Assembly (NCBI GenBank): GCA_963823665.1
Contig: CAWGMQ010000006.1
Location: 1,600,001 to 1,664,000 of the forward strand
Length of the DNA stretch: 64,000 bases
Reading direction: 5' to 3'
Origin: an uncultured Planctomycetota bacterium
GTDB lineage: Bacteria; Planctomycetota; Planctomycetia; Isosphaerales; Isosphaeraceae
In this document: one piece after another, positions 1 to 64,000 of the stretch
How the letters are laid out: every line of letters begins with the position of its first letter
Position numbering within the stretch: position 1 is the first letter of the stretch
Notes under the pieces: model-generated
Database searches by the model: none
What the model was told of the DNA's origin: nothing
The model's input: the letters and a program-made list of their open reading frames with translations, nothing else
Translations under genes and position numbers: made by a program

Positions 1-165
1 TCTACTCGGTCGGGGCGCTCTTGCTGGGGCTGTTTCTATCTGGCCGACGCCGCGCGGTTCTGGCTGGGCGCCAGGGATTCACGGGCCCGGCGGTTGCTCT
101 ATTCCTCGTTCTTGTATCTGCCGGCGATCCTGATCTTGCTGCTGGTCAATCCGATGCCTTATTGA
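1..165 (+). CDS. ctaB: 3' end of heme o synthase (protoheme IX farnesyltransferase), partial
   Basis: Frame 1 reads ...YLADAARFWLGARDSRARRLLYSSFLYLPAILILLLVNPMPY*, matching the ARRLF..S..YL C-terminus of CtaB/CyoE; lies directly upstream of oxidase subunit III. Confidence 0.75.
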   Translation, partial: STRSGRSCWGCFYLADAARFWLGARDSRARRLLYSSFLYLPAILILLLVNPMPY

Positions 166-220
166 CGGGCCGCCCGAGTGGCGGCTGTTTCTGGTCCTGG
201 ATCGAAGGGTCGATCACACG

Positions 221-1182
221 ATGGCTTCCGAGACACACGGTTCGAGTGCACCCGGGCCCTCCGGCGCAGGCGGTGACGCAGCCGTGCCGGCGCATCATGC
301 GCCGGTCTCGCCGGGCAAGGTGGCGATGTGGCTGTTCCTGGCCACGGAGGTGATGTTCTTCACCGGGTTGATCGGATCGTACATCGTGCTTCGCGCCGGC
401 AGCGGCCACAATCGGCCTACACGCAACCTCTATTCGCCTGCGCACTCGCTTGCCGGACTGGAAGACACGCACGGCATCTTGCTGAATTCGGCGGGTGCTA
501 GCCACGACACGGTCGAGCACATCCTGCACACCGAGGCGGGCCTGAACGAAGAAGACGCGAAGAAGCTGATTGAAGAGGCGCATCATTCGAAGGCCTTGAT
601 CAGCGGGCTGAAGCCCGAGAAGGCCAAGTCGCTGCTGGCGGCAGCTCAAAAACGCCGGGGCGGATGTGCAGGATGAAGAGTTGAAGACGCACAAGTGGCC
701 CGCGCCGTACGACGAGCTGACCAATCCGCTGGCGATCAATCTGACCGCGATCAATACGTTCATCCTGATCTGCTCGTCGCTGACGATGGTGCTGGCTCTT
801 GTCGGCGATTCAGGACGGGAAGAAGAAGAAGGGCTCGGCGCTTCTGCTGGCGACCGTGTTGATCGGTTCGTGTTTCTTGTCTGTTCAGGTTTACGAATAT
901 TATCAGTTGATGGTCGGCCACCATTTCCCGGCGGGGATCAGCGCGACCGGGCACTTCCGGCCGTCCGTGAGTTTATTCGCCTCGTGTTTCTTCACGATGA
1001 CCGGCTTCCACGGGGCGCACGTCACTGGTGGCGTGATCTTGCTGTTCGTCATCTTCATCCGGTCGGCCGTATTCGGCGACTACTCGAGTACCAACTACGC
1101 CCCGGTTGAGCTGGCGGGCCTCTACTGGCACTTCGTCGACCTGGTGTGGATTATCTTGTTCACGATTGTTTACCTGCTTTAA
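221..1182 (+). CDS. ctaE: Cytochrome c oxidase subunit III (two apparent frameshifts near 650 and 800; carries an inserted soluble domain)
   Basis: Motifs MWLFLATEVMFF, NTFILICSSLTM, MTGFHGAHV and GLYWHFVDLVW are spread over ORFs 221-676, 666-1109 and 799-1182. Confidence 0.92.
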
Positions 1183-1244
1183 TTCGCGCACGACCGCTCG
1201 TTTGGAGAGCCGGCGGGCTCGCGCCGGTCTGGAGAACCAAGCTC

Positions 1245-1635
1245 ATGGCCGATCTGACAAAGATGACGCCGGGTGAAGATTGCCGAGGAACATCGGACCG
1301 AGGCGCATGCGCCCTACTGGTGGATCTGGTTCTCCTTGCTGGTGCTGACGCTGATCGAGTACTACTATGCGATGTTTGCGCAGAGCGTCTTCCTGTTTCT
1401 GCTCCTAGGCCTGCTCTTCCTGGCGGTGGTCAAGGCGGGGCTCGTGGGTTGGTTCTTCATGCACTTGAAGTTCGAAGGGAACTGGGTCTACATCATGATC
1501 GTGCCGGCATTTGTGCTGGCGACGATCTTTGTGCTGGCGCTCATGCCCGACATGACGCTCAAGGAAAACGCCGACGACGTTCCGATCGAAGAGACGTCGT
1601 ACGAGGTTCCATTTCAAATAACCCGCTCGACGTGA
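1245..1635 (+). CDS. Cytochrome c oxidase subunit IV family protein (frameshift near the 5' end)
   Basis: Three TM helices with KAGLVGWFFMHLKFE motif; follows subunit III. Confidence 0.85.
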
Positions 1636-1666
1636 TACTCGACAGATCGAGAGCGATCGGCCCAAA

Positions 1667-2966
1667 GTGACCAGGTCATATCGTCTGGGTATACAGATTG
1701 TGCTGGGGGCAATCTTGCTCGCGGCGGCGGGTACGCTGGCGTGGGCGGCTCGCCGCGCTCCCGTGCCTGCGCGCGCTGCCGAGCAGCTTCCGCCCGGGTC
1801 GTTTCCGCTGGGCGAGTTTCGCCTGGTCGAGCGGTCGGGGAGAAACGTTTCAGCAGGCCGATTTCCGAGGGCGCGTCTGGGTCGCCGGGTTCATCTTCAC
1901 GCGGTGTCCGTTGTCGTGCCCGCGGATTTCGAGCGTGATGAAGGACCTTCAGCAGCGATTCGACGGCACGAGCGTGTTGCTGGCGAGCATCACGGTCGAC
2001 CCCGAGTACGACACGCCGGCGGTGCTCACTCAATATGCGCAGAAGTTCGAGGCCCGCCCGGATCGCTGGTGGTTTCTGACCGGTGCCAAGCAGCAGATCC
2101 ACGAGCTGGTGCAGGGCCGGTTCAAGCTCGCGATGCAGGCGGCATCTCCGGCCGAGAAAGCCGCAGGTTCGGAGGCGATCACGCACAGCGATCGGCTCGC
2201 GCTGGTCGAAGATGGCCAGGTCGTCGGTTTTTTCGAGTCAAACAGCGCGGCTTCGCTGGAATCGTTGGTCGCCGTGGCGAGTCGGCGCGCGCTGCCCGCG
2301 TGGGTGCGGTACTTGCCGACGCTCAACGCGAGCTTGAACGGTCTGTGCGCGGTCTTGCTCATCGCCGGCTGGATCTCGATTCGCATGCGAAACACGCCGC
2401 AACGATTGGAGTCAATTGGCTCGGCGGCGACGACTGGCGAGTTGCGTGAACGTCCCGTCGTGCGCGCCCACGTGGCGATCATGCTCACGGCCGTGGGCCT
2501 CTCCGCGCTGTTCTTGACCAGTTACGTGGTCTATCACAGCCAGGCGGGGAGCACCGCATTTCCACACGAGGGGCCGCTTCGGGTTTTGTATTTCACGATC
2601 CTTCTTTCCCATCTCACGCTGGCAATTGCGGTGATTCCGCTCGTGAGCCTGACGTTAATTCGCGCAATTCGCGGTAACTACGCAGGGCATCTTGCCGTTG
2701 CGCAACTGACATTTCCGATCTGGCTGTACGTCTCGGTCACGGGCGTGGTGATCTACGTCATGCTCTACCACCTGCCGATACCGTCGAGCCTGCGAACGGG
2801 GTTAATATCTAAAGCGGTCACGACAAACGACTTGCTGATTGTGCGAGACGGCGTTCGGCGACCTGGCAAACTGTTCGTTCCGACAGCTTTGCGTACGAAC
2901 AGCCGCCGCAATGCGCCCCGCTTGGAGATCATTGCCGCCTATATTTTTACGCGGGTGCGTTTCTAA
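1667..2966 (+). CDS. SCO1/SenC copper chaperone fused to a DUF420 membrane domain (frameshift near 1850; 3' end uncertain)
   Basis: FIFTRCPLSCP (CxxxC), ITVDPEYDTP and ITHSDR, then LPTLNASLNG...H...TFPIWLYVSVTGVVIYVML (DUF420). Confidence 0.85.
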
Positions 2967-3337
2967 GGTCAGCGGCCTGCAATCGTAAGAGAGACAGGAC
3001 GAGCGTGCAGTACCAATTGTGATGGTAGAGCAACATCATCCATGCAAGCAATCATTCGTGTTTTCGCCCGATTTTGTCGCCAATGCAGGAATTCAGCCAT
3101 TCACGCATGCGTCCAAGCAGTTTTTTCTTGACGACGCACATGGGCGCTGCGACGATAATTGGCTGGCTGAGTTTTCGGGCTTGCGGCAGTCCGATGCAGC
3201 CGCGAGCATCGTATACTTACTGACATTCGTAGCAGGCGGGGAGAGTTCACAGCGAGGCGGACGCTTCCGGGACGAGTGCAGATTGAAAGGGAGTGTGGTT
3301 TGGCCACGATGGCGGCCGGCCGAGAGCAGACAGCAGC

Positions 3338-6300
3338 ATGATTGGCAATCGCGGAAACCGGAGTCGAATCGAATTCAGGGCTCGCCGTTTGCGGCGTCGG
3401 CCCACGTGTGAGCTGATGGAGCGCCGTCTGGTTCTGTCGAGTTTCGTTGTCACCAGCACGGCGGACAGCACCGCGGCGAACACGCTGCGCTGGGCGATAC
3501 AGGAGGTCGATGCCGGGACGGGCCCGGGGTCGATCAGTTTCGATATTCCCGGCAACGGGGTGCAGGTGATCGCGCTCGAGCAGCCGCTGCCTGCGATCAC
3601 GAATCCGGTTGTGATCGATGGGACCACGCAGCCGAAGTATTCAGGCTCGCCGCTGATCCAGGTCGACGGCTCGGGGCTGCACACACCGGACAACGACGGC
3701 CTGGTTCTCTCGGCACCCGCGAGCACGATCGAGGGGCTTTCGATCGTCGGTTTTTCCGCCGGGTCGGGAATTCTGCTGAACGCGGCGGCGAATGGGACCC
3801 AGGTGCTGGCGAGCTACGTCGGCTTCTCGGCCGCCGCGGGACAGGCCAGTCCCAATCGCACCGGCATCTCGATTCTTGGCGCGTCGAACAACACGATCGG
3901 AGGCACGAGTGCGGGCTCGGGCAACGTGATCTCGGGGAACGATGGCGACGGGGTGCTGATCAATGCGGGTAGCGGGGTCGCCAGCAATAACGAGATCATC
4001 GGCAATCTGATCGGCACGAATCCGGCCGGCACCGTTGCCGTCGAAAACGGCGGTAGCGGCATCGACTTGATTGCGGCGATGGGAACGGGAATCGGACAGC
4101 CGGTGACGGGAGCGGGCAATGTGATTTCGGGCAACGGCGGCTGCGGGATCGAGTTGTTTGCGGGTGCCACGGGGACGATCATCCAGAACAACGAGATCGG
4201 ATTGGCGCTCGATGCGAGCTCGGCGCTCGGGAATGGCGGTGACGGCATCTACCTGAGCGACTCACCTTGGAATCAAATCGGCGGCACCGACAAGTTTGAC
4301 GGCAACCTGATCGGGTCCAATCACGGCAACGGCATCAATGCGCAGGGCAACTCTTCGAACACGCTGGTGGAAGGGAATTGCGTCGGCACCGATATCACGG
4401 CGACGCTCAACCGGGGCAATGAAAGCAACGGCATCGAGCTCGCATCGTCCTCGAACACAATCGGCGGCACGATCGGGGGTGCGGGCAACACGATTGACTT
4501 CAACGGTGCGGGGCAGTCGGGATCTGGCGTTCAACTCGTCGGCAGTCCCACGTTCGACCAGATCCTCTCCAACTCGATTTACGAGAATGCCGTCCTGGGC
4601 ATCAATCTGGGCAACGGCCCGACGCCGAACCACCAGCCGGGGACTTCGGGGCCCAACAATTACCAGAACTACCCGGTTCTGCAAGCAGCACAGAGCGATG
4701 GCACGCTGACGACCGTCCAGGGCAAGCTGAACGCCTTACCCAGCACGAACTACTTGATTCAGTTCTACTGCAGCGCAACGAGCTCCGCGTCGGGGTTCGG
4801 GCAGGGTCAGACGCTCATCGGTTCGGAGCTTGTACCAACTGATGGGAGTGGTTTGGCGACCGTCGTTTACCCATTGTCGGTGGCCACCACGCCGGGCCAG
4901 TGGATCTCGGCCACGGCGACTGATCCGGCCGGCGATACATCGGAATTCGCGCTCGACCAGGAGATCCAGGGCCAGATCAATCTGATCGTTACGGGCACGG
5001 CGGCTCCCTCGCCGGTTGCGATCGGCGGGCAAATCACGTATACGCTCACCGTGCAGAACGCGGGGACGATTTCCGCTACTGATGTGACCCTCGAGAACCA
5101 GCTTCCGGGCGGCGTCACATTGGTTTCCGCGATCGCGAGTCAGGGATACGTTCAACCGGCGGTTTCCAGCTCACAGATCGCCAATTTGCAGACGATCGCT
5201 GCCGGTGGCACGGCGACGCTGACAATCGTCTGCCAGACGAGCACGAACACGCAACTCGGCAAACTGGTCGACACGGCAAGCGTGACAAGTGACCAGACCG
5301 ACCCAACGCCTGCGGATGAATTCGTCTCGATCAGCGACATAGTTGCCACAACGGCTGATCTCTCTCTCCGGCTCACGGCTGATACGAGCTCGGTGCTCGT
5401 GGGGTCAAACGTGACTTACACGATCACTGCAACCAACGGCGGTCCGCAGAGTGCGAGCAACGTCAGCGTGACTCTGCCGATCGTCTCCGGCGAGGCATTC
5501 GTCTCCTCGACTTCGGCAAATTCGTCGATCGTGAATGGTCAGGTTGTGGTCAATCTGGGCGACGTTGTCGGTGACGTCAAGCGCGAGCGTGCAGGTGGTT
5601 GTCCAGGCCGTCACGGCCGGTACGTTGAGCGAAACCGCGACGGTCACGAGTGATAGTATCGACACCAATCCGTCCAATAACACGTCCACGGTGAACATCC
5701 AGGTCAACCCCGCCGCCCTTTTGCAAGTGGCGGTGGCGGCATCGCAGTCTCCCGTCGTTCTCGGCAGCGACTTCGAGTACATCGTGAACGTGACCAACGC
5801 GGGTCCCAGCGTTGCCACCGGGGTCATCTTGAGCGACACGCTGCCTGCGGAAGTCGAGTTCGTTTCGGCAAGCGATGATCAGAATGTGGCGGCAGCTTTT
5901 TCTGGCGGAGTCGTGACGTTGTCGCTCGCAACGCTGCAAGTGGGCGCGACTGCGACATTGAGCATCGAGGTTACTCCTGGAGGTGTGCCGGGGTCGAGCT
6001 TGACTGATTCGGCCTCTGTCATCGAGCAAGTGGCCGACCCTGACCCGTCCGACGGGACCGCCACGCTGGTGACGCCGGTGGTCGGTGTGAGCGATCTGGC
6101 GATCACGGCCACCGGTCAGCAGTCTTCGGTATACGTCGGTCAGAACATCGAATACCTGCTGCACGTTTCCAACGAAGGGCCGGACGACGAGCCCGATGCG
6201 GTCGTGACGTGGGTCGTGCCTGCCGACGCGACCTTCGTCTTGGCCGATTGCCCCCAGGGGAGTGGAACGACCGTCACTCAAACAATGGTAAGCGTGGATG

Positions 6301-8222
6301 TTGGTCCGGTCGGCTCAGGCGATGCCGTTGACCTCTCTTTTGTGGTCAATCCCCTAGCCGGTGCCGCCGGACAGTTCACGACGACGTTCGCGGTGCAGGG
6401 AGAGAATGTCGATCCCGTTTCTTCGAACAACACCGCGTCCGCAACGGTGCAGGTGACACCCTCGGCCGATCTCGCGGTCACGATCAATCCCGGCCGGGAT
6501 GGTCCGTTCGACGATTCGAGCTGGAGTTACACGGAGTTAATCCAGAACCTGGGGCCGTCGGACGCCACGGGCGTGGTCCTGACGTCGCCGTTGCCCGCCA
6601 ACATCTCGTTGATTTCGACAACGCCGAGCCAGGGAGCTGCGGTGAGCGTGCAGGCCGGGGTTGCGTCCGCGTCGCTGGGGGCGATTGCGGCCGGCCAGTC
6701 GGCGACGGTCACGTTTGTTGTGGAGCCGACCTCGGTCGCCCCGATCAACTTGTCGGCGTCAGTCGCCGGTGACCAGTACGACCCCTCGCTCGGCGACAAC
6801 AGTGCGGATTACACGGTTTCGACTGCACCTTCAGACGAATTGCTGATGAGCGTGGTTTCGCAATCCAGCACCGTCACAAGCGGCCAGAGCTGGAGCTTCA
6901 CTGCGTGGGTGCAGAACGCGGGGCCGGATCCGGCGACGAACGTGGTGATGACGATTCCGCTCGCCGGCGGTCTGGTGTTCGGCTCGACGGTGCCGAGTCA
7001 GGGGACGAGCAGCGTGAGCGGAACGGCTGTCGTCGCACAGCTCGGTGAAATCGAGCCCGGTTCGTCTGCGTCGGTGCAGGTCGTTGTGACGGCGACTGCG
7101 GTCGGCGCCATCACCCAATCCGCATCGGTCAGCTCGGCGGAGAACTCGCTCAACGTCAATGGACTCGAGGGCGGCATTGAAGTCAATGTCCTCGCATCGC
7201 CGGGGATCTTGCAGTTTGCCGCGGCGTCGTACTCGGTCACCGAGGATGCCGGCTTCGCCCAGCTTGTCGTGACCCGCACCGGCGGAGCGCGCGGAGCGGT
7301 GACGGTCGGCTATCAGACGGTCTCCGCCGGCGCGACTCCAGGGCTCGACTACGTAAGCACCTCGGGCACGCTTTCCTTCGCCGCAGGAGCGACTTCGGCG
7401 ACGATCACTGTTCCCGTGCTGGCCGATCCTTGGGACAACCAGAACGAATATGTGAGATTATTGCTCAGTTCTCCATCGGGAGGTGCGACCATCGGGTCGC
7501 AGGGAACGACGCTTCTGCAAATCGTCGATGTCGACCCCAATTACACGCCGCCCGAAGTGCAAAGCCTGACCTGGGGGGGGACGTCGCGCTCGATCACCAG
7601 TTTGACGGTCAGCTTCAGCGAGCCGCTCAACCCGCAGTATGCGATGATCCCGGGCGACTACGAGCTCGTCGCGCCCGGACTGGGCAACATGGCGGTTCCT
7701 CTGACGCCACAATCCTACGACGGCTCGACATTCTCGGTGACGCTGGTTCCTTCGGTCGCGCTTCCGTCAGGGCAGTTCTATTACATTCAGATCGTCGGCT
7801 CGGGCCCGAACGCGATCCGGGACATCGGCGGCAACTTGCTCGACGGTGCCGGCAACGGGAATCCTGGCTCCAATTATCAGGCGAGCTTCGCGCAGGGTAC
7901 TCAGCTCAAGTATGTCGACGGGTCGGGCAACAAGGTCTCACTCAAACTGACCGGCTCCGGATATATGGAGCAGGTGCGTGACGCCGCGGGCGATGGAGTG
8001 GTGCTCGACCTCGTGGGAGTGAAGGCGCACCACGCGACGCTCTCCGGCACGGTGAACGGGCCGGTCTCCCGCGCAGCGCGAAAGGCCAAGGCGGCGCATG
8101 CAACGGAGCTTGGCACGATCGAGGGACTGGGCAACTTCGGCGACGTCAATGTCCTGCTTAAATCGCCGCCGTTCTACGTCAAGTCCTATCCATTCCAGCG
8201 TCGTGGCAAGGGGGTTCTCTGA
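3338..8222 (+). CDS. Large secreted/surface protein: beta-helix repeats, several DUF11 Ig-like repeats, Calx-beta domain (frameshift near 5570)
   Basis: Planctomycete export motif ELMERRLVLS; GNVISGN repeats; repeated ADL.V...VG..YT.TV.N.GP units; LQF....YSVTED...DY....GTLSFAAG. Confidence 0.85.
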
Positions 8223-8404
8223 GTAACCGAAGGGGCCGGCTCCAGTGCTCAGCACGGTACGTTGCCGGTGAGCCCGGGGTTCGTTCGGCGAGGGCTGCGG
8301 CGATCCAGGAGTTGACGGCCGATCAGCGGTCGGGCTAGAATAGACGCCCGAAGGTGCAGTGGCTTGAGGTGAACGGTCCGGACACTTCGGAGAACGCTGC
8401 GGCG

Positions 8405-8659
8405 ATGAATCGCAGAGTGAGTCGGGTATTCCTGGGTATCGCGCTCGCAATTCTCGTGGGCGCCAGCGGTGTGAGCGAGGTCCGGGCTTGCCCCAACTGC
8501 AAGGAGGCGGTCAATTCGTCGGAAGGTGAGGTTTCGAGTGCGGCGATGGGATATAACTGGAGCATCGCCTTGATGCTGGCCGTTCCGTTCTCGATGCTGG
8601 GAACGGGCATGTTAGTTATCCGCCGCGCCGTGAAGCGGGGCGTGCTGCCGGAGATGTGA
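8405..8659 (+). CDS. Small membrane protein with ACPNCK motif
   Basis: Signal/TM segment, CxxC, C-terminal TM; clean ORF. Confidence 0.65.
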   Translation: MNRRVSRVFLGIALAILVGASGVSEVRACPNCKEAVNSSEGEVSSAAMGYNWSIALMLAVPFSMLGTGMLVIRRAVKRGVLPEM

Positions 8660-8723
8660 CCGCCGGTCTCGCGGCTCCAAGTGGAATATGTTATCCGCGT
8701 GCGGGTTGTCTGTCGTGGTTCGC

Positions 8724-9709
8724 TCAGCGAAGAGCTTGGGCGGCTTCTCGCAGGCGGGCTGCCGGGGTGTTGGCAGCAAGGTCGTCGATCATCTCGATCG
8801 TGGCCTGCTCGATGGCGGCCTGCCAGCGGTCGCTGAAGCGGTTGCGGAACGCCGCACGTTGGTATGCGAACGTGATGCCGCGCGAATTATTGACGATCGC
8901 TCCCAATCCGTCGGAATCGAATGCACCGGCGACGTCGCGCCCGTTGCGCCCTGGCTGCCGTAGCCGGGAACGAGGATTGGCACGCCGGGAAGTGCGCCAC
9001 GGAGCTCAGCGAGCTGGTCGGGGTACGTCGCGCCGACGACGGCCCCTACGAGGCTGTAGCCGCATTCACCGCGGTGCGGGAGAGCCCACTGTAACAGGCG
9101 GTCGGCCACATGCCGGTAGAGCGGCTTTCCTTCCGAGACGAGATCCTGGAATTCACCAGCGGAGCTGTTGCTGGTGCGTACCAGAACAAAGACGCCCTTC
9201 TTCTCGCGGGCGGCGACTTTGATGAATGGCGAGACTCCGTCGCTGCCCAAGTAGGGGTTGACGGTCAGCGCGTCGGCATGCCACGTACTTTCGAACGCTG
9301 CTCCAATGGGGACTTTGCCAAGGTAGCCTCGAGCATACGCCTCGGCGGTCGAGCCAATGTCGTTTCGTTTGCCGTCGATGATCACGGCCAAGCCATGCTC
9401 GCGCGCGTAGGCCGCACAGGAATTCAAGGCGGCGAGGCCATGCGGGCCGTAGGCTTCATAAAACGCAGATTGAAACTTCACGGCTGGAACAATGGGTGCG
9501 ATGACGTCGATCACGTCGCAGCCAAAACGGCAGAGTGCCTGTGGAACCCCTTCACAATCGGCCGCGAATCGTTCCAGGAAACCAGCCGGAAGTTCATCGG
9601 GGCGCGGGTCGATACCAACGCAGACCGGGTTACCGGCTCGTTGCATCGCCGCGAATAGACGGTCGACGAAGTGCACGAGTCGTTGCTCCACTTGGGGTTG
9701 GGTTGACAC
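8724..9709 (-). CDS. pyrF: Orotidine-5'-phosphate decarboxylase (frameshift near 8940)
   Basis: VCVGIDP, AVKFQSAFYE, DGKRNDIGST, TVNPYLG, GAVVGATYP, LVPGYG.QG; C-terminus VNNSRGI continues in ORF 8724-8906. Confidence 0.95.
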
Positions 9710-9730
9710 TTCCGGGTTTGATTCTACAAT
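9703..9730 (+). promoter_or_regulatory. sigma70-type promoter of the tRNA
   Basis: TTGACA-16 nt-TACAAT, about 60 nt upstream of the tRNA. Confidence 0.65.
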
Positions 9731-9788
9731 CTAACGGCCAACCAGGTATAGACTCAGCTTCAAGCTGTGCGCTATGCTGGGTGTACAT

Positions 9789-9864
9789 CGGGGCGTAGCG
9801 CAGCTTGGATTAGCGCGCTTGCTTGGGGTGCAAGAGGTCACCGGTTCAAATCCGGTCGCCCCGA
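9789..9864 (+). tRNA. tRNA-Pro(GGG)
   Basis: Acceptor stem CGGGGCG/CGCCCCG, anticodon arm CTTGC-TTGGGGT-GCAAG, T-arm ACCGG-TTCAAAT-CCGGT; CCA not encoded. Confidence 0.96.
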
Positions 9865-9866
9865 TT
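9823..9866 (+). repeat. attL core, 44-bp direct repeat (3' half of tRNA-Pro)
   Basis: TTGGGGTGCAAGAGGTCACCGGTTCAAATCCGGTCGCCCCGATT, identical at 25042-25085. Confidence 0.96.
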
Positions 9867-9997
9867 AGTCGAAAAGCGTTACAGCTAAAGACTTACAGAA
9901 ACTCGACGCCGAGATCGCGGAAGCCAAATACCCTAAGTTACGGGGTAGTCTACCCCGTAACTCGAAATGCAACCATGCACTTTGGGGGTTTTGAGCC

Positions 9998-11215
9998 ATG
10001 CGACCGAAGAACATCATTCCCACCTACCGACTCCACCAGGCGACCGGGCAAGCTCGTTGCGTCGTCAACGGCAAGACTCACTACCTGGGACCGTACGAAA
10101 GCCCAGAATCCCGGCGCGAGTATGCACGCATCCTTACCGAGCTGGCGGCCGGTAACGGGGTAGTCGCTACCCCGATTCCGGCTCCGTCTGGTACCACGTC
10201 AACGCCCGCCACGTCTGTCTTCGTCTCTGAACTCATCTTAGCTTACAGACGGCATGCGGCGGAATATTACGTCAAGAATGGTCGCAAGACTTCCGAAGTC
10301 GCGATCGTGAAGATGGCAACTGACGTCGTCCACGAGTTGTACCAGCAAAGCCAGGTGACGGAGTTCGGCCCTCTGGCGCTCACGGCATGCCAGCAAAAAC
10401 TCATCGATCAAAAGCTTGCTCGCTCGAGCGTCAACAAGCTGGTGAATCGAATTCGCCTCATGTTCAAGTGGGGTGTCGCGCACCAGATGGTGCCAGAATC
10501 CGTTCATCGGGCGCTTGAGTGCGTCGAGGGGCTTCGCAAGGGACGGAGCAAGGCGACGGAATCGAGAAAGATTCGTCCGGTTCCCGACCAGATCGTAGGC
10601 AAGGCAAGCCCGTTCATGCCGCGGCAGGTGGCTGCGATGGTGCAGCTCCAATCCTTGACCGGGTGCAGGCCCGGCGAAATCGTCATCATCCGCGGGTGTG
10701 ACCTGAACATGAGTGGCAAAATCTGGGAGTACAAGCCGGCGGCATGGAAAACAGAACATCACGAAGACGTTGCCGAGCGAGTGATCTACATCGGCCCGAA
10801 AGCCCAGCGGGTTCTCAAACCGTGGCTCCGTCCCAATTTGAGCGACTACCTGTTCAGCCCGAAAGAAGCGCTTGCCGAGCTCAATGCTGAGCGGCGTGAA
10901 AGTCGCAAGACGCCCGTCTATCCCTCGCATCAAGCCCGCTACGAGCGCGAGAAGGCCCGCCGAGGCCGTCGACCAGATCACGACCACTACACCGTGGAAA
11001 ACTACCGCCAGGCAATCGAGCGCGCTTGCGAAAAGGCCAAGGTGCCAGCGTTCAAGCCGAATCAGTTGCGGCATAGCCTGGCAACCCGGCTCCGTCGAGA
11101 CTTTGGACTCGAGGCCACGGCGGCGGTGCTCGGACATGAGGAATTGGAAACCAGCCAGATTTACGCCGAGAAAGACGCGAAGCTGGCCAAGCAGGTGATG
11201 GGCAAGATCGGTTAA
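9998..11215 (+). CDS. Tyrosine recombinase / phage integrase
   Basis: TGCRPGE, WKT, NQLRH, VLGH and TSQIY catalytic motifs; N-terminal arm-binding-like region; adjacent to attL. Confidence 0.95.
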   Translation: MRPKNIIPTYRLHQATGQARCVVNGKTHYLGPYESPESRREYARILTELAAGNGVVATPIPAPSGTTSTPATSVFVSELILAYRRHAAEYYVKNGRKTSEVAIVKMATDVVHELYQQSQVTEFGPLALTACQQKLIDQKLARSSVNKLVNRIRLMFKWGVAHQMVPESVHRALECVEGLRKGRSKATESRKIRPVPDQIVGKASPFMPRQVAAMVQLQSLTGCRPGEIVIIRGCDLNMSGKIWEYKPAAWKTEHHEDVAERVIYIGPKAQRVLKPWLRPNLSDYLFSPKEALAELNAERRESRKTPVYPSHQARYEREKARRGRRPDHDHYTVENYRQAIERACEKAKVPAFKPNQLRHSLATRLRRDFGLEATAAVLGHEELETSQIYAEKDAKLAKQVMGKIG

Positions 11216-11338
11216 CATCAAGGCAGCGGGACGGCTCGAGCGATTGCAAGCGATCGAGCCAAGCGGTCTAGCCGGTGTGGCGTTCTCCCCTGTTCGCCAT
11301 GTCGGCTAGATCGGCCCGTGAAAACAGGGGTGCACGAG

Positions 11339-11647
11339 ATGTCAGACAAGGATTTTCCACGGACCATTTCCGATATCCTGGCCATGCAGGAGGAAGCCGC
11401 CACTATCTGCCGCTTGATATCCGCTCAAATCGCAAATGAGCCCGCGGAATCTCCGAACGCGTCGCGCGATCGATACATCGTCAATGCGTACTTGGACGGC
11501 AAGTCATACGCAGACATTATTGAGGCCGTGAAACAAAAGCCACGGTGGTCAAGAATCAGTTCCGAGCCTGGCATCTTGCGCGTGATCAAGCGATATTGCA
11601 AAAAGAGGAACATAGACATAAAACTGCGCAATCAAAAGAAGAATTAG
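11339..11647 (+). CDS. Small basic protein, probable DNA-binding regulator
   Basis: RDRYIVNAYLDGKSYADI HTH-like segment and basic C-terminus; sits in the usual regulator position after the integrase. Confidence 0.5.
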   Translation: MSDKDFPRTISDILAMQEEAATICRLISAQIANEPAESPNASRDRYIVNAYLDGKSYADIIEAVKQKPRWSRISSEPGILRVIKRYCKKRNIDIKLRNQKKN

Positions 11648-11760
11648 CGCAATTTAGCGCCGTGCCAAACGTCGCGCTAAATCATGTCAATTGCAACTCA
11701 TCTCTTCATTTGTCATCTTGAATTCCAGTGGTACGGCACTCGTGCTAACTGGAGTTCAAA

Positions 11761-12192
11761 ATGTCCCGTCCGCGAATTCTTGACGAAGATCGATTGACGC
11801 TCGAAGAGGCCCGCGAACACTTCGGGACAAACGGAACGCCCGCTGATTTCACAACGGTCTATCGCGCCGTTGTCAAAGGCAGCGCTCTTCCAGACGGTGG
11901 TAGTCTGCACCTTGAGGCCATTCGGCTAGCAGGGCGATGGATCACGAGTAAGCAGGCGATTGAACGCTTTGTCGTCGCCTTGACCGAAGCATGGTCAGGC
12001 CGCGCACGAACGGGCCGAAGATCGCCACCAGGCGAGAGCGTAAACAGCTCTCCGACGCGGATGAAGCGCGGCTCGAGAGAGCAAATGCTGAACTGGCGGC
12101 GATGGCCTAACCGCGCAACGAAAACGGCCGGCCCGATGGTCAATCTTGCCGACCGTGTTCGTCATCTCATTCAGGAATACGGAACATCATGA
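11761..12192 (+). CDS. DUF1580-family HTH protein (AlpA/excisionase-like); 3' end uncertain
   Basis: LTLEEA...TTVYRAVVKG...LEAIRLAGRWITSKQAIERF, typical of planctomycete DUF1580. Confidence 0.8.
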   Translation: MSRPRILDEDRLTLEEAREHFGTNGTPADFTTVYRAVVKGSALPDGGSLHLEAIRLAGRWITSKQAIERFVVALTEAWSGRARTGRRSPPGESVNSSPTRMKRGSREQMLNWRRWPNRATKTAGPMVNLADRVRHLIQEYGTS

Positions 12193-12503
12193 ACGATACG
12201 CGACCAGATTCCGAGAAATCAAGATCCCTTACGGTGTCGCTTGCCGACCTGGCTGCGGAAATGACGCCGGAGCGCCGCGCACAACACGAAGGCGCTTATC
12301 GTCGGGGCGTTCATCAGGCTTTCGCGTTCGCAGCCGACGTCGCCTATCGAACGCGAGACGTGCGGGAGATTCGTCGCGTGTTGCGTCGGGCGGAGACGTT
12401 GGCGGGCGAGCTGAGATTCATCCGGAAGGATGAAGGTCGCGGCATGCTGCTGGATCACATCCGACAGCGGATCTACAGGCCGGCTCGGAAGGGGGCGAAA
12501 TGA
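12189..12503 (+). CDS. Hypothetical protein (satellite)
   Basis: Clean ORF, stop overlaps the next start (ATGA). Confidence 0.6.
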   Translation: MNDTRPDSEKSRSLTVSLADLAAEMTPERRAQHEGAYRRGVHQAFAFAADVAYRTRDVREIRRVLRRAETLAGELRFIRKDEGRGMLLDHIRQRIYRPARKGAK

Positions 12504-12724
12504 GGCCCCTATCCGGGCAGCAGAGTTTTCCGTTTGCTGCACCGACGCCCGCCGTCGCGGCCGCGGTGGTCGAAGATGGTCCACCGTGTTTGAAGTGCAA
12601 CCGGGCAACTGTCGTTTCCGGCGGCAAAGGCCCGCACTATAAGCGTGCCGATTGTCGCTCGTGTGGCGCGTGGTTCTGGATGCCAAAACCGAGGGCCGGC
12701 GGGCAAGGGGGCGCGTCGTCATGA
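12500..12724 (+). CDS. Small zinc-ribbon protein
   Basis: CLKC...GPHYKRADCRSC; ATGA overlaps on both sides. Confidence 0.65.
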   Translation: MRPLSGQQSFPFAAPTPAVAAAVVEDGPPCLKCNRATVVSGGKGPHYKRADCRSCGAWFWMPKPRAGGQGGASS

Positions 12725-15294
12725 CCTGCATGCTCGAGCGTTCCGCATTCGATACGGCACTACTGGCGCTTGACCTGGGGCTTTCGCCCGGTGTGCCGAT
12801 GCAAGACGGATCGAAGAAACCGGACGGGGCATGGAAGCAATACCAGACGAATCCAGCGACCAAGGGCGAGCTCGAGTCATGGTATCGGGACGGCCGAACG
12901 GGGGTCGGCTTGTTCACGGGATACGGCGACGCCGAATGTTTCGAGTTCGATTGCCGCGCGACCTATGACGATTTCTTGGACGCGCACGGCGACGCCGGGT
13001 TAACGGAATTGGTCGATCGCATCCGGTCGAACTATGAGGAATCCTCGCCAGGCGGTGGCATTCACTGGCTGTATCGGTGCTCGGAACGGCGGGGGAACAC
13101 AAAGCTGGCTGAACGGCCGGCGCCAACCGAGAGCGACCCGCACAAGACGGACGCGCTGATTGAAACTCGCGGAGAAGGCGGTTTTATCATCATCGCGCCG
13201 AGTAACGGGACGGTGCATCCGAGCGGCGGTGCATACAAACTCTTGAGCGGCGCACTCGGAATCATGGCAGTCATCACGCCGGAGGAACGCGACGCGCTCT
13301 GGAATTTCGCCCGGACGTTCGATGAAAAGCCAGAGCAGGCGACGGCGAAGTCGGGACCGTCTGAATTCGTTCAACGAGCATGGGATGGTCCGGCACGAAC
13401 GGACGGCAAGAAACCAGGCGAAGCCTTCAACGAGCAAATGACCTGGGAGGACATTCTCGAGCCGCACGGATGGACGGTGGCGTTTCGTCGGGGCGATAAG
13501 ACCTGGTGGCGGCGACCCGGCAAAGATCGCGACTGGTCGGCAACAACGGGGCATTGCAAAGGGCTCAAGGTCTTTTCGTCGTCCACGCCGTTCAGCACTC
13601 AGGGCACATACACCAAGTTCGGCGCGCACGCGATCTTGAACCACGGTGGCGATTTCAAGCAATCGACGAAGGCACTCGCCGCGGCTGGATTTGGTGAACA
13701 GTCGAGCCAGACCACGAAATCAACCCAGCAATCGCAGCCGACAGCACCGTCCGCGCCGCCGGTGTTTGATGGCGATCCGAGGCCGATCACGATCGCATTG
13801 CATCCGGTGCCGGAGCTCGATCCGCGCATGATCCCGCCGGTGTTCAGGGCATGGCTCGAGGATATTGCAGAGTGCGCATGCCTTCCGCTCGCCTATCCCG
13901 CGGCGGCGCTGTTCGTTGCTCTCAGCGGTCTGATCGGCCGGCGGGTTGCGATCCGTCCCAAGCAATTCGATGACTGGCTTGTCGTGCCGAATCTCTGGGG
14001 TGCCATCGTCGGGCCGCCGGGTTTCTTGAAGACCCCGGCAGTCGAGGCCGTCATGCGTCCGCTCAAGCGGCTTGTGGCCGATGCAATGGCAGAGCACGCC
14101 GCAAAGGTGAAGGAGCATAACGAGCGCCAGCTTGTCGCGACGGCTCGAAGGAAGGCCGCGCAGAAGAACCTGGACGCGGCCGCCAAGAAACCAGACGCGA
14201 CGGAAGCGGACCTGCAAGCACTCGCCAAGATTGCCTTGGCAGACGACACAGAAGAAGAACCGACGTGCAAGCGGTATCTCGTGAACGATTTCACGATCGA
14301 AAAACTGGGTGAATTACTGGTCGAGAACCCGAACGGGTTGACAGTGTTCCGAGATGAGTTGACCGGGTTGCTCAATACGCTGAATCGTGAGGGTCACCAG
14401 AGCGACCGGGGTTTTCTTCTCGAATCGTGGAACGGCAACGGGTCTTACACGTTCGATCGGATCGGCCGGGGCACTCAGCACATACCGGCGGCATGCCTGG
14501 CGCTCTTCGGGACCATCCAGCCCGGACCGCTCGCCCGGTATATGCAAGGGACCATCAAGGGCGATGAGGCGGACGGGTTTATCCCGCGGTTCCAGGTGCT
14601 CGTCTATCCGGACCCGCCGGCAAGCTATGACTATGTTGACCGATGGCCGGACAACGTGGCGAAGAACCACGCTTACAAAGTCTTCAAGGCAATCGACGAA
14701 TTGAACGCGGCGGAGAAAGGATGCAAGGTCGACAGCGACAGCGGGTTTCCCGTCATCAATTTCACACCAGAGGCGCAAGCGTTTTTCAACGGGTGGTATA
14801 CCGACCTGCAACGGCGAATCCGAAGCGGCGAGTTGACGGATATCCTGGCGGCGCATCTTGCGAAGTATGGCTCTTTGATGCCGAGCCTCGCTTTGATCTT
14901 TTATCTCGCGAATGACTGCCAAGCGTTCCAGCTTGGTGGCGTTCCGCTCGAAGATGCGGAAATGGCGGCGGCGTGGTGTGAGTATCTCGAGCAACACGCG
15001 CGGCGGGTCTACCTGCTATGTGCCGATGGCGACGTATCGGTTGCCGGGTCCCTCGCAGAGCGGATCAAGGAATCGCTGCCTGACCCGTTCACGTATCGCC
15101 AGGTGGCACAGAAGGGATGGTCAGGCCTGGGGACGGTGGACGACGTGGAAAGGGCTGTAGGCATCCTGGAAGACCGCGAGTGGGTCAAGACGGTCGAGGT
15201 TAAGTCGGGCGATGCGGCCGGACGGGGCAGACCATCGGTGAAGGTGCACATCCACCCGAAGCTTCGATCCGCCGGCGAAGGGGTGTCGTCATGA
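12721..15294 (+). CDS. Bifunctional primase-polymerase domain fused to DUF3987 (YfjI-like P-loop) replication protein
   Basis: KKP...WKQYQ, FEFD, SPGGGIHW, IETRGEGGFIIIAPS (Prim-Pol); PNLWGAIVGPPGFLKTP, FRDELTG, DRIGRG, GTIQP, DGFIPRF (DUF3987). Confidence 0.9.
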   Translation: MTCMLERSAFDTALLALDLGLSPGVPMQDGSKKPDGAWKQYQTNPATKGELESWYRDGRTGVGLFTGYGDAECFEFDCRATYDDFLDAHGDAGLTELVDRIRSNYEESSPGGGIHWLYRCSERRGNTKLAERPAPTESDPHKTDALIETRGEGGFIIIAPSNGTVHPSGGAYKLLSGALGIMAVITPEERDALWNFARTFDEKPEQATAKSGPSEFVQRAWDGPARTDGKKPGEAFNEQMTWEDILEPHGWTVAFRRGDKTWWRRPGKDRDWSATTGHCKGLKVFSSSTPFSTQGTYTKFGAHAILNHGGDFKQSTKALAAAGFGEQSSQTTKSTQQSQPTAPSAPPVFDGDPRPITIALHPVPELDPRMIPPVFRAWLEDIAECACLPLAYPAAALFVALSGLIGRRVAIRPKQFDDWLVVPNLWGAIVGPPGFLKTPAVEAVMRPLKRLVADAMAEHAAKVKEHNERQLVATARRKAAQKNLDAAAKKPDATEADLQALAKIALADDTEEEPTCKRYLVNDFTIEKLGELLVENPNGLTVFRDELTGLLNTLNREGHQSDRGFLLESWNGNGSYTFDRIGRGTQHIPAACLALFGTIQPGPLARYMQGTIKGDEADGFIPRFQVLVYPDPPASYDYVDRWPDNVAKNHAYKVFKAIDELNAAEKGCKVDSDSGFPVINFTPEAQAFFNGWYTDLQRRIRSGELTDILAAHLAKYGSLMPSLALIFYLANDCQAFQLGGVPLEDAEMAAAWCEYLEQHARRVYLLCADGDVSVAGSLAERIKESLPDPFTYRQVAQKGWSGLGTVDDVERAVGILEDREWVKTVEVKSGDAAGRGRPSVKVHIHPKLRSAGEGVSS

Positions 15295-15326
15295 AACACT
15301 TGGATGCACTCAATGCCAAGCGGGGT

Positions 15327-15537
15327 GTTTCTGTAGTTTCTGTAGGCAGTTCCGGACATAGATATGAAGAAAAAACGGACTATAAAATATCTTACTTACT
15401 TACCTTACCTACCTTACTAAATAACCACATAGGTGCGCGGATAGAAAAACTTACTCATTCCTTTGGCCAGGTGCCTACAGAAACTACGAAACCCGTCGCC
15501 AAATCGGAACGAATCGATTCTGTAGTTTTCGTAGGCA
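15327..15537. repeat. Iteron-like repeats around an AT-rich tract (putative replication origin)
   Basis: GTTTCTGTAGTTTCTGTAGGCA (15327-15348), inverted copy (15472-15492), ATTCTGTAGTTTTCGTAGGCA (15517-15537); CTTA/CCTA tandem at 15391-15417. Confidence 0.7.
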
Positions 15538-15625
15538 AAACGTGGGAACAAGAGCAACTCGACTCCACTCCGGCGGCAGGGCGGAGTCGAGCAACCAAAC
15601 ACGCCGCAAAAGGAAGGCAAGCACC

Positions 15626-15862
15626 ATGAGGATCACTCTGAACAATCCGAGCAACGTCACACTGGGCCGATGTCTGGATGATGACGCTGTGAGCATCCAA
15701 TTCAAGGACGGCGACAACACGGTCGAAGTGTGGGTCGGCAACGTCCAGGCGCTGGGGCTCTCAGTCGCTTTGCGGGACTGGGCCAAGCGCTCGCAGGAGA
15801 ACGAGGCTCTGGCCATGTGCGATTACAAGATCGGCAACAGGGAACCCGCCGGTGTCTTCTGA
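15626..15862 (+). CDS. Hypothetical protein (satellite)
   Basis: MRITLNNPSNV...; AAGGA upstream. Confidence 0.55.
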   Translation: MRITLNNPSNVTLGRCLDDDAVSIQFKDGDNTVEVWVGNVQALGLSVALRDWAKRSQENEALAMCDYKIGNREPAGVF

Positions 15863-15942
15863 CGAACACACAGGGCATGCGGGCCAGCCCGGCGCTCAAG
15901 CCTACTTCCCTTGGGCGTCGGGCTGGGATGGGAGACGTGACG

Positions 15943-16164
15943 ATGGCCACAGCACCAACAGCAGCACACACCAGAGCCAGGCGGGCATACAGCCCGGTGG
16001 AGTCGAGCGAGCCGATGAGTGATGAGGATCTCTACCACAAGAAGCGGGAAGGGTGGGCGCTGGTTAGCCGGCACGAACGCATGGGTAGGAACATGACTAC
16101 CTACTGGGTGTACATCTTCGAGCGGGACCCGCGCGTGAAGACGGAGGCGCGAACGTCATGGTGA
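15943..16164 (+). CDS. Hypothetical protein (satellite)
   Basis: MATAPTAAHT...REGWALVS...YIFER; GGAG upstream. Confidence 0.45.
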   Translation: MATAPTAAHTRARRAYSPVESSEPMSDEDLYHKKREGWALVSRHERMGRNMTTYWVYIFERDPRVKTEARTSW

Positions 16165-16194
16165 GCGCATGCAGTCGCGTGTTCAAGTGCAGAC

Positions 16195-16300
16195 GGGGGT
16201 ATGGGGGGGTATGGCTAGGCTAGGCGGGGCGGGTCAACACCTAGAAGTTGTGCGCCGTAAACCGCAGGTGGCCAAATCCGTGCTTGCAATCAGGTTTTTG
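16195..16300 (+). other. Putative cos-type packaging site
   Basis: Non-coding G-run region with GGGGCGGGTCAA...AAACCGCAGGTGGCCAAA...GGTTTTT upstream of a P27-type terS, the arrangement seen in HK97-like cos phages. Confidence 0.55.
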
Positions 16301-16447
16301 CTTCGTTGCCAGGATTCAGCCATGACACAACCCGATTAAACCCCGATTCTGACGCCCATACGCCTCGTGGAGACGTTTTCAGGGGCGAAACCACCTAACG
16401 GTCGGCTTGATCGATTACCGCCACGTGGACCATTTGAGGGACCCGCA

Positions 16448-16816
16448 ATGAGCACAGCCAAGAACCTGAAGATTCGACCGGCGAACCCGGACCCGCCATC
16501 CCACTTGTCCAACAAGGCCGCGGAAATGTGGCGCGCGATGGTCGCCGATTACCGCATGGCAGATGACTGCGTCGGGCTCGGCTTGCTTGAGGCCGCGCTA
16601 TCTGCCTTCGACCGGGCCGAGGAGGCGCGAGAGGTTCTTGACAGGGAAGGTCTGACCGTCAGCGGCGACCGCGGCGGGTCAAAAGCTCACCCGTTGTGTG
16701 CGGTCGAGCGCGACAACCGAGCAGCTTACATCGCGGGGATCAAGGCGCTCAGATTCGACGTCGTCGCAGCGCGGCCGGGACCTGGACGTCCAGCCGGCCC
16801 GGCGCGGAGGTACTGA
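16448..16816 (+). CDS. terS: Phage terminase small subunit, P27 family
   Basis: PPSHLS..A.EMW, LLEAA, AREVLDREGLTV, GGSKAHP. Confidence 0.88.
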   Translation: MSTAKNLKIRPANPDPPSHLSNKAAEMWRAMVADYRMADDCVGLGLLEAALSAFDRAEEAREVLDREGLTVSGDRGGSKAHPLCAVERDNRAAYIAGIKALRFDVVAARPGPGRPAGPARRY

Positions 16817-16818
16817 CC

Positions 16819-17253
16819 ATGTCAACCCAACGGTATCAATCCCGACGACCTGGGGGCGCGGCGGTGGAGCTGGATCGACTCGCCGAGTTCATGATTTTGG
16901 AAGCGCCCAATTCCGAGGGGCTGGACGAGGCGTTCGTCGCGGATTGGTGGGCGCAGAACGGCGAGCGCATCACCGAGGAGTGGATCGCCAGGCATCCCGG
17001 CTCGCGTCCGTGGCCGTGGTGGTGCTGGGATCACGGCAAGGAAAGGCCCGTCATCAACCCTGACCACGATCCCGCCTGCGATTTTGCCGTCAGGCGAGAT
17101 TCGTTTTTTGGCTTCGTTCACTCCGGAGTGTTTTCCGTCCAGCGCGGAGCGGACGGAAAGCTCTCTCATTCACCGTGGCAGGAACCCGAAGCAGACTACC
17201 TTGACCGCCGCGGTCTTTTGACGGAGACGGAACGGGAGCATTTTGACCTCTAA
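16819..17253 (+). CDS. Trp-rich hypothetical protein between terS and capsid
   Basis: WIARHPGSRPWPWWCWD...EPEADYLDRRGLL; 2-3 nt gaps to both neighbours. Confidence 0.75.
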   Translation: MSTQRYQSRRPGGAAVELDRLAEFMILEAPNSEGLDEAFVADWWAQNGERITEEWIARHPGSRPWPWWCWDHGKERPVINPDHDPACDFAVRRDSFFGFVHSGVFSVQRGADGKLSHSPWQEPEADYLDRRGLLTETEREHFDL

Positions 17254-17256
17254 CGC

Positions 17257-18612
17257 ATGAGTTTTCGATCACGTTTCAACCCTGATTTTCACCGAGAGAG
17301 GAAAACACCTATGAGTGCTTTGCAAACGAGAACCCGCCGGCGCGACACCATTCCCAAGGGCGGCGACCGGCTGGTTGACGACGAAATCGAGGACGCCTTC
17401 GGCGGAGACGGACCCAGCGACCCCGACCCGACGCAGCCCGACAATTCCAAGTTCGGCCAGCTTCCCGGATTGAAGGCGCTCTACGACGCTGCGAAGAAAG
17501 GCTACTTCTACAGCTTCGGCCGGGCGATCCACGGGGCTTTCAAGGCCGGACCGAACGGCACGCTTCCCGGACTCGAAGGCGAAGTCTCTCAGGAGATGTT
17601 GCTTCGCGCGCCCAATCAGCGGCGTGGTTACCGGGTGCCCTGGGTTTATCCGAGGCGTCCGGGCGAGCGCCGCGCCCTAACGTTGAGCGCCGGCGCAGGA
17701 AGCGTTACTCCGCAGCTTCAATCTCCCGTGGATGTTTTGCGCTCCAAGATGGTGTGCCAGCGGCTCGGCGCGAACGTCACCAACTTCACGGGCGAAGGAC
17801 CGCAAGGATTTATTCAAATCCCATTCAGATCGGCCGGCAGTACGGCGAGCTGGGTTGCCGAAAATGCGGCGCCGTCATCGTCCAGCAACGCCACGACGCA
17901 GGGGTGGGTCATGAAACCCAACACCGTCACGGCCTACTCGGACATCACGCGCCGGATGTTGACTCTCGGTCAGGAAGGATTTGAAGCCTACTCGCTCGCG
18001 GAGGTCATGCGATCAATCGCAGTCGAGGTCGATCGCGCGACGCTCAACGGCTCTGGTCAGAATTCGCAGCCCCTGGGAATCCTGCAAGACTTCCTGCCCA
18101 GCGTGACTCCCGCGGCTGGGCTGGGTGGTTCGATCGCCATCGCGGACTTGTACGAAATCGAGGCGACGCTTGGCCAGAATAACGGCGACGCGCCCGCCGA
18201 TTCTCGACTCGGCTGGGTCACCTCTCCCGCGGGCCGCAAGGCTCTGCGAAAAGTCGACCTGGGCGGCGCCACGGACACCGGGCACCCGGCGTGGTGGCCG
18301 AAAACCTACATCGTCGACAACAAGCCGGTCATTATCGAGGAATTGATCGGATGGCCGGCCCTTTCGACGTGTTCGGTGCCTGCCAACCTGAACGCTTCAA
18401 ACTACACGACGCTCGCTCTGGGTAATTGGAACGATGTGATCATCAATTTATGGGATGGCTTCGATTTCAACGCCATGCCCGCCACGGTAGTTAACCCCTT
18501 CCTTCAGAGCGTTTCGGGTGTCGTGCGCGTAAGTTGCTTTGTTGACGCCGACGTGTTGCTTGTTCGACCGGGTTCATTCTGTCTCTGCGCCGGCTGGGCG
18601 GCGCCGTACTGA
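17257..18612 (+). CDS. HK97-fold major capsid protein or capsid homologue (alternative start 17311)
   Basis: IQIP...ASWVAENAA, MKPNTVTAYSDITRRML, EVDRATLNGSG..QPLGIL, LALGNW, VRV...VDADV..RPGSF. Confidence 0.9.
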   Translation: MSFRSRFNPDFHRERKTPMSALQTRTRRRDTIPKGGDRLVDDEIEDAFGGDGPSDPDPTQPDNSKFGQLPGLKALYDAAKKGYFYSFGRAIHGAFKAGPNGTLPGLEGEVSQEMLLRAPNQRRGYRVPWVYPRRPGERRALTLSAGAGSVTPQLQSPVDVLRSKMVCQRLGANVTNFTGEGPQGFIQIPFRSAGSTASWVAENAAPSSSSNATTQGWVMKPNTVTAYSDITRRMLTLGQEGFEAYSLAEVMRSIAVEVDRATLNGSGQNSQPLGILQDFLPSVTPAAGLGGSIAIADLYEIEATLGQNNGDAPADSRLGWVTSPAGRKALRKVDLGGATDTGHPAWWPKTYIVDNKPVIIEELIGWPALSTCSVPANLNASNYTTLALGNWNDVIINLWDGFDFNAMPATVVNPFLQSVSGVVRVSCFVDADVLLVRPGSFCLCAGWAAPY

Positions 18613-18651
18613 TTCCTTTTCCTGATCGCAACCTTTTCGGAGACTCTCATC

Positions 18652-19189
18652 ATGACGGAAGCGGAAGAACAAGCGATGTTCGACAAGATGGTGGCACTGC
18701 GGGCCTGCGCCGCCTTGCAGGGTCCGTTTGACCGATCGCTGCAAGGGATTCCTGCGCGGACTCGTTTGGAAAACGACCGGCGACGAAGTGGAGCTCTCGG
18801 TACCCGAGGCGCAGGCACTGTGCGACAAGGGGCACGCCGAACCAGTCGGGCCGGCGGCTTGGTTCAAGAAATTCGTGGCTGCGATAAGGCCAGCACCCGA
18901 GGGACCGCCACGGCTCGACAAGCCAGGCCCGGGCCGAAGTTATCGAGGCCGAATGCGTCCAGGGAAGTCGTACTGGTACGCCGCCGGGCTCGAGTCCTAC
19001 GGTGACGATCGAGATATCTGGATCGACGAGGATACCGCGCGGGTGCTTGCGAATGCTCGCCAGTTTCAGCCGATCGAACCCAACTATATCCCGCCGGCGC
19101 CGGAAACGCCGGTCAAGCCAACCTGGCCGACGAATCAGTGGGGTTGCTCACCGATGGTCGGGCCGCCGCTTGGGCAACCTGAACACTGA
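18652..19189 (+). CDS. Hypothetical protein following capsid (probable frameshift near 18730)
   Basis: ORF from 18652 appears to join the frame of ORF 18728-19189. Confidence 0.5.
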
Positions 19190-19297
19190 ACCATCCGGGA
19201 CCGGCTCGGCGGTGGCCACGGGCTTAACCCTTTCGGCTCGTGGCGCCGTCGGGCCGGACCTGGATTCACATGAACGCTTTTCATAAAGGTCACGATC

Positions 19298-19465
19298 ATG
19301 ACTCAGACCACGAAAACCATCGAGTCAGCGACCAAGACTCCCGCACAACCGGCCGCTGCAATCCGATACCCGCTGTGCAGGTGCGGCAAGTCGTCGAGTC
19401 ACACGGCAAACAGACCCGGCGACGAAATCGTCGGCACATGCTCGGAGTGCGAGGCGAAAAAATGA
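19298..19465 (+). CDS. 55-aa Cys-rich microprotein (not in the ORF track)
   Basis: MTQTTKTIES...LCRCGK...GTCSECEAKK*; AAAGGT upstream. Confidence 0.55.
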   Translation: MTQTTKTIESATKTPAQPAAAIRYPLCRCGKSSSHTANRPGDEIVGTCSECEAKK

Positions 19466-19586
19466 ATCCCACCAGGCCGGCGAGAGGGTGTAAGGAGAAT
19501 GAACAAAGCGGACAAATGTTGCCAACGTCCGTTTGCCCTGATCGCCGCGCCTGGACTTTCACACGAACAACCAGAGGACACAGGCC

Positions 19587-19965
19587 ATGAGTCAAACAGC
19601 GAACGCGGAGCTTGCCAGGGCGGCTCCAGTCGGCAATCTCGAGCGATCCCACATGCCGGGTGTGCCGCAAGAGAACAGCGACGGAGTTCGAGTCGAGCGG
19701 CGGAAAAATCACGGCGATTGTGTGCGCCGAGTGCTCGGAAGACATTCAGGAAACCAGAGCTCTCGCCAACGGCTCATGCGAAGCGCGTAGGGACATGCTT
19801 CGCCACCAGACCGCGTTCAGAGCGGCGAAAGTATGCAGCGTCTGCCGGACCGGCAAGCCCGCGGGAACGACGACGAATGACTACGGCGGCATTATCGTCA
19901 CGTGTAAATCGTGCCAGGAGAAAGCCCGGACGAGGGAAAGGGCTATGAGGTTATCGCGTGCGTGA
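19587..19965 (+). CDS. Double zinc-ribbon protein (frameshift near 19650)
   Basis: CRVC..CAEC..CSVC..CKSC; GAGGA upstream of ATG 19587. Confidence 0.6.
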
Positions 19966-20206
19966 CTACGCCGAAATCAACGCCGACATGCAGGAAGCGC
20001 GTCGGAAACTGCAAGAGATCGACATGCAGCTCTCGCAGCTCTCGGCGACGGCGCGGAACAGCCCTTTCGGCCGAGAGTTTGGCGGCTACCGTGAACAGCT
20101 CTTGGCGAAACTTCGGGACCTGCGCGCCGAATTGCTGGCAACGGCAGAGGACGAGTCGAAGTGCCGGCGAGAGGGAACGTTCAAAAGAGTCGAGGGGGCG
20201 GCATGA
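19958..20206 (+). CDS. Small coiled-coil hypothetical protein
   Basis: Heptad-like helical pattern; overlaps the previous stop. Confidence 0.5.
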   Translation: MRDYAEINADMQEARRKLQEIDMQLSQLSATARNSPFGREFGGYREQLLAKLRDLRAELLATAEDESKCRREGTFKRVEGAA

Positions 20207-20366
20207 TCAACCAGAAGTCACCACATCAACCCGAGGCCCGACGAACAATCGCCTATGACGCTCGCAAGTCACAGGCCGCGCGTGGGCTCGGATCAACTCC
20301 ACCAGAGCGACCGCCGCTAAAAGAGCGCCTCGAGCGGCTTCGCCACAAACAGGAAACCGGCAAATC

Positions 20367-20564
20367 ATGATGCAACTGTACCCGCCACTCAGCGTTGAGA
20401 TCATTGGCAAGGGACCTGCTCTCGCGGTCGGCGCGATCGACCACGGGGCAGGCCACGAATTGACGTTGGTGGTGATCGCCAAGGCAGACGGGGCGATCAC
20501 AGCGGAGCCGATATCGAAGCTCAGAGGCGCCGGGGTTTACGTGACGGGCGAGCAAAAACCATAA
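20367..20564 (+). CDS. Hypothetical protein
   Basis: Clean 65-aa ORF in a chain of overlapping small ORFs. Confidence 0.5.
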   Translation: MMQLYPPLSVEIIGKGPALAVGAIDHGAGHELTLVVIAKADGAITAEPISKLRGAGVYVTGEQKP

Positions 20565-21058
20565 AATCCCGAATATCTATCGGGTGCTTATGGGTTTGCA
20601 GCCTCAAAAACATGGGGAAAATCGGGGTCGAGTAGCTTCTGAGGAACCTGGACGGTGACGATGCGAATAAAATCGAAACAACAGCCGAGGCCCGAGGCGC
20701 CGACGCCGGACCCGCGCGGGGACTTCGGGCCACGTTGTGACGACTGTCAGGCAGTGACGACTATTCGGGCCAGCGACGCCGGACCGGTCGCGGTGTGTCA
20801 GTGTGGGGCGGTGAAAGCCCTGCGGCGGCGGGGTGGGTTGCGTCGTCCAGACGCCTCGCCATGAGGCCCGAGGCGCTTCGGTCGAGGGATTCGGCGGGCG
20901 CGCTATCGCATCGCAGGGGATTGGGACATTTGTCGTTCGCGGTGTTATACTAATGAGCAGTGTGCGCCCAGATAGGCGGTTGCAAAATTTGCCGAGTCAC
21001 GTAACATCACTTAGGGTCTAACGAAGTTGTTTCTAACTAATCTATTCGGAGTGCCTCG

Positions 21059-21727
21059 ATGTCGAAAGACTCCGACTTATTCGGTGTTGTCGTAATCGGG
21101 GCAATGAACCCGCGAATTCATCATCCGGCGTGGTACCAGTTGGTAAAACTGATTAGCGGCCAAGAAGCAGAACATGCCACCCAAACGCAGCCAGTCGTGT
21201 GTACTCCAGCGTATTCCCAATTCGGACTGGGCGAGATCGATATCAAGTGTCTACCCGACCGATGGGACATAACAACCCGATCGAGCGCGAACATCGATCG
21301 AATCCGCGAAATCGCACAACGGCTGTTCGACGATGTGCTCCTGCACACTCCGGTAAACATCGTGGCGCTAAATTTCGAGTACGTCCGTCAGGTTTCCGGT
21401 GCAAACGCAACGGAGATTATCGCTCGGAAGTTGAACGTCGCGGCCGGGGAGTTGGGCCTGGGCAATGCGGAGGCGGGTGATCTTTTTCTAAAGCGAGCCC
21501 TTGTGACGAACGAATCCGTGCAAGGAATCGCGACTGTCATAGTACGGACTGCGGACAGCTCGGATATGTTCGGGCTTTCTTGCAATTATCAATATACGAT
21601 AAGGCTTAGCGACGGACTGTTTCGGTTCGACGCGTTTCTGCCCGAATATGCACAGCGTGACCGAGTTGACGCGGAACAATCACTAGCGCGACTGACATCC
21701 GCGATAGCTTCCGCGCGAAAGGACTAA
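21059..21727 (+). CDS. Cargo gene 1, hypothetical (TIGR04255-like by pattern)
   Basis: VVVIGAMNPRIHHPAWY...LLHTPVNIVALNF; GGAG RBS; more AT-rich than host genes. Confidence 0.8.
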   Translation: MSKDSDLFGVVVIGAMNPRIHHPAWYQLVKLISGQEAEHATQTQPVVCTPAYSQFGLGEIDIKCLPDRWDITTRSSANIDRIREIAQRLFDDVLLHTPVNIVALNFEYVRQVSGANATEIIARKLNVAAGELGLGNAEAGDLFLKRALVTNESVQGIATVIVRTADSSDMFGLSCNYQYTIRLSDGLFRFDAFLPEYAQRDRVDAEQSLARLTSAIASARKD

Positions 21728-21730
21728 CCC

Positions 21731-22336
21731 GTGGCCATTGCGATCCAAATGCCGACATCTTTGAAGAACGAAAATCTTTTCGCCGAAACAATGGATACTT
21801 GGCAGTCAATCGAGACGGCTCTCGTGGACTGCTGGCGCATGTTCGGCGGCGCTCCAGTCTCGCCAGCGATCTCGGTGCAGGGAGCGCTGGAACGGAGCGC
21901 GGACCAAGCCCAAATCCTCCACGACCACGCCTTACGTTTGTCCGGTAGGCTTATGGTTCACAAACAATTGGAGCGAGTGCGGCGACTGCGGCAAAACTGG
22001 GACGGCGACGGTGCCGATCCGATCAACCCGGCGATCATCGCAACAGCCAGCCGATTCCTTGCTAAGTTCGGAGACAGCTTTCGCACTTCGCCGCGCGTCG
22101 TTCCAATGACAATGGGTCGAGTTCAATTGGAATGGCATCGGGGCAACCGTTCGCTGGAAATCGAATTTGAGACGCCTGAACTTGTACACTATCTGAAGTG
22201 GGATAGCGACGAGGCCATCGAAGAGGAAGAACTTATCCCTGCTTCGTCGGAAGTCGCTATTAGAAATCTACTGTTGTGGTTCTCCTCGGAGAAGAGGAAT
22301 GCCGATCCCGCCGGACGCAGGTCCACAAGTGCCTGA
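21731..22336 (+). CDS. Cargo gene 2, hypothetical (NWDG.GA.PI...GRVQLEW type)
   Basis: 3 nt after gene 1; LRQNWDGDGADPINP...PMTMGRVQLEWHRGNRSLEIEF. Confidence 0.8.
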   Translation: MAIAIQMPTSLKNENLFAETMDTWQSIETALVDCWRMFGGAPVSPAISVQGALERSADQAQILHDHALRLSGRLMVHKQLERVRRLRQNWDGDGADPINPAIIATASRFLAKFGDSFRTSPRVVPMTMGRVQLEWHRGNRSLEIEFETPELVHYLKWDSDEAIEEEELIPASSEVAIRNLLLWFSSEKRNADPAGRRSTSA

Positions 22337-22700
22337 TTTCGAGAATGTACTTAGAGGAATAGTCGACGAAATGCAATGGGATTGTGAAAGCGACTGTCCC
22401 TCGAGCGCTGCCTTCGATAAGGCGATATTCTCTGTGGATCGAAGCGCGCTTACTACGCCGCCGGAAACTGTCGCCAGACTTCGCTCGTTTGGCATGTCAG
22501 TTCTAGCCTTGGTGGAGTTCAACTGTGGAGAGGCGAGGAAACATGGTTTTGATACGCGGGACGAGCGCGACGATGTGGCTCCTGATAACGCCGCGCACGC
22601 GCATGTCTACAATTTGTGGTACACCGAAGAGTCAACCAAAGCCGGGCGCAAGAAAAAAGCCAGAAAAATGAAGGATATCTGCTCAAAAGTGACGTTCTGA
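22299..22700 (+). CDS. Cargo gene 3, putative ADP-ribosyltransferase-fold toxin
   Basis: VLRG...PSSAAF...FSVD...NAAHAHV pattern; overlaps gene 2 by 38 nt. Confidence 0.65.
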   Translation: MPIPPDAGPQVPDFENVLRGIVDEMQWDCESDCPSSAAFDKAIFSVDRSALTTPPETVARLRSFGMSVLALVEFNCGEARKHGFDTRDERDDVAPDNAAHAHVYNLWYTEESTKAGRKKKARKMKDICSKVTF

Positions 22701-22819
22701 TGACTGCCAAGGCGTTTCGCGCTTCCCACTGCGCCCGCTCAATCGCAATCGAACCATCGGGCGCAAAGAACCGGCTGCAAGATCCCAGTGGGAAGGTATG
22801 GTCCGCGCCGAGCTCATGG

Positions 22820-23029
22820 CTACGGATCGGGCTCGAGCACAACCGTCCCGTCCGCTCGTTCGATCGCGATACCCCAGCGGCGCGAGGTGTGACCAGACGG
22901 GAGCGGATCTCCGCTTATCTCGTCCACGTGGTAACGACCCGGCTCGCTCGAGCGAATCGCGGGCTCAAGCTGGTCGATGGTATCGACGTCGACGATGGGC
23001 TCTTGTCCGTTCTGGGTGATTCTGAACAT
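22820..23029 (-). CDS. Small hypothetical protein
   Basis: 69-aa ORF, PGRYHVDEI..DPLPSGHTSRRWG. Confidence 0.6.
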   Translation of the reverse strand: MFRITQNGQEPIVDVDTIDQLEPAIRSSEPGRYHVDEISGDPLPSGHTSRRWGIAIERADGTVVLEPDP

Positions 23030-23057
23030 CGGCGTTCTATTACTGAAAGACCATGTC

Positions 23058-23342
23058 TCAGCCTCGGAACCGGGAGAAGCCTCGCCAATGAACCGCTACC
23101 GAGATAATCCAGCACACCACGAAAAAGACCGGCATCCATGCTAATATATAACCGCGCCGGGGGGCCTCGCCCGTCATGGTGTGGATGGCGTCCCAACCGC
23201 AAATGGTCCAAAAGATAGCTGTTACCAGGCCTACGAGTGAAATGCCTGCTTTGAGTGGTTCCGTGTTAGCGGCTCCTAGAGCGGCGACAAGTATCGTGGC
23301 CGCAAGCAAGAAAATCTCGGAGAGTTTGAATAGATCGTCCAA
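23058..23342 (-). CDS. Small three-TM membrane protein
   Basis: Three hydrophobic segments; AAGGAG RBS before a TTG start. Confidence 0.65.
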   Translation of the reverse strand: MDDLFKLSEIFLLAATILVAALGAANTEPLKAGISLVGLVTAIFWTICGWDAIHTMTGEAPRRGYILAWMPVFFVVCWIISVAVHWRGFSRFRG

Positions 23343-23454
23343 TTCGGGCTCCTTGATTGAGCGAAAGTTCGTCGAGTCCCGATGCCGTAGTCAATATGCG
23401 GGTGGGCGAGCGTAATCACAAGACGGTAGCAGTGCAAAAAGAAAAGTTGATTGC

Positions 23455-23547
23455 CACCTGAAGAACCTGCCGGTCGCGAAGGAGCGGATGTACCTGGCGG
23501 GGTTAAGGCTGGCGAGGGTCCTCAACGAGGCGTTGGCCGATGAGTGA
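23455..23547 (+). pseudogene. 3' remnant of an S1/P1 nuclease gene
   Basis: Translates HLKNLPVAKERMYLAGLRLARVLNEALADE*, aligning with HLPVVRKRLYQASIRLALTLNEVFPDE* of ORF 31653-32498. Confidence 0.65.
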
Positions 23548-23569
23548 TCAAGATGGCGCACGGGGTGGG

Positions 23570-24135
23570 TTACTGTCGACCAGCAGGGGAGATGACCCCG
23601 AAGAATAATATCAGGATGAACACGACCGGCACGGCAAAGGCGAGCCCCAAAAGTATCGCCTGCTGCAGATCAGGTAGGACCTGGAACCAGGCCCACGGGC
23701 CGGGCTGAATGCCTCTTGCGAGATAGACGGTGTTTTGTCTGGCGCACCGACTTTTGTATCGTAGGACAACTGACTGCCAGCATGACACAGTGCGCTTCCA
23801 GCATGACACGGCGCATGCCGCTATCGCCTTAGCGAATCGCCGCACTTGTTCGCGCTGCGCTTTATCTCGCGCCTAGTCGCCTCTGCGGACGCCGTTGAAG
23901 ATTGGACGAGGTTATATCCGCAAGATCGGCAGTGCGTTCGCGATCCCTTCAGGGAGATCTGCCTGCCGCAAACGGGGCAGTAGGGAAGTCCGTTCCTCCA
24001 GACCGCGTTCTGACTTTTGTTGATCGCTTGTATCACCGCGATGACGCAAGCTGCCAGCGAAAGCAGTACCACGATCAGAGCGACGACGGGGTTCTCTTGG
24101 TGCTTCGCGGCGAACAAGACCACGCTTGTCAACAT
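23570..24135 (-). CDS. Membrane protein with zinc ribbon (frameshift near 23850)
   Basis: TM, CPVC..CRSC, then a C-terminal TM in ORF 23570-23845. Confidence 0.55.
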
Positions 24136-24594
24136 CGTGGTTCTCCAACCGGGGCTGGCGGCCCGCAATCGCTTACAGGACGGCTTGAGGCAAGCATGGG
24201 ATGCCCGGGCCGCTACCTGGCAGGCCAACGCCCGGGCTGGCGGGGTTCATGATCGCGCCAGCGCGAGAGTGAAGTACCTTCGAGCGCGACGGCGCACCAA
24301 TCCGGCCGAGCACCTTAGGATCCGCCTGGCTCCGCGGGCCGGACGGTATCTAGTTTCGCTGAGCGGAAGGGGCATCGCAAGCGGGTGGAGTTGTCACGCC
24401 CGAGGCCCTATACGCTCGCCAGGGGCGTCCGCGGTGCTCTGGACGTGGAAAGCGTCGGCCAGGCGCTCTGAATCGCTGTCAAAGGGCTATGGATGGCTGG
24501 ACGCCCGGACTTCGCTCACGTGAACCCCATCCGCTCACCTAAGGATTCGTACGCCTTGCGATGGGCTTCGACGTATAGCTCAGTTTGGTGAGCG

Positions 24595-24846
24595 TCATAT
24601 CCGGTTCTCGTCAGCTTGTTCCTTGGCGAATTCGATTGCCTGGGCCGACAGGACGTCAAACATTTCCCTCTGGGTCTTCCCAAGCAAAGGTGCTGCGAGC
24701 ACGGCCATCTGCCCGTTGAATCGCACTCCGTGAAAAATCTCGTTCAGGAATGCCTCTCGCTGCTCGGGGGTTCCATTCATCCCATTGCGGCGAAACTCGA
24801 ACATCTTTTGTTCCAATTCCCTGCCCAGCGTCCACCAATTCATCAT
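24595..24846 (-). CDS. Hypothetical protein
   Basis: AAGGAGGA RBS; 83-aa helical ORF. Confidence 0.65.
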   Translation of the reverse strand: MMNWWTLGRELEQKMFEFRRNGMNGTPEQREAFLNEIFHGVRFNGQMAVLAAPLLGKTQREMFDVLSAQAIEFAKEQADENRI

Positions 24847-25041
24847 TCCTCCTTGCGGTGCATCCCGCGGATGACGGCGGCGCTAATCAATCGGGGTAAC
24901 TACCCTAAAACCCTACCGATTACCCAATAATATCGCAAATGAGAGCAGTTTCGGGGTAGTATTGCAAATGGGCGAAAACTACGGTATTATGCTGCATTTA
25001 TAGGGTATTTCGATTCTGACTCACAGGGGTTTCGGGGTTCT

Positions 25042-25085
25042 TTGGGGTGCAAGAGGTCACCGGTTCAAATCCGGTCGCCCCGATT
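25042..25085 (+). repeat. attR core, 44-bp direct repeat
   Basis: Identical to 9823-9866. Confidence 0.96.
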
Positions 25086-25538
25086 TTTGACGGCTGTGCG
25101 GACAGCGTTAGAGCCGAGAACGCTGTTCGCAGGCCGAAAATGAAGCAGAGCCGCTCTCGTGCAGTCGACTTCCCACGCCTTAGCATTCAAATACGTGACG
25201 TTGCTTCCTGCTCCCAGCAGAAACCTACGACACGAACGGTGAATTGACCACCCGTCACGACTGGATTGCCAATTTGGTAATCGGGGGGCGTTCATAACCA
25301 ACGCCTGTTGGCGTTCGCCCGTTTCGATCGCGCGATCGCCACCGGGAACCCGGGCATCGATCGCTCGCCGAGGCTTTCTAGCGGGCCTCGCCGCGCGACC
25401 GGAGGACTCACGAGCCCCATTGGCTCAGCAACTGTGGAACCTAAGTGCAGCCGCCTAAGGAGGATCGCCTCCGCGCAGTTTGGAGGTGTGACTGCAATGC
25501 CGTGCTTCCACAGCGGGCGGCGAGTTTCGTCACGCACT

Positions 25539-26342
25539 TCAGTATGCGCCGTGCCGCATCAGGACGACGAAGAAGGTCTTACCGATGATCACCAAGTCTC
25601 CGCCAATTGACCAGTTTTCCGCGTATTCGAGGTCGAGTTCCACCATGCGCTGGTAGTCGACTTCGCTGCGCCCGCCTACCTGCCAGGGCCCCGTCAGCCC
25701 CGGCATCACCTCGAGGCGGCGCGCGTAAGCCTCGGGATCGCAGGCCAAGAGTTTTTCGCTGTCCCTGAGTTGAAGCGGACGTGGACCAACCAAACTCATC
25801 TCACCCCACAGGACGTTGAACAACTGGGGAAGCTCATCGAGACTGTGGCGACGCAAGAATTGTCCCAACCGGGTGACGCGAGGATCATTACGGAGCTTGA
25901 AGAGAACGCCTCCGGCGGATTCGTTGCTCTCTTCCAGTTCACCCAAGCGTTGCTCGGCGTCGGTGGTCATGGTTCGGAATTTGATCACGCGGAAAAGCCG
26001 TCCGCGATACCCTCGCCGCAACTGGCGGAACAGCACGGGGCCGCGGTTCTCGAGGCGAATCAGCAAAGCGATGAATAGAATCCCTGGTGCGAGCAGAATA
26101 AGACCCACCAGAGCGCCCGAAATATCCACGGAGCGCTTTACGAGCCAGCGTAGACTGACATCGTTGAGCGAGCCCCGACTTTGCAATTGATCGGGAACCA
26201 CGGCGAGCAATTGCCCGTCGTCTTGGACACAGGCCGAGTCATTCATGGCGGTCGAGCTTGAGCGAGGTCTTGACGGGGAAAGAAAGTGACTCATCGGGGC
26301 AGACTCTCCGAGGAGGATCGGCGAGAGCAAGTTCATTTTCAA
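25539..26342 (-). CDS. Bacterial sugar transferase (priming glycosyltransferase); start uncertain
   Basis: KRSVDI, KFRTM, DPRVTRLGQFLRRHSLDELPQLFNVLWGEMSLVGPRP, PGLTG.WQV. Confidence 0.93.
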   Translation of the reverse strand: MKMNLLSPILLGESAPMSHFLSPSRPRSSSTAMNDSACVQDDGQLLAVVPDQLQSRGSLNDVSLRWLVKRSVDISGALVGLILLAPGILFIALLIRLENRGPVLFRQLRRGYRGRLFRVIKFRTMTTDAEQRLGELEESNESAGGVLFKLRNDPRVTRLGQFLRRHSLDELPQLFNVLWGEMSLVGPRPLQLRDSEKLLACDPEAYARRLEVMPGLTGPWQVGGRSEVDYQRMVELDLEYAENWSIGGDLVIIGKTFFVVLMRHGAY

Positions 26343-26661
26343 GTAGACAAACGCGTTGGATTTGAAACACGCAGGAACTGCTTACTCAAGTTAACATGTA
26401 ACATCGAATTCCATGCGCGGGAGAGCAACACGGATCGCAGGTTAACACCCGGTCGTTGTGTAGTCAATCGTTTAGAGTTTTCGAGGCTGCGGTTTGTTGC
26501 TTTTTGGAATCAACGCTGCGCGATTGGCACTTCTTTTTGGAAAGAAACGAGTGTTTTTGCACCGTTCATTCGCCCAGAATCGAGCAATGACTCGAACCCA
26601 GGAATCGTGGTTGACCCGCCACGTCGTCGCAACCGCGTTCAAGCTTGTTCCTCGGGGAAAC

Positions 26662-27764
26662 TCAAACGCCAGGCACGGCGTAGCTCGTCGGCGGTTGCGG
26701 TGCTAAAGATTCGTCAAGGGGCATGAGCGGACTTTCTAAAAGACCGGCCCCGAGACACCGCATGACCTCGGCGGCTTGGTATTGATACCCTTGACCGTGG
26801 CCGAAGTGGTTCAGAGTCCTCGTGTCGCGGCGCAAGCGTTCCAGCGTTGGACGCCCGACCGTCTCAAAGACTCGCCGAAACAGCGCGTTCCACCGCATTA
26901 GGCCCTTCCAACCGGCTGATTGGATGCCTGCATGAGTGGTTAATCCAGTAGGCTCTGTGAAGAAATTCAGAGAGACGCGATGGGGTGCATAAAACGGTTC
27001 GTGAATGCGAATTTGCCCGATCGTGCCGATGATCCGAGCCTCGTTTCGCAGACGGCTGCGCAACCAGGCCGTCAGCACGGCCTGCGCGGCGCTTGGAAAC
27101 GTCAAGATCAACGAGTCCTGTTCATCCACGCCGGTTGGGCCGATGGCGGCCCGGCCGACCGTTTCCTGGGGTGGTCCGAGCAGGAAATACGCGAGGGAGA
27201 GCAGATACACTCCGCGATCGAGCAAGGCACCTCCCGCCCGGCGGCGATCGAAAAACCGGTTCTCGGGATCGAACGGGGTCGGATAGCCGAACTCGGCGGT
27301 CAACAGGCGGACCGATCCTAGTTCGCCAGACTCCACGATTGAACGGACCTTGTGAATCAAAGGATGAAAACGCATCCACATCGCTTCCATGCAGAAACGG
27401 TTGGACTTCCGAGCCTGTTCGATCACTTCGCGGGCTTGGGCCGCGTTGATCGCGAATGGTTTCTCCACGAGCACAGCTCGTCCGGCGGAGAGGCAGGCCA
27501 CAGCATCATCCCGATGCCGGTTGTGGGGCGTCGCCACGTAGACAACGTCGACCTCGTCATCCGCGGCGAGCTCATTCACGCCCTCGTGGGCACGCTTCGC
27601 GCCGAACTCGCTGGCGAAGAGCTCGCCCGCTCGCGCCGGCGCGATGCGATCGATGTTAGCACCGCGTCCGGAAGCAGCCGCAGGTCCTCGGCGAATGCAC
27701 GTGCGACGGCGCCGGTACCCAGAATGCCCCAGCGCGTGCTCCGGCCGACAGGATCAGATTTCAC
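26662..27764 (-). CDS. Gfo/Idh/MocA oxidoreductase (frameshifted)
   Basis: WGILGTG.VA, VYVATPH, VLVEKP, EAMWMRF, GGALLDRGVY. Confidence 0.88.
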
Positions 27765-27788
27765 AGAGGATGAACTCCAACTCGAGCG

Positions 27789-28920
27789 TCACATTGTCCA
27801 GGGCATCGGATCGACCGGATCGAACGTCGTGGTCATCGCGTAACGGGCGCCAGCCGCCCGGGCATGGTCGATGGCGATGACTATTTCGTTCGTGTGGAGG
27901 CAGTACCGCGGGGAAAGTCTGCACGGGCGAGCTTCACGAATGGACGCTGCAAATTCGCTGACTCCCCGTGCAAAATCCATCTGCTGCGATCCCCGATCGC
28001 GATGCCGTCCGCTCTCAACCCGGCAGAGACGATAGGGCGTCTTGAAGGGAGACATGAACGTCTAGCGGCGAATCGTGATCGGCCGCTGGATCTGCACGGG
28101 CGATCGATAATACCAGCAGTCACGAGTGCTCAGGATCCCCTCATCGCCGATGATTCTCAACGTGTGATCATGAGGAGCGATGATGCTGCACGTCAACCGT
28201 GCCACAAACAACTCCCGTGTCAAACGTGATGCAGGCAACCGAGAAGTCAGGTGCCTCTCTCTCGAGGGCCATATCGGTCTTCTTGTCGGGGACCAGGCAC
28301 GCCGAGAACGCCGTCACCGTGCGCGCCGGACCGAAGAAAGCCGGGAGCCAGGTCAAATAGTACCCGGCGTGCTCGAACGTGCACCCCACCTCGAACTCGT
28401 CTTTGGCCGGCCAGGGAGCCCCCGATGCGCTCTTCCAGTTGCGGTACTGCATACGAAACACCATGCCGTCGTCCATCTCGGCGTAGACCAGCCGGACTGG
28501 TCCCACTCGGCGCTCTCGGAGTGCCTTCCACAAAGTCTGGGCGGTCTCTCCCAGCAAGCTGCAAGGCGCTGAAGCCAGACCGAGGCCGTGCGCCTCGGCC
28601 AGCTCGACCAGCGCTCTGGCTTGGTCGAGTTCCATCGCCAGCGGCTTCTCACTGTAGACGTGCTTGCCGGCTTCCAGGCACGCCCTGTTCACTTCATAGT
28701 GGCTCCTTGGGTTCGTGAGGTTGAGCACCATCTCGACACGCGAATCACTCCGCAGGTCGTCGAGCGAATCGTATTTGAGCGACGAATGTACCGCCGCGAA
28801 TCGCGCGGCCCGGTCAGCATCCCGATCAGCAACCCCCACCAATTTCAACTCGGGATGGCCCGGCATTGTGGCCAGGTAAGAATCGGCGACGAACCCGCAG
28901 CCTACGATCGCGATATTCAT
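27789..28920 (-). CDS. Gfo/Idh/MocA oxidoreductase (frameshifted)
   Basis: IAIVGCGFVA, NLTNPRSH, GKHVYSEKPLA; C-terminus in ORF 27789-28055. Confidence 0.88.
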
Positions 28921-29065
28921 GGGCAAATTCAGATAGCTTGTTCCGGAGAGATCGTCGGCAGAATTCGAATGGGATTCTACTGGCAGCCGTTCCGGCAGTC
29001 CAGGATCTGATTTGCAAGCGGCGACAAGCCCGGGATCACGAGAGGCGCTGCGCCGCGGATGCACG

Positions 29066-29464
29066 TCATGCGGAGCCTTCGAGGTACTTCCTCCAGGGCG
29101 TCCAGTAGTATTTCTCCCAGCCTTCAGTCACTCCGGCGAAGTCGTGGTCGGGCACGTCGAGATGAATCAAGTCGATTCGCCCGCCTGCTGGCGCCCGGGA
29201 GAAACTCAGGATCAGAGTCGAATCACAGTCCTCCGCGCGGAACTGACTTGAACGCCAGGCCTGCACGATCAGCCGAGGCTCGATGACCGCGAGCATCGCT
29301 CCGGTCAACACGCCACCGAACGCCTGAAACTCGCTTCCCGCCTGAGGGCTGATCGTGACGGCAGCGCCGGTGAAGGACGCATGGGCCGCGGGATCCAGGT
29401 ACATCGCAAAGAGCTGCTCGGGTGATGCCTTGAGCACTACGGTCTGGGTGATGATGTTTCGCAT
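29066..29464 (-). CDS. SRPBCC/AHSA1-like domain protein
   Basis: ASPEQLF..YLD, LIVQAWR, EGWEKYYW. Confidence 0.85.
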   Translation of the reverse strand: MRNIITQTVVLKASPEQLFAMYLDPAAHASFTGAAVTISPQAGSEFQAFGGVLTGAMLAVIEPRLIVQAWRSSQFRAEDCDSTLILSFSRAPAGGRIDLIHLDVPDHDFAGVTEGWEKYYWTPWRKYLEGSA

Positions 29465-29599
29465 CGGGATATCCTCGCGAGGAATCGTTGCTCTGGAATG
29501 CGTCCGAGTCGTCGCGCTCGTGTTGTGGGAAACACGCGTCGCGGGGCTCGAGGTGCCGCACATGCAAACCCGCACCGGATTTGCCGCCGTGTTCAATTT

Positions 29600-30532
29600 T
29601 CATCGCTGTGCTGGCGGAGCGTCGAGGAACGCCTTCATGATCGTCGTGAGCACGGGCGAGGCCGGAATGTTGTAGTGCGTGCAGCCGGGAAGAATCGCAA
29701 GTTGAGCCGTCGGTCGTCCCGAGCCATCGAGCCCCGCGTCCTTCTTGCCGCCGCCAAGCAGCCCATAGAATTCCACGATGTGCGCGGGGCTTACCGAATC
29801 CGCATCGGCAAAGACAAGCAAGGTGGGTGCTTCCAGTGCCGCGGCCTCCTTCGACCAGTCGTAGTCTCTCTTCAACAGATCGGCGAGCTTTGTGAACAGG
29901 ACACCCCAGTTGACGCCTGGGTAAAGCTCGAACAGAGGAGATCGCTTCATTCCCTCGGCCGTCGCCGGTCCCATCTTCGCCATCCCGGCGAGAACCTCCG
30001 GGTACCACCCGTCGCGCTTGAACGGTGCAGCGATGATCACAAGCTTGTTCACCAGGTCCGCGTGCGCGATGGCCATTCGGAGGGCCACGCCGCCACCGAG
30101 CGAATAGCCCGCGATATCTGCTTTTTCGATCTTCAGATTCTTGAGAAACGCCGCGATGTCTTCCGCCAGCAGTTCGTATCGCAGCGGGCGATCGATATCG
30201 GCAGTGTGCCCGTGGCCTTGGAGCTCGACAACGATGACTCGGCGAGAATTCGCTAGCGCAGGCAGAACTGGCCGCAACATCTCGATCCCGCCGACACCAC
30301 CGTGCAGCAGGATGAGCGGCTTCCCCTCGCCGTGAATCTCGTAATACATCTTGAGACCGTTCACCAGCGCGTAGGTGCCGTTGTCGTTCTGATTCATCGC
30401 GATACCCTTTCTTGCAGGCGGAGCGTTCGTCGATTCCGAAATGGCCTCGGCCGGCGACTCGCGAGCCTGCCATCCCGGGACGAGAGCGAGCGTGATGAAA
30501 ACAACAAATGATGTACTGTTCAGAATTCTCAT
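29600..30532 (-). CDS. Alpha/beta hydrolase
   Basis: MYYEIHGEGKPLILLHGG, GYSLGG nucleophile elbow, ILPGCTH. Confidence 0.92.
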   Translation of the reverse strand: MRILNSTSFVVFITLALVPGWQARESPAEAISESTNAPPARKGIAMNQNDNGTYALVNGLKMYYEIHGEGKPLILLHGGVGGIEMLRPVLPALANSRRVIVVELQGHGHTADIDRPLRYELLAEDIAAFLKNLKIEKADIAGYSLGGGVALRMAIAHADLVNKLVIIAAPFKRDGWYPEVLAGMAKMGPATAEGMKRSPLFELYPGVNWGVLFTKLADLLKRDYDWSKEAAALEAPTLLVFADADSVSPAHIVEFYGLLGGGKKDAGLDGSGRPTAQLAILPGCTHYNIPASPVLTTIMKAFLDAPPAQR

Positions 30533-30601
30533 TGGTTAGCGGGTCCTTTCTGTCGTTTGTTCGACGGTGATGGAACTGGCTGTTTCACGAAGCGAAAAGT
30601 C

Positions 30602-31093
30602 TCAGTAAGTCTCTGATGACGCCAGCAGCGCGGCAAGAAGATCGTAGCTTGCGGCCACGCCATGCTCCATGGGACTCTTGAGGACGGCGTCGCGAGCCTC
30701 CTGGGAGGTGTAGAGAATCGTGTTCGTGAGTGTCGTCTTGCCGTTCTGTTCGGTCAGGACGAGCGTCCCAACCGCCTCGCCGCCGGTCCAATCCTCGTCG
30801 AAGAGCTGGGTGCAGACGATCCGCTCCGGGCGCACAATCTCGCGATGGACACCCCCCATGCCCATCATCGTGCCGTCTGGCCCGCGCCAGACGTAGCGAT
30901 AGGCGCCGCCAACCCGCAGATCGATTTCGCACGTCTCGAGGGACCAGCCCGGCGGGCCCACCAGCCATCGCTTGAGCAGCTCGGGCTTCGTGAATGCTTC
31001 AAAGACCAGCTCGCGTTGCGCATCGAAGACCCGGGTCATTCTGATCTCGCGGTCGGTCGGCGTCGTTACTTTCAGATTTCCCGCGTTCTGCAT
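30602..31093 (-). CDS. SRPBCC family protein
   Basis: TRVFDA.RELVF.AFT.PELLKRW, IDLRVGGAYRY. Confidence 0.9.
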   Translation of the reverse strand: MQNAGNLKVTTPTDREIRMTRVFDAQRELVFEAFTKPELLKRWLVGPPGWSLETCEIDLRVGGAYRYVWRGPDGTMMGMGGVHREIVRPERIVCTQLFDEDWTGGEAVGTLVLTEQNGKTTLTNTILYTSQEARDAVLKSPMEHGVAASYDLLAALLASSETY

Positions 31094-31108
31094 CGCTCGT
31101 CTCCTCGA

Positions 31109-31462
31109 TTACTTGGACTGCCTGAGTTTCTGGTCGTCGATCTTCATTTCTTCGAGCAGTGCATCCAGCCGCTCGAAGTTCCCTTCCCAGACCTGGCGAT
31201 ACCGCTCCAGCCATTGCGCCGCCTCCTTTAGCGGCTTGCCTTCAATCCGGCGCGGCCGCCTCTGCGCGTCGCGACCGCGTGAAATCAGCCCGGCGCGCTC
31301 GAGCACCTTGAGGTGCTTCGAGATCGCCGGCTGACTCATCGAAAACGGCCTCGCGAGATCCGTCACCGACGCTTCGCCGGACGCAAGCCGCTTCAGGATC
31401 GCCCTCCGTGTCGGATCGGCGAGAGCGGCGAACGTCGCGTCGAGACGCCTGGATAACGTCAT
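31109..31462 (-). CDS. ArsR/SmtB transcriptional regulator
   Basis: FAALADPTRRAIL...MSQPAISKHLKVLERAGLI. Confidence 0.93.
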   Translation of the reverse strand: MTLSRRLDATFAALADPTRRAILKRLASGEASVTDLARPFSMSQPAISKHLKVLERAGLISRGRDAQRRPRRIEGKPLKEAAQWLERYRQVWEGNFERLDALLEEMKIDDQKLRQSK

Positions 31463-31463
31463 T

Positions 31464-31500
31464 GGATAACCCTCTGGTTCTGGAACTAACTAGTTATATA
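31464..31500 (-). promoter_or_regulatory. Probable ArsR autoregulatory operator
   Basis: AT-rich TAAC/GTTA half-site repeats (ATAACCCTCTGGTT...AACTAACTAGTTATAT) directly before the start codon; TTGACG further upstream. Confidence 0.5.
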
Positions 31501-31652
31501 AACGACGGCGGCACTGACGTCAAGTTCTCGCTGTCCGCGAGCCGCCGGATTTGCGGCGCTAGCTCGGCCGATTGATTTGTCAAGCGAGCGCGACGATAAT
31601 CGATGCCTCACCGACGATCGAATTCTCCGCTTCTGCATTTTGGGAACAAACC

Positions 31653-32498
31653 ATGACCTTGGTGAGATCGAGACGCTCATCCGCTCGCACGCTGTTTGTT
31701 AGCTCGCTCGTCATCGTACTGATGCTAGAAGGGTCGCCACGGGCCCAGGCCTGGGGGCCGCTTGGTCATCGCATCATCGGCAAGCTCGCAGAGCGAAAGC
31801 TGAATCCCAAAGCAAGGGCCGCCGTCGCCGCCCTGCTCGAGCCGGGCGAGACGATGGCCGACGCCTCGAACTGGGCCGACGAGCATCTCCGCGACGTGCC
31901 CGGGTCCGGCCCGTGGCACTATGTCGACGTTCCACTCGATGAACCCAAGTACGACGCGAAGTTCTCGGGTGACGTTCCCGAAAAAGGCTGCATCGTCACC
32001 AAGATCAATGAGTTCAAGAAAACTCTCAAAGACCCGGCGAAGCCTCTTGAACAGCGGCGGCTGGCGCTCCGATTCCTCGTTCATTTGATTGAAGACCTCC
32101 ACATGCCCCTCCACGTCGGCGACAACCACGACAAGGGCGGGAACAAGACCCAGGTGCGGTTCTTCGATGACGGTACGAATATGCATCGACTCTGGGACGG
32201 TGGGATGATCCAGCGAGTTGGTGACAGCGAAGATTTCTGGGTCGCCGATCTCGGCGAGCTCGATACTCCGAATAAACGCGCCGAAGCCGTGAAGGGAACC
32301 GTCGAAGACTGGGCCACCGAAAGCCTGTTGCTCGCCAGAGCCGCCTACCAGGTCCCCGAAACCGGCAAACGGCTCAAAGCCGGTCAGAAACTCGGCGATT
32401 CCTATTTGAACATACACCTGCCAGTGGTGCGAAAACGGCTCTACCAGGCATCAATCCGCCTCGCCCTGACGCTCAACGAGGTCTTTCCAGACGAGTGA
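31653..32498 (+). CDS. S1/P1 nuclease
   Basis: Signal peptide, WGPLGH, WAD, WHYVD, HLIEDLHMPLH, DKGGN, NMHRLWD. Confidence 0.93.
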   Translation: MTLVRSRRSSARTLFVSSLVIVLMLEGSPRAQAWGPLGHRIIGKLAERKLNPKARAAVAALLEPGETMADASNWADEHLRDVPGSGPWHYVDVPLDEPKYDAKFSGDVPEKGCIVTKINEFKKTLKDPAKPLEQRRLALRFLVHLIEDLHMPLHVGDNHDKGGNKTQVRFFDDGTNMHRLWDGGMIQRVGDSEDFWVADLGELDTPNKRAEAVKGTVEDWATESLLLARAAYQVPETGKRLKAGQKLGDSYLNIHLPVVRKRLYQASIRLALTLNEVFPDE

Positions 32499-32502
32499 TT
32501 GA

Positions 32503-32585
32503 GTAGGTCAGGCTTCAGCCTGACGCATTGAGTACGTCGGGCTGTCAATCCCACCCATCGAGTATGTCAGGCTTGCATCCTGACG
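32503..32585. repeat. GTAG-type REP-like palindromes
   Basis: GTAGGTCAGGCTTCAGCCTGAC at 32503-32524, degenerate copy at about 32562-32584; near-identical copy at 62951-62972. Confidence 0.6.
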
Positions 32586-33891
32586 CATCGACCTCTTTCC
32601 CCGGCGGACGGACAAAGAACCAGATCGCCCCACCCGCGAACACGATGATTCCGGCCAGGCCCAGCGCGATGCGCCACCCGGCATCCGCGCCCGATTGCCG
32701 GGCGATCACGTCGCTCAGAAACGGTGTAAGATAGGGTGAGATCGCGCCCCCGGCATTCCCTCCCGTGTTCATCAAGCCCGCAGCCGAGCCGCCGAATGGG
32801 CCGCCCAGCTCGACCGCCGTGGTCCAGAACGCCGCCTCACAAAGTCCCAGAAGCGCGGCTGATAGCACGAACGCCACAATCGTCGCCTGTGGATTGGATG
32901 CCAGCAGCCCCAGCTCGAACACCGCCCCGCTCGCCAGCATGCCCACCATCGGCACAATCGCCCGCCTGGCCCACGGTGAAAAGCGAGCGGGCACCCGGCT
33001 CATCAGCCAGCCGCCGCAGAGCATCCCCGCGCCCATCGCCAGCGTGATCGCCGTCGTGTAGCCGCGGGCGACCACGCGGTCCTGGTGTTGCACCTTCTCG
33101 AAATAATAAGAAATCCAGTAAAAGAACAAATATTGAAAATAACCATACGCCGCATAGCTCGCCGTGATGCCGATCACGCTTCGCTGGCGAAGGACGCGCC
33201 AGAGCGCTTCCAGATCGATCGACACCGCCGGCTGGTCTGTCTTTTCATGGTGCGCCGTTCCGGTTGCTCTCGTTCCTTCTGTCCAGACGAGGGCAACGAC
33301 CAGGCTAAGCGCACTTGAAATCAGAAGCGCGACCTGCCAGTCGAACCGATCGATCAGCGCTCCGAGCACAAGCTGCGTCGCGGCGATCCCCAGGCAAGCC
33401 GAGAAGTTGATCCAGCCCAGCGCCTTTGGCCTCGCCTCCGGCGGCAGCTCATCGGCCACCATCCGTGCCGACCCTGGGTGCAGCGGCGCGTAGACCAGCC
33501 CCAGTAGCGACCTCACCACCAGCAATCCCATGATCAGAGTCGTTGCCTCGTAAAACACCAGGCCGACACAGCCGGTCAAAGCGACGAACACCGTTGCAGA
33601 GAAGCCCAGGAGCACAAGCGCCCGCCGAGCACCGAATCGGTCGATGAACCAACCGCCGGGGAACATCGCCAGCGTGTAAAAAACGAGGAACGCGGAATAA
33701 ACCATCCCCATCTTTTCGGGAGAGATTCCGTAGGCCGGAATGATCCGCTCGGTCCCGGCAACGGAAATCCCCACGCGATTGAAGTGCCCGCACGCGACCA
33801 CGCACATGAGAAGCAGCACCGTCCGCCGCGTCGGTGGCGATGTCGATTTCGAGGGCGAGCTGCGCACGATCTTCCTTCCTGAGTTGAGCAC
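32545..33891 (-). CDS. MFS transporter (ACS/D-galactonate-like)
   Basis: About 12 TM; GGWFIDRFGARR; GSAAGLMNTGGN. Confidence 0.9.
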   Translation of the reverse strand: MLNSGRKIVRSSPSKSTSPPTRRTVLLLMCVVACGHFNRVGISVAGTERIIPAYGISPEKMGMVYSAFLVFYTLAMFPGGWFIDRFGARRALVLLGFSATVFVALTGCVGLVFYEATTLIMGLLVVRSLLGLVYAPLHPGSARMVADELPPEARPKALGWINFSACLGIAATQLVLGALIDRFDWQVALLISSALSLVVALVWTEGTRATGTAHHEKTDQPAVSIDLEALWRVLRQRSVIGITASYAAYGYFQYLFFYWISYYFEKVQHQDRVVARGYTTAITLAMGAGMLCGGWLMSRVPARFSPWARRAIVPMVGMLASGAVFELGLLASNPQATIVAFVLSAALLGLCEAAFWTTAVELGGPFGGSAAGLMNTGGNAGGAISPYLTPFLSDVIARQSGADAGWRIALGLAGIIVFAGGAIWFFVRPPGKEVDASGCKPDILDGWD

Positions 33892-33901
33892 TTGAAATGA
33901 G

Positions 33902-36360
33902 TCAAGGCCGCGGCACGCCGAAATGGGCCAGCACGTTCTTCAGCAGGCCGCCCCATTTCGGATCAGCGTCGAGTGTCATTCCCGAATTGATCGATCCACT
34001 GTGAAACACCCGCCCGCCGCCGGGCCGCTCCCAGTAGATCATCTCGGCGGCGACTGGAATAGCCGGCGCCTTCGCGGCCGGCACACTTCGCTGGAAATAA
34101 TCCCAAGGCGCGCCGATCGCAACCTTCTTCCAATCGGCGAACCCTTCAGCCAGCAGCGTCATTCCAGGCGGATCGCTCACCGGCTGAGCCATCCCTTCCG
34201 GCGGCGGCTCGACCTGAAACCTGGCCAGCGTCGAGACCCGCACGTCGCCCTCGTGGCCGATCGGCTGCGGAAGCGGCCGCCCGGGTGCCTGACCCAATCG
34301 GTCGCCATCTCGAAGCTGAAGATCAACCGGTTCTCGAAGCAGAAAATGATCCGCATTTCGCACCAGGTACGGCCCCACCCCTGCGGAGCCGACACCCACG
34401 AGCGAGAAATATTCAAGCCCGAACAGTCGCCACGCCGGGAACCCGCACTCTCGCGACATACCTCCCCGTCCCCCGTCGTGGCTGTGCCACATCTCGCCCC
34501 GGCGATCACTGCGCACCTGCGTGCCGGGCGCATCGCCCTTGCGACACTCCATGATCGTGGCATCGGAGTTGAAACTTACTCGCCAGAACGCCGTGTTCCC
34601 CGAAAGAACCACCGCGTTACCGCCCCGATCGAGAAAGCGGCTCACCGCATTCATCGCGTCGAACGACCAGTACTCGCTGTGCCCGACGACGAACAGCACC
34701 TTGTAGCCCTCCAGCACGCCTGCGTCCATGTGCACGTCGGTGTCGCTCAATACGTCATAAGAGTATCCGGATTTCTCGAGCCAGGTTTGCGTGAACCGAT
34801 CCTGGCGGCAGAGATGGCTGTAATCCCACTCCTCCGGGCCCATCAATGTGTATGGACCCACAACCGGCCAGGGCATCCGGCTGCCCACGAAATAAGTCCC
34901 CTGCCCCGCCCGATGCGGGCGGTACAAGCAGAACGCCGGCGGATCTCCCGGCGCTGTTCGCGAAGCCGTTATTGCCGATCGACTTCTTCAGCCCGCTCCA
35001 GCTCGCCGAGAACGGCGTTGCGGCGTAGGCTCGCCAGGTGTTCGTCGAACAAAGAAACGCAATCGGTGCCTTCGAGGGTGAAATCCCCTTCTTGACGATG
35101 AACACACTGTGATAAAGCCGCTCCTCCCCACCGTGCGAAAACCGGATTCGCGCCGCGTAAATGCCGGATCGTGCCTGCTCGCTCAGGCGAATTTCGTGCG
35201 TGGCCGGCCACCGGCAGTCGAATACATCGTCCGACGCCAGCCGCAGCCCGTGTCCCCGCGCGGTCCTTGGCGGGGTCATAAGCCGCCGCTCGCGGCACGT
35301 CGCACTCGAAGCTCGGGCCGCCGATCATCCATGTTCCATGATCGATGATTCTCGCGTCGCGCCGGTGCCGCGAGGCGTCCGCAGCCCGATCGCCTCGCTC
35401 CTCATCAAGCGGCCAGGAACCGAGTAACGCCGCGTCAACGGGCCGCGAGAGCGCCTGCGAGCGATATCTCGCCCCAATCTCGTCCGCCGATAGCGCTTTG
35501 CCGTAAACCGCCGGCATGGCAATATCGGCATCAAGCAAGTAATCGGCGAGCCCGTCTTTGCCCGAGGCACCGATGCGCAGCGGTGCATCACCGGGACGGA
35601 TCGGCCCCGGCGTCACCCAGGTTGCTACGTTCACTCCGTCGATCCAGAGGTATTTTCTCTTGCGATCGGCGCATGCGACCACATGATGCCACCGGTTTTG
35701 AAGCACCGAGCTCGGCGTGTTGTCCGCCTGGATCTTGAGACCCAGCGGGTTGATCTGCATCGTGATCTGCCCTGGTCCGGTCGTGTGCAGATTCTCTTGC
35801 TGAAACCCTTGGCCGCTCCCGGTATAAAAGCCGATCGACCCGTCTTCGCCGACGAACAATCCGAAGCCGCCCGGTCCTCGTTCGTCGAGCTGGCCCATGA
35901 GCGCCTGGCGGCCCACGGTACGCCAGCGTCTGACCCAGACCTCCAGCGTCAAGCCCTCAAGCTCGATCCCGGGGTCGATCCGATCCTCAACATGCAGGTA
36001 TGAGCCCGGATGAATCGGTCGCTGGCTCGGTGCAGATCGGCCGAACGAGTGCACCGTCTCGTCGCGAGAAGTGCTGTTCGGGTCGCTTCCCAGCCGGCAA
36101 ATGGCTAGCTCATACGGATAAGAGCTGCTCACATGAACGCGAACGGCCTCACCCGCGGCCACGCTCACCTGGCTCGTGTAGGCATGAACGCCCTCGACCA
36201 TGACCGGCCGATGCGGCGGCAACACCCCGGGATCAACCTGGCCCCCTGGGCCGCCGGCGAGATTGCATTCGCCTGACCGCGAGGCACCGGAACCTGGGCC
36301 CGCCGCCGCCAGCACGCCGCCGGCGGCCGCAAGGAACTCTCTCCGAGTTGGATCGATCAC
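33902..36360 (-). CDS. Tat-exported N,N-dimethylformamidase beta-subunit-like protein with LamG domain (frameshifted)
   Basis: TRREFL signal, LamG-like RWHHVV...LRIGA, STNTWRAY, VGHSEYWS, VLSGNTAFW, GGRVF..GSI. Confidence 0.8.
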
Positions 36361-36445
36361 GGGCGTCGCCTCCCGCTGCACGCAGCATCGTGGAAGTGGG
36401 CAATCAAGCCGAGACGAAGCGAACGGCGACTCGGGCACCAGCAAT

Positions 36446-37877
36446 TCACGCGAGGATTCCCTTCACGATTTCTCCGTGCACGTCCGTCAGCCGGAAGTCA
36501 CGGCCGGCATGACGGTAAGTCAGCCGCTTGTGGTCGAGCCCCAGAAGGTGAAGAATCGTGGCGTGAAGGTCGTGCACGTGCACCTTGTCTTCAACCGCGA
36601 AGTATCCATAGTCGTCGGTCTTGCCCCACCGAAGCCCTGATTTCACTCCGGCCGCCGGCAAGCCACATCGTGTATCCGTGCGGATTGTGATCGCGACCGT
36701 CGGATCCCTCGCACGTCGGTGTGCGGCCGAACTCGCCGCCCCACACAACCAGCGTATCATTCCACAGTCCACGCTGTTTCAGGTCGGTCAGCAACCCGGC
36801 AATCGGCTTATCGACCGCGCGTGCAAGCCCGCTGTGCGCGGCCTTCAGGTTCGAGTGCGAATCCCAGCCGCCCAGGTTGCATTGCACGAAACGCACGCCG
36901 CGCTCCGACAAGCCGTCGCGCCAGCAAACACTGCGTGCCGAAGTCGGCCGTCGCCTCGTCGTCGAGGCCGTAGAGGCGCTCGGTGGCGTTTGATTCGCCC
37001 GCGATATCGAGCATCTCCGGTGCCCGGGCTTGCATCCGGAAGGCCAGCTCGAACGAGGAGATCCTGGCATCCAGCTCGGAGTCCGGCTCTCGTTGCATTG
37101 CCTGGCGCCGATCCATCGCGGCGATCAAGTCCAGCTCGAGACGCTGCAATTCGGGTATCGCCGAGCCGTCTCCCGAGAAACGGGATCCGCGCATCCGCCG
37201 CACGCTCGCCCGCGTAGCCCAGAGTCGTCCCCTGGTACACGGCCGGCAAAAACGCCGACCCGAAGTTGTTGGCTCCTCCCTGGGAAAGGTCCTGGCAGAT
37301 CGTGACGTACCCGGGAAAATCCTGGTTTTCACTCCCTAGCCCATACGTGACCCACGACCCGAAGCTCGGCCGGATGAACGTATCGCTGCCGGTGTGCCAC
37401 TCCAGCACGGCGCCACCATGCCGCGAATTGGAGCAGTGCATTGAGTTGATGACACACAGGTCGTCGGCGCGCTGCGCCAGGTGCGGAAACAACGAGCTGA
37501 TCGCAAGCCCGCTCTCGCCGTGCTGCCCGAACTCGAAAGCCGAGCCCACGAGGTTTCCCATCCGGTTCGGAAACGAGACCACTCGCGGCCGTTTTTCTTG
37601 TGGCAGTGGCCGCCCGCTGTCGCGCAGGAGCAGAGGCTTCGGGTCAAATGTATCCAGATGTGACGGTCCGCCGAACATGAAGAGCATGATCACGCGCTTC
37701 GCCCGCGGCGGAAAGTGAGGCGGCCGCGGCTCGAGCGGGTTCCCCGCCGCAGCCGATTCCTCGGCAAGGAGCGCCGTCGAGCGCCATTCCGCCAAACCCT
37801 GCCCCCATCCGCGCGAGCGCCTGCCTTCGCGAGAGTGACGGTGCGGCCCGGTCGCGGTAGAAGTGTTGCTGCGTCAT
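36446..37877 (-). CDS. DUF1501 protein (frameshifted)
   Basis: [57 protein letters not shown]. Confidence 0.92.
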
Positions 37878-37908
37878 GAAAAGCTCCCGTCATTCGCTCC
37901 CGGCACGC

Positions 37909-40394
37909 TCACTCCACGTACACGAACTCGTTGGAAGACAAGAGCGCGCGGCAGAGCCCCTGCCAGGCGCGGCAGCGAACGATCGCCGGATCTTGCCCGG
38001 AGAACGCCGCAGCAGATTGATATCGATCGAGAAACGCACCCCATGAGTCGATTTCCTCAGCCGTGGCCTCGCGCCCGAGCACGCACCGGCACGCGCGCGC
38101 CATCCGCGCCTTGGCATCGCCCCGGCCATCGCCCAGCAAGCTCGCCGCCAGGTTTGCCGACGCTCGCTCCATGATGCTGCTGTTCATCATGAACAGCGCC
38201 TGTGCGGCAACCGTCGTCACCGCGCGATCGCCGCTCGAGGACGCAGGATCGGGAAAATCGAACGTGCGATACACTTCGTAAACGGCTCCCCTGAGCACGG
38301 GAAGATAGATGCTTCGCCGCGTTGATTCATAAAGTGCCGGGCTGCGCGACACTCCACCCGCTGAGAGGTCCTGAAACGGAGTCGTCTTGAGCGGCGTGCC
38401 CCCCATCTTCCGGTCGAGCTGTCCCGTCACGAAAAGGATCGAGTCGCGCAACTCTTCGGCGTCCAGCCTTCGCCGCGGCATTCGCCACAGGTAAGCACCC
38501 TCAGGATCAACGCTCGCTGCATGTTCGTTCCATCGCGTGCTCATCTGATAGGTTTTCGATAGCATGACCTCCCTGTGCAGCCGTTTGAGCGACCAGCCCT
38601 GCTCGAGGAGCCGGCTCGCCAGCCAGTCAAGCAGCTCGGGATGAGCAGGCGGCTGGCCCAGCCGGCCGAAGTTGTCGACCGAGGCGACCAGTCCCCGGCC
38701 GAAATGCCATCGCCAGACGCGGTTGACGATCACACGCGACAGCAGCGGATGATCCGGCGCCGTCAGCCAGCGCGCCAGCTCCAGCCGGCCGCTGTGCGCG
38801 CGATCGATTGCCGGCTGCTCCCGCTCGGGAGAGAATCGCCGGAAAACGTCGTGGAACGAGCCGGCCCGCGCGTGAGATGGTTGCCGCGCAGGAAGATCTC
38901 CAGGTCGCCCGGCGTTCCCTCGACAACCGCCATCGCCTTGGGAATCGACGCGTACTCCCGCTTCGCCTCCTCGAGCAGCTTGGTGTGGGCCTCGCGAGCG
39001 TTGGCACCCATCCGGGCGGGGTTGCCGTTGACGAGCAGATTGTCGTGCCGGTCGATGATCTGCTCGAGATCGTCCAGTCGCAGCGCGGCTTCGCTCGTGC
39101 CCAGCCCGGTGACGTTCCACTTGGAATCGACACGATGCGAGAGCATCGTCCGCGTGCTCTTGAAGATCCCCGCCAGGCCGTAGTAGTCGCTCATGTCGAG
39201 CGGGTCGAACTTGTGATCGTGGCAGCGAGCGCAGCCCATCGGAAATCGCCATGAACACCCGGCATGCCGTGTCGAGCTGCTCGTCGACGATGTCCATCTG
39301 CTGCTTGACCGGATCATCCTCTGCGAGCATCTTGGGCCCGATCGCCAGGAAACCGGTCGCGATCACCAGCTCGTCGCGCCGCACCGGCTCGCCCTCGGCG
39401 AGCAGGTCGCCCGCGATCTGCTCGCTCACGAAGCGGTCATACGGCTTTGTCGGCATTGAACGACGACGATCACGTAATCGCGAAACCGCCACGCGTCCGA
39501 GTACGCGAGGTTGTCGTCCATGCCGTTGCTGTCGGCGTATCGAACGAGGTCGAGCCAGTGCCGCCCCCACCGCTCGCCGTAATGAGGCGACGCCAGCAGC
39601 CGATCGACAACAAGCACGAATGCCATCGGGCTCGAGTCCGCCAGGAAGGCCTCCATTTCCTCCGCGGAGGGCGGCAGACCGGTCAGATCAAATGTCGCTC
39701 TGCGCAACAGCGCCCGCTTCGACGCGGGCTCGTTCGGCGCGAGTCCCTTCTCTCGCAGCCTCGCCGCGATAAAGCAATCGATCGGCGAGAGGGGCGATCG
39801 CGAGCCGGCAACCGCCGGAGGCAAAACGTGTCGGCGCGGCCGGAACGCCCAGTGGTTGGCGACATGTTCATCCCATCGCGCTTGGCTCACGGCTTGGGCC
39901 GGCCCAATCCTCCCCTGCACCGCCGCCGGCCAGGGCGCGCCCATCTTGACCCACGCCGCAAGGGTATCGATCTCCATCTGCGACAGTTTCTTCTTGGGCG
40001 GCATCGCCACATCACCTTCGTGGCGAACTGCGAGCATCAACATGCTCCGTTCGGGCTCACCCCGAACCAGAGCCGGCCCTGACCAACCTCCCTTGAGCAG
40101 GCCGTCGAGCGAGTCCAGGCGAAGCTCTGCCTTGCCGCCGCCGGATGCCGGACCGTGGCATTCGTAGCAATGAAGGGCCAGAATCGGCCGGACCTTGTCC
40201 TCGAAGAATTTGAACCCAGCATCGTCCTCACGCGGCGCTGCCATCCCCATGACCGAGCATCCGGCAACCAGCCATGTCATGGCCGTTACCGGAATACCGA
40301 GCCACTTCCAGCGCGAAGCACAACGCCCTTCCTTTCGCACGCGATCTTCTCCCCAGTTGCCAATCAATCGATTCGGCCTCGCAGGCCCGCCCAC
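37909..40394 (-). CDS. Planctomycete cytochrome c / DUF1549 / DUF1553 (PSD1) protein (frameshifted; start uncertain)
   Basis: [67 protein letters not shown]. Confidence 0.92.
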
Positions 40395-40477
40395 CCAACC
40401 GAACGCCCATTCGTTCCGGCAGGTTTAACATTGATTGTACATCGAGCAACGCCGGCAGTCCGCCCTGCCCTGAACAC

Positions 40478-40611
40478 AGTGGCATTTCTCACCGCGAAAG
40501 TGCGATGGTGAATCCGATTGTCGCCTTTCGCTCAGCGAATGTGCGGCCCCGAATTAGATTGTCGCCTTTCGCTCCGCGAAAGGATTTCTTGAATTCGCGC
40601 AGAACGACAAT
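40478..40611. repeat. REP-like palindromic repeats
   Basis: Two copies of ATTGTCGCCTTTCGCTC(A/C)GCGAA plus a degenerate inverted copy. Confidence 0.6.
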
Positions 40612-40613
40612 CC

Positions 40614-41342
40614 TCACCAATCCGGAGCCGCGTGCGTCCCGAAGGCGACCGGCTGCAGGATAATCGTCGTCGGTTGAAGCGGCCCGATCGCGGAAAAGGC
40701 CGGTATGGTCACTGTCTGGGACGTGCCCGCGGCCGCCGCGCTGGTCGCGACCTTCAGAACCTCAGGATCGGCAGACTTCTTGGCGGTCGCGTTGTTCTTT
40801 GCCATCAATTCGGCTTTCTTCGAGAGCGCTTCGGCGTTCTCGCGTCGCACCATCTCATTGGGATCGATGTAGAACCGCGGGTTGAGCGATGTCATGGCAG
40901 TGAACTCGCCGGACGGGACGCCCCGCGCGGTGGGTGACTTCCGTTTGTAAATGATCCGGCATTCCCGGACCATGATCTTGTCCTTCTGTTCGAAGGACGT
41001 GGTCTGGTCAAGCTTGCCGAGCTTGATCATCTGGTTGAGCGCGGTGACATTCGGCTCGGTTTCGAACTGTGTCTTGCGGCCGACATCCAGCGTTCTCTCG
41101 CCTTCATTGACTTCCTCGGCACGCACGATTTCATACCCGTCGGGGAAGTGCCGGGCCATGAGCGCTTCAGCTTCATCGCGGAAGCTCGCTTTGCCCAGGT
41201 ACGTGTTCATCGGAATGGCGACCACGCCGAATTCGTGGTCCTGATAGACGTAGCGCGCAACGAGTGGCCTCATGCAGCCCGGGATGAGAAGCACGAAAAC
41301 ACCCAGACCGATCGCCGGTAACAGGAGCTTGGAGCACCTCAT
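40614..41342 (-). CDS. Hypothetical lipoprotein
   Basis: Hydrophobic signal ending LIPGC; GVVAIP...LMARHFP.GYEIVR.EEV. Confidence 0.75.
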   Translation of the reverse strand: MRCSKLLLPAIGLGVFVLLIPGCMRPLVARYVYQDHEFGVVAIPMNTYLGKASFRDEAEALMARHFPDGYEIVRAEEVNEGERTLDVGRKTQFETEPNVTALNQMIKLGKLDQTTSFEQKDKIMVRECRIIYKRKSPTARGVPSGEFTAMTSLNPRFYIDPNEMVRRENAEALSKKAELMAKNNATAKKSADPEVLKVATSAAAAGTSQTVTIPAFSAIGPLQPTTIILQPVAFGTHAAPDW

Positions 41343-41665
41343 TTCAAGCCCCTCCCCCGCTCAATCGAGGTTTCGGGCCGCCCGGAGACGATTGCAAACA
41401 TGCGCAGAGATGGTAGGGCGCGAAAAACCAAGAAATGCAGTTGGCCGAGTGCATTCTATGCAGTGGCCCGATTCGGTCAAGTTCATTGAAAGGATTAAGG
41501 GAACGCAGCCAGTCGGCCCGCCACTCACGCCTCCAGCCTCACACCGAGGCCCCGCTCCAACGAGACCCCCCGCACGTCCCTTTCCCCCCCCCGTCGCAAA
41601 GGGGGGGCCAGGGGAAGTGAAGGGCGTCACCCGCCAGTGATCCGTTCGCCGCGCAAGATCCCACA

Positions 41666-43882
41666 TCAAGGCCCCCGCACATCGTGCGGCGGCACGGCTT
41701 CCCCCGCTGGCGACGAAGTCGTCCCAGGATTCGCTACGCCCCCATTCAACCTCGCCAAACGCTCCCGCTCCCGCGCCTCCTTCTCCGCACGTGCACGAAT
41801 CCACTCCCTCCGCCTGATTTCCTTCCACGCGTCCCGTCTCTCGTTATCCGTCAATGCCCGTCGAACCGGCTGAGTCGACCCACCAGATGCGCCCGCCTCC
41901 GCACCGCCCGCCGGAATTGGCTTCGTTTGCAAATTTGGCTTCGTTTGACAACCTTCAAGTCCCGAATCACCACCGGAATTCGTCGGAACACCAATAATCT
42001 CTTGAGGTTGTGCTATGCACACGTCATCACGCAAATTGGCTTCGTTCGGCGCTTTTTCACCGGTTTGACCCTCGTCGCCGCCCGCGGCACGCCCATCCTC
42101 CCGCGCCCGATCAACCGCTTCCGCCAGCCCCTCCTGCGTGACTTCACTCACACTTCCCGCATTCAGATCCATGTCGACTCGCTTGGCGTCCTCAGATTCG
42201 GAACCCAAGGTTTCAAGACTCGGCACTTCGTCCTCAAGCGCAGCCGGAGCCTCGTCCTCGAGCGCACCCGGAGCCTCGTCCTCAAGCGCAGCCGGAGCCT
42301 CGTCCTCGAGCGCAGCCGGAGCCTCGTCCTCAAGCGCACCCGGAGCCTCGTCCTCACGGCGAACGTACTTCTCCGGAAGATACCCCCCACACGCCAGAAC
42401 GTCCGATTCCTCCACCACGACCGAATCCCACCCGCGGCCCCTCCCATTCGGCGTAGCAGGCACACTCCGTGTGCCGTCCGCCCCGGCCTCATGGCCAATT
42501 TCAACGGCCGCGTTTGAACCACCATCCGCAACTGGCCCGCCGCGCCCACAATCACCCAGAGGTAGGTCCCCGTCCCCCAGACCCCGCCCCGAGCCCGCGT
42601 CTTGGGCGGGGGTCTCGAGACCCCGCCCTCCGTCCGACCGTAGGTCTCCTGTCCCCCCATCCCCATGTTGGCCGCCACTCTCCTGACCCCGCCCTCCGCT
42701 CTCCGTCCTCCGTCCCCCGTCCTCCGCCCTCCGTCCTGCCTCCCGCCCGTCTCCCCTCTTTCGACCGCCACCCGCGTTCTCTCTCCACCAAGCCGCCGAC
42801 TGCCCATCATACGGGCTAACATCTTTCCCAGGCACCGGCGGCAACGTCTCCGCATGGTTATCCGCCTTCCGCGCCCGTACCTCCTGCCGAATTACCTTGC
42901 CCCCTCGCTCCACCGACCCCTTGGCGCGCACGAACCATCGCCGCATCGCCTCAGCTTCCTTGGTATAAACAAATCCCTTGCGTCGCCTCGTCCGCGCAGG
43001 TTCATCCTTGATATGGGTGTCATGTTCCGCCGCAATGGCCCACACCCGCTCGATCTCGCCCTCCACCAGCTCGATCAGGCTCTGCCTGGCCTTCTCCTTT
43101 TCACCTTTGTGCGAAAGGTCAGGCCACGCCGCCGCGATTTCCTTCACATGGGCCTCGAGCGCCAGCTCATTCATATCGCTGAGCAGATCGTCAAACGGTT
43201 TGTTCACCGGCCGAAGCGCGTGGCTTGCCGCGAAAACCTCAGCGACCCTCCGGTCCGCCACGCCGTCCACAGGATGCCGCCCCAGCAACCTGATCATCAT
43301 CAGCCGATCGCCGCTTGCCCAGAATCGCTTGCGCGCCCGCTCAAGCAGTTCCTCCAGAACCTCCAGGATCCAGTAGCACCCCATCGCGCTCGATTCCAGT
43401 TTCCCCATGAGCTCTTGGGGCTTGATCCCCGGCGCAGTTTCGCTACCCCATGACGGCCCCCCCGGCTTCTTGTTGTTAAACCGACGGGTGCCATACAACG
43501 AAACCGGCACGCCTCGTGAATCGGTGAACAGCAAGTCGCCCGTCTCGCGCACCTCTTTGATCTCGTCGTCCTCGGCATTGTCGATCTGGCTTTGAGTGAG
43601 TTCCAGGTAGGCACCCCTCACCCGATCCATGTCGGACGCCAGGAACAGGTTGGCATTTAATAGAAACTCCTCGGGGTCACTCTCCACCCCATAATGCGCG
43701 GACCAGCGAAAGTATCGCGCTTCATACGCGATGCTTTCCTCCCGCGCGAGCTTCTCCCGCTCCGATCGGAAACCGTGTTTCCGACTGTTCCGAGCACTTC
43801 TAGCGCGTCCCCGCGGAGTCACAGGCCCGGTGGAGCGCAGGGCATTGCGCTGGTTCGCTGCGATTTGTGCTTCGGAGGCCAT
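41666..43882 (-). CDS. Hypothetical protein, IAANxxNA..STGP.T..G family, with low-complexity C-terminal half
   Basis: MASEAQIAANQRNALRSTGPVTPRGRARSARNSRKHG; APNEAN and QTKP motifs. Confidence 0.75.
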   Translation of the reverse strand: MASEAQIAANQRNALRSTGPVTPRGRARSARNSRKHGFRSEREKLAREESIAYEARYFRWSAHYGVESDPEEFLLNANLFLASDMDRVRGAYLELTQSQIDNAEDDEIKEVRETGDLLFTDSRGVPVSLYGTRRFNNKKPGGPSWGSETAPGIKPQELMGKLESSAMGCYWILEVLEELLERARKRFWASGDRLMMIRLLGRHPVDGVADRRVAEVFAASHALRPVNKPFDDLLSDMNELALEAHVKEIAAAWPDLSHKGEKEKARQSLIELVEGEIERVWAIAAEHDTHIKDEPARTRRRKGFVYTKEAEAMRRWFVRAKGSVERGGKVIRQEVRARKADNHAETLPPVPGKDVSPYDGQSAAWWRENAGGGRKRGDGREAGRRAEDGGRRTESGGRGQESGGQHGDGGTGDLRSDGGRGLETPAQDAGSGRGLGDGDLPLGDCGRGGPVADGGSNAAVEIGHEAGADGTRSVPATPNGRGRGWDSVVVEESDVLACGGYLPEKYVRREDEAPGALEDEAPAALEDEAPAALEDEAPGALEDEAPAALEDEVPSLETLGSESEDAKRVDMDLNAGSVSEVTQEGLAEAVDRAREDGRAAGGDEGQTGEKAPNEANLRDDVCIAQPQEIIGVPTNSGGDSGLEGCQTKPNLQTKPIPAGGAEAGASGGSTQPVRRALTDNERRDAWKEIRRREWIRARAEKEARERERLARLNGGVANPGTTSSPAGEAVPPHDVRGP
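42228..42355 (-). repeat. 24-bp coding tandem repeat (EDEAPxAL x5)
   Basis: Directly visible in DNA and translation. Confidence 0.9.
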
Positions 43883-43917
43883 ATCAGTGTAAACTCCCAT
43901 TTAAATAAGGTTCGTAT

Positions 43918-44062
43918 CCCTCCCCCCTTGTGGAGGAGGTGCCGCCGCAGGCGGCGGTGGCGGGTCGCGCACAGGTGAGGTGCCGCCGCAGGCGGCGGAG
44001 GGGGTCAGGGGCATACCGCCCCCCTTGCGGGGGAGGTGCCGCCGCAGGTGGCGGAGGGGGGG
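43918..44062. repeat. Three tandem REP-like palindromic units
   Basis: GAGGTGCCGCCGCAGG(C/T)GGCGG three times, two preceded by CCCCCTTG hairpins. Confidence 0.75.
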
Positions 44063-44815
44063 CGCTAAGGAAGAAACTCGTTCCGAAGGCGCACACCGTC
44101 GCATGACTTCGAAAACTCTTCCTTCATGTCACGAAATGTTGCTGGATGTTACTGATTTTGAAAAACTCACTCTCGCTTTCTCTCGCGGTTCTCGGCTTGG
44201 GCCAAGTCTTCGTCGCACGCTTGCCGCGAGCGCCAACGTCAGTGCCCGTTCGATCAACAACTCCGATCCTGTCACCCCAATCCAACGCGCGTTGTTTGTC
44301 ATGTTCATTATTGTGCACATTTGCCAACCGGCCTGAAAGGCCACAACAACAAGGCCCAGGGCGCCCGCCCTGGGTTTCCAAGGCACCGCCTGGGTTCCCA
44401 CTGGGGTTCCCAATTGGGTTCCCTTATCGCTATGTACAATATGCGACGACTTTGCAGACTCGACCCGCCGTCGACTGGGAAATTTCCAGAAAAAATCCGG
44501 GTTCCAGCGATCAAATCGAGTAAGTAAGAAAATTGATTCTGTATTTGCGCACTTTCGAAGCCGCCGTTGGGCCGACACGCCTGTCGGCCACGCCCCGGCC
44601 ATGTCCCGCGCCAACCAACCGCAGGCGTTATAAGGCGATGGGGCCACGACGGGACGCTGTCGACCGACTAACGACAACCGAGCAATTCCCACCCGCAGTG
44701 GACAAAGGAATAGAAATCCCGGTCTATGATAAAATCCCGCTCATCGCGCCCACGGTGCAGAAACCCCGCGCTGAGCCGGCGAAGCCCACCGCTCCAGTCG
44801 ACCGACTCTCAAGGG

Positions 44816-44947
44816 TTGCCCGATGCCCTGATCGAAAACCCGATCCTGAACTCCCCATTCGCCGCGCCCGCGCGTCACTTCAAATTCACAGATGAGGGCA
44901 TCATCAACGAAATCGCGCCCGACGCTCGGAAAGAGGTCGGTATCTGA
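44816..44947 (+). pseudogene. 5' fragment of a type III restriction (Res) subunit gene
   Basis: LIENPILNSPFAAPARHFKFTDEGIINEI resembles Res N-termini; stops after 43 codons. Confidence 0.6.
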
Positions 44948-45128
44948 CGTTCCTTTCCTTCACAGAAAGCGAGCCAATCGGCGACCGAGGCGACGAGCTG
45001 ATTACGCGGATTCCACCCAGCGGTCGGATTCATAGACAAACTGGTCGCGTCCGCGTTTCCCTCCCTTGCGAACAACTGCCTCCGACGCATCTCATCTTTC
45101 GGTTACAATGACCTGCGGAGGTGTCCCC

Positions 45129-45383
45129 ATGCCGATTCTCGAATTGAGCGACGCGCAAGTTGTGGATTTGGTGAAGCAGTTGCCACCGGAGCGCCAGCGC
45201 GCTGCACTGCTGGCGCTGGCTTCGGGTGCAGGGCAGCGGCGCGAGGAACGGATGCAATATGCCGAAGCGCAATTGCGACGTGCAAGCAGCGAACGCGGCC
45301 TGGATTGGGACACGATGTCGGACGACCAACGCCAAGATTTTATTGACGATCTTCTGCACGAGGATCGTCCGTGCGCAAAGTAG
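45129..45383 (+). CDS. Putative antitoxin
   Basis: GGAGG RBS; small ORF overlapping a downstream PIN gene. Confidence 0.65.
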   Translation: MPILELSDAQVVDLVKQLPPERQRAALLALASGAGQRREERMQYAEAQLRRASSERGLDWDTMSDDQRQDFIDDLLHEDRPCAK

Positions 45384-45560
45384 CGGTCTTCGATACCAAT
45401 ATCCTGTTCTCAGCAGTTGGCTGGAAGGGCAACCCGTTCCTGTGCCTTGAATTGGCACGCGCCGGCGCGGTCGACGGCGTGACTTGCCGCGAATTGCTCG
45501 ACGAGTTGGCGGAAAAGCTTCAATCGAAGCTCTCCTTCACTCCGGAACGGGAAAAGGTGT
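45371..45560 (+). pseudogene. PIN-domain toxin, truncated
   Basis: VAVFDTNILFSA...ELLDELAEKL, then breaks at the repeat GAAAAGGTGTCAGGAACCG. Confidence 0.7.
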
Positions 45561-45648
45561 CAGGAACCGAAAATCCGCCGCTCCGATTCACGCACGACGA
45601 AGGGGTCTTGCTCTCAAACTCAGACGGAAGCTTCGCCGGTACGACCAG

Positions 45649-46563
45649 CTACCACTCCCCCAGCGGACCGCCGTCGTTGGGATTGATAGCCTGGCTCCAG
45701 ATCGTTTGATTGATACCCGGAGTGATCTTGCGGACGCTTCCGTCCAGCATGGCGATGTTCATGATACTATGGAAGCTCTGACAAAGATTGGGGTTCGCCT
45801 GCATGGCAGTGATGCCGATCTGCGGTAGCGGGTAGCTCCCCGTGTAATTCGGTTGCCCCACGAGCTCATCCGGATTGGGCCAGTACGGTCCGTACGTGTT
45901 TGGGTAAGCCGGGTATGACCACGCCATGATGTTTTCGTAGGTTCCCGACTGCGGATCAACAGTGGGATATCCCGGAAAAGACCCGGCCGTCTCGAACAAA
46001 CCCATGGTGTTGGATGTACCATCGGGGATGGTCCCGATCCGATACGGCGATGGCTTCCCCTTGATATTGAACGTTCCGGCGGCGCCGAATAGCTCCAGGT
46101 TCATGCAATAGTTGGAAGTGGCGACCTGCCCGCCCAATATCGCAATTCCCTCGTTATTTGTCGTATCGGTGGGACAGATATGAATGCGCATCGGGGTGAA
46201 TTGGCTCCCCAGATAACCGGGAGTCGTGGTATTTTGCGTATACGTCGCAAAGATCGTGGACTGCTCGTAGTAGGGGAGCAATCCGTAAAACGCGCTTCCC
46301 TCGGCAGCCAAGCCAGTCTGCGAGTTGATGACCTGGAAAAAATTCGCAGCCGGCAACTGGCCGTCGTAACTGGTGGCGAAATTATGCGTGGATAGCATGA
46401 GCTGTTTCGAATTGTTGGCGCATTGCGTCACCCGGGCGGCTTCCCGCGCGGCCTGAACCGCGGGGAGAAGCAAGGCGATGAGTACGCTGATAATGGCGAT
46501 CACGACCAGAAGCTCAATGAGGGTAAAGGCCTGGCGAGGGCGGGGATGAAGGTTTCGACGCAT
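45649..46563 (-). CDS. DUF1559 prepilin-type N-methylation domain protein
   Basis: [44 protein letters not shown]...NIAMLDGSV. Confidence 0.93.
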
Positions 46564-46945
46564 GAAAATCTCCCGGAGACCAAACAACGGGGCAGACGTG
46601 ATGCGGTGACGGAGAAAAACTCGTGACAACCATCGAGTGTTACGATACTAGTGATCGTAATACTCGGACACAAGCAAGTGGATTTTTTTCCAGTACGGCC
46701 AGTCCGTGCCCTCTGCCCGCCTGCCATACATCGGGTCGTGAGTCGTACCAGCGGCGCTTCAGAGGTGGCCATCCGGTCACTTCGATCCGCGTACCGTGAC
46801 GGGAAAAAGACTTCGAACAATCGCTACCATCGCCCCGTCGCCCGCCCCAAAGAACCTCCACGGTACAACCCCGTTGTCCGCCACTCCGCCCGCCGGTATC
46901 CTCCCAGAATCATGGTCCCCCATCTGCCAATCCGGGAGCACAGCC

Positions 46946-47287
46946 ATGATCGACCAAGAACGATTCAATCTCCTTTACGGCTCCTACCTGCCCCCGAAAT
47001 GCAGGATCGGTGACAAGCTGCACTGTGAATACCGAGGCCGGGAGGTCACGGTCCGCGGCATGACAGGTGGTCGTATCCAGTGGCCGTATGCACGAGGTCC
47101 AGGACCGCCAGGCCCAATCGTTTGTGGCAGCCTGATCCAGGCCGTTCGCACAGAATCAGAAATTGTCGTGGCCTACCACTGGGGCGTGTCCACGACCACG
47201 GTCAAAAAATGGCGGCGGGCGCTGGAAGTGCCGGCCGTGAAAAATGAACCCTATCGCTTTACCTGGCATATGGCTACGAGAGGCTAG
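46946..47287 (+). CDS. Hypothetical protein, possibly truncated
   Basis: LLYGSYLPP...AVRTESE..VAYHWGVS.TTVKKWRRAL HTH-like segment. Confidence 0.6.
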   Translation: MIDQERFNLLYGSYLPPKCRIGDKLHCEYRGREVTVRGMTGGRIQWPYARGPGPPGPIVCGSLIQAVRTESEIVVAYHWGVSTTTVKKWRRALEVPAVKNEPYRFTWHMATRG

Positions 47288-47440
47288 CACCACCGGAGAA
47301 CAAAGCGAAGACGAAGGAGGCAGCCGCCCGCCCTGCGGTTCGTGAGAAAATGCGTGCGTCCCACGTCGGCCGTCCGGCGCATCCGAAGACTGCCGCGGCA
47401 ATTCGCGAATGCGCTTCCCAAACCCCGTTCCAGGGTCGCG

Positions 47441-47800
47441 CTATCTACTCAACTCGTACGCATTTGCCAGCCATTCACGGAGCTCGGCGTCGAAGTCGGC
47501 GGGCTTCGCCAACCGGATCTCATGATGATACCTGTTTGCGGAAACCCGTTCCGTTTTCTGCACGCGCGAACTGCTCCACTCGCGGTCCGCCTTGATCGTC
47601 AAGAGCAGGTAATCCCGACGGACCCGGACACCGGCCAACGCGGAGGAGCACGAGAGATGAATTGACGTCTTTTTCGGTTCCTCGCTGACCGGCCCGAGTT
47701 TCCGCAGCTCAGTCAGTAGCTGCTCGTACATCTTGCGGATCGCCGAATCCTTTCCGACGAAATGGCTATCGACGGTGACCGCCTGCGGCGTCTTCGACAT
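47441..47800 (-). CDS. DUF5655-like protein
   Basis: LGPVSEEPKKTSIHL...HHEIRL...DFDAELREWL.NAY. Confidence 0.75.
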   Translation of the reverse strand: MSKTPQAVTVDSHFVGKDSAIRKMYEQLLTELRKLGPVSEEPKKTSIHLSCSSALAGVRVRRDYLLLTIKADREWSSSRVQKTERVSANRYHHEIRLAKPADFDAELREWLANAYELSR

Positions 47801-47859
47801 TGGCCGTCTCCGAATCAATTAGCCGATCTCTCGTGACGCTCGCGGCAGACTCGCACGGC

Positions 47860-48315
47860 TTATTCAGGAGCCGATTCCGAGGCATGCCATGCGACGACCT
47901 GCCACTTATCAGACCGCCGCACATAGACCTTGGTGAATCGCCAATCGTCTTGCATCTCGCGACCGTTCAACTCACGCGACCGCCGGAGTCGCCCAGTGAC
48001 GACTGCGGCATCGCCGTACCGGCGCGCTCGGATTTCGGAGGTCTCGTATCGGCGAAATTTCATCCGTCCGCTACGCCAAATGGCGATCGCCTGGGGTTTG
48101 GTCATGACCGGCATCTTGGGGACGGTAACGACGAGGTCTTCCGCCCACAGGCCGTCGAGTTTGTCGGCATCCCCGGACCGGTGAGCGTCATTCCACAGCG
48201 TCTCAAGGCGAGAGAACTCGCTCAGTTCCAACGCGTTCGACTCTTGGTTTTTCGAGTTCTGTCCGATGGGAAGAGCCATCAACATGACCGCCAGAACGCA
48301 TAAACCCGATCGCAT
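47860..48315 (-). CDS. Secreted NTF2-like (DUF4440) protein
   Basis: LE..WNDAH..GD, RYGDAAVVTG, RFTKVYVRR..KWQVVAWHAS. Confidence 0.85.
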   Translation of the reverse strand: MRSGLCVLAVMLMALPIGQNSKNQESNALELSEFSRLETLWNDAHRSGDADKLDGLWAEDLVVTVPKMPVMTKPQAIAIWRSGRMKFRRYETSEIRARRYGDAAVVTGRLRRSRELNGREMQDDWRFTKVYVRRSDKWQVVAWHASESAPE

Positions 48316-48624
48316 CACCGGATCCTCCGCATGACCTAGCGCGAGCCAGCAGCTCGTATCGACCTCGCCAGACGCCGTTGTCCGAATCCTGAGGAACGCT
48401 ACCGACGGCGTGTCCGAGAACCCGTAGCCCCAAGAGTCTAACAACTGGGTTAGCGGAAACCAAGCCGACAGTCGCACGATGTCGCACGATGACAAGCGGC
48501 GTGCCGACCCACCATCCGATACTTCATCAACCCGGCCCAAAGGGGCGGAGCGTTGGCCGCCCTTCAGTACTTCAGCACGTACGCCGGTGACTTCGAGAGC
48601 CGATCTCTACTCCTTATGTACCAC

Positions 48625-48975
48625 GAGAAGCCAGACACCCACCCAATCTCCTCGAGAAGCCAGACACCGAGAAGCCAGACACCCACCCAATCTGATCGGG
48701 AGGAGCCAGGCGCCCAATCTCCTGGAGAAGCCAGACACCCACCCAATCTGATCGGGAGGAGCCAGGCGCCCAATCTCCTGGGGAGGAAAACGGGACGCAC
48801 CTAGTTTTTCATCCCAAAGGGGACGGACACGGGGAGGAAAACGGGACGGGAGGGAAACACGGGCGCGATTAGTTTGCCTATGCCTATGCTCCGGGAAGGC
48901 GGGACAGGTCCGATATTGCAAAGCGAGGCAAGCCCCCTCCTAGCACATATCGCCAAAATCGGAGCTGTCCCGCCT
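48625..48975. repeat. Cluster of direct and inverted REP-like repeats
   Basis: Exact 56-bp tandem duplication 48669-48724/48725-48780, partial copies from 48625; 22-bp inverted pair 48897-48918/48954-48975. Confidence 0.85.
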
Positions 48976-49462
48976 CCTTCTGTTCTTGAGAATAGGTGTT
49001 GCAACGTAAAAGAGAGCAAGATCAGCAACCGATACTGGGAAGGCTGACGGGCGTGTATGATATTCGCCTGCGAAGGCGGCGGGAATTTCACCCGCGTCCC
49101 AATTTCCACAAGCATTTGCCCCACATGCTGTTACGACATGGCGTCTAGCGGCTGGCCGGAACGTGGCCGGGAGGACGAGGCACTCCAGGAGCTTGTCGCC
49201 ATCTGGCATGGCTTGTCGCCGGAAGTCAGGCAGAAGATCATCAAATCTCGTTGCTACTCTGCCAATACAAACGGCCGTCCCATGTGTGAGGAGGATCAGG
49301 AATCCGTTTTGTGCAGTTTGAGAATGCGTCCGGTCAGGAGCCCTTGTCAGTAATGAACGGAAGCGCTGCCCGGACCAAATTGATTTGGCCCATGCCCTTA
49401 GCTTTGATCGAGTTGGCCCATTGCTCATCGGTTGTCTGTTCGAGAGGCGCCGGGAAAACATC

Positions 49463-50529
49463 ATGGAATACGCAACGCTCGGCAATACAGGTCTCCAGGT
49501 TTCAAAACTCTGCTTCGGAACCATGACATTCGGGGACGGCAGAGGGCTCTTCAAGGCCCTCAGCGCTGTGGGCCAGGCCGGAGCCGACGAACTGATCAAG
49601 GCGTCGATTGACAGCGGCATCAACTTCTTTGATACGGCGGACAATTACACGGAGGGTGAGAGCGAAAAAATTCTCGGGCAATCACTGAAAAACCTTAACA
49701 TCGCCCGGAAGGATGTGGTGATCGGGACGAAAGTCTATAGCCGCGTCGGCCCGGGACGAAACGATGTGGGGGCTTCTCGGGGCCACATTATGGACGGTGT
49801 CGAGGCCAGTCTCCTCCGTTTGCAGACCGACCATATCGACCTGTACCAGATCCATGCCAACGATTCCGTGACTCCTGTCGAAGAGACGCTTCGCGCTCTC
49901 GACACGCTGGTGCAGCAGGGAAAGGTCCGCTACATCGGCTGCTCCAACTGGCAGGCATGGAAGATCGCCAAAGCCCTCGGCATCTCCGAATTCAGGAACC
50001 TGGCCCGATTCGACACGCTTCAGGCTTATTACTCGCTCGCCGGCCGCGATCTCGAACGGGAACTCGTTCCCCTACTGGAATCCGAAAAGGTCGGTCTGCT
50101 CGTGTGGAGTCCGCTTGCCGGCGGCTTGCTTTCCGGCAAATTCAGCCGGACGAATCAGAAGCCTGCGGATTCACGCCGCACCGACTACGACTTTCCTGTC
50201 GTCGACAAAGAGCGGACCTGGAAGACCTCGACGTAATGGCTCCTATCGCGAAAGCCCACGGCTGTAGTCCTGCACGTCTCTCGATCGCATGGCTCTTGGC
50301 ACAGCCCGTGGTAACCTCGGTCATCATTGGCGCGAAACGCCTTGACCAACTTCAGGACAATCTCGCAGCGGTCGAACTCACACTCAGCCAAGATGAGCTT
50401 ACGCAGTTGAATGAGGTCAGCGCTCTTCCCCCTGAGTATCCTGGGTGGGCGCTGCCGTTCCAGGGAGCTGACCGTCTGGGGCCAAAGGATCGCAATGAGT
50501 ATTTACGCGAAGCGATCAAGCCGCGTTGA
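49463..50529 (+). CDS. Aldo/keto reductase (frameshift near 50225)
   Basis: LGNTGLQVSKLCFGTM, FFDTADNY, IDLYQIH, GKVRYIGCSN, WSPLAGGLLSGK. Confidence 0.95.
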
Positions 50530-50651
50530 TCCTGCAAATCTCCTCCCGACTGCCAGCAGGTCTGCTATCGCCTCGCCGATCCTCCGGCCGGTGGCCTGCT
50601 GGTAGAAGGCGAAGCCGCGCGATGAGTTGACCTCGGGGGTCTCGATGTGGA

Positions 50652-51446
50652 CTAATCGTGCAAGCCCATCTTTTCGGTGGCCATCGCCGCGATTCGTACG
50701 ATAAGAGATCGAGGCAGCAAACGAGGCAACCAGGTGGCGGCACGCACGCTCAGCCGACCGGGATAGGCGACGGCTTTCCCGCGATCGAAAGCCCTCAATA
50801 TTTCTCGAACGACCACTTCCGAACTGTCCATGTCCCGCGCAGACAAGGCGGTCGCAGTTCCATCAAAGAAGCTGGTCGCCGTCGGCCCGGGGCAAGCAGC
50901 CATCACACGAACACCCCTGTCTTTGAGTTCGTATTGCAGAGCTTCGCTGAAGTGGAGGACGAAAGCTTTGGCAGCCGCGTACGTAGCCATGTGCGGCAGA
51001 GGTTGAAAGGCCGAATTGGACGATAAGTTTATGATTCCGCCCCTGCCGCGAATTGCCATACCGCCTCCGAATTGGTGAGTGAGGGCGACAAGCGCTTGCA
51101 CGTTGACTTGAATCGCCGATTGCTCTTTCGTGATCTCGTGGGAAAGGAAGCTGCCGGTGAGTCCAAGTCCTGCATTGTTGATCAGAAGATCGATCTCAAT
51201 CCCTTGTCGCTCGAGCTCCGCCTCGATCTGGCTGACGGCGTCTGAATCGGCGAGGTCGGCGTTGAGGGCGACGCACTGCACGTCGTACTTGGCGGTGAGC
51301 CGGTCCGCGAGCCCCCGTAATGCGGCAACTGAGCGGGCGACCAGAACCAGGTTCATGGCACGCGCAGCAAGAGCATCCGCAAAGACTTCCCCTAGCCCTT
51401 TGGACGCCCCGGTGACCAGAGCCGTCGAACCACGGTAAACGAACAT
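50652..51446 (-). CDS. Short-chain dehydrogenase/reductase
   Basis: TGASKGLG, NNAG, YAAAK. Confidence 0.95.
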   Translation of the reverse strand: MFVYRGSTALVTGASKGLGEVFADALAARAMNLVLVARSVAALRGLADRLTAKYDVQCVALNADLADSDAVSQIEAELERQGIEIDLLINNAGLGLTGSFLSHEITKEQSAIQVNVQALVALTHQFGGGMAIRGRGGIINLSSNSAFQPLPHMATYAAAKAFVLHFSEALQYELKDRGVRVMAACPGPTATSFFDGTATALSARDMDSSEVVVREILRAFDRGKAVAYPGRLSVRAATWLPRLLPRSLIVRIAAMATEKMGLHD

Positions 51447-51457
51447 CTTGTGCTCGC

Positions 51458-51946
51458 TCAAAGGAGTGTCTGGAACATGACGTAGGCATCGACGAAACCG
51501 CGGGTCCCATGGCGGAAGGCACCAGGGAGGGTGCCGACGATGCTAAAGCCGAGCCGCTCCCACAGCTTGACCGCGGCCTCATTCGTCGAGACCACGAAGT
51601 TGAACTGCATGGCCCGATAGCCGAGGCGCCGTGCCTCTTCCAGGCAATGCTCACCCATAGCCCGGCCGATGCCGAGGCCACGAGCCGAGGGCGAGACCAT
51701 AAAAGCGGCGTTGGACACGTGCGAACCCAGGCCGGGCTGATTGGGTTTCAGAATATAGGTCCCGACCACCCGGCCCTCACTCTCGGCGACATAGGTTCGC
51801 GTACCGGGATGGAACCAATACGCTAACGCCTCCTCGCGGGGAATCTCGAGGTCAAAGACGTAGGTGTCTCCCGCAGCGACGACCGTCCGAAAAATCTCCC
51901 AGACGGCATCCCGGTCGCGTTTTAAAGCTTCGCGAATGGTGACCAT
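51458..51946 (-). CDS. GNAT N-acetyltransferase
   Basis: ARGLGIGRAM, FNFVVSTNE.AV.LW..LGF. Confidence 0.93.
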   Translation of the reverse strand: MVTIREALKRDRDAVWEIFRTVVAAGDTYVFDLEIPREEALAYWFHPGTRTYVAESEGRVVGTYILKPNQPGLGSHVSNAAFMVSPSARGLGIGRAMGEHCLEEARRLGYRAMQFNFVVSTNEAAVKLWERLGFSIVGTLPGAFRHGTRGFVDAYVMFQTLL

Positions 51947-52038
51947 CTCCGCGACCTCCTCAGTCGATTATGCGCGAATGCGGAGTTGCCTGACCATGCA
52001 CGGTCGCCCCGGACGAAGTTCGTTGTTTTTTTCTCCGT

Positions 52039-52092
52039 TGGGGAGGAAAGCGGGACGCAGCTAGTTTTTCATCCCAAAGGGGACGGACACGG
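52039..52092 (+). repeat. 54-bp direct repeat of 48779-48832
   Basis: TGGGGAGGAAA(A/G)CGGGACGCA(C/G)CTAGTTTTTCATCCCAAAGGGGACGGACACGG, 2 mismatches. Confidence 0.9.
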
Positions 52093-52376
52093 TGGTTGAA
52101 AGGCGCTATCCACAGGTTCTCGTGGGATCGAAAAAAAAATGCACATTAAGAGGCACCGTACGATATGACAAGAAACCCTCGGCGGCAACCCTTCGAACAT
52201 TCGGTGATTTCGTCGGTTTTCGGGCGGGTCTGCAGAGCAGAGTAGGCGAAGACGCAAGGCCTGTCCTGCATAACGGTTCCACTCGAGCACGATGTCACGT
52301 AGAATTTTCAGTTCCGAGAAGTGACCCCCAAACCCGTCTGGCATCGGTTGCCGGGAATCAACGGTGAGGTCCGATC

Positions 52377-53479
52377 ATGACCAATCGTCACGTACACAGT
52401 TCCTCGCTCGTTGGAATTGCGATCGCCAGCACGATGTTATTTTCACCTTCGATGACACGGGGCGGAACCGTGACAGCGGACGCTTTCCTTCCAACGGTGG
52501 GGGCGCCTCTTGGCGGTGGTGCGACATATGAACTGCGCGCGTTTAGCGTTCAGTTCACGCCCGTGCCCTCCGGCCCGAACGCTGCAACCACGAATCCTGC
52601 GCCGGTCATAAACTTTACGCCGATCGTGTTTCTCGGGCTTCCTCCCCGATTTTACTTTCCATCCTATTTTTCGACCGGCCCGGCGACGACAGTATTTGAT
52701 GTTAGTACATCAGCTTCCGGAGGTGGCGGAGGCACACCCTTTGGTGCTGTTGGCCAAGCGGTCTGGGATCCTGGGGCCACCGCCCCCGCGGCCCCATTAA
52801 GAGCGTCTGCTACAATACTGCCGCTTCCGGTAACGGGGGCTGCGGCCGGACAAGCCCAGGATCCTTATCAACTCCCAGCAGGTGTTTACCAGAACTACTC
52901 GTACACGGTCGACAGCCTCACCCTAAAAGTCGATCCGTCAAAACCAACTGAGTTTGTCGGCACAGCTACTTCGCGACCGACTCTCGCTATTCCCAGCCAC
53001 TCTGGAGCCTGGCCGTGAGTACTCAGGGTGTCCTGAATAGCCCCTCTGACCTCCAAATCACGTTTGCGAGCAATCCCATCCTCGGTCTCGATGATACGTT
53101 GATCGAAGACGAAGTCCGCGCTGCATTCACGGTCAACTCGGGCACTGCGACTTTGAGTTCGTTCGAGCTCTTCGACACGACGTACAAAGTATCGCAAACT
53201 ATTCAATACTCCGAGGGAGTGAATGCCGACGTCGGGGTCGCGTCCGTTCCTGAACCGTCCAGCGTTATACTGTTGTCATCTGGGAGTCTCATCCTCTTGG
53301 GAATTGTGCTGATTCAGCGAGGTCGTTCTGTTTGGCCTTCCCATAGCGGACGGAAAAAAACACCGCCAGGGCCGGTCCGTCCCGGAACATCCACGGGGTC
53401 ATCCACGGGGTCAGACCATCCACGTCCACGGGGTCAGACCAAGTTTCAAGTTAATTCAGAAGCTGACCGAAGACGCTAG
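52377..53479 (+). CDS. PEP-CTERM sorting-domain protein (frameshift near 52970)
   Basis: Signal peptide, Pro/Thr-rich body, VPEPSS followed by TM and basic residues. Confidence 0.75.
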
Positions 53480-53633
53480 CGAGCGTCGGGAATTCATCCG
53501 TCCCCGCCCGCGTCGAAGACCGACGCAAGCTGGATTCATCTCGTGGGGAGGGAAACAGGGACGCGATTAGCTTGTCTATGAATCTGACCGCTGGGGAGGG
53601 AAACAAGCGGGCCACTGGGGTAATGACGACGAC

Positions 53634-53957
53634 ATGTCTGTACAGGAAGATCCAACGCAACACGGGAAACCCATGCGGGGAGGGCGTGTGACCCTCAACC
53701 AGACGCCCGTACAGACCCCCGCTATGACCCGCACTCATGGAACTTCCTACATTTCGGGAACCCACGCGCGCCCGCGGCCTCACATCCGCCGGGCCCACTG
53801 GCACTCGTACTGGGTTGGGAAATGCAATGATCCTGACACTCGAACCGTGGTCTTGAAATGGCTGCCGCCCATCGCGGTCAACGTACAAAACGTTGACGAT
53901 TTGACAACAACGGTGCGGGATGTGGGGCACGCATCCGTCACGCAAGTGATGCACTGA
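53634..53957 (+). pseudogene. C-terminal fragment resembling AcrVA2/FinQ-like proteins
   Basis: PRPHIRRAHWHSYWVG...LKWLPPIAVN motif; begins right after a repeat unit. Confidence 0.5.
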
Positions 53958-54205
53958 ATTCGGCCATTACGGGAGCTGATGCCGTGTCGCCGCGCCCCGT
54001 TCGGCAGATCCGCCGAACCGGTACACGTGCAACTTCTCCGTTCGCGGGGCACATCACCTAATTCCTCCGGAAGGGAATTGCGGCCACCCTTACGGTTGTC
54101 GTACGATATGACGCGAACGTCAAAACCGAGAAGCTCTCGAAGTCATATCCAGTAGCCGGGCCGAGACAATTGGGAGCCAGCAATGATCCAAAGAGGAACA
54201 CCACA

Positions 54206-55321
54206 ATGTGCCGGATCGGGAGCTTGTTGACGGTGCTCGTGCTGTCGGCCACGGCAGGCGTGGCGATGGGTCAGGGGCAACGGCAAGGGCAAGCCGAGAA
54301 GAAGGCGCCGACTCGTGAGTTCGAGATCCGGAACAACCGGGCTTATCTCGGCGGTCAACCGGTCGATCTGTGGGGAGTCCGCTGCGGTAATGCTCTTCTC
54401 AGCCCGGCCGTGACCGAACGAACCATCAACGGCTTCGACGCGATGGTGGCGCACGGTATCAATATGGTCGGCGTCTATATCCAGGGGCCAAACGCCGGAT
54501 GGCCGAACCCCGACGGCGGGTTCGATGGATTCGAACGCGACGGGAAGCTCAAGCCCGCAGTCGCGGAACGCCTCGTGTGGCTGATCCGCGAGGCCAATGA
54601 GCGCGGCATGGTCGTCCAGGTCGGCCTGATTTCTCCACGAAAGGATCAAACCTTCCTTGACGAGGCTGCAATTCGCAGGGGGATCGAGGAAACTGCACAC
54701 TTGCTGATTCAGCATCGGTTGAAAAACGTATTCGTGGATCTGGTGCATGAATTTGGTCATCCCAACCGAATCGATCACGAGATTCTGCGCGAGCCGGATA
54801 GCGCCACCAAGAAGGCCAAGTTGACGAAGTGGTTCAAGGATGTTGCACCCGACATCGAAGTCGGCGTTTGTCCGAATTTCCCAACCGAGACAACGGACGG
54901 CTACCCGGGCATGGACGTGCACATCATCGAGAAGGCAGCGGCGATACCGAGCGACGGTTTCGTGGTGAACGTCGAGATCCCACGCAAGGACGTCTTCGAG
55001 AACGACGGAGTGTTCAAGCCCGAAGACATCGCCGCGATCCTGGAAACGTGCCAGAGCTATCTCGACGCGCCCCACGCCGTCATGATGTTTCATAGCGCCT
55101 ACACGCAGGGGATCACCAACCGAAGTGGCAGTGCCCCGCATGCCGAGGCGGGCGGTTTTGGCACAGGTCCCACGGACCGAGGCATTCGCTTCTACTATGA
55201 CTGGGTTCGCGAGCATGTCGGTCGTTACGAATATCCCCGCCACATCAAGGACGAAAAATCGAAGGTCAAGCTAACACCAATCACGGTGCCGCCCCCTTCA
55301 AGCCGCCAGGGCACGCAATGA
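54206..55321 (+). CDS. Secreted hypothetical protein, glycoside hydrolase-like TIM barrel
   Basis: Signal peptide; HGINMV...LIREANERGMVVQVGL...NVFVDLVHE. Confidence 0.65.
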   Translation: MCRIGSLLTVLVLSATAGVAMGQGQRQGQAEKKAPTREFEIRNNRAYLGGQPVDLWGVRCGNALLSPAVTERTINGFDAMVAHGINMVGVYIQGPNAGWPNPDGGFDGFERDGKLKPAVAERLVWLIREANERGMVVQVGLISPRKDQTFLDEAAIRRGIEETAHLLIQHRLKNVFVDLVHEFGHPNRIDHEILREPDSATKKAKLTKWFKDVAPDIEVGVCPNFPTETTDGYPGMDVHIIEKAAAIPSDGFVVNVEIPRKDVFENDGVFKPEDIAAILETCQSYLDAPHAVMMFHSAYTQGITNRSGSAPHAEAGGFGTGPTDRGIRFYYDWVREHVGRYEYPRHIKDEKSKVKLTPITVPPPSSRQGTQ

Positions 55322-55329
55322 GAGCGCGA

Positions 55330-55533
55330 CATCCCCGGGCCTACTCGGAGACCGTCAGGTCGTCAAACTGGCTGGGCACGGTGACTCTCGACCAGTGGAT
55401 TCCGTGGAACCGGCACGGCACATCGAACGTGCTCTGCCTGGATGGCCACGCCAAGTCGGTGCTGAAGCCTGACGCGTATCTGGGCATGTATCCCGGGGGC
55501 GTGATTCTGACCGACCCCAGTTGGTACCCCTGA
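55330..55533 (+). pseudogene. 3' fragment of an H-X9-DG (DUF1559-type) gene
   Basis: RHGTSNVLCLDGHAK motif with no N-terminal part. Confidence 0.55.
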
Positions 55534-55863
55534 TCGACCGGTCAGGGTTAGGGGGCGCATTGCGGTCGCCGCCGGACTGCCGTCAATTGGCAGAGATCGG
55601 ACTCGAATACCGCCGCGCTCGATCACAATGATCGCGCCCTGGAGCCATGGCCCCAACGGGGCCGCGGTCAATAGCCACGGGCTTCAGCCCTTGGCATCGT
55701 GACTTGGAATCCGCTTCCAGGACGCCAAAACGGGAATCCCTGTTCCGGCCTCTGGTATGAGAGCACGCTTTGGCGTACCATACGTTGCCTTTCGCTTGAG
55801 CCTCCACCCATCGTCGTCCAGTCCGATCTCTCATCATCATTCGCACTTAATCGGGGATTCACC

Positions 55864-56778
55864 GTGATCCGCAGGTTCACCCAAGGTTCGGCGACCGACG
55901 GCAAGATCGTTGTCATCGACCTCGATCTCGACGGTACGCGCATGACTGTTGTCCAGAAGCTGGCCGACGGCACCAAGAAACGCTCGGTCAAGGAGATGAC
56001 AAGCGAAGCCGAAGCTCGATCGGCGAGCGAACAGCTCGCCCGTCAGCTCGTCTCAAAAGGTTACACCGAGCGAGCCGGTCGCGGCCCCAATCCGGCCGGT
56101 AACGGCGCCGGATCTTCGAAGCCCGCGCCCCGGTCGCGGGATCATGAACCGGTCACCGCCAACCCTGCGTTCGACGACCTGGAGACACCCGCCGCACAAC
56201 CCCTGCCGCGGCTCGCCCGGTCGGACGGCACATCGGCTTCGGCCGACGACTCGCCCAAGAAAAAGAAGAAAAAGGGTGGCAAGAAAAAAAAGCAGAAGGG
56301 ACAAAGCGGCGACGCCCTCGACAAGCGTGTCCTTGCCGGAGTCGGGGCGGTTGGTCTGGCAATCGTATGCGGACTCGGCTTCGTGATCTACGACGGCTTC
56401 ATCAAGCCACCGTCGCTCTTCGCCAACTGGCAAGGAGGGATGGTCGACCATGAGATCAGCAAGCATCTCACGATCACCCAGTATGTCCTCATCCTCAACG
56501 ACAAAAATCGCGCCGAATTGACGATTGTCGAACACAACGCCTGGATCGGGGTCGGCACTTACACGCTGAAAGGAGATCGCCTCAAGCTCGCCCTCAAAGA
56601 CGGCTTGGACGAGACGACCGAGCGCGAGTACAAGATCGCGCTCGCTCGCTCGACCCTCGAGCTTTACGACCCCGCCAGCGGCAAATTGCTCGTTCAGTTG
56701 CTCCGCCAGCGCACGCCGCCGGTCGTCCGAGCCAAGGCACCGCCCATTACGAACGCCGACGAAATTGGTGGTTTGTAG
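55864..56778 (+). CDS. Hypothetical membrane-anchored protein with WGR-like N-terminus
   Basis: EAEAR..SE.L..QLVSKGY, poly-Lys linker, single TM. Confidence 0.65.
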   Translation: MIRRFTQGSATDGKIVVIDLDLDGTRMTVVQKLADGTKKRSVKEMTSEAEARSASEQLARQLVSKGYTERAGRGPNPAGNGAGSSKPAPRSRDHEPVTANPAFDDLETPAAQPLPRLARSDGTSASADDSPKKKKKKGGKKKKQKGQSGDALDKRVLAGVGAVGLAIVCGLGFVIYDGFIKPPSLFANWQGGMVDHEISKHLTITQYVLILNDKNRAELTIVEHNAWIGVGTYTLKGDRLKLALKDGLDETTEREYKIALARSTLELYDPASGKLLVQLLRQRTPPVVRAKAPPITNADEIGGL

Positions 56779-56878
56779 GGTCCATTCGAATCGTCCGCTT
56801 GACCAGTCTCCGAGACACTGGATGGTCCGCGGGCAGACGGTCTGCGACGGCATATCTGCCGGCCGGGTCGAAGAGCGA

Positions 56879-57061
56879 ATGACGGCGGTGGAGGATGCAG
56901 TGCGCGAGCTGCAAAAGGCGATGCAAGCTCGCAACCCAGCCCCTGACTGGCTGGAACGTGTGATCGGTTCCATGAAGGACGAGCCGGCATTTGACGAAGT
57001 GCTTGAATACGGTCGGGCGATTCGCCAAGCGGATCGGCCGACTGATGATCAAACGCCATGA
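56879..57061 (+). CDS. Putative antitoxin
   Basis: WLERVIGSMKDEPAFDEVLEYGRAIR; ATGA overlap with a PIN gene. Confidence 0.6.
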   Translation: MTAVEDAVRELQKAMQARNPAPDWLERVIGSMKDEPAFDEVLEYGRAIRQADRPTDDQTP

Positions 57062-57282
57062 AGTTCCCGCGTTTTGTCTGCGTTTGCAGCGCCCTCATGT
57101 TGCCCTTTGATACGAGCGCATCTGCCGTTTTTGACAGTCTGTTCGCATCGCATGTGAGTATCGCGACGATGGATCTGCGAATCGCATCGGTCGCGTTGAG
57201 TCAGGGATTGACGCTATTGACTCGCAACTCGCGTGATTTCAGCAAGGTTCCGCGCCTTGTCATCGAAGATTGGACCATCTGA
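57058..57282 (+). pseudogene. VapC/PIN toxin with internal deletion
   Basis: C-terminal MDLRIASVAL..LTLLTRN.RDF..VP.L.IEDW present; N-terminal LLDT motif missing. Confidence 0.7.
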
Positions 57283-57416
57283 TTGCGTGGCGCCGAATTG
57301 AGACGGGAGCGCCCGGAATCTCGACGGTCCGCGCGTGACTGTTGTCCAGAAGATGCCCGACGGCAGGGAACACCTCTGGACGCCCTTCGAGTGCAGCCGC
57401 CCAGCCGGGTCACTCC

Positions 57417-57481
57417 GTAGGGTGGGTGCAACCCACCATCCGACATAGCATCACGGCCGGTGGGTTGCACCCACTCTACGT
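57417..57481. repeat. GTAG-type REP doublet
   Basis: GTAGGGTGGGTGCAACCCACC ... GGTGGGTTGCACCCACTCTAC inverted pair. Confidence 0.8.
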
Positions 57482-57925
57482 GCTGCGACCCATCGCGGGT
57501 CTGAGTCTGGCCTGATTCCTTTGAACCAGGCCCAATTTCCTTGCCCGACCCGTGCAATTTGCATGATCACTTCGGTCCGCAAATTCCTCAAATTCCCGGC
57601 ACTTATGGCCGATTCTTAAGGAGCGAGAAGAACGCCGCTCAGCCGCGGTTCACGTCCGCTTTCAGTCCGTTCAACGGGCCGGAACACATCTCTGTCGTGG
57701 CGCGGCGGCTCGTGGTGTTTGCGGAACATCGGCCCAGATAACCATTTACTGCCAATTCTCACGAAAACCTGCTGGTCGGAAAATTGGCTGAAGTTCTCTC
57801 GTTCGCAACGACGAGCCGGCCCGAAGCCGGCAAAACGAATGACACGCCAGCTCGGTTGACGAGAGAGCTTGGCTGTATTGGGCAGTTTCTGGGGCAAGCC
57901 ACGTCTGGGGCAAGCCGGAGAGAAT

Positions 57926-60006
57926 ATGAGGATCACGGATCAGTCTCGCACCGCCCTCCTACCTCGACTCGCCTTGGCGTTATGCCTGGTGACGGTGGTC
58001 TCGGCGGCGCGAGCGCAGGAAACCACACCACCTCAGGCGGTGGACAACACGCCCGATCGCACATCCGGCCCGGTGCGCACGAAGGAGACCCAGGCACGCC
58101 TTCGGACCCAGAATTCCGCCCAGCCGCGCCGTGACATTTCGCGTTGGGAACGCTTTCGCAATTCGATCCGGCCATTTCGTGCCGCAAGCGACGCCGGGTC
58201 GAGCTCCACTGGTGAAAAGCGACGCTCGCTTCTGGGTGATAAGATCGTTTATGGACCTGGCCAGGAGCCGGAGCTCCCCGATTTCTCGCCGATGACGCGC
58301 GACTCCGATTCGTCCGTGTCACGGGCGCGACGCAACGTTGCCCAGGAGCCGCCCCCGCCGGTTCTTCCCAGCAATACCGCCGGGCCGCGCGGACTTCCCA
58401 ATGCCATGGGCAATGGCGATAACCCGAGCGACGCGGTACCCCCGATCGAGGCGTTACCGATGCCCACGCCCGAGCAGCCGGGAGAATATGGACCAGACCA
58501 GACCGATCTCGAAGCCGCGGTGGCGGGCCCGGACGACGGCCCGAGCCAGAGCGAGAGCGAGAGCGAACGGGAATATTACAGTCTGCCCAAGCGGTTCTTC
58601 CGCGGGTATCCCACACTCGTGCTCTGGTTCCCGGAGCTGCTCGGGCCCCTGCGAGAGTCCGACAAGAACGCCCGCGACGACGAGCACCGCGCCGGCGAGC
58701 GCTCCGGCGGCGGCGGCTATGAATCGAATGAACCCACGGCGCGCACCGCCGAGCCCCTGGAATTCCCCGCCCTTTCCCGGTTCCGAGTATCAAGGTTACC
58801 CGCTGATCGGCGTGCCCCCGAGCGGCACCGAGGACCCGATGTACGAAGGCGCTCCTCCTCGGGCCGTACGGCGATGCAATCAAGGACAGCAGAATCGAGT
58901 TTCACGGCTGGGCTACCGTATCGGGCAACTGGAGCAACGCCCGAAATTCAAATCTGCCGACGGCTTACTGGATCGTCCCCAACTCATTCCAGCTCGACCA
59001 GCTCATCACCCGGTTCGAGCGCGAGGCCGACACGGTTCAGACCGATCACATCGACTGGGGGTTCCGCGCAGTCGGCTTGTACGGCATCGACTACCGCTAC
59101 ACGACCGCCGGTGGCGTATTCAGTCAACAGCTTTTATATCATAACAACCTGTATGGGTTCGATCCCGTCGAGTTCTTCGGCGAGCTGTACATCCCCAATA
59201 TTTTCGAGGGGATGTCGATCCGGCTCGGGCGCTGGATCGCCTGCCCGGACATCGAGGCTCAATACGCGCCGGATAACTACCTGGCCTCGCACTCACTTCT
59301 CTTCACTTACGACACATACACCCAGACCGGCGTCATGTTCAGCTTCCAGATCAACCAGCGGAACATGATTCAGGGCGCGATCCAGTCGGGCACCGACATG
59401 GCACCCTGGTACGCCGGCGCGCTGGCAACCGGCTTCTTCGGCTGGCGATGGGTGTCCGAGTCAAATAATGATGCATTCTACACATGTTTGAATAACATCA
59501 ATAACGCGAAGTTTCGCTATTTCATGGCTGACGGCCGCAAGGCAGGCCATGACAACTTCAATTACATCGTCACCACCTGGGAGCACAGGTTCAGTCAGAA
59601 GGTCCATACGAAGACTGAAGCGTATTACATGTGGCAGTTCGACGCGGTCGTGGGCGGCACGCCGAGCCTCGGTCCGCCGATGTCCTTCGGCGGCGGCGGC
59701 GGTCTCGGCAAGTACCTTCCTGGAAACTCGCCGGCTTACGGCGTCTTGAATTACACCATGTTCCAGCTCTCGAAGCGAGATTACTTCACGGTCCGCAACG
59801 AGTGGTGGGACGATTCGCGCGGCGAGCGGTCAGGATTCGCCACGAATTACTCGAGCCACACGATCGGAATCAGCCACCAGTTCAACGACCACGTCATGAT
59901 CCGCCCCGAGCTAGGTTACTACCATTCCTACAATGTGCCGGCCTTCGATCTCGGCAAGAACAACAACCTCCTCATGGGCGGCTTCGACCTGACAGTCCGG
60001 TTCTGA
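57926..60006 (+). CDS. Outer-membrane beta-barrel protein (putative porin; frameshifted, long Pro-rich N-terminus)
   Basis: Signal peptide; YGIDYRYT, APDNYLASHS, RNEWWDD..G.RSG, IRPE; terminal Phe. Confidence 0.8.
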
Positions 60007-60111
60007 CCAGCCGGCGCGAGTGGACGTTCGATTCAATTGCAGGCTAAGCTATACCCATGGCGAATCATCCATGCGATTGCCACAGCCTTGGGACGACATC
60101 ACGGCGATTCC

Positions 60112-62064
60112 ATGCACAGTAAATCGGATTCGACCACGGCGCCGATCCGCGAGCAGCCCGGCGAAGCGCCTCGGGACGAGCCGGCGCCGGGCGCAGCTGG
60201 CGACGAGATCGCCGCCCTGCGCGCCATCGTCGACGGAACGGCCCGGAGCACGGGCGAGATATTCTTCCAGTCCCTCGTCCGGCACCTCGCCGAGGCGATC
60301 GGCGTCGAATATGCCTTCGTCGCCGAGTTCGCCGGCACGTTTACGCGAGTGCGAACTCTATCGTACTGGGGAAAGGGCCGGATCCGCGAGAACATCGAGT
60401 ACGACCTGGCCGGAACCCCCTGCGAGGACGTGGTCCGCGGCGGGTTGTGCCATTATCCCAGCGGGGTCAAGGAACGGTTCCCGCGAGATGAGGCGCTCGT
60501 CGAGATGGCGATCGAGAGCTACCTGGGCGTGCCTCTGCTCGACGCGAGGGGTGAGGTGCTTGGCCATCTCGCAGTGTTCGACGAGCGGCCGTTGCCTGCA
60601 GAACAGCGCAATCTGTTCACGTTCCGAAGCTTTGCGGCTCGTGCCGCAGCGGAACTGGAACGGCTGCGTTATGAGCAGCAGCACCTCGAGAGTGAAGAGA
60701 GGTACCGAGATCTTTATGAGGAAGCTCCGATCGGCTACGTCCAGGAAGATCTCGAATCGCGCTTCTTAACGGCCAATCGGGCCGCGATCAGAATGTTGGG
60801 TCTGAAGCCCGACGAAGTGATCGGCACGATCGGGATGTCGCTGGTCGCGCCCACGCCCGAGGCACAGCGACGAGCTCGCGAGGCGTTTGCGTCGATCGGC
60901 CGGGGAACAGATACAGCCGGTGTCGTTCTTGAGCTCCGCCGCAAAGACAACGGCCACCCTCTCTGGGTGCAGTGGTGGTCCAAGCCTGAACCAAACGGAA
61001 GATACACGCGGACGGTGATCGTGGACATCACCGATCGGGTGCTCGCGGAACAGGAAAAATCCCGGCTCCAATTGCAGAACCAATACTTGCAAGAGGAGAT
61101 CAAGTCCGTCCACAACTTCGACGAGATCATCGGCCGGAGCCCTGCCCTGCACGCGGTACTGGACAAGGTCGGCCGCGTGGCACCCACCGATTCAACCGTG
61201 CTCATCTGCGGCGAGACCGGCACGGGCAAGGAGCTGTTCGCGCGAGCCGTGCACTCGAACAGCCGGCGCAGGGATAAGCCGCTCATCAAGGTCAACTGCG
61301 CGGCGCTGCCGGCCGGGCTGGTCGAGAGCGAGCTGTTCGGCCACGAAAAAGGGGCCTTCACCGGTGCGATCGCTCGACGGATCGGCCGATTCGAGCTTTC
61401 CGATCGGGGCACGATCTTCCTCGACGAGATCGGCGAGCTCCCGCTCGAAACACAGGTGAAGTTGCTCCGCGTCCTGCAGGAACACGAGTTCGATCGCGTC
61501 GGTGGCGGCGCCCCGATCAAGGTCGATGTCCGGGTGATTGCGGCCACCAATCGCGACCTGCAGAAGGCCGTGCGCGAGAAGCTGTTTCGCGAGGACCTGT
61601 ACTATCGCCTCAATGTCTTCCCGATTGCGCTTCCTCCACTGCGCGAACGCTTGGAGGACATGCCGATACTGGTGCAATTCCTGCTCGATCGATTTGCCGT
61701 CAGGATCGGCAAGCGCGTCGACGGTGCAAGCCGCGAAACAATGGAGCGGCTCACAGCGTATTCCTGGCCGGGCAATGTCCGCGAGCTGGAGAATATCCTC
61801 GAGCGCGCGGTCATCCTCGCGACCGGCCCGACGCTCGAGATCGCGCCAGACGTCCTCGGCGGGCCCACGATGGCGACGGCTCCCGACGCGCGACTCGCCC
61901 TCGAGGATGTCGAGCGGAACCACATTCAGAACGTGCTTGCAAAGACCGGCTGGGTGATCGATGGGCCGAAAGGCGCGGCGACCCTCCTGGGTCTGCATCC
62001 CAACACTCTGCGCAGCCGGCTCAAGAAGCTGGGGATCGAGCGCGCTGCCCACGACCGCTCGTAG
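60112..62064 (+). CDS. Sigma54-dependent activator (GAF-PAS-AAA+-Fis HTH), FhlA-like
   Basis: [56 protein letters not shown]. Confidence 0.95.
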
Positions 62065-62195
62065 CGCCCCACGACATTTCGTGACCTTGCCCCCGCGGCG
62101 CGATGCCGCCCCCGGGCGATCTCGTCGACGGCAGAAGCTTCATAAGTGCCTTGGTCGCCGCGCCTTGCGAGCGGCGCAGAAGGAATTCTCGCCCT

Positions 62196-62212
62196 TCGGC
62201 ACAAGAGTCGCT
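62196..62212 (+). promoter_or_regulatory. sigma54 (-24/-12) promoter
   Basis: CGGCACAAGAGTCGCT: GG (62198-62199), 10 nt, GC (62210-62211); 45 nt before the STAS-like gene and just downstream of the activator gene. Confidence 0.7.
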
Positions 62213-62255
62213 TTTCTCCCAGCTCCAACGTCAACGTCAAAGCCGAGAGGAGCCC

Positions 62256-62522
62256 ATGTTACGGATCACCATGACCAATGGCTGTCAGGCGACGAGCACG
62301 CTCAAGCTCGAAGGCAAGCTTTCAGGACCCTGGATCGGTGAGCTGGAGTCAGCCTGCCGTAGTTCGCACGTCTTGCCGGATCGCGTTCGCCTTGACCTCC
62401 ACGGCCTGTCGTTCGTCGACGCGGAGGGGGCTCGGTTCCTGGCGTGTTTGATCCGTGACGGTGCGCGAGTCATCGCCTGCTCTGGGTTCGTCGCGGAGAT
62501 CCTCGACCTCAAGAAGCCTTGA
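62256..62522 (+). CDS. STAS-domain-like small protein
   Basis: MLRIT...LKLEGKLSGPWIGELE...LDLHGLSFVDAEG. Confidence 0.8.
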   Translation: MLRITMTNGCQATSTLKLEGKLSGPWIGELESACRSSHVLPDRVRLDLHGLSFVDAEGARFLACLIRDGARVIACSGFVAEILDLKKP

Positions 62523-62594
62523 TGCCCGGCTCGATCGGGGTCGCGGACGTTCCGCGGCCTCCTGCTGGAAGTTCATCATCACAGGAGATCACCC

Positions 62595-62900
62595 ATGCGT
62601 TCGTACCTTCGACTCACGACCCTCGCCGCTTCGCTACTTGTGACCGCCTGGGCGTTCCCCGGCTGTTCTTCGTCCGAGGAAGGGCAGCCTGCCAAGATGG
62701 ACGGCGGTGCCATGCCGTCCGGCAAGATGGATGGTGGTGCCATGGACAAAGGCAAGATGGATGGCGGTGCCATGGACAAAGGCAAGATGGATGGCGGTGC
62801 CATGGACAAAGGCAAGATGGATGGCGGTGCCATGGACAAAGGCAAGATGGATGATGGTGCGATGCATAAGGGAAAGATGGATTCATCGTCAAAGAACTGA
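62595..62900 (+). CDS. Met-rich pentapeptide (MXKDX-like) repeat lipoprotein
   Basis: Lipobox-like FPGC; 30-bp repeats encoding MDKGKMDGGA. Confidence 0.85.
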   Translation: MRSYLRLTTLAASLLVTAWAFPGCSSSEEGQPAKMDGGAMPSGKMDGGAMDKGKMDGGAMDKGKMDGGAMDKGKMDGGAMDKGKMDDGAMHKGKMDSSSKN

Positions 62901-63070
62901 TCGTACGCCATCGCCCGTCACGAAGTGCACCCGGGGAACCGATGCGCAGAGTAGGTCAGGCTTTAGCCTGACTCCCCGGCTCCAGCACTTCACGCTCGAT
63001 TTTTTCTGCGGTCGCACGTGGCAGCACGCCGGGACGGCAGTCATCGGGTCCCTCACTGGAGCTTCTTACC

Positions 63071-63760
63071 ATGGCGCGCCTCGAGCGAAAACATTCCCTG
63101 GCGACGCGATTGTTTCACTGGGCGAATGTGCCGGTCCTGGCGGTCATGATCTGGAGCGGGCTGCTGATCTACTGGGCCAATGACGTTTACGAGATCCGCA
63201 TCGGGGGCGTCACACTCTTCAAGTTCTTCCCCGAGTGGTCCTACCGCGTCCTGAACGTCGGGCACCGACTGGCGGAGGGGATGGCATGGCATTTCGTCTT
63301 CATGTGGTTCTTCGCCTTGAACGGGCTGCTCTACGTCGCCTACACGATCTGGAGTGGGGAGTGGAGGCACCTGGTCCCGAACCGTCAGACTTTCGCCGAG
63401 GCGTGGCAGGTCGTGCGTCACGACCTCGGGTTGCGAACGGCGCCCTTGCCGCGGCGGAAGTTCAACGGTGCCCAGCGCCTCGCCTATACGGGCGTGGTTG
63501 CGATGGGGGCGGGCTCGCTCCTGACGGGCCTGGCCATCTACAAACCGGTCCAGCTCGCCTGGCTCACCACGCTGCTCGGCGGGTACGGGCCAGCCCGGCT
63601 CGAGCATTTCGTCCTGGCCATCGGTTACGTTGCATTCTTCGTTGTCCACATCACACAGGTGATCCGGGCCGGCTGGAACAACTTCCGGGCGATGGTCATC
63701 GGCGTCGAGGTGGCGAAGGACGAGGAGCTCTCGTATGAATACGAATACGCCCATCGATGA
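63071..63760 (+). CDS. Cytochrome b/b6 membrane subunit (Ni/Fe-hydrogenase b-type / thiosulfate reductase cytochrome b family)
   Basis: RLFHWAN, WHFVFMW, KFNGAQRLAY, RLEHF, FFVVHI. Confidence 0.88.
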   Translation: MARLERKHSLATRLFHWANVPVLAVMIWSGLLIYWANDVYEIRIGGVTLFKFFPEWSYRVLNVGHRLAEGMAWHFVFMWFFALNGLLYVAYTIWSGEWRHLVPNRQTFAEAWQVVRHDLGLRTAPLPRRKFNGAQRLAYTGVVAMGAGSLLTGLAIYKPVQLAWLTTLLGGYGPARLEHFVLAIGYVAFFVVHITQVIRAGWNNFRAMVIGVEVAKDEELSYEYEYAHR

Positions 63761-64000
63761 AACGCGGGCCCCCGGGAACACGCCCGTCGATGAGCAACCC
63801 TTGGTTGATCGCACGCCCATCGACGAACCGCCGGCCCAGGAGCCGCCGCCGGTTGATGTCACGGCGTACCTCGAAAGCACGAACAGCGATGAATCGTTGT
63901 CCCCCGAGCGCGCTCGGGTCGATGAATCGCTGCGCCACGAACGCGAACCGCCCGAGCCTCGTCTTCGCCGCCTCTCTCGTCGGGGGTTTGCAATGGGGGG
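63735..64000 (+). CDS. 5' part of a probable molybdopterin-dependent oxidoreductase (MsrP-like), partial
   Basis: Open from ATG 63735 to the window end, finishing in twin-Arg-like LSRRGFAMG; identity inferred from context only. Confidence 0.45.
   Translation, partial: MNTNTPIDETRAPGNTPVDEQPLVDRTPIDEPPAQEPPPVDVTAYLESTNSDESLSPERARVDESLRHEREPPEPRLRRLSRRGFAMG

Follow-up and report, generated by a model that had tools for sequence, protein, structure and literature searches.

A 15.2-kb island in the window analysed, a stretch of 64,000 nucleotides from a likely planctomycete, is probably a satellite of a new variant resembling the phage-inducible chromosomal islands (PICIs). It likely spreads by placing its own capsid protein in the heads of helper phages, with its own DNA packed inside them. 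A PICI-like satellite had been proposed in a sequence-only reading, and the present analysis supports that proposal; new beyond it is that the capsid is a scaffold-less paralog common to two-capsid phages. Literature searches gave no paper on satellites in Planctomycetota, in line with the reading's remark that none is known to be characterised there, and 'Planctomyc' has 0 occurrences in the main text of PMC10085698. The island extends capsid-encoding PICI-type satellites to this phylum and adds a family of islands of like size, at least 12 in number, along with a shared cos motif and candidate helpers of the HK97/cos kind. It is also a candidate for head redirection in the manner of Ccm, the second one and of independent origin; its terL slot holds a satellite-specific protein family for which no fold match was found, and full phages are seen to carry a capsid gene of the satellite type.

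Table 1. Features of the island, in positions of the window.
Feature	Position	Strand	Basis
tRNA-Pro(ggg), integration target, adjoins pyrF	9788..9865	+	ARAGORN
attL, 44 bp, 3′ part of tRNA	9823..9866	+	exact repeat
Tyrosine integrase, 405 aa, catalytic R, K, R, H, Y motifs present	9998..11215	+	PF00589 E 8.5e-14
109-aa ORF without significant family match	11318..11647	+	profile searches
DUF1580-like small regulator in AlpA slot; one-base indel near 12005	11761..12110	+	weak DUF1580 match
104-aa ORF and 74-aa zinc-ribbon ORF, stop/start-coupled to primase	12189..12724	+	sequence; weak zinc-ribbon matches only
Prim-Pol primase fused to DUF3987 helicase, 857 aa, intact	12721..15294	+	Pfam profiles
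Origin-like region: TTCTGTAG-type repeats, both orientations, flanking AT-richer stretch	15327..15530	.	repeats seen
Two small ORFs, 78 and 74 aa, without significant matches	15626..16164	+	profile searches
cos-like site: G-run, about 30 nt, ACCG + 10-nt core	16226..16274	+	motif comparison
P27-type small terminase (terS), 122 aa	16448..16816	+	PHROG 83 E 4e-10
144-aa Trp-rich protein, W..PGxRPxxWW..D..P / ExxYLxRxGLL family, terL slot	16819..17253	+	family comparison
HK97-fold capsid paralog, 433 aa, without N-terminal coiled-coil scaffold, E-x-R-A-L motif retained	17311..18612	+	PF05065 E 2e-20
DUF7210-like ORF behind capsid; one-base indel at 18706	18652..19189	+	weak Pfam match E 0.02
Six small ORFs, three with Cys-pair zinc motifs	19298..20864	+	two with homologs in sister islands
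Three-gene cargo cassette, 222, 201, 133 aa, lower G+C	21059..22700	+	PADLOC, homologs
Small cargo ORFs, partly repeated elsewhere in host genome	22820..24846	-	ORF list, genome comparison
attR, 44 bp	25042..25085	+	exact repeat

The island is bounded by two exact copies of its att sequence spaced 15,219 bp apart, as the sequence-only reading had stated and repeat comparison bears out. In genome G029 the same site holds a different element of 15,545 bp, bounded by the identical 44 bp, whose integrase shares 53% identity with that of the island. Besides the focal island, two occupants of pyrF-tRNA-Pro were seen, a small sample of 15.5 and 16.5 kb; in this sample the att site is not used by prophages, as in PICIs, and full-length prophage relatives at the locus, one of two outcomes set beforehand as counting against a satellite, were not found.

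The order integrase, regulator, primase/replicase and packaging genes, together with the size of about 15 kb, is typical of PICIs, and the island's anatomy agrees with the SatelliteFinder PICI core of PMC10085698. The integrase exceeds the PF00589 cut-off, and both domains of the replicase exceed theirs (Prim-Pol E 1.5e-8, DUF3987 E 1e-82), so that both of these PICI components are confirmed; dN/dS of the replicase gene is 0.13-0.22 against two homologs. The 109-aa ORF, first read as a small regulator, gave no significant match in profile searches. For the DUF1580 helix-turn-helix, a homolog exceeds the profile cut-off of 24.4 bits and the island's own ORF reaches 13.9 bits; this ORF has no AlpA or MerR match, and sister islands carry HTH_17 or near-cut-off AlpA matches in the slot. 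The suggestion that DUF1580 stands in place of AlpA is a positional one, and the DUF1580 profile found nothing significant in the PDB. The proposed zinc ribbon drew matches, all of them weak. The origin-like repeats are present as reported and may serve as an origin; the ORF at 15291-15629 that overlies them is probably not a gene.

The best match to the cos motif in the whole window lies upstream of the island's terS; of 35 loci, 16 have the motif in that position. A sibling island from the same genome carries the identical 15-nt core. The score of 18.8 falls within shuffled maxima (17.5 ± 2.2), and over 121 genomes the strict pattern occurs about as often as chance would give; the cos-like site of the first reading is upheld by position and homologous sites, the score alone being insufficient. 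A match to the strict pattern in genome G039 sits inside an ordinary gene, and one of two IMG/VR matches is without phage head genes by the profiles of this analysis. The terS call holds (E 7e-30 against the analysis's own profile), although the match is below the curated cut-offs (Pfam 20.0 of 24.7 bits; TIGR01558 30.3 of 45.6 bits), and supplies the small terminase of a PICI. The island TerS is without the C-terminal GLTP/acidic-aromatic tail found in prophage TerS. The P27-type terS and the motif that family prophages share upstream of terS support the guess of an HK97-like cos helper.

The 144-aa family sits behind terS at 7 of 8 sites, in the position expected of terL, and was never found in the terL loci examined. 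Fold searches gave no match in 48,161 PDB representatives or BFVD, which does not in itself show a new fold, and Atlas matches were all under 0.9. Derivation as a copy of the terL N-terminus was rejected (best E 0.22 against 59 terL frames). By its source name, a cultured isosphaeracean carries the family, which leaves the model open to testing.

The capsid exceeds the cut-offs of PF05065 and TIGR01554, bearing out the earlier call and providing the capsid-morphogenesis gene of a PICI; among cultured phages the best identity is 26-27%. The N-terminus preceding GLEGE comprises about 100-135 residues in canonical capsids, where it reads as a coiled-coil hairpin, 24-65 in the short clade and 74-86 in the island lineage, where it is acidic and Pro/Gly-rich. 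The predicted model has a confident HK97 fold, with residues 1-60 forming short low-confidence helices only. In a 77-row tree the island capsid groups with 10 of 15 examined terL-less capsids and no canonical capsid (SH-aLRT 97), 5 terL-less capsids falling outside; a 36-row tree recovers the same short-capsid clade apart from prophage capsids (support 96/96). Sister islands share the truncation, and their capsids are under purifying selection (dN/dS 0.12-0.20). The island capsid has the shortened delta domain of the Ccm type and no protease of its own, and scaffold-less short capsids are as expected, by analogy, of a co-assembling subunit like SaPIbov5 Ccm.

A satellite with a head made entirely of its own capsid protein, borrowing portal, protease, TerL and tail in the manner of a reduced cf-PICI, would suit the full HK97 fold with its confident core, the island-lineage N-terminus that is longer than in other short capsids, and the prohead protease encoded behind the capsid in sister island L173. 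Such a satellite is unlikely here, as neither a coiled-coil scaffold nor a separate scaffold gene was recognised, the portal and head-tail genes that define cf-PICIs are missing, and the short clade occurs in phages only beside a canonical capsid (4 of 4). That encapsulins are among the fold matches, and that portal-less mini genomes with HK97 proteins are described in part of PMC13669383, might instead point to an integrative element with an encapsulin-like shell unrelated to DNA transfer. This is most improbable: only Phage_capsid domains match, terS and the cos-like site lie directly upstream, the clade's relatives are phage capsids, and there is no adjacent cargo enzyme.

No match to terL, portal, protease or tape-measure was found in 321 six-frame stretches of the island, and comparison with 860 proteins from 33 prophage loci returned primases, terS and capsids only. 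Profile and six-frame searches agree with the first reading that the small ORFs hold no terL, portal or tail gene, the second outcome set beforehand. As far as profiles recognise them, tail, holin, portal and head-tail genes are absent, as in PICIs; so are the terL, portal, head-tail adaptor and connector of a cf-PICI and the tape-measure gene, serine integrase, head-tail adaptor and stopper of an EPIP. The terL, portal or tail remnants and broken core genes of a decayed prophage were not seen: the integrase, Prim-Pol/DUF3987 and capsid ORFs are intact, as had been noted, and the single-base indels of the window (about 12005, 18706, and 8939 in host pyrF) are missing from near-identical short-read contigs. 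Two small island genes are frameshifted, apparently through errors of assembly.

In four tailed cos phages, one of which has the same cos core, the short capsid is a second gene beside the canonical one; that they keep both is consistent with a co-assembling subunit. Among its closest neighbours with good support, the island's capsid lineage has second capsids of full phages (98/95), and descent of the island by reduction from such a two-capsid phage is therefore possible. More specifically, the island may be what a deletion of terL to tail left of a two-capsid prophage (with terS first, then short capsid, terL, portal and onward), a reading to which the phages L008 and L046 lend some weight, since they have terS followed by the short capsid and their second capsids are sister to the island lineage. 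Six sister islands keep tail-related genes, and the same-site G029 island retains fragments of a Terminase_6 terL and of another capsid. A remnant is nevertheless improbable, because no trace of terL, portal, protease or tail survives in any frame, core ORFs and both att sites are in place, the 144-aa gene foreign to terL loci stands between terS and capsid both here and in another genus (L169), sizes stay narrow across six tRNA types, and the phage second capsids nest among island capsids while shifting position in the head module.

Capsid matches number 36, in 24 of 120 other family genomes. Of these, 19 sit in terL-portal-protease modules; among the remaining 17, 15 were examined and 7 are att-bounded tRNA islands of 14.2-16.6 kb without terL. 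With the focal island there are 12 att-bounded relatives of 14.2-16.6 kb (sd 0.84), a tight range over six tRNA types. The capsid profile matches 25 genomes in a Planctomycetota sample of 400; for 8 of them the surroundings were inspected, which were of portal or prophage type or offered too little to judge by, and none revealed another short-clade island. A single-protein scan of viral contigs found nothing, unlike the alignment scan. Tape-measure genes occur in six sister islands and not in the focal island; at about 510-680 aa against about 470-880 aa in family prophages they are not clearly shorter, and a short-tail reading of the sister islands was dropped.

Island size is not evidence of head shrinking, because capsid-less siblings of 14.5 and 16.0 kb with the same cos core are equally large, and because two island copies (30.4 kb) amount to one family prophage (30,244 bp). 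These figures, and a further island of 7,604 bp, half the focal size, would also suit dimers packaged in normal helper heads, with the capsid paralog an assembly poison or defence factor and no size switch. Dimer packaging is quite unlikely: the cleavage-like motif of the capsid is retained, and purifying selection (dN/dS 0.09-0.33) preserves the paralog in phages, as would suit a constructive role.

SaPIbov5 is a staphylococcal island under Stl repression. As PMC8569155 describes, its Ccm has a delta domain of 87 residues against 128 in the helper capsid, forms the pentamers and cannot build shells alone. That system and the island are both of cos type, with an HK97 homolog whose delta domain is shorter than the helper's and no protease of their own; the island differs in that its capsid is without the whole coiled-coil part, it has terS, its paralog also occurs inside full phages, and co-assembly is in its case a prediction. 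To SatelliteFinder PICI type A and B#var03 (PMC10085698) the likeness is integrase, regulator, primase/replicase, then terS and capsid, with terS before capsid as in B#var03 and no portal, head-tail, tail or holin genes; the island differs in its DUF1580-like regulator in place of AlpA/MerR/Stl and in its extra 144-aa gene between terS and capsid. The cf-PICIs outlined there share the own capsid gene, terS and 15-kb size class, but the island is without their terL, portal, protease and head-tail genes. As PMC6092414 describes, EcCICFT073 and PmCI172 have a cos site on the island and a small activator ahead of pri-rep, and PmCI172, whose heads are small, has a gene for a capsid homolog; they differ in an AlpA activator, gammaproteobacterial hosts and lambda-type cos or Mu-type helper. 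Own tape-measure genes link the six sister islands to Mycolicibacterium EPIPs (PMC12822802) and PLE tape-measure modules (PMC12987554). Among the genes listed for EPIPs are also terS and a capsid gene, but EPIPs have a serine integrase and head-tail adaptors, and the focal island is without a tape-measure gene; PLEs parasitise a lytic myophage.

On balance, the island is probably a PICI-type satellite whose capsid would co-assemble with that of an HK97-like cos helper, by analogy with Ccm. In the cycle that we infer, an incoming or induced helper would switch on the DUF1580-like regulator, the integrase would excise the island at the 44-bp att core, and Prim-Pol/DUF3987 would replicate it, starting at the origin with its flanking repeats. 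Being without the means to scaffold a shell of its own, the short capsid protein would enter helper procapsids, where the protease of the helper would cut it at the E-x-R motif that both capsids share, and it would bias assembly towards small heads. Island TerS, probably with the 144-aa protein, would direct helper TerL to the island cos site, and helper portal, tail and lysis functions would complete the particle. A wider scheme is more tentative and would go beyond what we think likely: isosphaeracean cos phages and satellites may share a dedicated scaffold-less vertex capsid protein, with which satellites reshape helper heads and which one tailed-phage lineage captured as a second capsid; in place of terL the satellites might also have the new Trp-rich protein as a packaging adaptor, and many would bring a tape-measure of their own, so that head, motor and tail would be remodelled by three separate modules.

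The search for a cos prophage with terL and portal in the host genome, suggested in the sequence-only reading, came back empty: profile searches of this 91.9% complete genome gave no PF03354, no PF04860 and one PF05065 only, hence no HK97/cos terL or portal, no second capsid of that family and no matching helper; phrog_9 matched a single fragment, which lies in a decayed island. The genome does have two terL genes of Terminase_6 type, both full-length, and one other portal; these were rejected as the cos helper, since they belong to another packaging type and no capsid was recognised near them. As for the reading's suggestion that the island may be active, no excision (attP) or empty-site (attB) joint appeared in four shallow runs of depth 2-4; one joint of 1,587 bp, with a side of 21 nt, is likely spurious and was set aside. 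Five sequencing runs contain 5-17% of the sequence words, and no RNA run is among those listed.

Behind the capsid, DUF7210 matches recur in sister islands too. The second of the three cargo-cassette genes is similar to PDC-M32A, a candidate defence protein (PADLOC E 1e-9), and the three genes are also clustered elsewhere in G029, at 52-60% identity.

The island at window positions 9823-25085 is very probably a helper-dependent satellite of some kind, and the version that we favour, with some reserve, is a cos-type satellite resembling a phage-inducible chromosomal island (PICI), which would redirect helper heads in the manner of the SaPIbov5 capsid homolog Ccm. Its gene content is that of a PICI, as the sequence-only reading had proposed, and it is therefore not a new kind of element. 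The 44-bp att repeats are exact copies, one of them at the 3′ end of the tRNA gene. The integrase, Prim-Pol/DUF3987 protein and capsid assigned in that reading were confirmed; terS was identified clearly by PHROG (E 4e-10) and lies below the Pfam and TIGR cut-offs, and the DUF1580 assignment of the regulator-like ORF is weak (13.9 bits against a cut-off of 24.4), with one same-slot homolog exceeding the cut-off. The reported absence of terL and portal held: family profiles for terL, portal, protease and tape-measure found no match in the island's 321 six-frame stretches of at least 30 residues. When 860 proteins of 33 prophage loci were compared with the island, only primases, TerS proteins and capsids matched.

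Features of the island at tRNA-Pro(ggg), in window coordinates
Feature	Position	Strand	Remarks
tRNA-Pro(ggg)	9788-9865		ARAGORN
Tyrosine integrase		plus	PF00589
109-aa ORF		plus	after integrase; no assigned family
Small regulator-like ORF, then two small ORFs		plus	DUF1580 match weak
Prim-Pol/DUF3987 protein		plus	857 aa
Origin-type repeats, then two small ORFs			downstream of Prim-Pol/DUF3987 gene
cos-like site	16261	plus	187 bp ahead of terS
P27-type terS, 144-aa gene, HK97 capsid		plus	capsid PF05065
DUF7210-like ORF and six small ORFs		plus	after capsid
Cargo region			G+C 56% vs 60%
Three-gene cassette	21059-22700		counterpart at L201:9611-11292
attR	25042-25085		exact copy of last 44 bp of tRNA-Pro; 15,219 bp from first copy

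When 120 other family genomes were searched with a profile of the focal capsid, 24 of them gave a total of 36 matches, 19 of which sit inside terL-portal-protease-capsid modules. Among the 15 examined of the remaining 17, seven belong to att-bounded islands 14,170-16,620 bp long, inserted at genes for tRNA-Gln, SeC, Arg, Lys and Pro; for two no att was identified, five lie on short contigs, and one (L175, genome G037) is a 7,604-bp island at tRNA-Val, almost exactly half the focal size, with an integrase and a canonical-type capsid. The closest layout among the examined islands is that of L172, which shares the pyrF-tRNA-Pro site and runs integrase, DUF1580-like gene, primase, terS, capsid, small ORFs and restriction-modification cargo. 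Between the same flanks in a genome of the same genus (G029) lies a different 15,545-bp island with an integrase 53% identical to the focal one, Terminase_6 terL fragments and another capsid. The two other occupants seen at this locus are islands, and not full prophages from which the element could have arisen by deletion. With finds made through the 144-aa gene and DNA similarity added, att-bounded elements number 12, at 14.2-16.6 kb (sd 0.84), a count from which the 7.6-kb island, the elements that carry terL (16.9 and 30.2 kb) and a host-genome sibling lacking a clear att were excluded. The host genome (G000) also holds a capsid-less sibling (L298, G000:C10:691400-707000) with an integrase, DUF1580-like gene, P4-type primase, two terS-like ORFs and a 144-aa homolog. 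That capsid-less siblings equal the focal island in size, and that 2 x 15.2 kb matches one 30.2-kb prophage, speaks for helper heads of normal size that each take up a dimer, the capsid protein serving as a poison, a reading that we nevertheless consider rather unlikely.

Several other elements were observed. A decayed related island next to pyrG (L200, G000:C10:1324500-1339500) carries terL fragments and a DUF3987 helicase 65% identical to the focal one. L176 (G120; 16,875 bp, tRNA-Ser) has a run of terS, terL, portal, protease, capsid and head-connector genes with glycosidase-like and laminin G proteins encoded behind them, and is a candidate capsid-forming PICI-like or tail-less element, no tail tube being recognised. 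Islands L313 (G036) and L181/L182 (G029) have terS and terL, with no portal or capsid found, and L173 (G091:C38) is inserted within an array of >20 tRNA genes.

Redirection of helper heads would depend on the capsid protein. In a quick tree of 77 rows it fell in a 24-row clade (SH-aLRT 97) containing no canonical (coiled-coil scaffold-bearing) capsid and 10 of the 15 terL-less family capsids, the other five lying outside; a careful tree of 36 rows chosen from these supported the short/canonical split at 96/96. Among the matches listed, with starts assigned by eye, the residues ahead of GLEGE number about 100-135 in canonical capsids, where they read as a coiled-coil hairpin, 24-65 in most short-clade members, and 74-86, acidic and Pro/Gly-rich, in the focal lineage. 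In the AlphaFold model of the focal protein (pLDDT 82), residues 1-60 form no more than short helices of low confidence, and the model matches HK97-fold shells. That the protein is encapsulin-like is very improbable. Of 64 capsids checked, short and canonical, 47 retain an E-x-R motif before the mature domain, the putative cleavage site. The precedent is Ccm, whose N-terminal region is likewise short (delta domain 87 versus 128 residues) and which, in the accessible text of PMC8569155, forms pentamers and no shell alone; a satellite building its own shell from the focal protein is an unlikely alternative.

Unexpectedly, four phages on viral and metagenome contigs (L008/L043, L046, L048, L013) encode terL, portal, protease, a canonical capsid behind the protease and a scaffold-less second capsid next to terL (before it in two, after it in two), the canonical and the second capsids each forming a tight clade; a major tail protein was recognised in two of the four. 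The second capsids form a clade of their own (100/100), whose sister group includes the focal lineage (98/95). Because the phage copies nest among island capsids, the tree, its root not fixed, favours capture by phages from satellites; descent of the focal island from a two-capsid prophage, as its remnant, appears improbable. Values of dN/dS of 0.09-0.33, with two pairs near saturation, indicate purifying selection on the satellite capsids and on the second capsids of the phages. Loci L143 (G112:C32) and L061 each carry a tandem pair of capsid genes.

In 16 of 35 loci from phages and islands, terS is preceded by a motif made up of a G-run, about 30 nt, ACCG, then a 10-nt core and a T-run. It is read as a putative cos site because of its location between HNH and terS and the HK97-type cos layout. 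With a matrix built without it, the focal site ranked top in the 64-kb window; its score of 18.8 does not exceed those of shuffled sequence (maxima 17.5 +/- 2.2), and therefore its position is the evidence. Near-identical cores occur in two island-like contigs and in two-capsid phage L048, the sole phage-head locus of two IMG/VR matches, and L298 has an inverted copy with the same 15 nt and spacing. Prophage TerS proteins have a C-terminal tail that is missing from the focal TerS. The 144-aa family (85 homologs; top member annotated in Aquisphaera giovannonii, Isosphaeraceae, Planctomycetota) was located in 6 of 121 family genomes, at eight places in all; it follows terS at seven of these, stands beside an integrase on a 2.9-kb contig at the eighth, and is in none of the terL loci examined. 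Its model is confident (pLDDT 84) and gave no structural match; by gene position we would guess a TerS partner.

A host cos prophage with terL and portal, suggested as helper, was not found in the assembled part of G000 (16.46 Mb, 12 contigs, 91.9% complete): profile searches returned one PF05065 capsid and no PF03354 terL or PF04860 portal. The genome holds a terL fragment within a decayed island. Two Terminase_6-type terL genes of full length also lie among host-like genes (C2:82743-91700, C4:163814-164410); one of them has a portal-like gene at a distance of 7 kb and no recognised capsid, and these are possibly a GTA-like or domesticated module. In the family at large, HK97/cos prophages are frequent, with terL present in 22 of 121 genomes.

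The island contributes the scaffold-less capsid clade common to satellites and two-capsid phages, the 144-aa protein in the terL slot, and a defined putative cos motif. The main texts of SatelliteFinder (PMC10085698), Eppley et al. and Aguilar et al. do not mention planctomycetes, and their supplements could list such elements; a search largely outside subscription journals found no relevant paper on planctomycete satellites or DUF1580.

A tape-measure gene under purifying selection (dN/dS 0.21-0.32) is present in six of the seven capsid islands, and three of these also encode a tail chaperone and a protein like HK97 gp10. The focal island and L172 have none. The terL-less islands with tape-measure genes (L168, L169, L170, L171, L173, L174, L308 and L045), some of which also encode a tail chaperone and a gp10-like protein, have no recognised major tail protein. 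PLEs (PMC12987554) and EPIPs (PMC12822802), in the text available, are precedents for satellites with tape-measure genes; alternatively, the genes could be signs of phage descent.

The cargo cassette is a candidate defence system by sequence resemblance: its middle gene resembles PADLOC PDC-M32A, its third belongs to a 133-aa family common in Planctomycetota, and Planctomycetota are the commonest phylum among Atlas look-alikes of one cargo protein. Together with the Aquisphaera giovannonii member of the 144-aa family, these look-alikes point indirectly to a planctomycete host. Two short repeats (22760-23030 and 24200-24480) have 70-87% identical copies at several G000 and G029 sites, often near island ends. 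Compared with near-identical short-read contigs (four soil runs, two studies, depth 2-4) that may derive from the source site itself, the window has single-base indels in host pyrF and at 12005/6, 18706, 22758, 23871 and 24605, with long-read assembly errors as the probable cause; pyrF (8789-9709), the control, appears frameshifted, and the short-read contig has an extra base.

Follow-up and report, generated by a model that had tools for sequence, protein, structure and literature searches.

PICIs are described in SatelliteFinder by five core components, which include a capsid gene and terS, and the presence of TerL marks the cf-PICIs (PMC10085698). Capsid homologs are reported in EcCICFT073 and PmCI172 (PMC6092414), and PICI-like tycheposons are described as carrying capsid or terS (10.1101/2020.12.28.424599). 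The TerS-like protein Rpp of E. coli PICIs, which mimics the winged-helix TerS of lambda and forms a heterocomplex with it, redirects packaging; lambda TerS itself binds TerL via its C-terminal part (PMC6739421). SaPIbov5 relies on a helper cos site and encodes Ccm, a stand-alone HK97 capsid homolog that cannot form capsids alone and whose delta domain has 87 aa versus 128 in the helper capsid (PMC8569155). SaPI TerS with Ppi, and the PLE proteins Gpi, GpsA and GpsB, are small proteins through which satellites target the terminase of their helper, and one of the models offered for GpsA/B is that of an adaptor (PMC11417361).

Here, we describe an island within a 64,000-nt stretch of DNA (the window) from an uncultured planctomycete of the Isosphaeraceae. 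The island is very probably a PICI-type phage satellite. Its gene set is that of an ordinary PICI, with four of the five core parts detected: it shares with the PICIs of SatelliteFinder an integrase, a primase-replicase, a capsid-morphogenesis gene, terS and the lack of TerL, its size lies within the stated range and its terS-before-capsid order is a listed variant (PMC10085698). A sequence-only reading of the window had proposed that the element combines two known strategies; the pairing of TerS and capsid is not new, since both belong to the published PICI core (PMC10085698). The island differs from PICIs in having no AlpA, MerR or Stl match, in its planctomycete host (the main text of PMC10085698 does not contain 'planctomyc') and in a free TerL-type domain. 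It shares a capsid and terS of its own with cf-PICIs but is without TerL, portal, protease and head-tail connectors. Rpp is likewise a TerS-like satellite protein; the island TerS, however, belongs to the P27 type and is accompanied by a partner gene. That partner, a tryptophan-rich protein, is the new part of the island. Gpi, GpsA, GpsB and Ppi, compared with it by description alone, are not described as TerL-derived domains in the account given in PMC11417361.

The island and its host genome

The island is 15,263 bp (~15.3 kb) long and is integrated in tRNA-Pro(GGG) (9788-9865), with exact 44-bp direct repeats at both ends: attL (9823-9866), a core that covers the 3' part of the tRNA gene, and attR (25042-25085). 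Both repeats and the island genes listed below are given on the forward strand. A tyrosine integrase (9998-11215; PF00589, 52 bits; phrog_1) is followed by a small protein (11761-12192) that, to judge from its position, may be an excisionase or regulator; it has no family match in Pfam, PHROGs or NCBIfam, and a tblastn search located a homolog in the corresponding place of island L040. Among the small ORFs that follow the integrase, none matched AlpA, MerR or Stl in Pfam, PHROGs or NCBIfam, and a divergent regulator among them is possible. Next come a Prim-Pol plus DUF3987 primase-helicase, the replicase (12721-15294; PF09250, PF13148), and directly behind it three iteron-like 16-bp repeats, direct and inverted (15329-15537), whose position makes them a candidate origin. 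A G-run region upstream of terS (16189-16300) is a weak candidate for a cos/pac site; G5 runs also lie upstream of many related terS genes.

The packaging genes comprise terS (16448-16816), the Trp-rich gene (16819-17253) and a capsid gene (17311-18612, alternative start 17257). The capsid gene is followed by a fourth gene that the sequence-only reading had missed, a DUF7210-like gene (18652-19189; weak PF23843 match, E 0.021) that occupies two frames in the present assembly. In a public contig (run X1, depth 3.8), a single base of this gene is different, which suggests that the split is probably an assembly error. DUF7210 genes also come after the capsid in L034, L035 and L037. Further downstream are three low-GC cargo genes (21059-22700), the middle one of which (21731-22336) has a partial match to the candidate defence model PDC-M32A (E 1.3e-9). 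As the sequence-only reading had observed, there is no portal, protease, TerL or connector: none gave a family match when 28 island ORFs were scanned against Pfam and PHROGs, nor were other structural or lysis genes found among them. A promoter and terminator scan gave a yield close to the shuffled expectation.

The host genome (91.9% complete) contains one capsid match and no TerL or portal match (PF03354, PF04860); thus, the search revealed no HK97-type helper there. A same-family genome carries DUF1559, as would suit a planctomycete host. A same-genus genome (84% complete) has both island flanks, ~15.5 kb apart with a related integrase between them, and no capsid, TerS or Trp-rich-protein match. 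The tRNA-Pro site therefore takes exchangeable islands. No att junction was seen in the sequencing runs, whose cover of this DNA is patchy and low, and no RNA run is listed as containing it. We also noted several related islands. A second island in the host genome (L066; G000:C10 ~691600-700000) has no capsid match; it carries an integrase and a primase together with a TerS-like gene and a diverged version of the Trp-rich gene. Another island, at another site in that same-genus genome (G029:C4 1734860-1747328), has a replicase 70% identical to that of the window and no packaging-gene match. The closest island with the order terS, unknown gene, capsid is adjoined by a tRNA-SeC (L035:19028-19126), and a capsid-only island is adjoined by an array of 22 tRNAs (L047:14486-16839).

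TerS and a capsid with a shortened delta domain

The island TerS (122 aa) has a Pro/Arg-rich C-terminal tail in alignment and matches phrog_83 (E 2.9e-10). PF05119 and TIGR01558 also match, below their cut-offs (30.3 bits for TIGR01558, against a curated cut-off of 45.6). Its family matches in PHROGs and NCBIfam are P27-type only, and the protein appears to represent a divergent subfamily of that type; its profile gave no solved-structure match. In phages, TerL is preceded by the same TerS subfamily.

The capsid passes the cut-offs of PF05065 (74 bits) and TIGR01554 (64.6 bits). Its start is more likely at 17311 (433 aa) than at 17257, because GAGAGGAAAA lies upstream and the closest homolog, P0005, starts at the matching position. 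The sequence-only reading had described three tightly spaced genes with gaps of 2 and 3 nt; those are indeed the spacings of the ORFs 16448-16816, 16819-17253 and 17257-18612, but the second gap becomes 57 nt if the capsid starts at 17311. That reading had also seen an acidic, Pro/Gly-rich capsid N-terminus with no obvious coiled-coil delta domain. The region is 120 aa long, and the acidic Pro/Gly leader accounts for its first ~55 aa alone; the remainder is the conserved distal portion of a delta domain, found in prophage capsids too.

The island capsid has matches in 25 of 121 host-family genomes; we classed 20 of these places by a local TerL profile and took the R-A-L junction as the end of the delta domain. 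All ten capsids from TerL-less loci, the window included, have delta domains of 59-120 aa. In all ten prophage capsids the domain measures 140-168 aa, and its first half is helical and coiled-coil-like. In this sample, two pairs of the ten are near-copies, the contigs of L040 and L044 are short, gene calling missed L049, and L054 is fragmentary. A crude coiled-coil score ranged from 0.14 to 0.43 in the TerL-less loci versus 0.46 to 0.89 in prophages. The distal delta motif is kept in all compared capsids, from which the island N-terminus reads as a truncated delta domain plus an acidic leader. Like Ccm, the island capsid is a stand-alone satellite HK97 homolog with a delta domain shorter than in related phage capsids (PMC8569155), and this likeness suggests a Ccm-like role. 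Of the sequence-only proposal that the island combines the strategies of Rpp and Ccm, the Ccm half fits the shortened delta domain; the Rpp half finds no support in the family matches of the TerS, which are P27-type only.

Other small islands add structural genes in various ways. A prohead protease gene comes after the capsid gene, with neither portal nor TerL, in L040, L047, L090, L148 and L123. Tape-measure-like genes are present in many of L034, L035, L037, L038, L047, L048, L065, L079, L083, L087 and L125, and some of these islands add a tail chaperone or an HK97 gp10-like gene and no further tail genes; tail-length interference or the hijacking of short tails is a possible use.

The Trp-rich protein and its fusion to TerL

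The protein encoded at 16819-17253 (144 aa, with the motif PGSRPWPWW) belongs to no Pfam, PHROGs, NCBIfam or PADLOC family. A word-index search returned one relative, and a full HMMER search (E ≤ 0.001) returned a family of 222 representatives at 50% identity. Across an alignment of 113 members, R63 and L128 are invariant and W44, P60, G61, P64, W67, W68, R76, G98, Y127, L133, L134 and E138 are near-invariant. We considered whether the gene is a relic, that is, a functionless 5' remnant of a deleted terL in decaying prophages. Such an origin would account for its occupying the terL position and for the truncated or frameshifted copies in L063 and L072. Yet a family of this size with near-invariant residues, intact copies in islands of several phyla and neighboring capsids that form a short-delta group of their own make a relic extremely improbable.

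Structure prediction gave a confident model (pLDDT 88, pTM 0.80). It had no Foldseek match at E ≤ 0.001 in PDB or BFVD and no VIA-wide match at Z ≥ 2; note that an absent match does not prove a new fold. A SUKH/SMI1-like identity suggested by the ESM Atlas was rejected, the matches being sub-0.9 with few shared features, and the atlas returned nothing for the domain of database protein P0186, introduced below. Searches of the main text of openly available papers turned up neither this family nor any satellite said to carry a TerL-type domain on its own; the family could stand, under no name, in the SatelliteFinder profile lists or accessory-gene tables.

Homologs of the Trp-rich protein form the N-terminus of some large terminases, a relationship that the sequence-only reading had not seen. 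We found such fusions at six loci and in P0186. Two are full-length, with both halves of the domain on TerL: L081 (740 aa, domain E 1.2e-26; no terS in the DNA examined) and P0186 (660 aa, domain E 3.4e-27), which are 37% identical. The other five (L147, L149, L154, L157 and L161, all from the reverse set described below) share the N-terminal half alone (~75 aa). One further case is split rather than fused: the phage L162, which has a portal, encodes the domain as a gene of its own (89 aa), and a small inserted gene lies between it and a TerL that has its own start, so that a free form coexists with a packaging motor. HHalign of the free-protein profile against the five fused domains and the split one gave 98.2% (E 6e-14, 72 columns), and fused and split domains scored 15-38 bits against the free profile, with shuffles (200 each) reaching at most 6.2. 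The fused TerLs are not one clade and represent at least two lineages (AU p 0.031, 18 rows).

The TerL core of P0186 begins near residue 142-147, so the domain appears to be an addition to TerL and not its usual N-terminus. That it might be an ordinary N-terminal extension of all P27-type TerLs was rejected, as the best 30 of 2721 phage records align to P0186 from residue 113-147. The prophage TerLs of the host's family are without the domain, which was also not found in cultured phages; the family was not found in 300 genomes of a phylum-wide sample (13 candidates scored per genome).

At all six loci and in P0186 the fusion partner is TerL and never TerS, though terS is the nearer neighbor. 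This bears on a second alternative, in which the protein is a DNA-recognition subunit that makes contact with TerS and the cos/pac site, or acts as a TerS chaperone, and does not contact TerL, and the fusions merely reflect gene order. The Arg-rich N-terminal arm, kept in free and fused forms alike, would suit such a subunit, as would the translational coupling of the gene to terS; moreover, HK97 TerS is described as reading DNA by short flexible terminal segments (PMC11331095), which would leave room for a helper subunit. The choice of fusion partner runs counter to this explanation, which we regard as quite unlikely.

Proposed coupling of TerS to a helper terminase

Searches with the Trp-rich protein or its motifs (the forward set, with duplicate contigs merged and pattern matches without a profile score dropped) gave 35 distinct loci, comprising one TerL fusion and 34 stand-alone genes, for 26 of which at least 2 kb of downstream DNA was available. 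terS lies directly upstream in 31 of the 34, as called by PHROGs or Pfam for most loci and, for the others, by a local profile made from those calls. The three without an adjacent terS are L063 (degraded), L068 and L072, in which a piece of the domain runs into a host methyltransferase at the end of a contig; L072 is a probable chimera yet is counted among the 34. The lack of TerL and portal that the sequence-only reading expected of homologous loci was borne out, with TerL in 0 of 34 and a portal in 1; capsid, protease and integrase occur in 17, 6 and 21 of the 34, respectively. The linkage it proposed thus holds for terS and much less for the capsid. Stand-alone copies are found in hosts that include Schlesneria, Thioalkalivibrio, Acidobacteriota and Desulfobacterales/Desulfobulbaceae, and a short version is carried by a Methylobacterium plasmid. 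Cultured carriers among these are Thioalkalivibrio sp. AKL19 (L074) and Methylobacterium nodulans, with plasmid pMNOD03 (L130). In four loci of the host's family (L064-L067), the Trp-rich protein is paired with a TerS of an ordinary prophage clade. As a separate observation, L080 (1398-4288, on a contig of 4.3 kb) has terS, the Trp-rich gene, portal and protease in a row with no TerL between, in the manner of a cf-PICI-like head module without its motor.

These counts also bear on the idea that the island builds portal-less shells of its own, as an encapsulin-like or 'twilight' HK97 virus, with the Trp-rich protein as scaffold or cargo loader. Small integrating HK97 elements without a portal are described, namely encapsulin-enriched mini viruses with an encapsulin domain in the capsid (PMC13669383). 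As described there, though, those elements are without terminase genes, whereas the island has TerS; its capsid matches phage-capsid families alone (in Pfam, Phage_capsid alone), and the Trp-rich gene follows terS, not the capsid. Portal-less shells are, in our judgment, very unlikely.

A reverse set, obtained with two DNA patterns from TerS alone, comprised 28 distinct viral loci, 3 of them common to the forward set. The domain is present in 21 of the 28, as 16 free copies (14 adjoining terS) and the 5 fusions to TerL. By profile, 7 of 28 are without it, and this TerS subfamily does not require the domain. In three of these (L128, L146 and L158), the gene after terS is a TerL in which no copy can be detected, and in L128 and L158 the Arg-rich start alone remains. 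Separately, three loci (L124, L151 and L164) hold two family members each, either a short N-half and a longer form or two short ones.

In an unconstrained TerS tree, the fused-type TerS nest among the satellite TerS, but satellite TerS monophyly was not rejected by an AU test (p 0.50) on 48 of 65 rows that left out long-branch and unclassified rows. A Pro-rich tail occurs in 35 of 42 TerS adjoining a free copy (two of these 42 were assigned by visual inspection), in 0 of 5 TerS of fused or split cases and in 1 of 11 ordinary phage TerS, a distribution that weakened our candidate interaction between the Trp cluster and this tail.

Given its homology to TerL N-termini and its linkage to terS, the Trp-rich protein is best read as a terminase-associated domain. 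It probably acts on terminase, and the suggestion in the sequence-only reading of a candidate packaging factor was a good one. Because gene order links the domain to TerS, and fusion links it to TerL, the TerS-TerL interface is indicated; such fusions and gene neighborhoods are evidence of functional coupling but do not show bridging. Our preferred reading, to which we give slightly less than an even chance on this comparative evidence, is that the protein is a partner of the satellite TerS and connects it, in trans, with the TerL of a helper. Following the PICI model, helper infection would lead the island to excise and replicate, and its capsid, without the coiled-coil half of the delta domain, would co-assemble with the helper capsid into small heads, as Ccm does. 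The island TerS would recognize island DNA, and the Trp-rich protein would bind this TerS, perhaps also DNA via its Arg-rich arm, and dock the complex on the helper TerL. It would thus serve as a split-terminase adaptor, the non-covalent counterpart of the fused phage domain.

A free interaction domain could also be turned against the helper: as a decoy in the manner of SaPI Ppi or PLE Gpi, it would bind the helper's TerS or TerL and stop helper packaging, and the satellite TerS would engage TerL on its own. Freed from ATPase and nuclease, such a domain would be a natural dominant negative; TerS plus an inhibitor is a known SaPI strategy, and Gpi binds TerL (PMC11417361, PMC6739421). An arms race would also suit the short N-half versions and tandem copies in L123, L124, L130, L159 and L164. 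We nevertheless favor the adaptor and consider a decoy unlikely, because the Trp-rich gene is rarely without its own terS, because a decoy against this TerS subfamily would also strike the island's own TerS and because the phage L162 keeps a free copy inside its head module. More broadly, and more tentatively still, a widespread class of satellites may use a split terminase, in which TerS and a free TerL N-terminal docking domain are plugged onto helper motors, phages having joined the same domain to TerL, or separated it from TerL, on more than one occasion.

The TerS-TerL interface of HK97-type cos phages is poorly defined, and it is described as transient and hard to assemble in vitro (PMC11331095). 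A small soluble domain that is joined to TerL in some loci and stands alone next to TerS in others gives direct access to this interface. If the adaptor reading is true, these satellites would have a packaging-hijack strategy beyond cos mimicry, Rpp, TerS plus Ppi, and Gpi; if the decoy reading is true, the family would be a new one of terminase inhibitors. On either, the Trp-rich gene would be a marker for satellites in poorly studied phyla.
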